64,000 nucleotides of DNA from Ylistrum balloti (GCF_031769215.1 NW_026782491.1:334882-398881), one strand, 5' to 3'. Positions 1 to 64,000 are shown, numbered from the stretch's first letter. The notes: generated by a model from the letters alone, not told the origin. Numbers and translations: made by a program.

Positions 1-483
1 CTTCGTTTGATTTGTCTACAACTGAGAAGTTTGGGACGTTATTGAGCAATGCACGAGAGAATGTTAAAAACAACCGTCAAACTCACGTGAAGAGCTAATG
101 CAAGCCTTGAACAATGAGTGGAACAACATCTCCTCTCAAATTGTCACCCACCGGTATAAGAACATTAATGGATATGACCTATTTCAATAAATCTGCAGCT
201 GTGAAGAAAAGATTTTTCTAATTTGGTAAATTCGAAAATGTCCATACTGGTTAAACTGTAACCAGTATTTGAACAACCGGGGCATGGTTATATTTTCCTT
301 GTAAGTGCTCAATCGACTCCGTGTAAATCTTTCTTTGGCTATATATATATATATCGTCATAGATTTCATGTCGAATTTACCTTATTGACTATTTTGTAGT
401 GTTGTTTTAGTTAACAATGATAAACTATTCTATCGTTTTTACTTCACAGTGGGATTTGTTTTGCTGTTATACGGCCCTTCCGA

Positions 484-528
484 ATGGATAGCATAGACGA
501 AAGCCGTGTGGCGAGTTCGAAACAAGAG
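484..528 (+). CDS. ASL: Tentative first coding exon of ASL (MDSIDESRVASSKQE), ending at a GT donor
   Basis: ATG at 484 followed by 15 in-frame codons and a gtattg donor, in phase with exon 2 (KEKLWGGRF). There is no homology support for this short exon. Confidence 0.25.
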
Positions 529-1253
529 GTATTGTGTAGTTATAATTGAACATTGAAGACAGTTTGAATTAAGTAAACAAAAACAAAAACGACAGAGCGC
601 CTTCCTCGCGGGCACCAGTTATTTGTTTTGTTACATTCAATCATTTTAGAAATTCTCAGTCACTCTCTTTCAAGAGAGCACACTTCAAAGGCTTCCCAGA
701 ATTACAAAAAAATACAGTTGAACCGACTCTAACCTCTACAATGTTTATTAGAAATGTAAAAATATCGATACTGCGGTAGCCATGGTTTTGTATCAATAAA
801 TGTGCTTTAGGTTTTATGTCAAGGTTGATGGAGAGGCAAGTATACCTTTAAAGGTATATTTTCATTTGACACATTTCCTGCATGTGTGTTGTGTTTACAC
901 AGGGTAATTGCCTTTATAAACAATGCAGGCTAGTTACCCTTGTCATAGCACCGCGATAATGTCAGTATAATGAGAGATGTTGTGGTGTTCTCACGGGGCT
1001 TTCTGCAGTAGTATACTTCGGTATGGTAGCGCTATAAATTTAACAAAGATGTAGTTCCGAAATATCACTAGAACTTACGCAGACATATTGAAGTCCCCCC
1101 TCCCCCCAACAAAAAAAAAAACAAAAAAAACCACATGCACGTAACACGCTAAATCATCATGCATACATGAAGAAGCCGTCCTTAAATGATCACAATGTTA
1201 AAAGGACATTTAATGAACAATAAACCAAACGTATCTGTGAACTGTATGTACAG

Positions 1254-1361
1254 AAAGAGAAGTTATGGGGAGGCAGATTTACAGGAAACACGGATCCGGT
1301 GATGGAAGCCTTCAACTCCTCCGTTCATTACGACAAACGGATGTGGCAAGCGGACGTACAG
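1254..1361 (+). CDS. ASL: Argininosuccinate lyase exon ([36 protein letters not shown])
   Basis: Matches the ASL N-terminus LWGGRF...D..M..F..S...D. The exon follows a cag acceptor and ends at a gtttg donor. Confidence 0.85.
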
Positions 1362-1968
1362 GTTTGTTTTTTTTTACATTGTTTTCATAATTTGAATATT
1401 TCATATTTCATTTACCCATCCTTTTATTGGTAAGTCTTAGTAATGGAAGAGCTGGAGAAATATGGTAAAATTTATTTCAAGAATCCAATCTGAAATCTTA
1501 TTGAAGAAACCAGACCAGATAATGATTTAAAACACATTTTTACTCAGTAAGAAATAAAAGATGTGAAATATTTTAGAGAAAGATGATATATTATGGAAGT
1601 AAAATGTTCTCGTCATAGATGCCGAAAAGATAACCCACATCAACTGCGTGTTCCTTACGTTGTAATAGTCGCACTGAACTCACAGGTGTTTACAATGTTT
1701 TAGCTACTATACCCACAAAAGATTTGAAATGCAATACGCAATACGGACACGACATTATCAAAATACAAGTAATGAAGATTTATGACGGAGTTTAAGAGTC
1801 CCTCAGAGTCACAGCCCAACGACAAATAACAATATTAATATCAATTACAATGACATTAAGTTATTTTTGTATGAAAACATTTATTTAACATCTATAAGAC
1901 AATTTATGTTGAATATTATCATTAAAAAAATTTTTTTTCTGATTTGTTGTCATTTAATGTGATCATAG

Positions 1969-2055
1969 GGAAGCAAGGCGTACGTGTCTGCTATAGAGAA
2001 TGCAGGGTTAGTCACAAAACAGGAGAGGGACGCCATTCGTCAAGGACTTGACAAG
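1969..2055 (+). CDS. ASL: ASL exon (GSKAYVSAIENAGLVTKQERDAIRQGLDK)
   Basis: Homologous to human [29 protein letters not shown]. Flanked by ag and gt splice signals. Confidence 0.85.
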
Positions 2056-2647
2056 GTTAGTCTAATGTAGCAGCAAACATATCCAAGAATAACAACATTG
2101 TGAAAATCTTAACATCGCTTTCAACTGATAAATGTTGTTTTCAGTTTTATCTCAGTGGAGTAAACTTCCTCATCATCATATTCCATAACCACACAGTTTA
2201 ATGGGAAGTTATGATGTATTCATAATCACGTACGAGTATTTCGTAAAGGTTCACTTTTTTGCAGTTTTACTAAAGGTTTGAATCAGTCAGACGTTATATA
2301 TTTTAACTGATTCATGAAGGAGACTATTGCATTCTCAGTAATTTTTGTCTAATAATGTTTTCATTCACCTACATCTCCGAAACCAATGAAAAATAAAACC
2401 ATAGAATGAAAGAACCATTATGCAAATCTCATATCTGTGTTATAGCAGTTTACAGTACACGGCGTTTTAAAGATGTTTCAACTAATGATCTCCTACTCTG
2501 CATTTCTCAAGTTTTATTGTCTTTAAAGCAATACGACTTTCAGTTAATTGGTAAGGGTAACACGATACTTACGGGTTTAACCATCCTATTAGCCCTTAAA
2601 CATATACATGATTTAGATTATATTAAAAGTTTGTTTGTATTAAAAAG

Positions 2648-2731
2648 ATCGCAGAAGAATGGGAAAACAACGTGTTTGATATTCGTCCAGGGGATGAAGA
2701 TATCCACACTGCAAACGAGAGACGTCTGAAG
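2648..2731 (+). CDS. ASL: ASL exon ([28 protein letters not shown])
   Basis: Carries the [13 protein letters not shown] motif that is near-identical to vertebrate ASL. Donor is gtagtt. Confidence 0.9.
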
Positions 2732-4107
2732 GTAGTTCAATTTTGGCACCAAATATCACGTAATGTAGATTTTTATGGTTGTTATAATTGCAGAAAGTTT
2801 ATGACTTTACGGTATACAACCGATGTTTACAAAACTGCTATCAATACAGTGTTTATATTTTGCAAGAAAAAAGCGTATGAATTATACGTTCGCATAGGGA
2901 TTTACACTCCTGGACATGGAAATGTTAATATAAAAATGACACAGGACATTAAGTGTACTTAAAACGTGTCCTTGATTCATTATATATACATTGAGTACAC
3001 AAAATTTAAGACAACGATATTAACTTTATGTACTGAGAGTTGAGACACGAATATGTCTTTATGTACATACAGGACAGTTGTAATGTTTGTGTAAACATTT
3101 CTGTAGCTATCACTGAACCTCGAACCGGAAACGGAGTTTCAATGACAAAGAACTAACGCATAACTGTATCGAGAACATTAAAATGCAGATAATTGACTTT
3201 AAAAAGAGGGTTTTAGTTTTGTCTTTTCCTAGTGAAGAAATTTGTATCATTAAGATATGACGTTAATCTGGAACCAGCAATGACCGAATGGTGGACATTA
3301 GTGAATCTGATCATTTTCTAAGTAGATAGAAACATGGAAACAGCTCAGAAATAAAAATATTCATATTCTTTTTAATGGTTAATTTAGGCAAAATCTATGT
3401 AGTGAAACTTCGTTATTTCGAAGATCGGGTTCATTGGAAAACTTCGAATTATCCGCTTATCCTATTGAAGTAAGATAGAATATTTGGCGAAAAGTCTGGC
3501 TGAGACAGAGACAATACTTAGTACAAAACAGCATCTTCGAGTTGAACGAGTTTGAAGTAACGAGGTTCGTTCGACTGTACATTGTGTTTTTCACTGAAAT
3601 CCTAAACCGTCTTTTTTCTTTAAAAATATTTTCAAAGTATTCGTATTGTTAATTTTATTCCAGTATTGAATCAAAGACTTTAGCAAAGACACTTGTGAAT
3701 AGCACATTGCAATATAAAACTTGAGTTGGATAAATTAGAGCCAAACAACGAGCAAAACTGCATCATAAAGCATTTGGTCCATTCAGGACTCGTCGTTGAT
3801 GATAAGGGCTTGAATTTTGAAGTCTAAGCGGAGATTGAGAAATATCCATAGCTTATTTCCTTGCCTAAAATGCTTCCAATTTTCAGCACTAATTCCATGA
3901 ATCATTAGACATTTAGATGTAATGGCAACAAATACAAGGACGTTTGAAATGACTGAACCATTCGAAGTCATTTAATAAGCCCAGAGGAATTAAATTGAAT
4001 ACATGTACTGATTCTTCACTTATTGTTGAAATTATAAGGAATGTTTGATAACTGCAAGCCATATCCAAATGTTTTTCTCCAAATCTCACTGTTTTCCATT
4101 GAGCCAG

Positions 4108-4262
4108 GAGCTGATTGGACCAACGGCAGGAAAACTACACACTGGTCGTAGTAGAAATGACCAGGTCAGCACTGACATGAGATTGTGGCTACGTACCGCT
4201 TTGGGGGAACTGAAAACATATGTTCTGGACCTGATCAAAGTCATGATCAACAGGGCTAAACA
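4108..4262 (+). CDS. ASL: ASL exon carrying the lyase signature ([29 protein letters not shown]...INRAK)
   Basis: Contains [13 protein letters not shown], the fumarate-lyase / delta-crystallin family motif. Donor is gtatgt, phase 2. Confidence 0.9.
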
Positions 4263-4771
4263 GTATGTAATATGATTTGTTTGACATGAAGTTGCAATTT
4301 GAGTGATTTCTGATGAATCGAGTCTTGTCGCTTTAGTCGTAAACTTGCAACAATTTTATCGGTGAAAATACTCATTAAGCTTTTATTTATAACATCTGAA
4401 ATTGACAATATAAAACACGATCAGACAAACGATAACCCCAAACAAACAATTCGAAATCTCCTATATTGTTGAAATTAATAACTGTCCAATTATCACATAT
4501 ATACTTTTTCAGTTTGAACTGTAGTATACAAGAATATTGCAAAAGAATCGAATATAAACAGCACTACATATATAACCTATGATTGAATTATCTTATATCA
4601 TTACATTACCCGCATTTGAATAGGTGATGCAGTTTTACTGTGGTTTCAAATGGAACTCTGATGTATTTAAATGTGCCTAGAGTTTTTCAGAATTATGATC
4701 AAAGGACAAAAATTGCAAGAAAAAAGAGAGACACTGGTTAGTAATTATTGGTATATGTTTGATCTGTGTAG

Positions 4772-4849
4772 GGAGATGGATGTACTTATGCCTGGTTATA
4801 CCCATCTACAAAGAGCTCAGCCAATCAGATGGAGCCATTGGTTGCTAAG
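4772..4849 (+). CDS. ASL: ASL exon ([26 protein letters not shown])
   Basis: Carries the conserved [17 protein letters not shown] block. The reading phase is continuous with the previous exon. Confidence 0.9.
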
Positions 4850-5354
4850 GTATCCATTATGTACATGATGTAAACAATTTAGTGTTCATGTTATTGTTTT
4901 AATTGAAAATAAAATAAAAAAAAAAACTTACCTTTACGTTCATCTTGATTGCTATCCATATACATGATGGCACCCATTTTATATGTAGTAGCTGAAAATT
5001 CATCAAAGGGTTCTCACTGGCAAAGCTTTTCTTCTTCCGTTTTTTTCTTTGGAATATTTTATTAAAGCCCGTTGATGCAAGAAAACTGTAGCGTATGATA
5101 GTTAAGGTCAAACTTTTTCAGTATGTCCAACCCCGTTTAGGTGACATGCGTGACTTATACACGTCATATGTGATGCATTTTTGTAAGTAAACTATATAAA
5201 TATGGTTTTCAATGGATTAAATAGTTAACAATACATACACGTTTGGTATACCACATGCAGTCAGTCAGTTTTGTTGAGAGAAAGGGACTGGTTGAATGAT
5301 TTTGTATAAAATACGTTCTTAATTAACTCGTATACATTATCCTTTTTTTATCAG

Positions 5355-5432
5355 TTATGCTTGGATGCTAAGACGAGACGTTGAACGCCTTACAGAACTA
5401 TCTGAGAGAGTTAATATTTTACCTTTGGGGAG
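5355..5432 (+). CDS. ASL: ASL exon (SYAWMLRRDVERLTELSERVNILPLGS)
   Basis: Homologous to human [26 protein letters not shown]. Confidence 0.85.
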
Positions 5433-5781
5433 GTATGATATTCTTCATGAACATAATTTGTATCGCTGCAAGTATACTTCGACATTTATATCGAATAATT
5501 AAAAAAAAAATGATTTTCGTTAGTCGCATCAAAGGTTTCAAAATTTAGGCCTTTAACATCACTGAAGAGTTACAGAACAGATGCAGTTATATACATATAA
5601 CTCTACTTTATCTAATTCTAAATTAATGAATGCTATTCATTCGTGTGTAATCGAATTATTGGAGACTTCAATTAACCCTAGTGATAACACTAATATGATA
5701 GTACAATAAGAATCAGATGATGACGTATTGGCGTAGTAATGTTTTGATTCCGTTTTTGGATTTCCTAAATTTTCTTTTTAG

Positions 5782-5834
5782 TGGGGCTCTAGCTGGAAAT
5801 CCTTTCGCTGTGGACAGAGGCTTTCTTGCCAAAG
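5782..5834 (+). CDS. ASL: ASL exon (SGALAGNPFAVDRGFLAK)
   Basis: Homologous to GAIAGNPLGVDRELLRAEL. Flanked by ag and gt. Confidence 0.85.
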
Positions 5835-6191
5835 GTAATTGATTGGAATTACTTATACTTGTCAAATACATCTCGAAGTACTTTTAATGCAATGACTAAT
5901 TAAAAATAACATATCTCATATTATGCCACTATGAGGGCACCATGTGTAAACTTCCATTTATTTATTTTTTTTAATTTGATGACGATTTTTTAAACACGTG
6001 TCTGAAATTAAATAAGAATTAAAAGTAAGCAATGCGAATAAATATATATCGTAAACTTGTCATTTGCTAGAATCAAAACGTGTCTAGATTTGTTTTATTT
6101 ATGATAGAATATAAACAATTTTTAAGAAATATTTATTTATTTGTAGACTGCTTTTGTTGAAAATTGAAATTGTGTGTAATATTTTTTCCAG

Positions 6192-6254
6192 AGCTTGGAT
6201 TTATTGACGTGTCAGGGAATAGCTTGGATGCTGTTAGCGACCGAGATTTTGTTG
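6192..6254 (+). CDS. ASL: ASL exon (ELGFIDVSGNSLDAVSDRDFV)
   Basis: Homologous to [21 protein letters not shown]. Confidence 0.85.
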
Positions 6255-6874
6255 GTAATCATTAACCATTTTCTAGATCAAGCATTTCTTTGAAGATAAT
6301 GACACTGTATACATCAATATGTTATAAACAATCATATAGTAGTTTCGTGCTGTATGTTGTGTATGTGGTACTATATTTGTTATGTAATGTATTTGTTGAG
6401 GGGTTCATTGGTAAAATAAAACTACACATGATTAAGGTAATCGAAAGAGCTTGGATAAAGATGGTATAGTCATATTAAGAGCTGAAACAGATAGTGTAAG
6501 ATAAGATTACTCAAAAGACACACAAGTGGAGAGCATATTTTAGTTAAGATTTAGAGTTAGATAGAGCAGAGCCAAACAATGATTTAAACTGTATCATACA
6601 TGTTTTTCTTTCTTATAGGACTCATCAGCGATGCTAATTCATTTTACAAATACATCAGTTTTCATACCTTGTTTCGAATTAAGTTTAATGAATTCCACTT
6701 TTTATCATTTGGTATTAATTTATGATACATTTATTTACCTATAGATTGCTAGTTCTCAGTCCCAACAATAGACACGTGCAATTTTGTTCTCGTAGGGAGT
6801 ACTTGCTCTGAACAACTAGAAAATACACTATTTTGACATCTCATTTATAAAAATGCATTTTGTTATTATTACAG

Positions 6875-6989
6875 CGGAATTCCTATTCTGGGCTTCCATG
6901 TTGGGGGTTCACTTGAGTCGTTGGGCAGAGGATTTAATATTGTACTGCAGTAAGGAATTTGGCTTCATTACATTATCAGATGCGTACAG
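6875..6989 (+). CDS. ASL: ASL exon ([39 protein letters not shown])
   Basis: Near-identical to human [39 protein letters not shown]. Confidence 0.9.
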
Positions 6990-7288
6990 GTAAACACTGT
7001 TTTCTTAAATTTAGATTAAATTGGGATTATTTATATATATATGATCAGTTCTATAGTCTTTTACGATAATCATGATGTTTTCCGGTATTTTCAGGAATAA
7101 AGAAAGTTGATGTTATCCTATCATATGTTTTATGCGTATGATATTATTTTGATTTTAGTTTTAATCCAAACACATGATAAAACTGAAATTGGAATCGTTT
7201 AAAGGTATTTGATAACTAAAATACCTGAATTGTTATGCTGTATATAAAACGGTGATTGCATTGCTGTAATAGTACGGAACTATTCTAG

Positions 7289-7373
7289 TACCGGAAGCAG
7301 TCTAATGCCACAGAAAAAGAATGCAGATAGTTTGGAGTTGATACGTGGAAAAGCCGGAAGACTATTCGGAAAG
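7289..7373 (+). CDS. ASL: ASL exon ([29 protein letters not shown])
   Basis: Carries the catalytic-loop motif [12 protein letters not shown]. Confidence 0.9.
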
Positions 7374-7824
7374 GTCAGACCGAGTTTTAAACCTTATAAG
7401 TAATTACCACATAACTGCCATTTGTATTACTGTTCCTAGAAAGAATAGACGACAGATGTTTCATTAAATGGTTCCCAATATGGTGAGCACACGTTTTTCT
7501 GTACTTTAAGCTTAATGCGAATCTAATATATAATCACATTTTTAACACACTTTCACAATTTTAACAGATTATGTGTGAACAACAAATATGACGTCTATTA
7601 AGTTTATTTGGATTTTCACTTAAAGCTTCAGGCAGGTATACAACGTTATCCAGTGAATATAAGTAAGCGATTTTTTCGGAGAACTGGTTTGACGTGCTAA
7701 TATGAATATGGAAATGTATATTGTCGTTTTCTTAATTCCATTTGGTAACTTATTCGCGTATTTCAGAAAAATTAATTATTTTGTTTAACACAACATGAAA
7801 TCGTTTTCCTTTTATTTGTTTCAG

Positions 7825-7884
7825 TGTTCAGGCTTCATGATGACGCTTAAAGGTATACCAAGTACATATAATAAAGATTTACAG
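7825..7884 (+). CDS. ASL: ASL exon ([20 protein letters not shown])
   Basis: Homologous to [20 protein letters not shown]. Confidence 0.9.
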
Positions 7885-9239
7885 GTAAATGATACTATAT
7901 ACAATTTACACACACATATCATAAAATACTACTCAGTTAAATTTTTTTAAATGCTTTGATCGAGTTTCAAAATTTTGGAAAATAAATTTTGATAAACCCA
8001 ATTCAATGATACCACAAAATCCGTTTAAATAATCAATTTTTTTATGCTTGTGACGGTACTTGTAAAAGAAGAGGTACCATGATATACATGTTTGTCCATT
8101 TGTATAGATAGAAGATCTAAAACTTTAAATGTGTCTTATAATTTATGTATGAATGATACGTGACGAGGACACCAGTTGTCTGTCTTCATTTGATTTTAAG
8201 AAATAAGACCGTCTGAAACTGATGTGTAAAGAAAGTAAAAAAAAAATGTATGTTTCTTAAAGCAACAAAATGACACATGTTGGTCACGTGTTGTTTCTGA
8301 TGAAAGAATAAACTCGTTATGACATTATGAGTGTACTATACATGAAAAGTACAGGACAAATGTGTAATCTTTCAGACAGCTTATACAATTAAGGAATGCT
8401 TAGGTGAAAGTTTAACTACTTGTCGATGAAACAGAAGACGCTATATGTCCCGGAACCTCTAGTCTTATACTCCTTATAATTGTTAGGGAGTCTCCTTGTA
8501 GACCTTTCTGCTGTTCATTTTCTGCGCTTATTTTATTGACTTTCATTTTGGATTATGATTATGTTGACATGTTGGTATTTTCTTGTTTTTCTTTGTCAGC
8601 TACGCAGTTGCGCAGTGAACTCACATGACTTGTTTAATAATATGACCTCCGATATCGGTGTAATCAGCACGGTTTCCTATACCAGACAACTATTTAAATT
8701 TCAAATAATACCGGTCACAATCTTTGATTCGACCGTTATTTGTACTTTTCTCGGACTAAACCTGATTTCGGTTCATTTCATCAAAACCTATTATTTCAGC
8801 CAAACATATTGAATTACAAAGTTGAACTGTAAAATATTCACACACATAAAAGCTTGTATGAACAGTCTCTTGGTTGCTAATATGTCTAATTGAATGTTAA
8901 AAAAATCTATCATTTAATGCATTGAATCTTAGTAAATGCGGGATAATTACGCACAAAAAGCTGTAAATTTTGACTCAGCTGCAGACAGTTTGTTTACGAT
9001 TTTCCCATCAAATATCCAGTAGGTTTGCAATAATTTTGCTCTCTGTAAATCTATTCTGCTTAATGCATGTGATTTGTCAAATAGGATGTATGGTTTTATA
9101 CCTGTCAGTTGCCGTTTGCGCTTTTGCTGTTATGCTTTGCAATCAGTAGAATTGGATATCAAAAGAAACTCCTACAAATAATCCGATGAATTGTTCTTTT
9201 TATGATGCTTAATCCAATATTTTTGTTCTATTTGAACAG

Positions 9240-9323
9240 GAAGATAAGGAGAGCATGTTTGACACATACGACACTCTTTGCGGTATACTGAAAGTATCAA
9301 CAGGTGTGTTGTCTACGTTACAG
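9240..9323 (+). CDS. ASL: ASL exon ([28 protein letters not shown])
   Basis: Homologous to [28 protein letters not shown]. Confidence 0.85.
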
Positions 9324-9565
9324 GTCAGTAAATGAGAAAAATGGCATGATTGTCTAATGCATGGTTACCGTGAAAAGGTATTTTTCTTTCTCGATATTTT
9401 CGAGGATTGATCGAAATCGCGAAAACAAGTATCATGTAAATAAAATATACAGAGAAAGTCGTAGTTTCCTTGAAAGAAAAGTTTAGATAATGTATACATT
9501 TTGTTTTAAACGTTTTTTCTTCAGATGTATAATGTCAGTATGTAAGCCTCTTAAGGTTGATTATC

Positions 9566-9790
9566 AATGCCTTCCTTATCATTAACGATATTGTTTTATG
9601 ATTCGCAAGGGCAAAATGGTTGGTTTTGGGTGGCTTTTCATTTAGATGTCCATGGTTCGATTCCCAGAAAGGATTTAAAACGTATTGCGTCACACCCGAA
9701 AACGTGGTTTTTCCTCGGGTACCCAGGTTTCTTTCCCACACCTTGCGAGCTTCCACCCAGACCAAAAAGAGTGATTGATAGATAATTTCG
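9566..9790 (+). mobile_element. Putative tRNA-derived SINE-like insertion in ASL intron 13
   Basis: A tRNA-like head with a T-arm-like GGTTCGATTCCCAG box sits in a GC-richer island inside an AT-rich intron, followed by roughly 120 bp of body. I cannot confirm A/B boxes or a target-site duplication by eye. Confidence 0.25.
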
Positions 9791-9897
9791 AAAAAAGAAA
9801 ATTGCAAGAGTAAATTTACGGTTAATTATATATTGGATATATATGATTAGTGTTAAAGACTTATCATTATATAAGTTTCCGTCTATACTTTTAACAG

Positions 9898-9978
9898 ATA
9901 CACCCGGAGCAGATGCTTGCTGCACTAAGTCCTGATATGTTAGCTACCGACATTGCCTATTACCTTGTCCGAAAAGGG
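9898..9978 (+). CDS. ASL: ASL exon ([27 protein letters not shown])
   Basis: Homologous to [27 protein letters not shown]. Confidence 0.9.
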
Positions 9979-11025
9979 GTTTGTCATATTAAGTTTTCAC
10001 TCACCACCATCGAAAACTGAGGTCTTTTAATTTGTCATATGTGTTTACAGTAATAATCATGTTGTTTTCATTGATATAGATATGCAGAGGTTAGATGAAT
10101 TGAACTCGAAATACACGTACTATCAATTATTTGCATTTAAAGACATAGTTGCTACATATTAAATTTGAGGCATTTACTTGAATATTGTTCACTAACTAAA
10201 TCATAACTGTATACATTTACTCCACTGACAAGACCTACAAGACCGAAACAGGTGTATGATTATTCAATTAGGTGTTATATATTTTTGTGTCTTGTGTACA
10301 ATCCTTTTGTGTATATACTATCAAAATGATGAATCATAAGCTTATTACTGGTATATTAGAGGTAATAAGTTGTTAAAGTATATCTTATTCATGTACATTA
10401 AACATCTTTGATAACACATATTAAACACGCTAGTTTAACCCAATTTGTTCTTGGTCAGATTTAACAGTTAAAAATAGGTTCTTGAAATAACTTTTCATAA
10501 ATTTTGCAATCTGTCGCCCTCTTCACTATTTGTATTCTAATTTAAAAAGCAACATGAAGTTACTACTGAAATGAGTAAGAGAGAAAAATTCTACTACACA
10601 TCTACTGTATGAAGTTCGACGTATTCGATGTCGTTCTTAACTATTCACGTTATATCGCTTTGATTGACCGATATGTGTAAATATGTCGTTGATAAAACGG
10701 TCAACGCTTATCATTCTGGAACATTTGATATTTTTCCAAGGACCTAATTCTGATAGGTTGTCTGTTGATTTAGAGTCTTTATTTAGAAATTTTAGTTGTG
10801 TTTACCATCCATTAATTTCTTACCGATGGTTTAATATAATGGACTCAAATAATAAAATAACAGTTTATAATTGTAATATAATGTGTATCATGGTTCTTAA
10901 AATCACCTTTGTATTATCGGTAGATTTTACTGTACCTACATGACTGACTCTCTGACCTCTTGTTTCCCCTTGTCTGAGTCAATTTATACTCTTTGATTCA
11001 TTTCAATTATTTTCTCATCGCCTAG

Positions 11026-11132
11026 GTGCCATTCCGACAAGCTCATGGTCTTTCTGGTACATGCGTGGCGATGGCGGAGAAGAAACAATGCTTGTTGTCC
11101 GATTTGTCATTAGAGGATTTGAAGAGTATCAG
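11026..11132 (+). CDS. ASL: ASL exon (VPFRQAHGLSGTCVAMAEKKQCLLSDLSLEDLKSI)
   Basis: Homologous to [35 protein letters not shown]. Confidence 0.85.
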
Positions 11133-11377
11133 GTCTGTAATAAGAGAAAAATAAGTAGGAAATATCACCAATGTCATGTTTACATCAAACCCTATACTAC
11201 TGATGTTTTACCATACTCATTATCTAGAAGTACACAATATCGTATAAAATGCTTTTTATCTGTATAGTTATTAATTGGATTTAAAGATTGGTGTTGGTTC
11301 TTAAACATCCTAATCATAATCCCAAAGGATTTGTTTCCTCCCGATTTCATCAGCATTGTGATTTTTCTCTGTTACAG

Positions 11378-11519
11378 TCCTTGTGTTGAGAGTGACATTG
11401 CTGATCTTTGGAATTACGAGAACTCTGTAGACCAGTACAGTACATATGGCGGGACAGGGAAGGCTAGCGTCATTCAACAGCTACAGAACTTAAGCGCGTG
11501 GCTGGATGGACTTCATTGA
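11378..11519 (+). CDS. ASL: ASL terminal exon (SPCVESDIADLWNYENSVDQYSTYGGTGKASVIQQLQNLSAWLDGLH, stop)
   Basis: Homologous to [32 protein letters not shown]. TGA stop at 11517-11519. Summed exon lengths stay in frame: 1380 nt without exon 1, 1425 nt with it. Confidence 0.85.
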
Positions 11520-11540
11520 CGTAATGTTCATATATGACGT

Positions 11541-11985
11541 TGTTACCCTCAGCCTCCGGATACAATAGAGAAAATAACAATTAACTCTTGTCTTCGGTTC
11601 TAAACTGTATTAAGACTGGAAGGTACGAGTAGACGTGTGCCTAGCTCGGAGGTTTACATTGGACTGATTAAAAAATGCATGATACAGACAATTTACAGAT
11701 ACAATCAAACAGATGAAAGTAATAATTATCAGAGATGAAGATAAGAGTGAAGGAATTCTAAAGTCTGTTTAAACTCTTGAAACTCCAGCAGGGGTCATTA
11801 ATTGACCTTATCTGGCATACTACAACATTAACTGGTCATCGGCTGGTCACTACGCCTAATGTCCTGACAGTATGAAATTTATATGACATGGTACTGGCTA
11901 ACATCAGACACCCTAAAATTGTACGATGAGCCGGAACACTAATTAAACTCGCCACTCACTCGGTGTCATTATTTCACTCTTAACA
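11541..11985 (-). repeat. 3' LTR of the element (in - strand orientation)
   Basis: Near-identical copy of 13945-14390, with TG...CA termini. Confidence 0.8.
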
Positions 11986-11998
11986 TCTCCCCCTTAAG
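11986..11998 (-). other. Polypurine tract (PPT)
   Basis: On the - strand the sequence AAGGGGGAGA lies immediately 5' of the 3' LTR. Confidence 0.55.
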
Positions 11999-12239
11999 AT
12001 AAATTTCACGGGTTAATGTTGTCTGGAACACATAATCCACAGAGTGACTTTATAATAATCAATCTATCACTACAACTGTTCGTGTCCAAGTTCATGTCCT
12101 TAGTCTCTGCACTGAGATTTAATCCTGTTGGAATTTGCTATTTCACTACTGCCTACACTATTAAATTATTTTATTGCACAGAATATTAACATAAACAAGT
12201 TACAAAATGATTTTAAAAGTTTCATTCTTCTCTTTGCCT

Positions 12240-13871
12240 TTACTCGATGCGCGATAGCCCATCAGCGTTTGCATTGTTTGAGCCTTTTTGATAGTTAATG
12301 TCAAAACAATAGGGCTGTAATGCTAAGGCCCATCGCATCAGTCTCTGGTTTTTCAGTTTGGTTTTCTCCAGCCAAACTAATGGGTTGTGATCAGTCTCAA
12401 CCGTGAACTGAACACCATTCAGATAATATCCAAATGTCTCAATACTCCACACAATGGCTAAACATTCCTTCTCTACTGTCGAATAGTTAATTTCACGTGG
12501 GAGTAGTTTTCGACTCGTGTACGCGACTGGGTACTCATCACCGTCAACCTTTTGGCTCAGAACTCCACCTATAGCTGTGTTACTTGCGTCCGTTTGTAGA
12601 TAGAAATGCTTTTCAAAGTCAGGGTTGATTAACACTGGAGCTTGTGTCATTGCATCCTTCAGAGCCCTGAACGCGTTCACTCTATTTTCGGTCCATACAA
12701 CTTTTGTAGGTTCTTTTGATTTTAACATATCGGTCAATGGTTCCGCGATTCGTGCATAGTCTTTCACAAATTTACGATAATATCCTGTCATTCCGAGGAA
12801 TGATCTTGCTCCCTTTTTGGACTGAGGGAGTGGAAAATCAGTCATGACTTTTATTTTCAGGTCATTAGGCTTGACAGATCCATGGCCCATTTTGTTACAA
12901 TTATAACACCTGACATTCTTCATTGGCTCATCAGAAAAGTTCTTTTTCGATTCCGTCTTTGATGTTTCTACGGAAGCTTGACTAACCTGTGTTTTGGTTT
13001 TTGTTGTACTCCTCTCCGGAAAAATATAATCCTCTGCTGCATCCACAACAGTTCCAGATCCTTTGTTCCTGCGGATCCATTGTGCCTGTGACACTGGAAG
13101 AGCACTGAGGAAAAGTTCCTCTTCTATTTTCCCAAGAACATCTTCACTGTCATCAATGAAACGTATGACATATTGTTTCACTCTTGCCATAAGTCCACGA
13201 TATGTATCTTTTTGATGTTTTTGGACATCCAATAGCATTTTGAAGTATTGATATGGCTTTTTCCCATACCTTTCTATCAAAGCCTTTGACAGATCTTCAT
13301 ATGATTTGTGGGCTTGAGCTGAAACTTTACGAGCTTCTCCTGTTAGTAGACTTCTTAATTGAAGCATTTTCATTTCCAGAGTCCAGCCAGCTTGTGATGA
13401 TAATGCTTCAAACTCAGCGAGATAGGATATAATGTCCTCGCCTGAAGCATGATCATAAGGCTGTAGTTTCACTCTACATGGCACAGCACTTGCATTGTTT
13501 TTGTTTTCCAGCTTCAGTTTCTCAACTTCAAGTTCCATCATTTTAAGCTTTAGCTCAGCGTCCTTCCTTTCTTTTTCAGCTTCCATCCTTTCTTTTTCAA
13601 GTTTAAGTTCAGCTTCCATTTTCTCTTTTTCAGCTTTAAGTTCAGCTTCCCTTCTTTCCTTTTCAGCTTCCCTTCTTTCCTTTTCAGCTTCCCTTTCAGA
13701 ACGTAAGTTTCTTTCTTCAGCCTCACGCTGAAGTTTTTCACGTTCTAACTGAATCTTCTCCTTTTCTACTTCTGCTTGGAGCTCTAACTTTCTGATTTCT
13801 ACTTTTGACTGAGCAGCCGATAACTTCTGGGCTGCGTCGGCAGTCTCTCCGTCTCCTGTGCCTGTCGGCAT
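12240..13871 (-). CDS. Retroelement gag-pol remnant: gag (coiled-coil, E/K-rich) + CCHC zinc knuckle + RT C-terminal connection + RNase H; no protease, RT core or integrase
   Basis: 543-aa ORF starting at an ATG. It carries the CYNCNKMGH knuckle, FLGMTGYYRKFVKDYARIAEPL (Ty3/gypsy RT thumb/connection), FYLQTDASNTAIGGVLSQ...AYTSRKL (RNase H) and a terminal NADGLSRIE. Confidence 0.8.
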   Translation of the reverse strand: MPTGTGDGETADAAQKLSAAQSKVEIRKLELQAEVEKEKIQLEREKLQREAEERNLRSEREAEKERREAEKERREAELKAEKEKMEAELKLEKERMEAEKERKDAELKLKMMELEVEKLKLENKNNASAVPCRVKLQPYDHASGEDIISYLAEFEALSSQAGWTLEMKMLQLRSLLTGEARKVSAQAHKSYEDLSKALIERYGKKPYQYFKMLLDVQKHQKDTYRGLMARVKQYVIRFIDDSEDVLGKIEEELFLSALPVSQAQWIRRNKGSGTVVDAAEDYIFPERSTTKTKTQVSQASVETSKTESKKNFSDEPMKNVRCYNCNKMGHGSVKPNDLKIKVMTDFPLPQSKKGARSFLGMTGYYRKFVKDYARIAEPLTDMLKSKEPTKVVWTENRVNAFRALKDAMTQAPVLINPDFEKHFYLQTDASNTAIGGVLSQKVDGDEYPVAYTSRKLLPREINYSTVEKECLAIVWSIETFGYYLNGVQFTVETDHNPLVWLEKTKLKNQRLMRWALALQPYCFDINYQKGSNNANADGLSRIE

Positions 13872-13926
13872 TTTCAGTCTCTTTCAAGTTCGTTATGTAA
13901 CGGAGTCCCACACTTGATAGAGAATC

Positions 13927-13944
13927 TTTCACCGCTGCCACCAG
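13927..13944 (-). other. Putative primer binding site (TGGTGGCAGCGGTGAAAG on the - strand)
   Basis: It starts 1 nt after the 5' LTR's terminal CA and begins with TGG, which is complementary to a tRNA 3' CCA end. Confidence 0.5.
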
Positions 13945-14390
13945 TTGTTACCCTCAGCCTCCGGATACAATAGAGAAAATAACAATTAACTCTTGTCTTC
14001 GGTTCTAAACTGTATTAAGACTGGAAGGTACGAGTAGACGTGTGCCTAGCTCGGAGGTTTACATTGGACTGATTAAAACATGCATGATACAGACAATTTA
14101 CAGATACAATCAAACAGATGAAATTGATAATTATCAGAGATGAAGATAAGAGTGAAAGAATTCTAAAGTCTGTTTAAACTCTTGAAACTCCAGCAGGGGT
14201 CATTAATTGACCTTATCTGGCATACTACAACATTAACTGGTCATCGGCTGGTCACTACGCCTAATGTCCTGACAGTATGAAATTTATATAACATGGTACT
14301 GGCTAACATCAGACACCCTAAAATTGTACGATGAGCCGGAACACTAATTAAACTCGCCACTCACTCGGTGTCATTATTTCACTCTTAACA
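13945..14390 (-). repeat. 5' LTR of the element (in - strand orientation)
   Basis: Near-identical to 11541-11985, with about 5 mismatches. Confidence 0.8.
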
Positions 14391-16385
14391 CACGTCACCT
14401 GTTGTTGTGTTGTTAATCATGATGATGTACTAAACATATCCAAGAAAAGTTGCTTTAAAACTATACATTGTATAGGAATGTTGTATTTTGGTACACAGAG
14501 CAAATTGATGTAAATGGTATTATTAGGTGATTATGTTAGTTTATAATGATATTTTATCCAGTTGTATATTTGTGTTTATATAAGCCGGAGAAACATTAAA
14601 AAAGGTGAATACCAAAATTTTTGAACAAAATCCTTATTCGAAATCAGTATTAATTAAACCCTCTCAAAATAAGAGCAAAGGAAAATATTGGGGTGAAATA
14701 CAGGGCAACTTAGATTGTATTGTGAGGAGCTTTATGCTCATTCCGCCCGCCCCTGTGCTCAACTTTGGTCAAATGTCGCGATCTCAAAGAAAATATTGAA
14801 GCAATGACAACCTAACTACAAGGCACAATTTTGATCAAGTTTCTTAACCGAGTCACATTCTTATATTAAAATTAGAACGTGTAATGCATTTACTGAAAAT
14901 TATTCAAACAGAACCACTGTTAACTTTGTTGTACATGATAGATTTGTACATATGTTTAAGAATATTCATGAAGTTGAATATTGGAAGGCGTGCAATATAA
15001 TTAGGATACATATGTAAAATATAAATGATTAATTAAGTCATTTATTAAACATGTACATTATCAGTAATTATATTGTAATTCGTAAAGATATGATATTGCA
15101 TGATGTATTATTCAATGTTTTGTTATAGTTTGAAATTAGGACGTTTCTATGTAATATGTCTGTATTATTATAATTCCAAAACATTATGTCCATAAAACAT
15201 GTCTTACTCATTGCATGATATGTTACACATTTATTGTTTTATAGTTCATTCTTATATATTCTTAAAACACTTTTTGTTTCTGGTTTTTACTCATGAAACC
15301 CAAATTATATGTCACTTGTTAATCGTAAAGAAGTCTTGACAGAATATGTTCCAATTCAGATGATTAATATACAGGGAAGTGCATATTTCAATACGAGGCG
15401 ACTTGATTATATGACATGTTATTTTTAAAACAAATGGATATCCAGATCAAGCATTAATTACCGAGTAATTGATAAATTGGTTAATTTTCCTCGTTGAATT
15501 TTGTCTAGAATATCAAAATATTTGAAACAAATGTATTTACAAAAATAAATCAAATTACATATTTATATTGTTGTTAGTTAATATTTCGTTTTGTATTGTC
15601 TGATGACCAGGGCAAGCAATGAATCATATGCAATACTAGATTGTCAATATACAGGCGATGAACATCACAGCAATTTTTCATTTTCACTTTTATGTTTCCA
15701 TCGTACAACTGTGAATTGGTCAATACTGCTGAACAAGCACTACTTATAAGCATTACTTATACAGTCACAAAGACAGATTACTAAACTAAAGTTTTGGATT
15801 CTTTTGTTAATGAAACAATTGGATATGTTTCTCCACTCAAACAAACGAAAGATTAATTTTATAAATAGTAGGAAGTAATATGTAAGTAATGGGAAACCTG
15901 ATATGTTCTATAACATATATGAGGATCGTGATATGAGAAAACAATGCAGGGCTCTGGGTAATGTCTACACTAAATGTGATACCTACCAGGGGGATGTTCC
16001 CTGAACCGTTACACGTCATTTAATCTATATGAACTGGGCAGGTTTTTCCTGTAAATGATATCAATTTTAAACAGATTTTGTTTCGTCATAAATTGTAGCT
16101 ATAATTCTATTTTATCTTGGATTCTAAATTTAGATTAGAATAATTATTGATATAGCCCCTGTTAGTCTACGTTGTACATATATGCTTGTAGTCCGGTCTT
16201 AGTTTTCTTGCTTTTTTGGGCTGTGGGAAAATAGAACATGACTCGCGGTTATGATAGTTATGTATATATAATTTACGTGCGTAATAAAAATCACTAGCAC
16301 TAATATTATCAATCACAGGTTAGATATGAACTTCACCACCACCATCATTCAATTCTATCATGGAATTATTTGTTTACATGATTTA

Positions 16386-16612
16386 AGACATAACATAGCA
16401 ACTAAACATCCTGTCATATTTCTTTTACTGCAGTTGACCGTGTTTATATATATATAGACATCTAATGTTCAGTGAATTGGTTTCTTATGTTTGTATACAC
16501 AACATAGCAACTGAACAACCTGTTATATTTCTTTGACTGCAATTGACCATGTATGTATATAGACATCTAATGTGCAGTGAATTTATTTCTTTTGGGTGTA
16601 TTACTTTAAGTC
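16386..16612. repeat. Tandem duplication of about 115 bp, two copies
   Basis: The unit ...acatagcaactaaacatcctgtcatatttcttttactgcagttgaccgtg...gacatctaatgttcagtgaat... is repeated directly with about 90% identity. Confidence 0.7.
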
Positions 16613-17221
16613 GACAACTAGTTTCACTTTTAGGAATTAATGTAAGGAGGGATCGATATATCTAAATACAGTATACATACTTTTAGTTAGTAGCATTGGG
16701 AAGTACTGAAAATGAGATGCTTTTTTGAAATTGAAATAGCAATGAAAGGTTTGAAATTTTGTCTCCAATTCTGAGGCAAGAAAAAGCTTTACGCTGAAAA
16801 ATTCATTTGAGACGGTCTCTGTAGGTGGTATTCGCTCGTTTATCGTAATTGTAGACCTTATCGAGGTTATAATATTGGTGCTATACTACTGTTCGTGTTC
16901 CAGAAAAAAATGAAAACAGTCTGCAAGGTATTTTCAATTATTTATTGTCTTTATTATCTTTCAACACAAATAAGTTAGTCAGCATTGAATAACGACTTAG
17001 AAATGCTGGATTCTGTAGTGATAATAAGGATAACTATTTTTAACGTCAGATGATCATGTCACCACTTTGATGAAGAACAAGGACACGACTTATCCGTCTG
17101 TCCTTTGATATCGGATGTTCCAAAGATACAGGGCTGCCACAATATACATTTATGTTACTTGGCCTGTCGCCATGACATTGACACAGTTTTTTTTTTAAAC
17201 TTATTCTTTCCTTTTATGTAA

Positions 17222-17900
17222 AATAAGACGTTCATCTACCTATATGAAGTAACACTGAATGTTTAGATTAGTTAACTATTTGTTGACACAGTGGTTAACT
17301 CGGCTTGACTCATATTGGCGCATTAGGTACTAATTTTGGCGCATTTATTGTATGAACATCCAATACTATGAAGTGGTAAGAGAAGCGTTGATCTTCGTTT
17401 GATTTCCATTTTGTAAATGTCCGTTGATAACAGATCCGTATATGTTCCTTTCACATTAAGTCACCCTTTAAAAAGATATGCTAATTACAGGTAAGTGTTA
17501 CAAATAATTATCGTCCTATAATATACAGGTGACGTGAATTTGCCTCTAAATATATCTTATATATGTCACGATGGCCGAGTGGTTAAGGCGTTGGACTTGA
17601 AATCCAATGGGATCTTCCCGCGCAGGTTCGAACCCTGCTCGTGACGTTCATTTTAGACTGGTCAATATTTTTTTTTATTTCTATCAGATCTTTAAACAGA
17701 TATGGATCCAAATTATTGTTACAAGAGAGGTTGTTGCCGATACATGAGGTGGCCTGTCAAGATATCATGAAATAAAAATTCAGTTAATCAGAGATAAGAT
17801 CAATTAAAATAGTGTTTAACATTATATTCAAGAAAATTGTCCTTACCAAATTATACCTTTCCAGCGGAAACTAAATCAGATATGGTTAGTTTCAAGAACA
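17222..17900 (+). repeat. Segmental duplication unit A, containing tRNA-Ser (copy 1)
   Basis: Collinear with 22208-23050 at about 95% identity. It runs from taagacgttcatctacc... through the tRNA, a T-run and ...caagaacacatggaaaag. Copy B carries a roughly 200 bp extra segment. Confidence 0.75.
17565..17646 (+). tRNA. tRNA-Ser (anticodon UGA), 82 nt with a long variable arm
   Basis: Acceptor GTCACGA pairs with TCGTGAC, followed by discriminator G. The anticodon stem ttgga/tccaa encloses loop cuUGAaa. The T arm is GGTTCGAACCC. A TTTT pol III terminator follows. Confidence 0.9.
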
Positions 17901-19097
17901 CATGGAAAAGTAACATCATTTAATCTAAAAACTTTTGGTTTATTAATATATTAAAATCATTTTTGTTATTCTGGAGAACGTAAACCTCAAATGGTCCTTT
18001 TTGTTTTTACGTTAGATGATCTTGTCAACACATTGATCAAGAACAAGGACACGACTTGTCCGTCTGTCCTTTGATATCGGATGTTCCAAAGATACAGGGC
18101 TGCCACAATATATATCTATGTTATATGATCTGTCAAACGAAATACCCAGTGTCAGATTTATAATGATGTTTCTGTTTTCTGGTATTTGTAGAACATAAAA
18201 CAATCGCCGTCCGTGTAACAAATTCGCTGCAGTTCACTAAAACAGTTATATACGCACAGTTTCCCGTCCGAGGTATACGTTTCTTTTGGGTTGCGCACAT
18301 TCCGACCATGTGAATAAAGGTGTCACTTTCAACTAGATTGTAATCGTCATGAACACGGTACCACTTAATAGGTAGATATGGTCTGAGGCGGCAGCGGAAT
18401 AGCACTGTTGATGACAAAAGTACCACCACTGAGAGTATATTTTTGTATTTTGGTATCAGTCTTTACTTACATCACTCTGTAAGTAATATCGTTGACGTAA
18501 ACGAAGCCTTGTTATGTATTTATCATGTACTTGTCGTCACACCGGAAGAAATCTATCAACTCTCACCAGTTGACCATCTGGGAGGAACGTCCCTTCAGAG
18601 AAATATCTATTCCGTCGCGATGCAAAATACTTACACTCTTTTACTTTACGCAGTCATCATAAGATCCACACTATCAAGACTCCCCATAGGACGAATGATG
18701 ACAAGGGAACATAGCAAGTCGGACGTGGATTACGGATCTTCGATCAGAGACAACTCTGGTTTCAACATTAGTGAATCGATTATTTCTTCGATCCTAGTAA
18801 AGGCACTCGACTTCCCTTGTCAGACCTACAGCAAGGATTGAATGAGCGATGTTTGATACTGCATCCTCGTTCCTAAACATTAATTGTGTTTCTCTATAAT
18901 CTTTTACTGTTGTTTTTATAGTATGAACATGAGCCGTTAGCTGAGTCTTCATCTGTTCCTGAATGACGAAGATTTGTCTACCAGATGCGTGATCTAAAAT
19001 TGTCGCCATTAAATTGACACAGTTTTCCAGGTTAACCTGAAGCATTTGAGTTTCTCTTTGCACTCTGAATTTTATTCCATTTAGCTTTTACTTTTGA

Positions 19098-19577
19098 CTA
19101 AAAAGATTCATGCAGCATATCTAACTTGTTCTTTGCTTTTGTTATCAAGCTATCCATAGATGCCAATGTGTCTGTGTACTCTTTGTCAACTCTTTCAGTT
19201 TGCAAAGCTTCGTGCTGCGAAATTCTTTGTATTTCCTTTTTCATATTTTCAAATTCCGACGTAAATGCTACTTTATCTTTGTGTTTTTCTACTTGCTTCG
19301 CGATGTCTTCAATATATCTGATGGTTCTACAGCCATTATGATGTGTTGGAACACAAAGAGTACAGCACAGTTCCCTGTGATACAAACAGAATAATTCTAG
19401 CATTGCTCGTGGGTGTTTTTGACATTCCTCGTTAGAACGACTGTAAGCCAGCACTTTGTTGCTCAAATAGTCGAGTTCTTTAATTTCATGTGTCCTTGTA
19501 AGTCTCACTTTCTTGTGAACGTCACAGCAACCTGAACATAACGCCTCACCACACTCCATGCACCATGCGTTGGCTAT
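19098..19577 (-). CDS. TRIM-like gene, exon 2: B-box1 + B-box2 + coiled coil (IANAWCMECGEALCSGCCDVHKK...CQKHPRAMLELFCLYHRELCCTLCVPTHHNGC...KLDMLHESF, stop)
   Basis: Two B-box zinc-binding Cys/His patterns are followed by a heptad-rich region. An in-frame stop lies at about 19098. The downstream ORF 18794-19063 may be further C-terminal sequence in another frame. Confidence 0.6.
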   Translation of the reverse strand: MANAWCMECGEALCSGCCDVHKKVRLTRTHEIKELDYLSNKVLAYSRSNEECQKHPRAMLELFCLYHRELCCTLCVPTHHNGCRTIRYIEDIAKQVEKHKDKVAFTSEFENMKKEIQRISQHEALQTERVDKEYTDTLASMDSLITKAKNKLDMLHESF

Positions 19578-19635
19578 CTTAGTAACTTGGTCAATAAGGC
19601 AAACATCACAGTGTGTTTGTTTAGGACATTTATAC

Positions 19636-19845
19636 CTGCACTGTTACTTTGACCGACCATTTGCACGCTGGACAGTTAAATTGGTTTCCTGATGTGATTA
19701 ATTGTAGTCCAACAGACTCGATATAGGAACTAAGGCATTCCTCACAAAATGTATGTTTACACGGCAGCAGTCTCGGTTCTTGATATACCTTCGAACACAA
19801 CAAACAACGAAGTTTAGGTTCCTTAACATTGCTAACTGATGCCAT
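19636..19845 (-). CDS. TRIM-like gene, exon 1: C3HC4 RING finger (MASVSNVKEPKLRCLLCSKVYQEPRLLPCKHTFCEECL...CPACKWSVKVTVQ)
   Basis: The RING consensus is C-x2-C-x11-C-x-H-x2-C-x2-C-x(n)-C-x2-C. The exon ends at a cag|gtataa donor. A 58-nt GT-AG intron (19578-19635) joins it in frame to the B-box exon. Confidence 0.6.
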
Positions 19846-22207
19846 GTTTAAATCAATGTTTTTTAAGTATTGTCTCTTACCAAGCAAAAAGATCAAGAAA
19901 TCCTGTTTGATTTACGTTAAACATCCGCTATAATGTAATCAGCTTCCTTATTGATGACTCTCAAATGTTCGCCAGCTCAGAACATCATTACAGTTCACGT
20001 AAGACTGGAAATCCCAAATGACCTATGTCTTCCAGATAAAATGTACACGTCTTTTGATACCCATGTAAGGTTGTGACATTACGACTAGCCAAGCGTGTAC
20101 TTGAGTTACGAGTATCATTATAGTGTAGCCTTGTGGGAGTTACTTTTCTTGATTACATCATCCGATTACCAAAACCTTCATACAATTATGAAAAATTAAA
20201 TTGGTAAACTCATGATGAAGTAGATAATTTGAAATTTCATCCTCTTTAGGAGTATTTTTGTTTGTATTACACTGATGATATTGTATAATTTTGATAGTTT
20301 CGAATCTGTGCCTTAAAAAATAAAAAAAGAGCTTTCCATGAAGCTTATATCCCATCATGTCAACATTGTCTGAAACATTTGCTTGATAGACAGGCATCCT
20401 AAAATATTTTCCTTTGGAAAAAGTTGAGCATTGAAAAAAAAAGATATTTTAAGTATTTTTAACAGTTGACTTGGAAAAGATGGCTTTTGATGACCAGAAA
20501 TCGGCGGAAAATGTTTAAATAATTTCCATTTCTCTATTACAGTTGTTATTGTAATGTAGTTTATAAACATATCTGTTGATGTAATCTATGTCTCTTCTAC
20601 CGTCTACTATAAAGTATAGAAAATCAATTATTACCAATGCAGATTTTCTTATTTTCAATACAACAAATAAATGTTTTGAAAGGAATTTCATACATGTAAG
20701 AAACGTATCAGGTACTTTTAAAATGTATACAGGGCATTTCTTTACATTCTCACTTGTACTTTATACCTTTGTCATATTTACAAATTTGTAAAAGTATTGT
20801 TTTCAAAATGCATTCATTATTTTTAATTTACCCTTACATGTATGAATAAACATGTAAAACAGTAAGTAGCTTAAGTTTAAGCTCAAATTAAGCGCAATTA
20901 TGTTAAAGCTTAACTTTAAGCTTAAATTTAAGAATTTTATAAACACAAACAGGAATTAAATCATGGCTAACTACATGAAACCGGAGGCCACTTATGACAC
21001 AATCCCAGAAATAGTTTTGGATATCATCTATCGCATAAAAACCATGGAAAGGAAACATTACATCGATAACGTGCAAGTGCTCACTTGGAATTGTTTTCAT
21101 GAATATTCATATTTTAGCTACATAGTCCAATATCTCGATTTTGTGACTGTGTCCATGTTTCGATGTAGAGCAACGTCGAGCATGGTGAACATCTGAATGG
21201 GTGACAGATCCGAGTACCAACTTTTGGAATTAGTGAACGGATTTGGTATTCTTTAGGGTGCCATTTGACTGGACGGAGAGCACAATGTTTTTTTCTTTAA
21301 AAGGGCGGATTAGTCTAAAAGTACAACGCGAGCTGAATTCGAACCTGTACCGAAAAATCCCATCTGCTCACAAGTATAACGCCCTAACCATTGGCTATCG
21401 ATATAAATACTAAGTCCTAGAAGGATGAAACAGCTGTGTGATTTTTATTACAAGGTGCTATTCACTGTTTGTCTTTTGTACAGTCTTACGTCTTGTATAT
21501 TTAGAATCAATATAGATTTCATACATATGTTCTATTATACGCGATCAACATATGTGACAATATATAGGTAAAATGTAGATTGTGGATATAAAATCGTTTA
21601 AATGAACAGAGGTACGGATGTGTCCATAATTATAAGAAGAGGTAGAACAAGAACAAACTGACGGAGGACTAGTTCTGAGGTTATCTAAATTCAGCTGTTG
21701 CAGTGTTTGTTTGTACAATGTAGTTGAATAGGTTTGGATTAAATGAGGGAAATTACAGGCATATACCTGCCTTGTAATTAGGGTGGGCAACTTCCTGGTG
21801 TAAAATATTGCAGGTGTTGATAACATCCACTTTATAAGAAGACGATAATATTCCCTTTCTACCTACACCAGGGAATGGAATCGTAACACAAGGTTCTCTT
21901 TGGCATCCTTTATCACTGGTGTTGAAAACTTCTAGCCTGTCAATACATATATTATGCAAACTCACCTAACAGATTTTGAACACCAATTAGAGCAATTGTT
22001 ATTGTTATGTTTTTCAACCTGAAAAACAACTCTCTTTTATAAGTAGAATGTAAAAACAACAAAATTATCTTTTAAAATTATATGGATTTGAAAGCCATGC
22101 ATTTAAATGTGATCCTTTATGAATGGAAGCATAATGCTTTGAAATCAAGTCATACCGGCTTGTAAGTATGTATATACTAAAACACAATTTCTCGACCTAG
22201 ATTTTTG

Positions 22208-23050
22208 ATGTTAAATAAGACGTTCATCTACCTCTATGAAGTAACACTGAATGTTTAGATTAGTTAACTATTTGTTGACACAGTGGTTAACTCGGCTTGA
22301 TAAATATTGGCGTATTAGGTACTAATTTTGGCGCATTTATTGCATGAACATCCAATACTATGAAGTGGTAAGAGAAGCGTTGATCTTCGTTTGATTTCCA
22401 TTTTGTAAATGTCCGTTGATAATAGATCCGTATATGTTCCTCTCACATTAAGTCACCTTTTACAAATATGCTAATTACAGTGTTACAAATAATTATCGTC
22501 CTACAATATACAGGTGACGTGAAGTTGCTGCTATATATATATTGTATATGTCACGATGGCCGAGTGGTTAAGGCGTTGGACTTGAAATCCAATGGGATCT
22601 TCCCGCGCAGGTTCGAACCCTGCTCGTGACGTTCATTTTAGACTGGTCAATATTTTTTTTTATTTCTATCAGATCTTTAAACAGATATGGATTGACATTA
22701 TGGAGAATTGCTTCATAGATTAAGGATTATGAAAAATTTATATTTTTAACCTGTCTTACACTAGAACACCGTTGTATATAAAATGGTATTAATTTTATTG
22801 TGGAATTCGCATTATTTGACTCACGCATCCGATACCAGTGTCAGATTTTAAACATTTAGATTAACCTTTGCCCATTATTGCTACAAAAAATGAGGTGGCC
22901 TGTCAAGATATTATGAAATAAAAATTCAGTTAATCAGAGATCAGATAAATTAAAACAGTGTTTTACATTAGATTTAAGAAAATTGTCCTTAACAAATTAT
23001 ATCTTTTCAGCGGAAACTAAATCAGATATGGTTAGTTCCAAGAACACATG
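22208..23050 (+). repeat. Segmental duplication unit B, containing tRNA-Ser (copy 2)
   Basis: Collinear with 17222-17900. Confidence 0.75.
22550..22631 (+). tRNA. tRNA-Ser (anticodon UGA), identical to the copy at 17565
   Basis: Same 82-nt sequence, same flanks and a T-run terminator. Confidence 0.9.
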
Positions 23051-23099
23051 GAAAAGCAACATTATTTGCTTAGATAATATTCTCGCTTACAATTAGAAG

Positions 23100-23230
23100 T
23101 ATGCGTCCCAATGTAAAATAGTATCTTTTAGCCAGTGTACATCGTTGTTAGTAAATATTAAAGTATAATAGTATATTTTAGCAAGTTTACTTTGTTGTCA
23201 GTAAATATCAACCTTTAATAGTATATTTCA
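23100..23230. repeat. Tandem repeat of about 55 bp, about 2.5 copies (agtatattttagc.agt..ac.t.gttg..agtaaatat...)
   Basis: Direct repetition visible by eye. Confidence 0.6.
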
Positions 23231-23289
23231 GCTAGTGCATAATTTTGTGGGTAGATATATAAGTTAAGCATGTATACCTGTTTAAGAAG

Positions 23290-23470
23290 TAAGACAAGTT
23301 TCAGCAAATACCACGGGAAGCTTCACACCATGTCAACACTAATGGATATAACCTTCAGTGAAGCTAGTTTTTAGTTTTCAGACACAGTTTCAGAGCTTTA
23401 CTGAAGCCAGTTTTTAGTTTTCATGCACAGTTTCGAAGATTCACTGAAGCTAGTTTTTAGTTTTCAGGCA
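23290..23470. repeat. Tandem repeat of about 58 bp, 3 copies (cactgaagctagtttttagttttcagacacagtttcagagcttta)
   Basis: Three direct copies with a few substitutions. Confidence 0.7.
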
Positions 23471-24639
23471 CTATCAAATTAGTACAATATCTCCAACGTA
23501 ATATTAACCGAAATAGTTGAAGAAATGATAATAATTCAATTAGTCTTCTTCATCATGGCTTTTCCAATATTAATGAATTTCATGAAAACATGAAGTAATT
23601 GAACTCGACTATTTGAGCAACAAAGTGCTGGCTTATACCCTATCTAACGAGGAATATCAAGGACACATAGGAGTATTGCTAGAATTATTGTGTTTGTAAC
23701 AAAGGAGACTTTGTTGTGCTCTCAGTGTCTAAAGCCTTAGTTGCAAACTCATCAAAACTTTCGATGACACATCTCATCGTGTAAGGAAAACAAAACAAAA
23801 ATAGAGAGAAAAAACATCTTTTACATCTTATTTCAAATATATGAAAAAGGAAATATTGAATTATTCCCAAAAAACGAATTCGAAAACTGGAAAAGTTGAC
23901 GAACAGTACACAGACATGTTGAAATCCCTGGGAACCAAGATAACAGAAGCAATGAAAGTATTACAGTAGTAACGTGTTACTATGTCTTATTTTATTCGCA
24001 CATACTCGTACTTACTAAAATCATATCCTTTTACCAACCAAATCAAAAGTAGAAACATGAGGAATACCAAAAAGTTTAAGTAAAACTTACGTTTCTCATG
24101 CTAATGATATCTAAAAACATATTTAGGCAAATATTTTCATTTCAGTAAATCTCATTTCATCAAATCATAAGAAGAAGGGTTTCGATAACAGACATAGCCT
24201 TAATTAGTCATATTCTATGGATAGACATTCTTTATATCTTCGAGAAAAATGTCCTCTATGAGAAGAGATAAACCCAATTTCACAATGTATGAGTTTTAAG
24301 ACTCGGAAAGTCGTTTGTGCATAATACTCTTAAGAATATTCGTAAACACGTTTTTAATTCCAATTATCAAGATGTGCTTATATAAGCATGACTAGACATC
24401 TTGTTTATCAATTTTCCTGACGTGGTTTTGAATTACCTATGTGTATTATATTGACATGCATCAGTACCTTAAACATCATACTTTAACCCTTTGAAGCTAG
24501 GCTTTTATATCATTGATGTTAATATCACGTTCCATTTAACTTTACGTGTTAAATAAGAGTGTTGTAGTTATCGACTGTCTATGCTGTTTAAAGTACTTGA
24601 AATTAAATCGTGATGAGTCAGTGTATAATCCTTAATCAC

Positions 24640-25620
24640 AATTCACTAATTTGTCCCTGATCACACATCCGGTCCATAGCAGCACTTTTCTGTATTTCCG
24701 GTCCGTATTTACACTTCTCTACGTACAAATGACCCTAATAACAATTCTCAACAGTTCTTGTCCTTAGTTCCACTATTTGACATATCTGATCCCTAGTCCC
24801 ATTTATTCTACATTTCTGGTCCTGAGTGAATTGTGTCTACGTTTTCAGTCCCTAGCCAGTTCTGTACGTTGCTGGTTCCTGGTCAGACATTCACGTTTCT
24901 AATCTCTTGTTTAACTTTTCTACGTTTTCAGTCCCTAGTAGTTCTTCTTTATACTTCTGGTCTGTGGTCCCACTTCTCTGCGTTTTGTGTCCCTAGTCAT
25001 TCTTCTTTATACTTCTGGTCTGTGGTCCCACTTCTCTACGTTTCGTGTCTCTAGTCATTCTTACAATGCTGGCCTATAGTCCCACTGCTTAATGTTTTTG
25101 TCCCTATTAGTTACATTTCTCTACGTTTCTGGTCCCTAGCAACCATTCTGTAAGTTTCGTTTCCTTAGGTACACTTCTCAAAGTTTCAATATTCCTGATC
25201 AAATTTCATTACGTTTCTGCTTCCTAGCCCAACGTCTCTACATTTCTGGTCTATGGTTCCACTTTTCTACGTTGCTGGCCCCAAGTCACATTTCTGTGCA
25301 TATTTGGTCCCTAGCACACTTCTCTATGTTTCTGATTCCTAGCTACACTTCGCTACGTTTCTTGTACCTAGCCACACTTCCCTGCATTTCTGGTCTCTAT
25401 TTCCAGTTGTCTATGTTTCTGATCCCTAGCTACTTTCGCTACGTTAAGGTCCCTGGTGGAACTTCTCTACGTTTCGGGTCCGTGACGGAACTTCTCTACG
25501 TTGCTGTTCCATAATGGAACTTTTCAACGTTTCTGGTCCGTGGTAGAATTTCCTTACGTTTCTGGTCTCTGGTGGAACTTTTCTACGTTTTTGGTCTCTT
25601 ATGGAACTTCTCTACGTTTT
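24640..25620. repeat. Minisatellite of about 1 kb built from degenerate 28-32 bp units (consensus near GGAACTTCTCTACGTTTCTGGTCCCTAG)
   Basis: Roughly 30 head-to-tail units. The array runs straight into the 1.15 kb dispersed repeat at 25621. Confidence 0.8.
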
Positions 25621-26744
25621 GGTTACCCTTGCTCTAATACAGAATTGTATCAATAATTACATATATTTATATTTAATTAAGTATGGAAGCAAACTTTTCT
25701 ATATAGTGTAGAATATAAGAAGTAAGTGTAAACATAAACACAGATTTATACTTTTACATAATGTAAATTATTTGATGAGATTTTATTTCTGAACCTCATC
25801 AGTTGCTAGTATTGCTGAAATGGACTTTGGACCTGTATCTGATGAGGTGAAGACATTTAATCTCAACAATATCTACAAATATATAGCCTAGTGATTAATA
25901 ATATAATGTTTTTCCCCATTTTTGAGTATAAATTTAAATTTGAATCCAAGAAGTCCCTGAATCCAAGTGTTATCCTTAAAATAGTAACACATTTAGGTAG
26001 GTAGGAGTTGCTTGCCTGGTATATAATTGCAGTATTATTATCTAATGATTATGTTGTATGTTAATGTTTTTGTCTTGTACCAATGTGATCTTAACAATAT
26101 TTGTGGGAGAGAACTTACATAGGCTCTGTCTGACATCCAATTCCCTTGCCAGATATGTATTTATATGTCAATGAAAAATCTTTGAAATTGAAATTGAAAT
26201 CAACATTTAATTCATATGTAAATACATTGATGAAACCCTTTCCCCTATAGATAGTAAATTTTATGTTGCTCATGCGTCTGATGTCTGACTTAGGAATCCA
26301 TTCCAAGGAGGAATTAAGCATGTTTGATACATTATGTCTCTCATGACATCCTGTAATGTTCCTTTTTGTCGGTAACTATACAAGAGACAGAAAATTTCAG
26401 ACTATTTGATTCTTGCTACTTGTTATGCGACAAAGAAAAAATTAGTTATTATCTTAAACTGAGCAGTTAGCAAACGGCAAAGAACATATCAAGTGTTGAT
26501 ATAAGGTGGTCGCTGTGACAAAAATCGTTATGACCTTCAATATTCTATGAAAAACAAACACGAATATTCTACAAAGATTAAATTATTCAAAATGTAATAC
26601 ACTTTATTAGAAAATAGATAAGGAAGTATTGCTCTATCGTGCATGATGAAGAATAAAATACTGACGATAACAAGGAATATATGTGTTCCTTTTATGATAT
26701 GAGGAAAAAAATTATTCATTTTATAGAGCCTCAATCGAGATTCA
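25621..26744 (+). repeat. Dispersed repeat copy 1, about 1.12 kb (second copy at 50881-52013), with an internal 9-bp-stem hairpin
   Basis: About 95% identical to 50881-52013 in the same orientation. It contains cctcatcag...(38 nt)...ctgatgagg. The ORF-track entries 26537-26734 and 51805-51999 are the same repeat, not genes. Confidence 0.75.
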
Positions 26745-27198
26745 TGAATCTCAAATAAAAGTGGAAACTAATACAAGATAATGTTTATCCAATCACTTAG
26801 GTACTTTTGCAGTTCTTCTTGAAAACGATAATTTATTAAACTGAGACTTTTAAATTATATATTCTCAATTCTTCTCCTTGTCTTTGGTGACATCTTCAAG
26901 GACTCAATGACATAAATGAAACCATGGTTGTCTTCCAACACAATCATTCGAACACGTTCAATTGAAAGAAAACAGACATTGTCATATCGTAAACATTTCA
27001 TTCTATTTGCTTAAAGCTATCGGTAAAAGTCACTTGCACATGACGTACGGAATTATTTTGTTGATTTAGGTATTTAGACACATAAACCTGCTAATCAAAC
27101 ACCTGCTTGTCAAACAGCGCCTGCTTAAAATCAGGCCATATATGTGATTGCGTTCGATAAATTCAGTCCGCCAGGTTGTCGATATCTATAGACATGAA

Positions 27199-28332
27199 CT
27201 ATTCGAGAGACAAAGTGAGGAAGGGTGATGAAGCAAACTTGGGATTATCCATGTACAAATTCATCTTTCTGTCAATAAGGTCAAACAATGCCGTTGCTAC
27301 AGTCTGTGAACTGTCTGTGGCCCTAGGTGTTCGATAAATTGGATACTTAGCATTATTCGTGTCACCCAGGATCGTCTTCATTTCCTCCAGTGTCGAAGGC
27401 GGTTTAAACTCTAGCATACGTTCCATTCGAGCTGTTGATGATGACAAATTATCCATTTCCTTGACGCTCAGATGTTTGTAATTGTTGCTATGCAGATAAC
27501 ATGGCGAATCGTCGACTTTGGTCTGTTCTTTAAATGTTTGCAAATTGGTCATGCCTTCATTCGCGCCGGGGCCTATTTCCAACCCCCACATATCACCAAG
27601 ATTTTTCCAGTTCCCCATGTTCAGATTAAACCCGACAGCACATCCGCCTCCCACGTTCTTGCCAATTTCTAGCGCATGTTCTGCGGTTTTGGCAGCCATC
27701 ATAGATCTGTTCAGGAAAAATCTCGGAGTCGCCCCGACTATAGCTGTTATGGGATAGAGTCCATTGCATCCAAATATCATACCATGCTGATTAAAAGCGA
27801 ACGTATTGCCTGGTAAACTGCCGGGGTACGAAAAGGTTGTGAACTTTTCGTCAGTGGAGTCTTCTATGACGTGAGCACTGACAATGTAGCCAGAGGTTCT
27901 TGATTGTGGATCACAGTCCTCATTGTGTCCTATCAGCTTCACCGCCTGGGTGTTGATCATAATGTCTGAACATCCCAGGTTATCAGATTCCGGGGGCCAA
28001 GTTTCCATTTCATAACAATGACAATTATAAACTTCCTTTGCAATATTAAGCAAAAAAATGTCTTCAAATGCCATTCCCACGCCATCGGCCATACCTTGTA
28101 CCTCACGAATCAGCTTGGGGAAGTGATCACGTGCCCCTCTGAGGTAAATTTCTGTTATTTCTCGTCCACGTTTTTGGGAGTAGAACGGAAGTAGTTTCTC
28201 CTGAACTAATAGTGAACTCTGGTAGAACAACTTAATTCTATTCTGGAACGTAACACCAGTATGGTATCCGACATCATAGTGATTACCACGAACATGTAAA
28301 ATGGGCATAGAGACAGAGGGTGGGCTCGCCAT
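27199..28332 (-). CDS. Intronless peptidase C45 family protein (tan / acyl-CoA:6-APA acyltransferase-like N-terminal-nucleophile hydrolase), about 378 aa from the MASPPS Met
   Basis: Single 399-codon ORF whose first ATG is MASPPSVSMPILHVRGNHYDVGYHTGV. A Gly-Cys dipeptide (DNLG|CSDIM) sits at residues about 120/121, the position of the autoproteolytic G|C site in tan/IAT (family knowledge). The ORF is far longer than background ORFs in this AT-rich DNA. Confidence 0.6.
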   Translation of the reverse strand: MASPPSVSMPILHVRGNHYDVGYHTGVTFQNRIKLFYQSSLLVQEKLLPFYSQKRGREITEIYLRGARDHFPKLIREVQGMADGVGMAFEDIFLLNIAKEVYNCHCYEMETWPPESDNLGCSDIMINTQAVKLIGHNEDCDPQSRTSGYIVSAHVIEDSTDEKFTTFSYPGSLPGNTFAFNQHGMIFGCNGLYPITAIVGATPRFFLNRSMMAAKTAEHALEIGKNVGGGCAVGFNLNMGNWKNLGDMWGLEIGPGANEGMTNLQTFKEQTKVDDSPCYLHSNNYKHLSVKEMDNLSSSTARMERMLEFKPPSTLEEMKTILGDTNNAKYPIYRTPRATDSSQTVATALFDLIDRKMNLYMDNPKFASSPFLTLSLE

Positions 28333-30295
28333 ATCATCAGTTATTCTGTAAATGAAACAAATTCTATAATTTGGCAACAGTATTTCATGATCAGTCAAGA
28401 TAAATACTTAAATGGATATTGTTAACTTAATTATTTCTGCAGCAATTACCCATAGCTCCTTCAAGAATATTTTGCGGCGATTTTTTCAACCACTGTGTTA
28501 TCGAACACGTGTTCGATTAAAAATATAATGTCATTCTCACACACGCATCAATATATTGGTAATCATAACAAATATGAATGATATATGTTTGTTGTCTGTT
28601 TCTGTTTCCTCAATGGAAAAAAATGTTAACATGACGTACGTGTACTACATAATTTTCTTCTTTTTCTTTTCAATTTAGATATTTGAAATTTAATGGTTAG
28701 CCATCCACAATTTTGCCGAAATTTACTAAACATTTATCTGAAAAAAATAGAAGACGAAAATATTATTTATGTTGCCCTACAAGGTCTATTAGTTTGCAAA
28801 AGGTACATTTTTTGTAATTTGTAATTGAGCACGCATGCATAAGTTGTTGTGTTGGTTGTTCACCGGAAGATAAATATACGTGGGTAGCAACATTAAACTT
28901 TTCCCTTTGTAAAAAGGTAATTGATATCATATCCTAGACATACACAGATAAATGGAGGGATTGGTTGTATTACCAGTGAACATAAACATAGAGGAGCGAT
29001 CATGCGTAAAATAATGATACGGCAATGATCTTTGCCATGTCAAGATATGAAAAATAATTACTTTGCATCGCCGTCGGTGAAAAGAGTCCGAGTGATCTTT
29101 CTCCTAAATTGTGCAAATACTGCATGTATTGAAAGATGTTATTAACCTATATATCTCTATGTTATAGAACGTTGCATCTCCCACATAGTCTTAATGGCAT
29201 CCTAAGTAGGTTCATTCATCAGATTATCAACATATCAAATATTCACTTTAAAAAAAGAAACACTTCAAACCTATTTTCCTCATCAAAAATGTAAAGCATT
29301 ACTATTTTTATCTGTACACACATGAAGAATCCTACTTCTGAGGATGTTGATATGTAAAAGCTGGTTACTTACTTGACAAGTTGTAGACTATAAAGTGTTT
29401 TCTGCAGTCAACAATATACTGTTGCCTATGAACTACTTCAATATCTGCGCAGTTGTTGCACACGTTGAATGTGTACACAGTCAGTTATAGTGACCCAGTT
29501 TTTGTCACAGCCTTCTATAGTACGTAGCTTTGTTAAGAAACAATTACATAAGTATAGAAGCAGGATCTACTAGGGTCAGGGCTAAGTAGTATACACTGAA
29601 AAATACGCTGAAAGGGGGAAACCCTCGACGAGATAGTAAAATATATGAAAGCCTATTTGTGACATATTACTTTTTCATCTAGACATATAATCAATAGGCA
29701 AGCTATGTTTCATCATGTTTGTTTTTGTATTTTGGTGAAAATGAATGTATCAGTGTATAACTGATAAATATGGAGAAATGTAAACAATTAACGCTCTCAG
29801 AATAATTTATGTTAAATGAGAAAGATTCGGTTGGTAACATCACCGTTACCACCTCTTAGTTATATATTTCCCGAAAGATCCAAATCTGCTGTTGGTTCAT
29901 TACAGTTTCACTGTTATGATTGAGTTTTGTTTTTTTCGGTATGGCCGCCTGTGAAACACTTTACCTGCAATTTAATTGACCACAAAAATGCCATGGATGA
30001 AGGATTTCAACAGCTCCAAATAAAAATGAAGCATTTATGCACCGTTAGAGGATATTTTTGCTTCTATTAAAAGTATTGATTTTCAATACAATCGTAAAAA
30101 TGAAAGAAACAACAACAAAAAACACTCAATTATGAGCATAAAGCGATGGTACAAAGGATAAGGCATTTGATTGTAATGAAAACAAGTCGTAAGACGGAGC
30201 ACACCGTTAATATACCACCAATTACTCTCGATTACGAATCGATAAACATGTTCAAGCGTATAATTAAGTCTTCCTGCTATACATAATACATAAGT

Positions 30296-30313
30296 ACCTA
30301 TATATATATATAT
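30296..30313. repeat. (TA)n microsatellite
   Basis: tatatatatatatatat. Confidence 0.8.
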
Positions 30314-30626
30314 CTTTCATCAGTAAACAGTAGACGCCGAACAAGTCAGATTTATCGTTGCACTGTGTTACTAACTGAGGAAAACTGTTCATCATACTGG
30401 TCATCACTGGACATTGATCATCGTGAGCGGTATCCATGGAACTAACAAGTAATTAACAACAACATTATGACTGAAAAGTGATAATTAACCGTGTTGTATC
30501 ATTTAAGGAAATCGTACTTTTCCAAATCTTATTTGCATTTTGATATCTAAGGAGACTTACAAAGAGAACAAGGAAAATACCAACATATTAACAGAATGTC
30601 AATTGAAACGTATTTATTTTTAAGAT

Positions 30627-31061
30627 ATGGCAAAATATGGAAAAAGTTCAAGGAGAATAAGACCAGGAGTTCTAATAATTTTCTGGTCGAAGATATATTC
30701 AACTTTCTGTGTCATAATTGTTCTTGTGTTTATGTATCTGGATTCTGTACTGCGTGTTGTGTTATTTCAATTAGCCTTATATGCTTCACAATTTAGGCCA
30801 TTACCGTCTAAAGGGACGAAGCAGCTGTATGATGTAGTTAAACTCACTGTTGATCTCTACTGTATCTATGAAACTGAATACGTTGAACCATCAGGATCGG
30901 ACATATTCTCATATTTTTGGGGTTTTATTACTATTAATGTCGGTATTTTCTTTTTAATTATGAATTCAGCGTTCTACAAATATTGCATGAGCAGTCCGTA
31001 TAATAACATCATGGTGATGGCAATATTCTATGTACTTTTGTCACAATTGTATGTATTATGA
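30627..31061 (+). CDS. Hypothetical small multi-pass membrane protein ORF (144 aa)
   Basis: ATG-initiated 144-codon ORF in AT-rich DNA, with 3-4 hydrophobic segments. No recognisable homology, and it could be spurious. Confidence 0.2.
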   Translation: MAKYGKSSRRIRPGVLIIFWSKIYSTFCVIIVLVFMYLDSVLRVVLFQLALYASQFRPLPSKGTKQLYDVVKLTVDLYCIYETEYVEPSGSDIFSYFWGFITINVGIFFLIMNSAFYKYCMSSPYNNIMVMAIFYVLLSQLYVL

Positions 31062-32545
31062 TACTGCTTGATGGAAAGCTGTACTTGTCATTTTCGATGT
31101 AGGAAATTATCGTATGAAGTAACTGATTTAGAGGATTCTGTTGTGTCCTTGATTTCTTGTTCTGTTGGGTATACACGATAAACATGGTCAATTAACTGCT
31201 TGTTATTTAAAGTCAAGACATCATCAATATATAGAATATGTTGTAATGTTTTATGGCTTTTATTCATGTGTTTCAATAATTTCGCCTTTATATGTCTGTA
31301 GCTGTCAAAATGTCTCAGCCAACATTCTCTCGTTTGAGTTCAGAGCGATGTGAGATATATTGGGCTTTTTAATCATATACATGCCGATATCTATTGATAT
31401 TAAAGCCAGCGAAGGATGGTAGTAATTAACTTTTTGAAAACTGAACTTGGAAAATAATAACAGGAAATTTTGTTTGTAGATAACGTTGTTGTCCAGTCCA
31501 GTTTCAACGTGTTTCCCGGATATTCCGGAAGGATCCCATCTCCTGGCAGTTTCCATGGCAACGCAAGTAACCTCTATACGTGTTTGGGTTTGTGTCTGCT
31601 CCATTTCGGTTGCAATGTTGTCTTCTATGACAGCATGGTTCAGTATTGTTCGGGAGACAACGATACAGATGTGGTTCGGTTCCTCGATACTCTGACTGAT
31701 CGGACCGGAGCGAAAGCCTATCGCCTGGCATCAAGTACTGTACCATAAAATGTTAATTTCATATCTCTAAAAGATGCAAGTTACAATAATCTGCTGTTTT
31801 CAGCAAATCGGGCATATTTTTTTCAATGTTAGATTTTGTAAATTCGCACAAGCAATATCAAAATGTACGTTACAAACATTAATACTTATGTAGCCTTAAA
31901 ACCCTCATTTCCCACCTTAGCGAGCTTCATGCAGCAGGGATGCAACCGATGAATGGGTACTTGAAGTTTAAGAATTAGTTTACAATCACAATTATCTTGA
32001 ACAATTTTACATGAAAACTTACGTTATCCAAAGAAGACTTGTTCTTTGGTGTATATAATGTAACGAATTATCGACCGTAAATCTGACACCATAGGGTCTA
32101 CATATAAGAATTTTCATTTGGTTGCGTTTTGATATGACTGATTCAAAGATTTACCCATATTAAAGTATCGCCTTAGAAGGAACCAATGTCGATAGCTGTT
32201 TTAGTAAGGCTGATGTATCGACCGCAATGTTAAATCTGTGATATATTATCATAAAAAGCACGCGTGATTTCTTTTAATTAAGGTAATTCTGATACTTTTT
32301 TCAGAAACCAAGTTTTCGCACAGCTGGTCGATATTATTCTAACGGGGAATTACATGACGTACTTTAAGCCAACCATAACAACGATAGTAATAATTAGATA
32401 TTGAAAATGAAATCAGATGAACGCCGTTCACTGGAAAGGATACAGATCGATTGGATTACACTTCTGTTTGAATTTTTGTCTTGTGTGAAAAGCTTCTGGT
32501 GATTATAATTATAATAATGTTGAGTTACTGTTTCCTTATTTTCAG

Positions 32546-32719
32546 AATGTGACAGCGCCGGCTACACTTTGAATAGGATGACCGGCCAATGTCTGAAAGT
32601 TGTGTTAACGACAAAAAGTTATGTAGACGCCAAGCAATACTGTGAAGATGAGGGAGGTGTCTTAGCGAAGCTAGAGAGTACAGAGAGGATGATAGGAGCA
32701 ATCAACATCACACTGATAT
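32546..32719 (+). CDS. C-type lectin gene, exon encoding the N-terminal half of the CTLD (ECDSAGYTLNRMTGQCLKVVLTTKSYVDAKQYCEDEGGVLAKLESTERMIGAINITLI)
   Basis: Shows the CTLD pattern C..GY....CLK......W.DA...C...GG.LA...S.EE. Flanked by ag and gt. The upstream signal-peptide exon is not identified. Confidence 0.65.
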
Positions 32720-33574
32720 GTAATTATTATATTACTTATCATTAGGAAGTGAGATGTAGGAATTTTGTATATTTTCACGTGTATAGCTGTATCGTTTTCG
32801 GTCATTTTTCATATTTTGAAAAAAATGAAAGAGAAAAATAAAGCAAATACAATAAATAAAAGAAAACAATAGCTCATTAAATTATTGGATATTGAGAGTA
32901 GACCTTCTTTCCTTCTTTCTTTGTTCTGTTTCTGTTCAAAGAATACAGGACTGTTTATTCTGAATTTGTCACTCACCTACATGCATATTCTCCAGTTGAT
33001 TAGTACATTTGAACATTTATTTTGTTATCTATTTTTGGCTTCGCCACATCTATACTTTGACATTGATTTGGGATGATTTCGATATTTATTCAAAGTTAAT
33101 TATATAGAGTCAAGCAAAATGATAAAGTGAACTTCATCTATAGGTGTGCCATCTTTCTAAAACGGGCTTGTCATCAATGCTAAGGATATATATCAGGAAG
33201 CAATAGTTGAAGAAAATCAATTTAGTCAAATGTACACCAATTCCATATCTCATTGAATTTTATCAGATGAATCCAAAGAATATTTGGGAACCAGAGTAGG
33301 GAATTCCGTTTTCCTATCGTTGAATATGTTTTCACTTTAAAATATGGTGCAAGTATGGAGTTGGGAAATACATTCAGAGATTATCAGGGGTCAATTGAAA
33401 CGGGTTTATGTAAAGGAAGAAACGAATTTACGTTACAGTGAGTGCGTATTGCTGTAGTTTACAATATTTTAGTTACTTGAAATGATTGTTATTCAGACAT
33501 TGAACTTTTAAAAGTGGAACGTGGAATGTAAATTAACATGTTTATGAAATTGGAATATTATGTTCTCATACCAG

Positions 33575-33816
33575 ATTCCGATAAAAATGGATATCTGGTT
33601 GGGGCGACAGACATAGCGTCAGAAGGTGTTTGGACCTGGCAAGATGGCACACCTGTAGAAGGAATCGACGTTCTCTTCAACAACTATGATGCCAAGTATG
33701 AACCAGGACGTCCAGCTGACTGTGGCTCCTTATATAAAAGTGTTAGGATAGGAGACAACAGGTGTTTTGAGAAGAGACAATTCATTTGTGAACGAAGAGA
33801 CTTGGAACCGCTTTGA
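33575..33816 (+). CDS. C-type lectin gene, terminal exon (…SDKNGYLVGATDIASEGVWTWQDGTPVEG...PGRPADCGSLYKSVRIGDNRCFEKRQFICE…, stop)
   Basis: Carries the WIGL-like block G.TD...EG.W.W.DG, the EPG-like motif with the DCG Cys, and the C-terminal FICE. The phase-1 join with the previous exon gives Y. Confidence 0.7.
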
Positions 33817-35686
33817 CTATTTTTTGTTCTCCAGCACAGACAAACCATTTTGGTGAAGTTCTCAATTGACGCATTCGTTCGCTTGATATCAGAATTCATT
33901 ATACTGTTTCGTGTAAGGTGTTCATTTCTGAATTACTTGATTGTTACAATGATCTTATCAGTTTCTTCCTTATTATGGTTTACTGGTGTTGGATTTAAGA
34001 GTTGACATCTAGAAAACGATGAGAATCCCATGAAAGTGTGAATATCATTAGGAAACATAAAGGACACAAGGAAATTGTTGGTATTGAACAAGAGAATTTA
34101 AGTGCTGAATTATTTATCGACACCAACGCATGATTGATTTCTCGCCTTGTATCTTAGTTTGATCTATTAGAATTGGTTGTGGGGGAGTTTCAGAATTCTT
34201 CATACAGAAAATGAGAAATTTATTTATTAATTATGGTAATAGCCTTTCAATATTATCAACAATCTTGACACGTGTATCTACAAGATAAGTACATTTAATG
34301 ACGGGTGCTGTTTAATTCAAAACTGCCACGGCATTCTGCATTTGCCTCGCAAACCGTAAGCTATGGCTACATTATGTCAATTGAAACATGCTACCGTGCT
34401 TATCTCTGAAATCATGGAGAAAAATGTCATTTCTATCGTAAACCATTTTATGTCAAATTAAACAATTTAGATCACTCAATTCATTTGATGTTTGTTGTGC
34501 TTATTGTAGTCAAAATACGTGTATAACATACACTTTCAGTATGTGTTTCCAGATTATTTTCTTAGTTAATTGTATCCTCTCCATCATTCCTTGTGCTCTA
34601 TCATCGACTGGTACTTAAATATCAGTTAAGCAGTACATAAATACCGTTATTAAGATTTTTTAAACATTAATTTAATACATATATAGGCATGTTTAATCAT
34701 CAATTGAGAGGGAAATGAATGTGTTCAAGGTTGTAATTTTTACATATATCAATCGATTGTAAGCATGGTTAACTATTCAATCAAATCAATTAAAACATAT
34801 CACATATTTACACATGATCTTCGGTGAGAAGGGCCGTAAGAACTTGTTTTAGAAGCATTTGTCTTTTTTTGACATAAGATTTGTTTAAATAAAATCACGT
34901 TGGCATACTTATTGGATATTGAAATATCCATATGATTTCCTTAATGTAGAATTCTTCTCTGTGCCGTGAATGTTTCGTCAACTTTCGTGGATTATTAATT
35001 ATTAGTTATGATATCGTTTATTGTCAGCCGTGAAATATATTACAAATTTCGCATAAAAAGCATAACAACGTCGCAACCGATGGCTTCAAAGCGAAAAAAA
35101 ATATTATGGACTTCCAAAAAAATTAGGAAGCTTCCACATTCGTAGAAGCTAAGCGGAAGGGTTATTAAAATTATTAATTGTGACCAATGATCAAGGACGT
35201 TTGGAAACGCTTCCAAGGACAGGACAGGTGTAAATGATTTGTTATTAGCTATTGCCGGAGTGTGATTAAGACAAGAACAGAAATAAAATATGAGTATAAA
35301 GTTATGTGTTTTGTATTAGCAATGCCCAGGTACATATATAATCAAACATTATTATCAACATTCCAATAAAAAAAATGGAACAAATTATAGAATTATTGAC
35401 AATATTGTCAAAGTATCGTTATCAGAAGATGGCGATCAGCCAATGTATCTGAAAAACACATTAAGAAGTTACCAAGTAATACATATCATTGTTAACTCAA
35501 TATAAACGACATATTTTGGTTGCTTAAAACAATCGTGCGAAAATGTATGCAATATTGTGTAAATCTTAGCTTTTCTTGTCAGTTGAATTTTATTTAATAA
35601 ATATAGATGTATGTAATTTCCTGATATAAAATATCAAAATTGTTTCATACAAAAACAGTTAAACAACATAAAACATATACATACGT

Positions 35687-35890
35687 TTAGAGGTTGACGG
35701 TGACAGTGAGTCCGCCTTTGTCGAGAGTAAGATGCTGTGTCTTTACAGTTTGACCGCTGTGTTTAATTCGGATTGTGTAATCTCCCATAAACCCTGATGC
35801 GTGTACTGTATTTCCGGTCACAGATTTAGTCACGTGAGTCCGCCATGTTTGGTGGAAGAGTGTTTGATACCTTCGTCCTGCAGCATTGGG
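35687..35890 (-). CDS. GH10 xylanase gene, exon 11: C-terminal extension ending VTVNL, stop
   Basis: Follows a cag acceptor in phase 0 and is continuous with exon 10. Stop is TAA at 35687-35689. Confidence 0.6.
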   Translation of the reverse strand, partial: PNAAGRRYQTLFHQTWRTHVTKSVTGNTVHASGFMGDYTIRIKHSGQTVKTQHLTLDKGGLTVTVNL

Positions 35891-36160
35891 CTAAAAAGCA
35901 AAATCGATCCTCATGATGGTTATAATTCAATATAAAGAAAAATCTTTTAGCAAAACATACATTAAAATACTTATGTACATGTATATCTATACGTAAAAGG
36001 TTAATGTGTGATATCTGGTTTTTTTTTCTTCTTTGATTTGATTTGGCCGTGTTTCTTAAAAAAATTGCATCCCTGCATTAAGTATCGCTCGGGTACATAT
36101 TGTAAATTTTGTGCCTTCCTTTCGCCTGCACATTCAGAACACACTCATTAAATGCGTTAC

Positions 36161-36376
36161 CTGTACATTAGATCCTGTTGCTAAAGCAGAGTTAGGTAGC
36201 CACAGTTGTCCATCCCAAAATCCCCACAGCAAAACCCCTTCAACTGCAGGGTGACTCATGAATAATGTCATCATATTTTCTAAAGCATTAGCCTTCAATG
36301 CTTCGTTAGCTTCATTTACCGTGAACTCGGTTATCCATATTGGGAGTCCTGCTTCTGCTATCTTGTCCAGTCGGTA
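36161..36376 (-). CDS. GH10 xylanase gene, exon 10: catalytic nucleophile region (YRLDKIAEAGLPIWITEFTV...GVLLWGFWDGQLW)
   Basis: ITEFTV corresponds to the GH10 nucleophile motif ITELD. WGFWD is the conserved C-terminal barrel motif. Confidence 0.8.
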
Positions 36377-37025
36377 CTGGACGTAACAGAGATAGCATAA
36401 AACAATAATTAAAATACATTATCAAACATTATGGTATATTAATATAATTAGATTATGACAACTTAGTAACGCGGGTCCAAGGTTTCTTAAAAATCGATTC
36501 TAGTGAAATGAGAACTGCATTTAAGTGAAATAAATCAAAACGTTTTAAACAGTTAAACTGATATCACGTATCAATAACGTCTTACCACTGTAAACGTACG
36601 AATGCTTATTGCTGCTAATTTGTGTGTGGCTTTAATTGTATGGCAAGTATGTCATTTTGCTGTTTTATTTTCTTCCTGTCTGCCACATTTTTATTATGTG
36701 TTATCATGTTTTGCCGAGGTCGTCAAGCTCCGCCAAACACTTTTAAAGAGTTTTCTTTAACGATATTACCTTTCATCACAAATCAGTCTAACCAGGAAAT
36801 GTATTCTACAAAAATGTAAAGATGTTGCGTTATTTGTCTATGTATTCTGAACTCAATATCAAGTGATTTCTTGTGAAACTAGGGTATGTCAGCTGTACTC
36901 TACCATCCTTCAATGACGAAGGGACAGTACAACTTTCTTTGCCAAACTTTAATGATGTAAGGGACAAGAAAATGTACACGACAAACCTTTTATGACGTAA
37001 GGGCAGATAAACGTACAATACTAAC

Positions 37026-37130
37026 CTTTAATGACGTAATATCCATGTGACTGTTTGTATGGCACTGAATGCCAATGCCATATAACGGGATTCCAGCGTT
37101 CTTCAGTTCCACAGCTTGTTGCTTGTATGC
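37026..37130 (-). CDS. GH10 exon 9 (AYKQQAVELKNAGIPLYGIGIQCHTNSHMDITSLK)
   Basis: Matches GH10 ...G.PIDG.G.Q.H. Confidence 0.8.
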
Positions 37131-37828
37131 CTAGTTATAAAGCAATCAGACTTATGATTTTATAAAAGTATGAAGACTGTTGAAATCTAAGATCGCTAAG
37201 GGATAATGTAGAAAAGATCCTTAGCAATTAAAATAAACCAATTGGTAGTCGTATCAAAATATGATGTCGGTTTTTTACAGATGTTTTTCAGTCAGTAAGA
37301 GGCATTACTTTGTTGATGAAGTCAACTGTACAAGAAAAAACATAAGTGCATAGTATCGTTCTATGAAAATTAAGCATTAAATACAGCGAAACGAAATAAT
37401 GAGTCAAAATGCACTTTACGTATGTTTCGTTCCCAAAGACTCATTAATGATGCTATGAGCCAGAAAGGTTGTAGTTACTGGGGTAAAATCAAAATGTGTT
37501 AAAACAATTTTCAACAGAGATGCAGAGACCCCATATTTCAGTTTGCATATCAAATATGAAGTGATTTCAAAACAAGGTCAAGTACAAATGCTTATTATGT
37601 ACCCTGCCCTAATTCAAATGAAGTAAACGTGAAATCCATGTTGATAATTATTTCCTATGTGGAAAAATGCTTGATGGCTATTAATGCAAATCTCCTTCAG
37701 AATTAACATAGTAGTAAAGACTGTTACAACCTACATGATAAGAAATATAGATGATAAAAATACAAAAATTGCAGCGACTTAAGAGATGAAATATGTTCAA
37801 TCACATTACATATTACAGTATTTCTTAC

Positions 37829-38000
37829 TGTGGTCATCTGACTTGAAGAGGCCACTGCGTATTCATTCAGAAACAGTTTCACTCCCGGCTCCGCCTGATG
37901 GATCCAGTTGAACATCTCCATACTTATGTTTGGGTGACCCGTATGCTGCTCAAAGTACATTCCGTGTAAATTTTCGTTGTATACATCCCAGTGCTCGAGA
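37829..38000 (-). CDS. GH10 exon 8: acid/base region (SLEHWDVYNENLHGMYFEQHTGHPNISMEMFNWIHQAEPGVKLFLNEYAV...)
   Basis: WDVYNE corresponds to the GH10 WDVVNE acid/base motif. Confidence 0.8.
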
Positions 38001-38290
38001 CTAACCGTGTGATATATACATCATGTAGATAAGTGTTGTATCCGAAAGTATATCAATTTGATGGTAAAGACATATAATTTCAAATTTGAATCAATTATTT
38101 GATTCTGAAACCATTATTTACTTTCGAAGTAACAAGATAGTATACCCTTAATGTAATACGCTTTCTGCAATAAATATAATACAAAAAAGTCGATTTAATA
38201 AGCCTTGACAAGTATGAATAATGTTTGTAATTCACTATATCACGTTGCAAAAAAGACGTGAAAATCACATTGTTCACATAAAATAAATAC

Positions 38291-38427
38291 CTTCCTCTAG
38301 TGCGTGATATGACATCATTAATATGTGTGTGCATAGCTTGTATCAGTGTTGATTGTCCCATTCCGTCAATCCAATCAGGATGTGTCCCGTGTGTCCCCCA
38401 AAACATGTTGTGTCCTCGGACCTTTAC
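38291..38427 (-). CDS. GH10 exon 7 (VKVRGHNMFWGTHGTHPDWIDGMGQSTLIQAMHTHINDVISRTRG)
   Basis: Carries the RGH..W....P.W GH10 motif. Its acceptor is ttatttgtag. The A-run at 38398-38404 reads 1 nt short of the ORF-track frame in my transcription (see notes). Confidence 0.65.
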
Positions 38428-38946
38428 ACTACAAATAAGTCGCTTAAGAAAATGATTTGAAATGTCTTTTTTATATCACTTAAATGTCAGCATGTCACAG
38501 CAGATTTCATATGCAAACCAAGAAAGCATTTCGGTAATATTACATATAATTTATGATGTGTTTTGGACCACTCTGCTGCAATCATGTTTAATGCAGAATA
38601 ACCTTCGCGATCATTTTCTTTGGAAATCTCCAGTCGAGTAAACCATTTATTCTTTTAATCATTAATTTGTGCTAACTAGAATCTTAGAAATTATGAATGT
38701 GAATTATCAGTGGTAAATTACAATTGATCATTGCAAGTATCTTCTGTTGCTTTAGCTTAAAGTGATCACTGATGCCAGTAATATTATCGAAATTGTGTTT
38801 CGTTCAAAGATAATAAAAAGAAATAAACCTCGCTTATTTACAATAAGTAATAGTGATTGCATTTTGAATTGAAATGACATATCGTCATTGTTTATTGTTC
38901 AAATTCTTTTCACGACTGAGATATTCAATAAAACTACAAATATTAC

Positions 38947-39002
38947 CCTTTCGCACGGAGGGCATTCACAGCTCTCATTGGTTTATCCAGATTTGGGTGA
39001 CC
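38947..39002 (-). CDS. GH10 exon 6 (GHPNLDKPMRAVNALRAKG)
   Basis: Homologous to GH10 ...ADRVVNFAQANGK preceding RGH. Confidence 0.55.
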
Positions 39003-39194
39003 CTGAAATGAAATATTTATTTGTAAATTAACAATATATATCTACCATATAGCCTATCGTTATATTTTCTATGCCATTTATATCTAAAAGTCAAAACATT
39101 TCTAAGCAGCGGTTTGAATGACAAAGGAATAGGATATCATAACCTGTTGATGAACACAAGATCGAGAAGTTGTATATTTGTATGTATTACTTGC

Positions 39195-39353
39195 CTGGCT
39201 CCATTCCATCTGTCGCCATTTAAGAGCGTTCTCCAGTACAGACCACTCAAAATTGTCGTAGAAAAATTGTTGGTATGCATGATACGACGAATCGACGATC
39301 TTGTTCGCTTCCACTACAGACCCAAATGCAAATTTGCTCTTCGTCTGTTGGAT
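39195..39353 (-). CDS. GH10 exon 5 (IQQTKSKFAFGSVVEANKIVDSSYHAYQQFFYDNFEWSVLENALKWRQMEWSQ), closed by a GC-AG intron
   Basis: ENALKW corresponds to GH10 ENEMKW. The donor is cag|GCAAGT, which matches the GC-AG intron consensus. Confidence 0.65.
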
Positions 39354-40265
39354 CTAAAAACAGAAAACGTTATGGACAAGTCTGTCTGACCGGTTAGTGG
39401 GTGTCTGTGGGAGAATGAGGTTTTAAACATATGGAAATAAAGATTTGGTTTCATATCAAATTGAACAACAGTGTTGCAATGAAGGTTGAACAAGTGTTAT
39501 TGTAATAAAGTTACCTCAACTTGGTAGCCAGACCCATGTATGTTGTGCAAACTGAAATATAATTATGAGTTTGGAGTATGATTTTGTTGACATGTTTGTA
39601 TTTTCTTGTTTTTATTTTACACCGAATGTTTTTCTGTGATAAAGCTATAATGCATGAGATTATTTTCAGATCTTTTTCATATAATTCGTTATGAAAAAAC
39701 AAACAAACAAAAAAACAAATCCTGGCCCAATAAAAAGTTATCGTTATAAGTAAAATTTTATAATGAATTTTTCAAAACATACTTTTAAAATCAAATGCAA
39801 GAATACTTCCTTTATGTCATGTAGGTCTCGTTTCTCTCTGATTTTGGAATGCAATAGTATACAACCATCATTTGAACTTTGCAAATGAAACCTATTTTAT
39901 TTCTTTTATCTCAATGTCATCCAATGTGTCCTTTTTCAACTCATCAGTTCATAGACAAACATTCAAGAAATAGTCGTGAACAATCTCTATGAATAAGATA
40001 ATATACTCGTGTCCAGGTAAACGTGGATCTATATCACATATCTCTGATATGGCTGCCTTGCTGGTGGCAGGTTTTGCATCTATTTTTATTACCAGACGTG
40101 TTATCATCGAGGATATTAGTGTTCTGATATATGTAAAAGATAGATATGTACAAACAAATACCTGTTATAACAATTGTAAAAAGATGAAATTAGAAACATA
40201 GTGATTCCGCGAGACTCTTATAACAGAATATTTTTACGGATATATTCTAGCACTATCGCATAGAC

Positions 40266-40426
40266 ATACTTGATTGTGATTGGAGCTTTTCTTATATTGT
40301 TTATTCTAGCGTTGGCCTCAGATTTCCAGTTTGCATCATATGGTAGAAGTTTGAAACTTGCAGAATCGACGAGATAGTTCACTTCCGGTTCAGCGATTTG
40401 AATATATAAGTAAATCTGATGAAGAT
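40266..40426 (-). CDS. GH10 gene exon 4: linker and start of catalytic domain (NLHQIYLYIQIAEPEVNYLVDSASFKLLPYDANWKSEANARINNIRKAPITIKY)
   Basis: The splice phase is consistent with exons 3 and 5. Confidence 0.55.
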
Positions 40427-40594
40427 CTGAAAACAAGGTAAGGAAAATATATACAATAAGTAGAAACTAGTTCTGTCAGTCTTTACGTTAATTAGAGATA
40501 TGAAATGAAACCTGTATACAAAAGACAAAAATATTCACATACATTACATTTATTTTGAAATGATGTTTTAGAAATACACAATATAATCACTTAC

Positions 40595-40687
40595 TGTTTG
40601 GAATTTTCAAGTCAAAACCAACGTTTACCCAACCGTTATCTGTCCGCACCTTAGGGCTATCACCAAAGTCGTGGTACTGGTCATGGC
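40595..40687 (-). CDS. GH10 gene exon 3 (GHDQYHDFGDSPKVRTDNGWVNVGFDLKIPN)
   Basis: Phase-consistent with its neighbours. Donor is gtaagt. Confidence 0.55.
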
Positions 40688-41043
40688 CTGCAACATTAAA
40701 GTAAGAAAATCATCAGTATTTCAAGTAAAAGATCTCCATGTGGATAAGTACTGAAAACAAAGAGATAAGAAATAATACAAGTTTACTGATGGCCGACGCA
40801 TTACAGTAAAAAGATTAGTTCTAGTTAAAGATAAGATATGAGATTGATATAAGTGAAAGTGTAGAAACATGACCAATCAGTTACTTGCAAGGTAATTTTG
40901 AGACTGAATTCTTAAATTGTCGGCTCTAAAACAAATTTGTATCCAGTTGCAAATAATAAGTCAATTATAGAGGATAATTCATCTTGTCATTGATACGCAA
41001 CGCTTCTATCAAACGATTAACAAATATTGCTATTTATAGTTAC

Positions 41044-41189
41044 CATTGATCGTCTCCTTTACCATGACCTCGACCTTATGGAACATGTGACCTTGTGCCA
41101 TGTTAAGCAGTTTGACATGTGCACTAAAGACATACCTTTGACCAGGTAACACGTTAATGGTCTGGGCTATTCCAGACCAGCTGTGTTGT
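41044..41189 (-). CDS. GH10 gene exon 2: CBM4_9-like carbohydrate-binding module (RQHSWSGIAQTINVLPGQRYVFSAHVKLLNMAQGHMFHKVEVMVKETING)
   Basis: Shows the pattern GW...G......V.L.PG..Y..SAWVK typical of CBM4/9/22 modules fused to xylanases. Confidence 0.6.
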
Positions 41190-41563
41190 CTGGAACATAT
41201 ACCAGCAAATTTGACAGCAATTAACACTCCAACATTTAAATATGATCATGATCAAATTTCTAGAATTTCCGTATCTAAATATAAATGTATATGAGTACAT
41301 TATCCTAGCCTCACAATGGGGATATTGTCGCTTAAAGCATATATGTATGTTTCTGTGAATTATTCCTATAATATAACCTTTGCAGGAACGTAACATACTG
41401 TTTAACGATTGACTAAATATTTGTGGCTTTTTTTGAACAGATGTGCCCATTTAAACATTAATTATATAGTTAGAAAATATGAAATTATGAAGAAACTACT
41501 AAAATAATTTGAAATTTGACTAAAATTATAAAATATCAATTAATAAAAATAAAATATTTATAC

Positions 41564-41742
41564 CTGTTTGTTATTTTAGCACTATGGTGCCCATGATAGC
41601 TGGAAGTGCTTCTTGACAAAGTGCATGCTTGGCAAACCCAGTTTCCGGAAAATGATATGCTCTCAAAATCCGGATTTTTCAGAAGCTCTGTATCACCATA
41701 GATCAAAACGACAAACGGAAGCAGAAAGAAGAGTACGTCCAT
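41564..41742 (-). CDS. GH10 gene exon 1: signal peptide + start of CBM (MDVLFFLLPFVVLIYG DTELLKNPDFESISFSGNWVCQAC...)
   Basis: ATG at 41742-41740 on the - strand, then a hydrophobic h-region and a YG cleavage-like site. Donor is aacag|gtataa. Confidence 0.65.
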
Positions 41743-44700
41743 GCTTGCTTGTTGTCCTGATAACACTAGTGGACGCAGAATGTGTCCGGATCACAATACT
41801 ATTGAATCAAATAGGAGGAATCATATCAGTTATCTTATCTTAGAGTTCATACAATGTTTCACATATCCATGTACATAGAGCCATGGTTGACATAAAAGTA
41901 GATTATTTCTACGTAAAAGTGGGTATTATTTCATTAGTTTTTAAAACGATTTCGTTTTATTCAGTCTTTTAAAACAATCAGCAACTTTTGACAACACTCT
42001 ATCCGTTTTTATCTTGCTCGTATCCTCCTCTTGTACTGAGATGGTCGTCTTTATAGATCGTCAAAGAGATGAACTCGGTATACGTGTACTGAGAACGTAA
42101 AACATGTAACAAACCAAACAACCACCATGGACTCGACTTCCTTTAAAACGGAAAGTTAATAATATATCTGAAAGTGATATTAAACAACTTTGCAAGGTCT
42201 TTGTAACCTATTTTGATAAGCAAGATAAAACAAGTCAGTCAACAGGAGTGGGACAGATATCTCCCTTGTGTATGCCAGTGGTATCTTGGAAGATCATACC
42301 ACCTAATTAGAAATACATACTTATTGTTGACAAAACTTAAAAAACAAACACTCGTTATGGGATTTGTTGGTTTATATAAGGTATTTTTGTGCAGGGTATT
42401 AACGTAGCATGTGGCTACCGCACAGAACAACATGCAGAAACCGATCTACACTATTCTATACCGATCGTGTTTCGAGAAACACAAACCGACCATGGCTAGG
42501 ATCAAATCACACCTCACATCTTCAACGGAAGTGTAAAAATCCAACGATGTAGACCTCTCGGGGCTTCGACATATTGTTGATAGCTTTACAGAATACTGTC
42601 TTGGAGCGCAAAATGCCAAATATTTTTGTAAAGTCTAATCATTTCTGAAGGACGAATTCGCATATTAGGATTTACAGTTGTAGTTTTGACTGACATCAGT
42701 CATGACTTTTAAAATGATTAGTCATTTGAAATATGATTGGCTCGGTCTGTTAATCACATTGCAATTTTTCACTTAAGCTGATTAACAGAGAATAACTGCT
42801 CGCTACATGATATAGTTTAATTCAGTATTTGTATCTTCTGTGTCTAATTCTTAATTTGAATATAAATGGTGATATTTACTTGTTTGTCTTTTCTACAATC
42901 GTTTCAATAATTATGATCCTTAGCATCATCACTTGTCAAATACCCTGGTCAAGTGATAAATAAGCGGTTTGAAACACCACATACTCGCCTTTTCTGAGTG
43001 ACCAACGTCGTAATTGGTTTTCTTTTTGCCTGATAGCGACTAGTCTTTGTGACCATCATATACCTTTCGCTGGTCTGTGTGACCAACTCATATCTTTTAT
43101 TGGACTGTGTGGCCAATAGGAAATGTCTAATGATTGGAAGAGATGATGTTGGACGAGAGCACCTGTGAGTTCCAGGTTCTATATATACGTACCATGCCAT
43201 ACGTGATGATGCGTTAAGCCCATCGGAAGTTGCAATTATTTTTTTGCGTACTTTTAGTGTTTACAAATTCATTTATCTAATTGTATCATTAGTCACTTAT
43301 CGAGTGATAGAAGGAAAAGAGAGAACCATCTCGCATGTGTGTTTTGTTAAGTTAATGTGTAGACTGTAATTATGACGTATTGTAAATAAATTGTATATTT
43401 TAAGGGTAAACTGTCAAGCAATCTCGGTCGGTTCTCTGTACACTGATCAGTCTTAAAAGGACGTAACAACTGTATGGTGCGGATTAATTCATTCTTTATA
43501 TTCTTGGTTTTGAAAGTTTGCCTTTCTTTATTTCGGAACATTTCCTTCAGGCTGCTAATGCCAATATAACATAACAAGTAGAAGATCAGAGATTGACGTT
43601 TCGATGAGTATATGGTCACCTTCATCATTATCGTACAACCGAAAAAGTTGATCGATCCTTACCATCTGGTACACTACGTAAGACAGTGCTAGTATGCTCA
43701 ACATTGGTCATTTGTCTGATGAAGCTGACCATGTAATCATCGAAACAACAACTCCTGACCTTTTTTCGATAGCTTAAGTTCATGTTTATGTTCATTTTTA
43801 TGTTCAACTTCATATAAAGCTTCAATTCAATTAACATATCAGTATTGAAAAAAAGTAATGTAAAACGACACAGCTAATTTAACAAAACAAGGAAAACGTT
43901 AGGAGATTGAACACAAAGGAAAAGTCTCGATCACTTTACATGACGTAATTTTCCAACAATGTCAAAAAGTATGTTAATAAAAAACATTTATCCTGCTCTC
44001 TTCACCTTCTCTTCTGAAAGTAAAATATGGTTGCACCAATGATTTATCACTTCATTACAAATAACAAAAGCGAAGAAATCGTACCAAATACAGCATTTAT
44101 TTAGATTGTTTGAATGTCTGTATAACAGGTGAAATATGATGTGCTGCTGTCAATCACTCAGCTTCTGGATCAATCTAAGTGGCCTTGTCGTCTAGTGGGT
44201 ATATTAGTAGGACGCAATGCTTTTTTGTAATTGTATAAAGTTTGTGAGGATTCTGTCTGATTATTTATTAAACATGTATACGTTCTTTATGTTCTACATC
44301 TACAGTTATTACCTGGGCTTTGATAGTAACTTTTGTAAAATCTAAATTGTTTTGCAAATGAAGACATTTTTATCGTTTGAGTTATTTTTGTTTTTCAATT
44401 TTCAATTTACAATTTACAGACATAGCTATAAAACAGTGATAATTGTATATGATTAATTATAATAATTAATAATATTTGCTTTTATTCCCCTGTAGTATAA
44501 TAAATATATATATATAATCATTTCCTCTTAGGGCTGATCCAGTGATAGACTGTTACACATTACAAAAGTACACTCTCTATCCGCAGCATTCCATCTTATC
44601 TCATATACGACCGTTATATTATTTGTAGTTCTTCATTTTCACAGGAATTTCATTTAGTCAATATCGCTCGAAACATTCCCATTACTTTCAATGAATTATA

Positions 44701-45806
44701 ATTGAAAGATGAAGAATCAAACGAACTTGTTACTCAAGTATCGAAGATATTCTTCCCAGCACCATTCATTAACATTTTAGTTACATAAACTTCGTTCAAT
44801 GGTTTAAAGCTCAGTATTTCTACAAGAATGATTCTGTTATCATGTTAATATTCATCTTGGATAATCCAACGAACAAAATATTTATTTTGAAGTATTACAT
44901 TTATGTAAAGTATATGAACTTATTTCTTTTTTATTTGACGGTACTCTTTAATCCTTTGTTCTATAAAGACAGTGGGCATGGACACAAATGGTTTATTTTG
45001 CCATTTCTCAATTTGTTTATAGATGAAGAATGAAAATAATAAGCATACAAACTCATATTCTGGTTAATTGGAGTAAAATATTCTTATTTTTGTTTCCGAA
45101 AGATATAGAAAAAATAATAAAAGTACAATTGCTCTTTACAGCAGTTTTTCAACGTTTAACATTGAAGAAACATGTTATAATCATTACATTAGACGAAATT
45201 TCTACTTTCAGAAAACGAGTTCTGTCAAAGAAACGTTTTCTGTTCAATGGGAGTATCTTCATACTCCTCAGACTCGTCTGAGTAAGAAACGGCCTTCACA
45301 AGAACATTCGGGTCCTCCTTAGAGCTGTAAACAGATTACAACCACTATATAATGAAGCATTAACATAAATTAACTTTTTAATAACAAATTTATTTCATAT
45401 TTGATACATTTACATACCTTTAATGATGATTTCGTGTAAATTTAATACCACCATGACATCATGACAAATTAAAAAAGCTTTTAATGTTGGAACTATAATC
45501 TTGGATTTGTCTATTTTTCAGACGTACATATGAGGATTCGTTCACATGATCATAAAAAATCCTATGTAGGCCCTACACGCATTTTCATGCTCAAATTTGC
45601 AACATCTAAGAATGTAAAGGCCGAAGATTTTGGAACATTTTCCATAATAGTCGACAGGGAAAACAACCTTTCAGACGGTTGGTTAAGGAAGCCATCTGGA
45701 TACGCCGCAGCCGGCCAGTACTTAATAGGGACGAGGAGTTGGGGGAGGGGGTCACAGACTCTCGCACATCTATGACCCAGTGTTCAACAAAACGTAGCTG
45801 AATAGA

Positions 45807-45944
45807 GAATACATGGTCAGTATCGTACAATACAAGGTTTATTTTTGACGAGGGTTAGAAAAGACTGAGAAAGGCTCGCCATCTCAGTCTTTTCGTTCCG
45901 AGTCAAAAATAAACCTTGTATTGTACGATACTGACCATGTATTC
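45807..45944. repeat. 138-bp perfect palindrome (43-bp arms) with a nested 11-bp-stem hairpin at its centre
   Basis: The left arm gaatacatggtcagtatcgtacaatacaaggtttatttttgac is the exact reverse complement of the right arm. The centre carries aaaagactgag...ctcagtctttt. Confidence 0.85.
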
Positions 45945-46959
45945 TGTTTATCCTGCAACCATTTTTTTTACAATGTTTACATAAAACGAGTACAGCGCAA
46001 TATTGTTTACCTTTGCTTGTACTGAAGCGGCGCCCTCACTTCGTCGCGTAAGAAGATTTCCATTCATAAAAATGCGCAATGAAATATAGTTCTGTTCGTT
46101 GTTATGACCTCAAATCATATTAAAACCCATTTGTGTATGAAAACATCACACAAATACAATTCATTTTCTGTAATTAACCGTTTAATACCATAACAGATAT
46201 CATGAATCAATCAATAAAAAAGTTCAAATTTTTCAAAAATTACACACGTATGTAACAGTAAGATGTCACCGAAGACATGTGTAGCTTGACAGCCGTAGGA
46301 AATGTTAGATTCACGGGAACTGGATAATCGTCAGAGATTCTGAAATGTTTATTCACATTGGATTACTGTTGTTTGTGTAAATGTTCAATTGGTTTATGTG
46401 GAGAGTTGCACCGTAAAAGATGGAATTCAATTGCGAGTTTTCTTGTGTAACATTGTTACTGCACGTTAGTCAACTTGAAAATAGTCCGGTGAAAATCGGA
46501 ACAACTTCACGTGAATCGTATTGACGGATAAAGCACTTTGTACTGACGGATAAAGGTACTGGTTTATCTGGCAGTAGTTATCGGCTGATACACGAAGCGG
46601 TTGCAGGATAAATTGACAGTGCATTGTCACTATCTGGTGTATTTTTTAGTCTATAATCTGTTTACCATCTCGTCACACTATTTTCGACCTTAGTGTACAT
46701 AGGATTATAGTGCAGCCGAAAAATGGTCGATTCTGTACTATCTCGTACACTACGCATGTCAGTGCTAGTACGCTCGATAACATCTAAAATCTTACCGGCT
46801 TGTCTATTATAAAATAAATATAAGCCAGTGAAGCACGCGGGCCCTGCTAAGAATCGATATTTCTGATTGGTTATTGTGAAAACAGAAATCCATTGTTATT
46901 GTTGTTCCGCTTTCGCTTATATGTATTTTGATTTGTGCAAGAGATATCAGATACAGTTT

Positions 46960-47125
46960 TTAAAATACATACGTTCCAAATCTTGCCCCTTCATCTATTG
47001 TGTCTGGTAGTCGTTTGTTTACAGTCTCTGGTAGGAACAGTGTAAAAAAGGCCGGCTGTGACACTGATACAGCCAAAGATCACCAGAGGAAGTGCTTGAC
47101 CGTAATGGCTGCCCACCAAAGTGCC
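46960..47125 (-). CDS. SLC22-like transporter gene, terminal exon (GTLVGSHYGQALPLVIFGCISVTAGLFTLFLPETVNKRLPDTIDEGARFGTYVF, stop)
   Basis: Matches the SLC22 last TM and C-terminus LPL.IFG.......L..LLPET.G..LP.T. The acceptor is cccag. Confidence 0.7.
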
Positions 47126-48485
47126 CTGGGAGTGGAAGAAAAAACAGAACAAATAATCACATCTGTAGAATATAGGCTAAAGTATGTTAAATGGTTAACC
47201 GTCGCATTTCGCACATATCGTATGACGGAATATCGATATTTTCTGGAATAAATTGATATTATATCCATGAGGATACTATATGTTTCAATATTTATAATAT
47301 TTTTTAGTAAAAAATTAGAAAAATTCTTTATTTGCCACCGTTAAAAGGAATATTTCAGTTCTTTTTATGTAGACGACATGTAAATACATTGGGGATCCAT
47401 ATTATTAAAACTGAAAGAATAATCTATTAAGCTCTTACCAGTGTGACATTTGTACATGGAAATCTTGCATGTTATCGACTACGATCTACGGGAGACAACT
47501 CCGTCGATCATGAGAAGGTCTTACGGATTTGCTACATACATATCTTTTCATGAAAAACATGACGAAAGGCAGTTTCCAGTTACCGGCTGGTATATAATTA
47601 ATTGTCCTACTTTTTATTTGAGAAACATTTTTGCTATCTCTATTATCTCTAACTCTGTAAAATGTCTGACATTGTTAAATACTCATTAATCAATTTCTTC
47701 CTACTTACTAGCATATTAATCACTTCAAACAGACTGAATCAATGAGCACAAATAATATTCATATATACAGATGAAGCCATGCCCTTTCACTTTTAATTGA
47801 AGGAAAGAACCAATATCTGACTGGTGAAATCAAAATTCTCTTCTGTTTAATTTGAAGAGTTCTAATTAATTGTTAAACGAAAATAATCATTGTATGGTAT
47901 ATTTCATTGAATTTAATTGAATTGATGTGCATCAATTATGGCGTGAAAAATACTATTGCTATTGCTTTGACAAGCAATAGATATCATACGTCAAAAAACT
48001 TTTGTTTAATATTTAACCATCCTGTTTCTTTGGTTTGAAGGGGAACACAAGTAAACAAGAGGTGGGGGAGCAAGGGGAATCGGCAAAACTCATTCTCGGC
48101 CCACATCGGCTGTCAAGCTTATCACTATACCATGACACTGACAGAGTGAAAAGAAGGGAAGTAACTCTGGAAGATCAGAATGACAAAACCATTAATGCTT
48201 CAGACTAAATTGTGACAGAATCTTACCATTCCTACATTAGAATGATTTGAAGAATTTGTTATTTTCTATGTAATGGGTCCTCCCCGGAATGCCGACACAA
48301 CACGTATCAGACATTACCAAAACCGAATAATTCCTACAGGAGGAGTAGTATTTTTTAAGGAATTGCACTATTTTCCCCATTGGGTCTTTTGGACCAGATG
48401 AGCTAACAAGGCTTAATTTGATTACGATCACATTACGGTTGTTACGCTATCAGTACGTTTTTATGCTTTGTGTTTGATAACTTAC

Positions 48486-48640
48486 CAATTTCACAATATA
48501 TGGTGCCGACATGCCACCGATACGTGCCACACACGAGCTAGCACCCATCCCGCCTGTGCGAACCACTGTCGGGAACAACTCATTAGAGAAAATGTATATA
48601 ACTGCAAAGGCTCCCGTGGGTGCTAACTTCCCGATACAGT
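48486..48640 (-). CDS. SLC22-like transporter gene exon (DCIGKLAPTGAFAVIYIFSNELFPTVVRTGGMGASSCVARIGGMSAPYIVKL)
   Basis: Strong match to the SLC22/OCT signature ...ELYPT.VRN.G.G..S...R.GG...P.... Flanked by cag and gtaagt. Confidence 0.8.
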
Positions 48641-48800
48641 CTGCAGGTATATACACAGCATAGAAAAAATAGTGAATGGTTTAAAGTCTGCAGGTATATA
48701 TACAGCATAGAGAAATGGTCAATGGTTTAAAGTCTGCAGTTATATATACAGCATAGAGAAATGGTCAATGATTCAAAGTCCTTAAGCAGATACAGCATAG
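48641..48800. repeat. Tandem repeat of about 46 bp, 3-4 copies (tctgcaggtatatacacagcatagaaaaaatagtgaatggtttaaag), abutting the exon's acceptor
   Basis: Direct copies. Each carries its own ctgcag that mimics the acceptor. Confidence 0.75.
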
Positions 48801-49396
48801 AGCAACGATGAAGATATAGCATAGGACAATAGCTCGAAGACTACAGGCGTAAACAGCATCATGTATAACAGATGAATTTATATAGATCAGATAAGAAAAA
48901 ATCCAGTGATTCTTCCTACAGGTGGCTTCGAGTTCTATCCCAGAGGTAATCTTCAGTGATTTTTTATTTTGTCCACAATGTATTGTATAGGATTTTTTTG
49001 TCGAGAGGTTCTATTTTAAGTATTTGCGAGGAGGAAATAAAATTGGGAAAAAATGTCAAAGGTACTGATCAATTCATGCCTTCTGTGAACATTTGATTAG
49101 CTTCTTTCAGTTTTCTGAAATGGATTCCTTCTCTAAGTAGCTTTTTATACACATAAGGTACTAAGTAAATATAGTTGTAATGAAAAAAGTCATTGTTGCA
49201 CTTTGATGTTAAAGATTCAACTTGACCAATGTAAGAGATCCAGCCAGAACAAAATCCAACGTTCAAACACCATATATAATATCAAGATAGAAAATAAACC
49301 AAAATTTTAAAAAAAGAAAGAAAATAAGATATATTTAAAAACTGATTTTTCCCTTCTAATAGTACAGTGAATATGGTCAATAGGTTGGAAGCACCA

Positions 49397-49560
49397 CTAA
49401 GTATCGTAAAGAAAGCATGCACATTTCTTCGTCCGAATTTCAATAGAAGTCCTATCGTTAATGCAATGGAGTAACTCGACAACCGCTAGTAGAAGAAATA
49501 ACAGATAAAAGTTTCCTCCAAGGTTACTCATATGTATGGTCGTTCCAAAGAGTATCTGTG
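49397..49560 (-). CDS. SLC22-like transporter gene internal exon(s) (…RFSVSQILFGTTIHMSNLGGNFYLLFLLLAVVE / frame-shifted / SYSIALTIGLLLKFGRRNVHAFFTILSGASNLL…)
   Basis: Homology to SLC22 GN.[25 protein letters not shown] continues across a +1 frame change near 49470. The exact exon boundaries are not resolved. Confidence 0.45.
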
Positions 49561-50789
49561 AGACTGAAAACCTGTGAAAATAAAGATAAATTTTATTAGC
49601 TAAAATTATTTTGAAACAAACTACATAAGAAAATGCCCCCCTTCCGGCAGAGGCAAAGAATTTATGCTTTAATGTTTTAGCTTTATTGTCAGTTGGTATG
49701 ACATCGAATTCCCTTAGACATGTACCGTTTCTTGTCGTGTTCAATGTCCTTATCATAAAAAAACTATGAGTCATTACATCTACACATGATCCATCATTTT
49801 TCTGTACATTTTCATTGAAATTGATTCTCAACTTTAGGAAATGTCTAGACCAGATCCCTCTAAACAAAGGACTTATTTGGTTACCATGGAAACTAAGCGA
49901 CATCTAATGTTTTGGAAGGTAGTACCATTATGATAACCATTCATATAATTATATATTGATTTTAGCAAATTCGAAGAGTATTTCTATTTCACTCAAAACC
50001 TTCATAAAAGACTTCATTATTTTTCCGTTAAAATGGTTCTGGAAACACAAATTATAGCCCGTGAGAAGTAAACATAATTTGACAAAGTTTCATTGAAATG
50101 ATTCAATGACCGATGAGCTTTGTGCCATTACAAACAAAAAACCTGTGTATAGTGACCTGGTTACTTTGATGACAAGCTAAATCAAGTATTGTTTCATACA
50201 AAAATATATATACATGTGTGAAGGGTTTCGCTAATAGTCATAGTCATCTTCCCTACATGCTTGGAATGTGTCCTAACACCACTGGAGGTCCCAAAGTTGA
50301 TGAGAGTTGGTGTGTACTACGATATTACTCCGGGAACCCTTCATACAAGATAACACAAACCATGTGCCTGTTTACACATATAGATAGGGACCATGCATTT
50401 GAATATGACATTCAAGAGTCATTAAGTAATTCTATGACTACATCGCAATGCTAACACACAAATTCTAACAAATTAATGAATAAGATTAGAGATCATACGA
50501 AGAAAAAAATAATCAGAATAGAACATAAAAACGTATAACGAAAGTTTAGCAGTACACTAATCTATCATTAGTATCATTTTAACCTTCCCCGTAGTCGTTT
50601 TTTAGTGTACGGTTAATTTTAATACAATTCGTTTGTTTGGAATTTTAAAAAAATGTGTGCATTGATATTCAATTAAGAAGTATTTGGCAGTATATTTTAC
50701 GAGTTTGTGAAAATACTTTATCTTAACAGGCCTCTTAATTAAGTCCAACAACTTAAGATATGTCAGTTTATCGAGATCTATAGTAACGT

Positions 50790-50880
50790 TTCAGGTCCAT
50801 GCTGGAACTTTTCTACGTTTCTGGTCCCAGGTGGAACTTTTCTATGTTTTCGATCCCTGAGAGAACTTTTCTACGTTTCG
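50790..50880. repeat. Three minisatellite units (ggaacttttctacgtttctggtccc...) capping the second copy of the dispersed repeat
   Basis: Same unit family as 24640-25620. Confidence 0.7.
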
Positions 50881-52013
50881 GGTACCCTTGCTCTGATACA
50901 GAATTTTATCAATAATTACATATATTTATATCTAAATAAGTATTGAAGCAAACTTTTCTATATAGTGTAGAATATAAAAAATAAGTGTAAACATAAACAC
51001 AGATCTATACTTTTACATAATGTAAATTATTTGATGAGATCTTATTTCTGAACCTCATCAGTTGCTGGTATTACTGAAAGGACTTTGGACCTGTATCTGA
51101 TGAGGTGAAGACATTTAACCTCAACATATATTTACAAATATATAGCCTAGTGATTAATGATATACATATGTAATTTTCATGTTTTTGAGTATAAATTTAG
51201 ATTTAATCCAAGAAGTCCCTGAATCCAAGTGTTATCCTTAAAATAGTAACAAATTTAGGTAGGTAGGAGTTGCTTCCCTGGTATATAATTGCAGTATTAT
51301 TATCTAATGATTATGTTGTATGTTAATGTTTTTGTCTTGTACCAATGTGATGTTAACAATATTTGTGGGAGAGAACTTACATAGGCTCTGTCCGATGTCC
51401 AATTCCTTTGTCAGATATGTATTTATATGTCAATAAAAAATCTGTGAAATTGAAATCAACGTTTACATCATATGTTAATACATTGATGAAACCCTTTCCC
51501 CTAAAGATAGTAAAATTTCATGTTGCTCATGCGTCTGATGTCTGACTTAGGAATCCATTCCAAGGAGGAATTAAGTTTGTTTGATACATTACGTCTTTCA
51601 TGACATCCTGTAATGTTCCTTTTTGTCGGTCGGTAACTATAGAAGAGACAGAAAATTTCAGACTATTTGATTCTTGCTACTTGTTATTCGACAAAGAAAA
51701 AAAATTAGTTATTATCTTAAATTGAGCAGTTAATTTAGCAAACGGCAAAGAGCATATCAAGTGTTGATATAAGGTGGTCGCTGTGACAAAAATCGTTATG
51801 ACCTTCAATATTCTATGAAAAACAAACACGAATATTCTACAAAGATTAAATTATTCAAAATGTAATACACTTTATTAGAAAATAGATAAGGAAGTATTGC
51901 TCTATCGTGCATTATGAATAAAGTACTGACGATAACAAGGAATATATGTGTTCCTTTTATGATATGAGGAAAAGAATTATTCATTTTATAGAGCCTCAAT
52001 CGAGATTCATGAA
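50881..52013 (+). repeat. Dispersed repeat copy 2 (about 1.13 kb)
   Basis: Collinear with 25621-26744, including the cctcatcag...ctgatgagg hairpin at about 51055-51110. Confidence 0.75.
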
Positions 52014-55000
52014 TACGTTCTATTCACTAGGAGATAGATTAAACTTTTTACAATATCATTGATATTTCTTATTGAAAGAGCAATACGGAAAAAAATCGGA
52101 AGAAAGGGGTCTGCATATGTTTTATTGCTGAAGATTTAAACGCCGATTATTTTTAAACATGTGTGTATGATCCACCTGGTAAAGTTTCTATCATTCGTAG
52201 GATAGAGAATCATAATCCCTATAAAACACTCCTCAGTGAAGTTAATAGCATACCGGTACGTTTATGGAGACACAAACACGAATAGCTACCAAAGGGAGAC
52301 ACTCTGTGGCATTGGTTTTAATAATGAATGAACAAATGTATGTGTAGTGCTCAAAATTTACAAATTTCTTCCAGACTATTGACTTATATATCCTGTCATG
52401 ACTGACGGGTTAAGATTATCGTACGAGGCTAGATTGACAGAAGCGCTTATCAAAACAGGACAAAAGACTTCTCTTAGTCATTCAATTCCACTTTCAGATG
52501 TATCGATGCACTGTCTTTCAATAAAAGAACTTTATTGACCAAGTCTATCGTATAGTATCTAATGTTCGCAGGCTTCTCATCAAACTCAATGATAAGCGTT
52601 GGATTCGATTTTCTTATTTAGGATTTTCCTAAATAAAACTTTATATGTATCGCCAGTTGACAGACAAAATCACACCAGTATTCGAGAGAAGTAGGTTGAT
52701 GAAGACTCGGAAAACCCTATGATTGTCACAATTGTCTCATTTGGAAAACATTTCCCAGTGAATTTGGATGTTTTCGATGCCTGTTAGTGGTTCCGTTGTT
52801 GTTAAACTTGTTTTCAATTTAGAGCGTGAAAATGTAATTACATGACGGATGTTGTGGATGAAGCAGAAACCCCTGGTCTTATACTTTTTAGTGCCCCCAT
52901 GTGAATATTTGTCGTTAGTCCACATGGGTAATACAATCACAATCACATAGCTTTATAATATTAAAACTAGCCTATGAACGTGTTGTATAGAAACTCGTTG
53001 TTACTTTTAGGTAAAAGAATGGAATATCAATGTCAATGACCGAAAACTTCTAAATTTATTCCTGCTGAATTAGAAAAAAATGAAATGTTGTAACACTTAG
53101 CATAACACAAGTTCACCATTGTTCTATCGCCCTTTGAAGCAGTCCTTACTGAACCCTCTGCCTCGCCATTGTAAGCTCATGTTTCACACGTTTTTGCATC
53201 CTGATTAAAGATTTTCTTCTGTCTTTAAACCAATGTCTCTGAACACTCCTTCTCTATCCTTTGAGATACTGGTGATTTTTAAGCTGTCGATTTGTTTTCG
53301 GATTTATTTGATTCAGTATATTGATTTCACTGACATGTGTTGACATCATATCGTGTATTAATCCTGTGCTTTTTGATGGAGTGTTTGTACTACTGCTTTG
53401 AACAGTTTTCTATACAGCCAGATTTTTAAAAAGTTACGTATCACCTGTGAACATTTAAGATGTGCTTGTATACACATAAGCTGTAAAGCACAATGTACTT
53501 TAAGACTAGTTTGAAATTTATCAATGAATTACATGTTTTACTTCAACACCCTTTATTAACATTCCACATTGCCTTCATTCTATATTCATTTCAAACACGC
53601 TTACGTTCAACATTTTACGGAAGTCAGTAAGGGTCAAGGGGGAAATAATCAGTTGTTATAACGACATATCTTAATCATTATTGCGAGATATTAAGTCCTT
53701 AAAACAATATGATTTTTCTACTCGATGATCCTTGCCGGCTTCCGTACGTAACATTACTCGCTGTACATATGATATGACAAAAAGCAATATAAAGATGCCA
53801 GTTTTTTAAGGGTTGTGTTAAAGTCAGGACAATACTCGTGATTGACAAGGATACCTTGCCAAACTCAATCGTCGTCTATTCTCCTACTAATTGACATTTT
53901 TAAACAATATGATATCCAAAGACGGTAACCAATTTTCCATTTATGTTTAACATTTATCGATTCTTTCAGTCATTTTGTTGTTAATTTTCAGCTTGTAAAT
54001 CACTAGTTCTTTTGGAATTTCCTTTGTTTTCATTTGCTTTGTTTTGATGGATTTTTTTCAGCGAGTTTTCAATAATTTTTTCTTAGCAAAATGTATGAAA
54101 AATCAATGATATTATGTAATGTACATCATTCATTCTGTTAATGTCTGACAAACAACTCCATACTAATGATTCGTCCATTCACTATACTGTTAAAAACAAA
54201 ATCTAGACACATTATAATACTAGCAACTTATATACAAAAATACGACCACATGTATCTGTTGATTGACGGCGGTACTAGGAGTGCACGTAATACGACATCA
54301 GGTCACGCCAGTAATGGGTTTGTATATACTACTTGAGGATTTCATTCTATCTTCACTTTACGATATAACGATGTTTTATTTCCAGATGACAATTAGATAT
54401 ATCAGTTACATTATGATTCTAAACGATGAACAGCTGTGTTGTTATCCTTTTTTGCCTTTTGCGAGTTATAGAGAGAGACATGATATATAATGCTTAACCA
54501 CAACAGGATGTAGTATTAAGCATTAGTAAAGTGCGGAACAATGGGAAGATGCATTTCTTGTGTAATGTCAATACAATGGATGCAATCTTTCAGCGTCAAA
54601 ACACAGGATATATTTCTGTTCACTTCAACCATGCGTGATAGATTTTATGCATGACATGTGTTTCAGGAATGTTGTGATGTCTGATATAAGAAAATAACAA
54701 GATGTGTTTATAAAGCACTATACCCACGGTTGCAACTCAAAATTCTGAAGTGGGATATAAAAACTGCACTGTGAAATGCATGTTCTGATTGCATATACAC
54801 TTTGTGAAACACTTATGTCTTTATTGTGATCTGAACTCACACTTATGCACAAAATGTGCATGTATACTTAGATAATGAACAAAACTTCAAATCGTTCAAT
54901 GTGTGCATCCGTTGTATAGATAATGAACGAAAACTGTGAATTATTAGGAATTTTCTGAGTTCAAGGCACGTTCCTCTTATAGTGCAATAGTTATGGACAA

Positions 55001-58000
55001 GGTTCAAGGTTAAAACAGACAAAGAAGTATACAAACAGATAGCATAAAAATAATATACCCCCGACCTTTCGATCCGAAGGCATAAAAACATAGTGACTAA
55101 TCTGTGCGCTGCATTGGTATTCTATCTGCATATTGAAGTTTTTCAGCAATTTAGGTATGCCGCAACATTTGCCTGCATGCCTGCTGATCAAATAAGATTA
55201 GAAAACATGGTACAACTTGTCACACTTTGAGTGATAAACATAAACAATGAATAATAATGAACACAAAGTAATGTGATTACACAAACACACTGCCATGTAT
55301 ACATACCCGCATTCACTTTCCTCACAACAACAGAGAGCAGGGATCATAAATCAGTAGATACCAGTGGTACAGAGCGTGCCGTTATCGTTATCTGTAGGCA
55401 AGTCACTATTTTGTGTTATAAATATGTCTTACTTGTTAATCAGCGGGTGATAATTTAAATTGCTACGATTTGCATGAATAAATGCTTAATATAAAATCAT
55501 AGATCACACATATGTTTAGTAAATAAGATACTCATTTATTTTTCTTTCACTTAAAATGATTAAACTGATTAAAATAAAAGGATAGAAGACCCAAAATAGT
55601 TTGCAGAAAAGTGATTTTGTCTACAAATAAAAACTTTTTAGTTTAGACAGTGGATTAAATCGACTTCTTTGAAATTATACATTAGAGCTTACTACTTTTG
55701 AAAGACGTGTATTAAGAATACATTGTTATGTTATATCAGAAACATATGTAATGTAACTTGATGGTAATGTGTGTGGATTGTAGTACAAAATACTATATTT
55801 AACCTGTTCATTGTAGATACTAAGTATAATATAGGGACACTACTCAATATCAAATCTAGGTGAACGTTGTGGATTGTTGATTGTTTAAGTGTTTTGGATA
55901 TAGAATGGAGTATGATACATTGTTATGCAATATATTCGTATAATTGTTTGAACTTCCAATTTCTTACATATCAAAATGCGTTCGCTAAATATCATCTGTC
56001 TAGTGTCAATCTTACTGATAATATTGATATATTGATTTGTGTATATATATCATGGAGTAAAACCTTGTTGGTAATTCGGTCTGCTGTGCTGTCTGACAGA
56101 TAGAAGCAATACTGTAGCAAGGTGGTAGTGTTAAGGTAGGATTATATATCGATATAAATTTGTCATTTCAATATTTATAACATTATTATAATTATCGAAA
56201 CCTAGGAGGACTAAACAACTGTATGATGCAATTAAGTTCATTGTTTGGCTTTAATATATTTTATCCAAATTTGTATCAAAACTGCACAGTAATGAAGAAG
56301 AAAAACTGTAAAATTAAGGTAATCTATAAACAACTACAACTAAACCCAGGTAGATAGATTAACTGGCAAAGATTTCCGAGTTAAATTTGCAATTATCTAT
56401 CGATAACTAAACAAGACAGGAATTTGAGAATTTTTACATGACCGGTCACTTCAGTTCAATTGTAGTCACATTGGCATCCACCGATAACCACAGCAAAACG
56501 GTACATTTATAGTCAACTTAACACATGTACAGTGTGGCATATTTGCTTGAAAAAATGATATATACTACATCAAACCTTGATATACATCGTGGACAATATG
56601 TGAGGAGTGGCAGGGCAATATACTTAATTAAGCGTTAGTGTACAACTGGAGAAGGAAGACACGATGTTCTGCTAAGCCAATGTGTATATTGTAGATTACA
56701 AGTATAGAGAGGGAAGGCAACAAGCTACTTACATATTCAGTTGTATAGACTGTTTTTAATATAGATATACATTGTGGAAACGGTGTATTGAGAGGAAAGG
56801 CAACAAAGTACAGCAATACTAAGCGTAGATTGTGTTAATGGCACTACCTGTAACTCAGAACTACATTGTGAATAACCTATATTGAATATAAAAGTAAATT
56901 ATACATTAGGTATATGACAAAAGAGATCACATTGTTATTGGGGAAGATAATACATAGTGTTGATCCGGTCTCTTTAGATGGAAGACGAAACATAACATTT
57001 CAATAAGATCAATTTGATGATTAAGTGTAGATGGAAAACAGGATGATACCAGCATTATAATTTTAGATAGTAAGGGCACATTGAAGTGTGGTGTGTTATA
57101 TTAGGAAAATATAATTAATCGGTATTTCCGTTTATCAATTAATATGATCAGAACCTGTGCCTATCAGATATAAAATACAATACAATGGTCAATTGTAAGC
57201 CTAGATAGGGTATACGTACTAAGACACGAACTGGTCACAAAACAATTGCCTTTGTTATCTATATGGCCCAATTAAATGCGGAATGATTATACATTGAACA
57301 TAGATCATAACGAATATTTAACGTAATGGCAATGCATGTAATCTACAGAGTCAACCAAGCATGTTGCAATATCATAATGGATAAAATGCGGGCAAACTAT
57401 GAACAAAGCCAGCATATCAGTTTATAGTAGAAAACTGTTTAAACGCTTTCTAAATCGGCCTTCTGTACCTCCATTGTCCCCCAGTCTACTTGGACGTTAA
57501 ACAGAGAAAAAATAAACCATGGCCTGACTTCAGTGGTGCATTAATACGTAGGGCTGTACGTTCAGGTTTTAGAACCAGACTAACGTCCACCGCTCAAACA
57601 CTCACGTCAAAACGGTGTATTGGGAACTTATACCTCAATCTTCAAGGTAAGCACTATGTAATGTTATCCCGTTATCTGTTATCAGAACATCTTTTATACG
57701 ATAATAGTATAAGTGGTAGGTGCTATTATTCTATGTAAATGCGGGAGTGGTTGGGTTTCTTTTTTTTTCTACACTTCTGTTCTTTGTTGTAGTATAGCAA
57801 AGGGGAAATATGTAGAAATGTTTCAAACAATTTTCTAAATAGAAAATTTAATTTCATTGATATAGCATACCATTTTGCGATCCTGTGATCGATGTTAAAT
57901 ATACATTTATATAACATTAGTCTCATATTATCTTGTATTATTGTATTATGTGCATTTTCTACTCGTTATTACTTATTTTTAAACAGAAAAATAATTTTAA

Positions 58001-59107
58001 CGATATATATTTTTTAACGAAATAGCTTCTGAAAACGATTGTCTACTTAAAAATAAACATTCTAGAATACGGTATTATATTTCAAAAAGATGAGACGAAG
58101 TCAAGGATGCCGATTACGGGTTTGTAGTAAACTTTACAGGACCTAAAATTTAACTTACAAATAGTTAGCAGCTTCATGTTTCTATAAAAAGGCATAACGC
58201 TTTGTGTAAATAAGGTTCGAGAGTACGCGGGAAAACATACAAAGTCATAACTGGTTTTGTCGTATCCTTTTTTTCCCGCGGGTTCAACGCTCAGGTCACA
58301 GCTAGATAGGCACACCGCATGTCAATATGCTGGTCAATGAGATTTACAGGATGCCTTATGTGTCATGATATCATTACAAAATTCGAGTTTTTTTCATATA
58401 TATATTAAAAGTATTGGTAACAGGTATGCTCAGTAGAGCTATTATTACGACTATAACGCCAGTACTAGAATTAAACGCAACAAAATATCGTATTGAAATT
58501 ATGCATCACTGAATGGCAGTAAAATAGCACAATTAAAAAAATCGTGCAAACATAACGCTCATGCTGATTATATATTTTATATTAAGAGACACGTGTCTAA
58601 TGCACATAAATGCCAGTATGACAGAAAAAAAGAAAGACAAATTAACAGGATGCATGCTGATATAGCATAATCTTATACAACAATGTTATTTCTATGATAG
58701 AGTATTTTAGAAATGGCAATATAAAAGTTTTACTAGCACAAAGAATAAACAAATAAAATAGACCGAAAAACAGCGGGAAAAACTAGAAATTGTTGGTCAA
58801 CAATTTCACAGGCTTTTCATCCATACACAAGATCTTACATAAAGGTCAATCGTTTCCATAAACATCATAGCTAATCGATCAAGCAATTTCTATATTATAT
58901 ATCTAGATTGACAGCTTCATATTATTTGTTTGTGTTACCAGAAAGAGAACTTTGTACATGTGACCTCCTTCCTACAACCGGAAGTTGATATTTGACACAA
59001 TATTTTCTTACTACTATCAATAGCTATCGAGCGCAATATGTAAATAACCAAACATCATCACCTTATACCTCTTAGCTACTATAAAGAAGCAAATTAAAGA
59101 TTTTTAG

Positions 59108-60130
59108 ATAATGACCCCTGTGACCTTAAGAGTGGGTCAATATCATTCATACTATCAAAGCTGATAACTAATAAGTGGGACATCTTACATGCAAAATATC
59201 AGGACTGTAGACCTTGTGGAACTTTAGAGGAAGTTTTTTTTAAAGTTTGTTACCCATAATAGGATTTTCCAGACCAGGTTTTATTTATATATTCAATAGC
59301 AATTGATGACAGTATGATACTGACACAATTTTATCATTATGTGCCTCCGAGTTATTAAGGAAATACCGTTAAAATATTTGACCTTATTGGATACTGTAAC
59401 CTTGAAAGTCGATCAAGGTCATTTATATCATTGAACTTGATAAGCAATGACCACAGCCTCCTTAGTGTGAAATATCAAGGATCTAGACCTTCTGAAATTC
59501 GAGAAGTATTTGTTACACATAATATCGATTTTTAACTTTGACACCTATCGAAAACCAAAAATTGAATTTTCAGATACGATTTTATAAATACATTCAATAG
59601 CAGTTGATAACAGTAACCTACAAAATTTCATCATCGTGTCTCTGGGTTTTTGAGAAAATGCTATTGAAAGATTTTGAAATAATTGTATCCTGTAACCTTG
59701 AAAATAGGTCATGGTCATTAACATTAACACACTTGATAGCTAATGGCCAGATATTACAATGTATGAAACGTGATGCCATAGACCTTGTGGATCTTGAGAA
59801 GAATTTTTCAAACTTTGTAACCCAAAAAGAGTAATTTTCAACTTTGACCACTTTTTTAGACAAGGTTCTTATATAACATTCAATAACAATTGATCAAAGT
59901 ACGCTCGAGACAAATTCCATTACCATGTTCCTCTATTATATTGAGAAAATGCTATTCAAAGATTTTGACAAAATTGACATCTGTGACCTAAAAATTGGTG
60001 ATTTATATGATTAAACTTGAAAGGCAATATCCAGAGCATTTCATTTGCAAAATATCTTGCCTGTTGGTCTTGTATAATTTGGAGTTTTTAAAAGTCTGTT
60101 CCAGAAAATTTCAAATGTAAACTTTGACCC
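59108..60130. repeat. Degenerate satellite-like array of units about 300 bp long, 3-4 copies
   Basis: Recurring blocks: tgtaaccttgaaa.t.g.tca.ggtcatt.a.at.a...cttgata.c.aatg.cca...caa.atatcaagga..tagaccttgtgga..t.gag.ag.ttttt, then ...ttcaatagcaattgat.acagta.... Confidence 0.55.
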
Positions 60131-60281
60131 CTACCGTTCACCGGCAGTTAACATTTTATTTTTAAAAAAGTGTTTCTTGAGAAACATTATCTACAGATAT
60201 TTTAACACGTTTACAGCCATACGTTTTAGGCATCTAACATGAAGGAAAAAACAATCTTTTTTCTTTTTAAAAGAATTGAGG

Positions 60282-60540
60282 AGTAGTAAAATCATTCTCT
60301 ATAAATCTGGTTGCCCTTTGCTATAAATCTGGTTGCCCTTCTCTATAAATCTGGTTGTCCTTTCATATATCTTCTCTAGTTTTCCAGTATCGTATAATAC
60401 AGCACCCTACTAAAGAGCTGTCGTATGTAGAGGAGTAGTTAAATCATTCTCTATAAATCTGGTTGTCCTTTCATATATCTTCGCTAGTTTTCCAGTATCG
60501 TATAATACAGCACCCTACTAGAGGGCTTTAGTATGTATTT
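60282..60540. repeat. 21-bp tandem triplet (ctataaatctggttgccctt) plus a 110-bp direct duplication
   Basis: Direct copies visible at 60290-60360, and 60340-60420 against 60445-60535. Confidence 0.7.
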
Positions 60541-61699
60541 AGAATTAGTGATTTTGTAGGTAACAGTCAGTTCGAAGGTTTTTTGCATGTGCTTTATATG
60601 TGTAAACAAAATTCAAATCAGAGTCGATGTCAACATCCAGAATTTTAATAGAACTTAAATTTCGTGAGTGGCAATGTTGAAGGAATAATTAGTTTTGTTT
60701 TCATGCAGAAACAGGTAGCCAATATATTATCGGGCTTCCGTTACAACTGATCCAATTTCCTGTGCTCTGACTCTCTTTTCCTGCTGTTGTTGACAGGCAT
60801 ACATGGTCATTACTGGTGAATGAGAGTGTACAGTCATTTGCATAATGGTACAGGTTATAAGTTTAATATAAATATCATAAGTTAAAATGTTAAAAATCAG
60901 TGGGACACCGATTGACCCGTGGTGTACCCCACTTTGTCAACAGATCCCAGTTCGCTTGAGCATGTCGCTAAATTCGCAGTGAAGTAGCCTGTATCAGAAA
61001 TCTGATCACCTATCATGTATCACGTGTTTTCACACCGTTTAAATTTTCGTGACTTAAGAAATTGTATGATGATTATAATGATGCATTAACAGATTGAATA
61101 ATACGGCTTCATTGTGTGTGGCCCAAGTTATCCACATTGATATTTCAAACTTTTTTCCGGCATGAACTGAGTTTTAGGATGTTGTATTGCGGAACGCACA
61201 AAATGTATCCCTTTCATCGACGGTAAAAGCAGCTGTTGCCTTTATCTAAATTTAAGTTACTTACACCATTCGACAAAAACATACAGAAAGTGCCAAAGAC
61301 ATTTTCACTTTATGGATATATTAGTAAAATGGGTTTTTTTATCACTCGAAATGAATTGATGTAGGTATTTGAATTGAATTATTAACATAAGCGTGTTTTA
61401 TACCATTTTGTCAAGACCTGTCCCATTATGTCATATGTCGATCTGATGTCCAATGCAACAACTGAATATTAAGTCATTACTAGTCCACGTGGAGACCTTA
61501 TCAGTTGCTTGGTTAAATGCAGTACACATGGCAGAATATGACCTACATGTAGTGCAATTGATAGTTATACACTTCAAACAACACCAGCATACAACAGCCT
61601 ACCTACTTATCTACAGCTGACAGTTACTTCTAGCACTAGCTGAAGGCCATCCTCGCGATACATTGATGAAAACGTAGAAACTATAACACTATAGAAAAT

Positions 61700-61990
61700 A
61701 CCATACTATAGAAAGTGCGATACAAAAGGCAGAACTTTACTTTAGAAATATTCGATAATATACATAATGCAATACTATAGAAAGTACGATACAAAAGGCA
61801 GAACTTTACTATAGAAATATTCGATAATATACATAGTGCAATACTATAGAAAGTACGATACAAAAGGCAGAACTTTACTATAGAAATATTCGATAATATA
61901 CATAGTGAAATACTATATAAAGTACTTAACTATAGAAACTATGATACTCCAGAAAGTACAATAGAATAGATAGTACGATACTATAGGATA
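61700..61990. repeat. Tandem repeat of about 69 bp, about 3.5 copies (actatagaaagtacgatacaaaaggcagaactttactatagaaatattcgataatatacatagtgcaat)
   Basis: Three near-identical units plus a degenerate fourth. Confidence 0.8.
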
Positions 61991-64000
61991 TGTGTAGTAT
62001 GACAGACACTACAATTGGCCAAAAAACGACGATACCACATGACCACACAAAACCTACTGAAATAATAATACTAAATATTTTCCTCAAAACTCCAGGGATA
62101 AGGATCAATTTTATCACTGCACAGATCGTTAGTGATCGTAACCGATTGTGCTTGGAGGAGAAAGACACCACTACAAAATTACGAAAACAAACGACCACAA
62201 ACATACAGACTCATGTTGTACCAAAGGAGCTAGTGTAACAAATATAACGCAAAGTACAGTATCACAGAAACCAATAATCCAATAAAACAAGACGTAGAAA
62301 TCCTTAGATAACCTTTACCCAACAAAACCTTTCATAAAACTATAACTTTGTGATTATGATTATTAATTCTTCAATGAACGTATTTTAACTACTTATATAT
62401 TCAATCTGCCCTGTGAGGTTAGCGAAGTGCTGTAGAAAAGGGCCAGTTTCGTAATATACCTGACACTTAATTATTTTGTTTTTGTCATATTAATGTCTCT
62501 GGAGTGATTTATTTCATGTCATTTATATCTTATATGTCACTTTTTGATCGTTTGATATCAGTTGAATGTCACATAAAATATATCTCATATGTAGATGAAG
62601 TGGTGAACTACTCACAACAAAATGGACAAACACATGATGACATTTATCTCTAAGATAAATATCTATTTACGTTTGTTTTATCTTCTGGCAAAATAAATCC
62701 GAAATATTATTTTATATCAACATTGCTAAGAAAAATATTACTTAATTTTTTAAACCTTAAACTGATTTATCCATTTATATATATATATACATATATATTT
62801 CTTCATCTTTAGCTGTTATAGATACATATTTATACTTATCAAATTATATCAATATGTACATGTTTAATATTTGAAGAGGCCGCCAGGGTTGATTAACCGT
62901 TTCGCACCGTTTTCCTCTCATGGGAAGGCTTGCATCATCAATTATCTACCATTCCATTTGCACAATTATGTATATAAATCACGATATAGATTGAAATATA
63001 TGAATACACCAATCGATAGATAGATTTATGTTTAACCTAAACATACATAACATATAGCCTGACATGTTGCACACACAACCAGTATTACATGTTCTACTTG
63101 TGAGAGGAAGAGTGATTTCAGATGTAGGATCAAATTTTCATTGAAGTATTTGAGTTAAAAGATTCATTTCTTTGTTATACATGTGCCTGTTTTACAAACT
63201 GATATAAGAATTCTATACATTGTATTTAAAAGCAAAAGAAAAAAAAACCAACAAAAAATATATTGGTGTCGTTTTTATGTGGATAAAACATTTAAGTTTA
63301 AATTTGGCATTATATCTTTGTTTGCGTACACGAATAAGGTGTAACATTATCTGTTGTTTAGAACCTAGCACCCGAAATAAACAATACAATGTTTTCAAAC
63401 CTGAGGCTTATTTTACATCGACAAAAATACATCTTAAAAACGTCTTCATGTTTGGTTACACATAATTAAGATAAGGACACTTAATATAGAAAAGGACTCA
63501 AAAATCGCACAAGGTATTTTTGGAAGTCCCTGTCAAACTCTGCATAGGGAACCAAAATAGTCAATTTATCTTTAAAATATCATTATGGTATACGAAGTGC
63601 AAGAATTATGAATATTCATAAAGTTTTCATTTGACAGTATCTGTCTTGGAATGGAAATCAACCACTCCTTGACGGAGAAGGAAAGTGAACATGTGTGGTT
63701 CACGTGAAGAACACGTGTCAAGGATGTGAACACTGTCGAGATATGTCGCTATTTAAAACATGAATTATCAATGGGAATGGCTAATTGTGACCTGGTTTAC
63801 AAACACAGTAGTTTATGCCAACCTTCTGGTTGAAAAACGTTTTGTGTGTACTAAGCCATAAGACATTAGACCTAATCATGTTTTTATTATTTACAATATG
63901 CTCGCTTTTTCCAAATCTGTGTTACAATCATGTAAAGCCCGCGGTGTATCTTCTAAGACACAATTGACTTTCTTTTAATCTGTTGTCTGAACATCTTAAG

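Follow-up and report, generated by a model that had tools for sequence, protein, structure and literature searches.

Molluscan GH10 (GHF10) glycoside hydrolases are a documented family. In molluscs, GH10 genes with a CBM form an expanded set whose main site of expression is the hepatopancreas, as described for scallop and oyster (Wang et al. 2020; PMC7560691), and the GHF10 genes of Pomacea, with 9–13 exons, include the cloned EGX enzymes (PMC6573481; PMC4123733). The gene of the scallop Ylistrum balloti described here belongs to this same family, which includes the 'Ampullaria crossean' multifunctional cellulase, with 33–87% identity over the full length. Its molluscan relatives likewise combine CBM_4_9 with GH10, are encoded in many exons (12 in the scallop), and occur as several paralogues per genome. 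Nothing categorically different sets the Ylistrum copy apart; it carries the label 'uncharacterized protein' in RefSeq. The original prediction had spoken of a few molluscan examples, an understatement for a family that is described, expanded, and equipped with CBMs (PMC7560691; PMC6573481). The finding at the level of the gene is thus correct but already known, given the documented molluscan family and the presence of the exact protein in RefSeq.

Outside the molluscs, the best solved relative is XynA of Bacillus sp. KW1 (7D88/7D89/9RHV), a thermostable GH10 endoxylanase with cellulose side activity (E 1e-63, ~33% identity), whose alignment spans scallop residues 169–545, running from the pre-barrel segment through the barrel into the C-terminal tail. 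Unlike the scallop protein, XynA is without an N-terminal CBM, bacterial, and intronless, and its thermostability is not expected in the scallop enzyme. Xyn10B of C. thermocellum (XynY; 2W5F, CBM22-2 1DYO) has CBM22 followed by GH10, as in the scallop protein (~19% identity), but its cellulosomal role, dockerin, second CBM22, and esterase module have no counterpart there. Among the plant XYN1-type [CBM22]n-GH10 proteins, Nelumbo LOC104589125 repeats this order of modules, with both pre-barrel segment and tail, and shows ~30% identity to the amphioxus member across 98% of its length, but it contains several CBM repeats and its whole catalytic domain lies within one exon. None of its seven introns is common to the scallop gene, and one, in the extra N-terminal CBM region, coincides with an amphioxus intron; the plant and animal GH10 sequences group with a bootstrap of only 18% in a neighbor-joining (NJ) tree. 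Finally, the GH10 genes of Phytophaga beetles are also animal-encoded and contain introns, but they go back to a separate transfer from Actinomycetia and are marked by their own pair of conserved introns (PMC13601563); no beetle gene was among the relatives found here.

The gene lies on the minus strand of the window, the stretch of 64,000 nucleotides analyzed, with its features arranged as follows.

35687..41742, minus strand: GH10 gene, complete coding region from ATG to stop, 12 exons, 553 aa, based on splicing, identity to RefSeq LOC132559101, and spliced mapping
41564..41742, minus strand: exon 1, 179 nt, hydrophobic leader MDVLFFLLPFVVLIYG (aa 1–16) and start of the CBM22-type module
41044..41189, minus strand: exon 2, 146 nt, CBM module
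40595..40687, minus strand: exon 3, 93 nt, CBM module
40270..40426, minus strand: exon 4, 157 nt, end of the CBM and linker helix
39515..39551, minus strand: exon 5, 37-nt micro-exon, beta strands directly preceding the barrel
39195..39353, minus strand: exon 6, 159 nt, start of the GH10 barrel with ENALKW, followed by the GC-AG intron
39003..39194, minus strand: intron 6, 192 nt, GC-AG
38947..39002, minus strand: exon 7, 56 nt
38291..38428, minus strand: exon 8, 138 nt, RGHNMFW
37829..38000, minus strand: exon 9, 172 nt, WDVYNE with the predicted acid/base glutamate E331
37026..37130, minus strand: exon 10, 105 nt, GIPLYGIGIQCH motif (Q401, H403)
36161..36376, minus strand: exon 11, 216 nt, ITEFTV with the predicted nucleophile E431, and WGFWD
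35687..35890, minus strand: exon 12, 204 nt (201 nt plus stop), C-terminal helix and five-strand tail (aa 487–553)
35593..35598, minus strand: ATTAAA, possible polyadenylation signal by motif, 89 nt 3' of the stop codon

The limits of the coding region are exact, with the ATG at 41742 and the stop codon ending at 35687. The spliced coding sequence of 1662 nt encodes 553 aa with no internal stops, the protein is 100% identical to the RefSeq entry 'uncharacterized protein LOC132559101 [Ylistrum balloti]', and a second, independent exact spliced mapping returned an identical exon set. The GH10 coding region comprises 12 exons and 11 introns, one exon more than the 11 originally counted, and the exon that was overlooked may be the 37-nt exon 5. 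In amphioxus, too, an exon of 37 nt occupies the position of scallop exon 5. The single GC-AG intron that had been predicted is intron 6 (donor at 39194), and the remaining ten introns are GT-AG; the orthologous intron in Mizuhopecten has a GT donor. Independent evidence on splicing comes from a 1829-nt transcript-like contig of a related species (run SRR19746228), which contains an uninterrupted orthologous open reading frame with 82% amino acid identity. This contig aligns without gaps to the spliced coding sequence, whereas its matches to the genomic window break at the proposed exon borders, and it thus supports every predicted exon junction.

The protein begins with a hydrophobic leader and a CBM22-type module, continues with a linker helix and the GH10 (beta/alpha)8 barrel, and ends in a small beta-strand tail. 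Pfam identifies Glyco_hydro_10 (PF00331) at residues 208–490 (160.4 bits against a cut-off of 22.1, E 7.9e-47) and CBM_4_9 (PF02018) at residues 19–150 (52.6 bits against 25.9, E 8e-14), both above the gathering cut-offs, and so both predicted domains were recovered by profile search. A weak Glyco_hydro_cc match also overlies the barrel. The AlphaFold2 (AF2) model has a pLDDT of 94.3 and a pTM of 0.91 and forms a continuous (beta/alpha)8 TIM-barrel. Foldseek matches to GH10 structures reach E values down to 7.6e-36, with TM scores of 0.79–0.91 on most single-domain GH10 targets; the top matches are XynA 7D88/7D89 (TM 0.91 on target), and the CBM22-GH10 enzyme Xyn10B (2W5F) matches along the full length.

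Many molluscan homologues bear the NCBI name anti-sigma-I factor RsgI6, a protein (which we take to be A3DH97) that is alike only in its GH10 domain. BsXyn10, which is 89% identical to XynA, is 48% identical to A3DH97 (PMC9221164). RsgI6 is marked by an RsgI anti-sigma domain at its N-terminus and by a transmembrane segment. Pfam found CBM_4_9, GH10, and the weak Glyco_hydro_cc match in the 553-aa protein and no match to an anti-sigma domain, and we rejected the RsgI6 identity as an annotation artefact.

A classical signal peptide pairs an N-terminal hydrophobic core with a small residue at position -1. The leader, MDVLFFLLPFVVLIYG followed by DTE, reaches a Kyte-Doolittle mean of up to 3.15, is without a basic n-region, and has Asp at position 2; a similar hydrophobic stretch is found at the N-terminus of homologues, and secretion of the protein is putative on this basis. 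At the other end, the tail beyond the Pfam GH10 envelope measures 63 aa, slightly less than the C-terminal extension of ~68 aa originally described. This segment has its counterpart in Bacillus XynA (PDB 7D88), with whose tail it aligns, and bacterial and plant homologues carry it as well. The CBM-GH10 fusion and the tail, which the original prediction singled out as worth characterizing, are not confined to this gene: homologues from bacteria, plants, and other animals have the two together.

The best solved sequence relative of the N-terminal module is CBM22-2 of C. thermocellum Xyn10B (1DYO/1H6X; E 7e-8), and 4XUP/4XUO, also among the best PDB sequence matches, are presumably CBM22 modules of Paenibacillus Xyn10C. 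The ligand-binding residues of CBM22-2 are R25, W53, Y103, Y136, and E138. In a pairwise alignment W53 and Y136 are kept as W64 and Y147, whereas E138 is replaced by Q149, R25 by Q38, and Y103 by H114, with a tyrosine one residue earlier; W64 and Y147 are thus the only two of the five that are conserved. The module would hold the enzyme on polysaccharide, its ligand being putative.

All six GH10 motifs predicted on the minus strand were located in the translated protein, namely ENALKW at residue 245, RGHNMFW at 280, WDVYNE at 326, GIPLYGIGIQCH at 392, ITEFTV at 429, and WGFWD at 465. The conserved residues of the GH10 -1/-2 subsites are E, N, K, H, W, Q, H, W, and W. The protein contains E245, N246, K249, H282, W286, N330, Q401, H403, W465, and W468, and the canonical -1/-2 subsite set is kept in full. 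In the alignment with XynA, E331 and E431 correspond to E182 and E280, the pair that is mutated in 7D89 (PMC6408826); across 42 homologues E331 never varies, and conservation of E431 is 90% or more. As is usual for GH10, the enzyme would use a retaining double-displacement mechanism in which E331 (WDVYNE) serves as the acid/base and E431 (ITEF) as the nucleophile.

Substrate can be proposed by homology to characterized enzymes at 30–35% identity, which points to endo-beta-1,4-xylanase activity, directed at the xylan in food particles of algal or plant origin, as the most likely function. GH10 enzymes vary, and activities on xylan, on mixed-linkage xylan, and on cellulosic substrates as a side activity are all known. 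The main substrate could instead be cellulose or beta-glucans, or the red algal mixed beta-1,3/1,4-xylan. The name 'cellulase' is attached to the homologues of Pomacea and Rapana, and the apple-snail EGX has been termed a multifunctional cellulase (PMC6573481; PMC4123733). XynA, the closest solved relative, breaks down Avicel, CMC, and cellobiose as well (PMC6408826), scallops eat microalgae and detritus rather than wood, and the ligand-binding residues of the CBM are kept only in part. We nevertheless consider a main substrate other than beta-1,4-xylan unlikely, given the retained subsite residues and the fact that XynA, like the GH10 enzymes set beside it (PMC6408826, Table 3), acts mainly as a xylanase. 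Some activity of the presumptive xylanase on cellulosic substrates is possible by analogy with its closest characterized relatives, and expression in the hepatopancreas would be expected by analogy with other bivalves. Taken together, the locus is very probably a functional nuclear gene of Ylistrum balloti for a putatively secreted, modular digestive glycoside hydrolase.

Several lines of evidence bear on whether this is a resident animal gene. GH10 with CBM_4_9 is an overwhelmingly bacterial architecture, and bacterial homologues match the protein along its full length at ~33% identity, as might be expected if the sequence came from a scallop-associated bacterium or alga through contamination or a chimeric assembly. 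However, the gene contains 11 spliceosomal introns with canonical splice sites, and GC content is 44% in the coding sequence and 30% in the introns, the latter similar to the rest of the window (~33%), in agreement with the host-like AT content originally noted. The neighbors in the window are eukaryotic (tRNA-Ser genes, an AAT gene, a B-box ORF, and a retroelement). In both Ylistrum and Mizuhopecten the GH10 gene adjoins a tRNA-Ser gene and an AAT-family gene, and the two Mizuhopecten genes, at 85–87% identity, have identical exon sizes. The animal sequences also form a clade of their own. We rejected contamination and chimeric assembly, whose probability we regard as negligible, on the basis of the intron and synteny data.

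That the gene is a decaying or nonfunctional duplicate might be suspected from its membership in a multicopy family, with at least four paralogues in Y. balloti; the locus itself is single in Ylistrum and a tandem pair in Mizuhopecten. This seems extremely improbable, since the open reading frame is intact, all splice sites are usable, the catalytic residues are kept, and dN/dS is 0.06 relative to the Mizuhopecten orthologue (0.05 relative to the transcript-like contig). Based on the 11 spliceosomal introns, the microsynteny with Mizuhopecten, the eukaryotic neighbors, this dN/dS, and the continuous, high-confidence fold, the gene is a resident, intact, working scallop gene, as originally proposed, and microbial contamination is excluded.

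Introns were mapped first in Mizuhopecten, C. virginica, Liolophura, Owenia, and Capitella and then in Lingula and Branchiostoma. All 11 intron positions and phases are common to the scallop and the oyster C. virginica, and six introns are common to all eight mapped species, including Lingula and Branchiostoma. In Branchiostoma (amphioxus) nine introns match exactly and one more lies one column off, an agreement with a chance probability of ~3e-17. The NJ tree has the topology (coral,(amphioxus,lophotrochozoans)), with bootstrap values of 71 and 82, and thus the GH10 gene tree mirrors the species tree. Sharing of introns as far as amphioxus exceeds what is reported in the literature that we found.

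The usual reading of plant cell wall enzymes in animals is horizontal acquisition from bacteria, here one that would be specific to molluscs or relatively recent. The patchy animal distribution fits such a transfer (the animal relatives among the matches listed are molluscs, annelids, a brachiopod, amphioxus, and one coral, and no vertebrate or insect relatives are among them), and beetle GH10 is a documented, separate case from Actinomycetia (PMC13601563). We hold it to be very unlikely for the scallop gene. Independent transfers are disfavored because intron positions and phases are common to scallop, oyster, chiton, annelids, brachiopod, and amphioxus, and the gene tree follows the species tree. 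Because scallop and amphioxus share introns, the intron-bearing gene predates the protostome/deuterostome split, and any transfer, had one occurred, must precede the bilaterian ancestor. The original prediction of an old horizontal acquisition can be made more precise in that, wherever the gene ultimately came from, it already bore introns before that split. We favor, as probable, the hypothesis that the CBM22-GH10-tail gene is ancestral to bilaterians, and possibly to eumetazoans, rather than a molluscan horizontal acquisition; that its 11-intron structure was essentially complete before the protostome/deuterostome split; and that molluscs, annelids, brachiopods, and amphioxus have retained it with hardly any change for over half a billion years, with loss in, for example, vertebrates and ecdysozoans.

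The Ylistrum locus is a clean example of an endogenous animal xylanase gene and could also supply a CBM22-GH10 enzyme that is marine and cold-active. The near-complete conservation of introns between scallop and amphioxus argues for an ancestral animal xylanase, which shifts the default reading of this family as a product of horizontal gene transfer and makes the pattern of loss among animals the question to explain. If this is true, GH10 xylanases would join GH9 cellulases as ancestral animal enzymes for the digestion of plant and algal cell walls.

Joining the exons by their splice sites on the minus strand (42300-35200) gives a GH10 coding sequence of 1662 nt that encodes 553 aa with zero internal stops, and a second, independent exact spliced mapper reproduced its exons:

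41742-41564, 41189-41044, 40687-40595, 40426-40270, minus strand, GH10 exons 1-4 (splice-site assembly)
39551-39515, 39353-39195, 39002-38947, 38428-38291, minus strand, GH10 exons 5-8 (splice-site assembly)
38000-37829, 37130-37026, 36376-36161, 35890-35687, minus strand, GH10 exons 9-12 (splice-site assembly)

The original prediction had counted 11 exons; the spliced coding sequence has 12, among which the 37-nt exon 5 is easily missed. Apart from this count the finding was accurate and its interpretation sound: all six quoted motifs are found in the protein, and splice-site assembly identifies the single GC-AG intron as intron 6 (donor 39194), the other 10 being GT-AG. GC content is 44% in the coding sequence, 30% in its introns, and ~33% on average over the window.

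The protein is identical (100%, whole length) to the RefSeq entry 'uncharacterized protein LOC132559101 [Ylistrum balloti]', from a scallop. The next-best matches come from Mizuhopecten yessoensis (two proteins, 85-87%) and Pecten maximus (79%), with dozens more from bivalves, gastropods, and chitons and with sequences from the annelids Owenia and Capitella; PF02018 and PF00331 occur together in almost all of them. With tblastn, the window yielded no GH10 copy other than the gene at 41742..35687, and a tandem duplicate of the Mizuhopecten type was not found in the 22 kb upstream within the window. The gene is a member of a known, published family, and its exact protein is already in RefSeq. 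In PMC7560691, GH10 belongs to the four GH families described as 'remarkably expanded' in molluscs, copy numbers being 2-13 (8 for the species that its table lists first); CBMs are common in molluscan GH10, and expression is mainly in the hepatopancreas. Pomacea GHF10 genes have 9-13 exons and are tied to the cloned EGX 'multifunctional cellulase' (PMC6573481), and apple-snail GHF10 enzymes are listed in PMC4123733. The NCBI label 'anti-sigma-I factor RsgI6-like' carried by many homologs reflects GH10-domain similarity only (Pfam result; PMC9221164).

Residues 19-150 match Pfam CBM_4_9 and residues 208-490 match Pfam GH10. These are preceded by a strongly hydrophobic leader, MDVLFFLLPFVVLIYG, with Gly at -1 followed by D17 and with equivalents in homologs, and the protein is likely secreted as far as its sequence indicates. 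A search with the N-terminal module alone has CBM22-2 of Clostridium thermocellum Xyn10B (1DYO, E 7e-8) as its top match, ahead of 4XUP/4XUO, which we take to be CBM22 modules of Paenibacillus Xyn10C; based on these matches the module is of the CBM22 type. An AlphaFold2 model built with 42 homologs has a mean pLDDT of 94.3 and a pTM of 0.91, with low confidence confined to the N-terminal leader. In Foldseek searches against the PDB, its best match is XynA of Bacillus sp. KW1 (7D88/7D89, TM 0.91 on target), and it also matches the two-domain CBM22-GH10 protein Xyn10B (2W5F) over its full length, so that the exon models do give the continuous GH10 fold that the original prediction required. The protein retains every residue of the -1/-2 subsite lining of GH10 structures, namely E245, N246, K249, H282, W286, N330, Q401, H403, W465, and W468. 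In a phmmer alignment to 7D88/7D89, E331 (acid/base, in WDVYNE) and E431 (nucleophile, in ITEF) align with E182 and E280, the positions mutated in 7D89 (E182A/E280A) and the catalytic pair of XynA (PMC6408826); in the 42-sequence alignment E331 is invariant and E431 is conserved in at least 90%. Besides its endoxylanase activity, XynA, the closest solved relative, degrades Avicel, CMC, and cellobiose (PMC6408826).

The flanks of the barrel are likewise shared with XynA, whose C-terminal 55 residues align with residues 491-545 of the scallop protein and whose N-terminal flank aligns with the pre-barrel residues 169-207. In the model, the barrel is preceded by two strands (186-194 and 201-210) and followed by a helix and five strands (489-552), and we infer from the model that the two parts would pack into one small beta unit. 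The C-terminal extension had been put forward as worth characterising. Bacterial, plant, coral, and amphioxus homologs also have the tail, and it is a family feature rather than a novelty of this gene.

Several lines of evidence bear on whether this is a working host gene. First, there is transcript-type support, which comes from a related species rather than from Y. balloti: a 1829-nt Logan contig (run SRR19746228) encodes 553 aa in one unbroken ORF, with 82% identity to the GH10 protein. The contig aligns with the spliced coding sequence over 1660 nt with 0 gaps, and its matches to the genomic window end at the proposed exon borders. Second, dN/dS is 0.06 against the Mizuhopecten ortholog and 0.05 against the contig, with dS near saturation. 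Third, the Mizuhopecten locus has two tandem GH10 genes followed by an AAT-family (PF03417) gene, with a tRNA-Ser gene between the copies, and its counterpart in the window consists of a single GH10 gene, an AAT gene that lacks introns, and two tRNA-Ser(UGA) genes. Given the splicing support, the constraint, the synteny with Mizuhopecten, and the neighboring genes, we reject both contamination and a pseudogene as readings of this locus. Of the two Mizuhopecten GH10 genes, one was mapped completely, and its 12 exons agree in size with those of the window gene; the other runs off the end of the locus.

The surroundings of the gene include the following features:

12240-13871, minus strand, 543-aa ORF joining RT RNase-H-like domains (PF17917/PF17919) to a coiled-coil-like N-terminus rich in Glu and Lys
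17564-17647 and 22549-22632, plus strand, two tRNA-Ser(UGA) genes within a duplicated segment
19098-19559, minus strand, 153-aa ORF encoding a B-box zinc finger (PF00643)
27199-28398, minus strand, intronless 399-aa AAT-family ORF (PF03417, acyl-CoA:6-aminopenicillanic-acid acyltransferase-like, E 3e-27)

The duplicated segment of ~0.7-0.9 kb (17212-17921 and 22204-23067) is 93-96% identical between its copies, which lie ~5 kb apart. An odd element with 95-98% identity between the window and Mizuhopecten is explained by these tRNA-Ser(UGA) genes, which match the copy between the two Mizuhopecten GH10 genes (8384-8496 of that locus). The AAT ORF shares 78% aa identity with the gene adjoining GH10 in Mizuhopecten, and its orientation relative to GH10 is inverted between the two species. 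At the 543-aa ORF, GC content rises locally and GC skew is negative, and the ORF is probably what remains of a truncated LTR retrotransposon; the B-box ORF is probably one exon, or a fragment, of a TRIM-like gene. In Mizuhopecten (NEDP02005302.1, locus positions 1-16919) the tandem genes LOC110461311 and LOC110461355 are ~3.7 kb apart, whereas the window has one copy; therefore, a lineage-specific duplication or loss has taken place. GH10 genes are also in tandem in Crassostrea virginica (CM130316.1; 573 aa and 577 aa). The mapped oyster copy has a GC donor at intron 1, and thus GC-AG introns arise sporadically at different positions in the family.

The GH10 core is conserved amid domain shuffling in Branchiostoma, Lingula, and Liolophura. 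In the amphioxus protein the CBM module is doubled in tandem, with exon patterns that seem similar in size, and there are at least 10 amphioxus paralogs. In brachiopod and chiton, Cys-rich PCSK9-like domains (PF18459/PF18463) lie at the C-terminus of the protein, and these domains have introns of their own that the two share. The protein from the coral Porites harrisoni combines WSC, CBM_4_9, GH10, and the tail in a full-length alignment and branches just outside the bilaterians; it was compared as a protein only.

Besides scallops, exact exon structures were mapped in six species: the oyster C. virginica, the chiton Liolophura, the annelids Owenia and Capitella, the brachiopod Lingula, and the amphioxus Branchiostoma. 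The oyster shares 11 of 11 scallop introns in position and phase. Six introns are common to every mapped species (aa 192/phase 2, 276/2, 380/0, 415/0, 487/0, and 322/2, the last matching within one alignment column in Capitella), and each of the remaining five recurs in three or more of the non-bivalve species. In amphioxus, nine match exactly (60/2, 192/2, 205/0, 258/0, 276/2, 322/2, 380/0, 415/0, and 487/0) and a tenth within one column; the amphioxus exon sizes of 37, 153, 56, 138, 172, 105, and 216 compare with 37, 159, 56, 138, 172, 105, and 216 in scallop. By a binomial estimate, the chance of this scallop-amphioxus coincidence is ~3e-17.

In a bootstrapped neighbor-joining tree of 150 sequences (barrel plus tail), which is a simple distance tree, lophotrochozoans group at 77%, lophotrochozoans with amphioxus at 82%, these with the Porites protein at 71%, and animals with plants at 18%. 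Those named 'extra' sequences in the animal clade of the first tree that were looked up were all animal proteins. The ultimate source of the gene may be either a bacterial transfer or a deep eukaryotic ancestry. A plant gene, from Nelumbo, resembles the scallop gene in module order but, when tested for common introns, has none in common with it; as one exon encodes the whole of its catalytic domain, introns give no support for a common eukaryotic origin.

Within an incomplete coverage of the literature, we found no published statement that GH10 is ancestral to Bilateria, and figures or supplements of PMC7560691 may already tabulate amphioxus GH10. The sequence comparisons place the intron-bearing GH10 gene before the divergence of protostomes and deuterostomes, and the added interest of the gene in the window lies solely in this deep conservation of intron structure.
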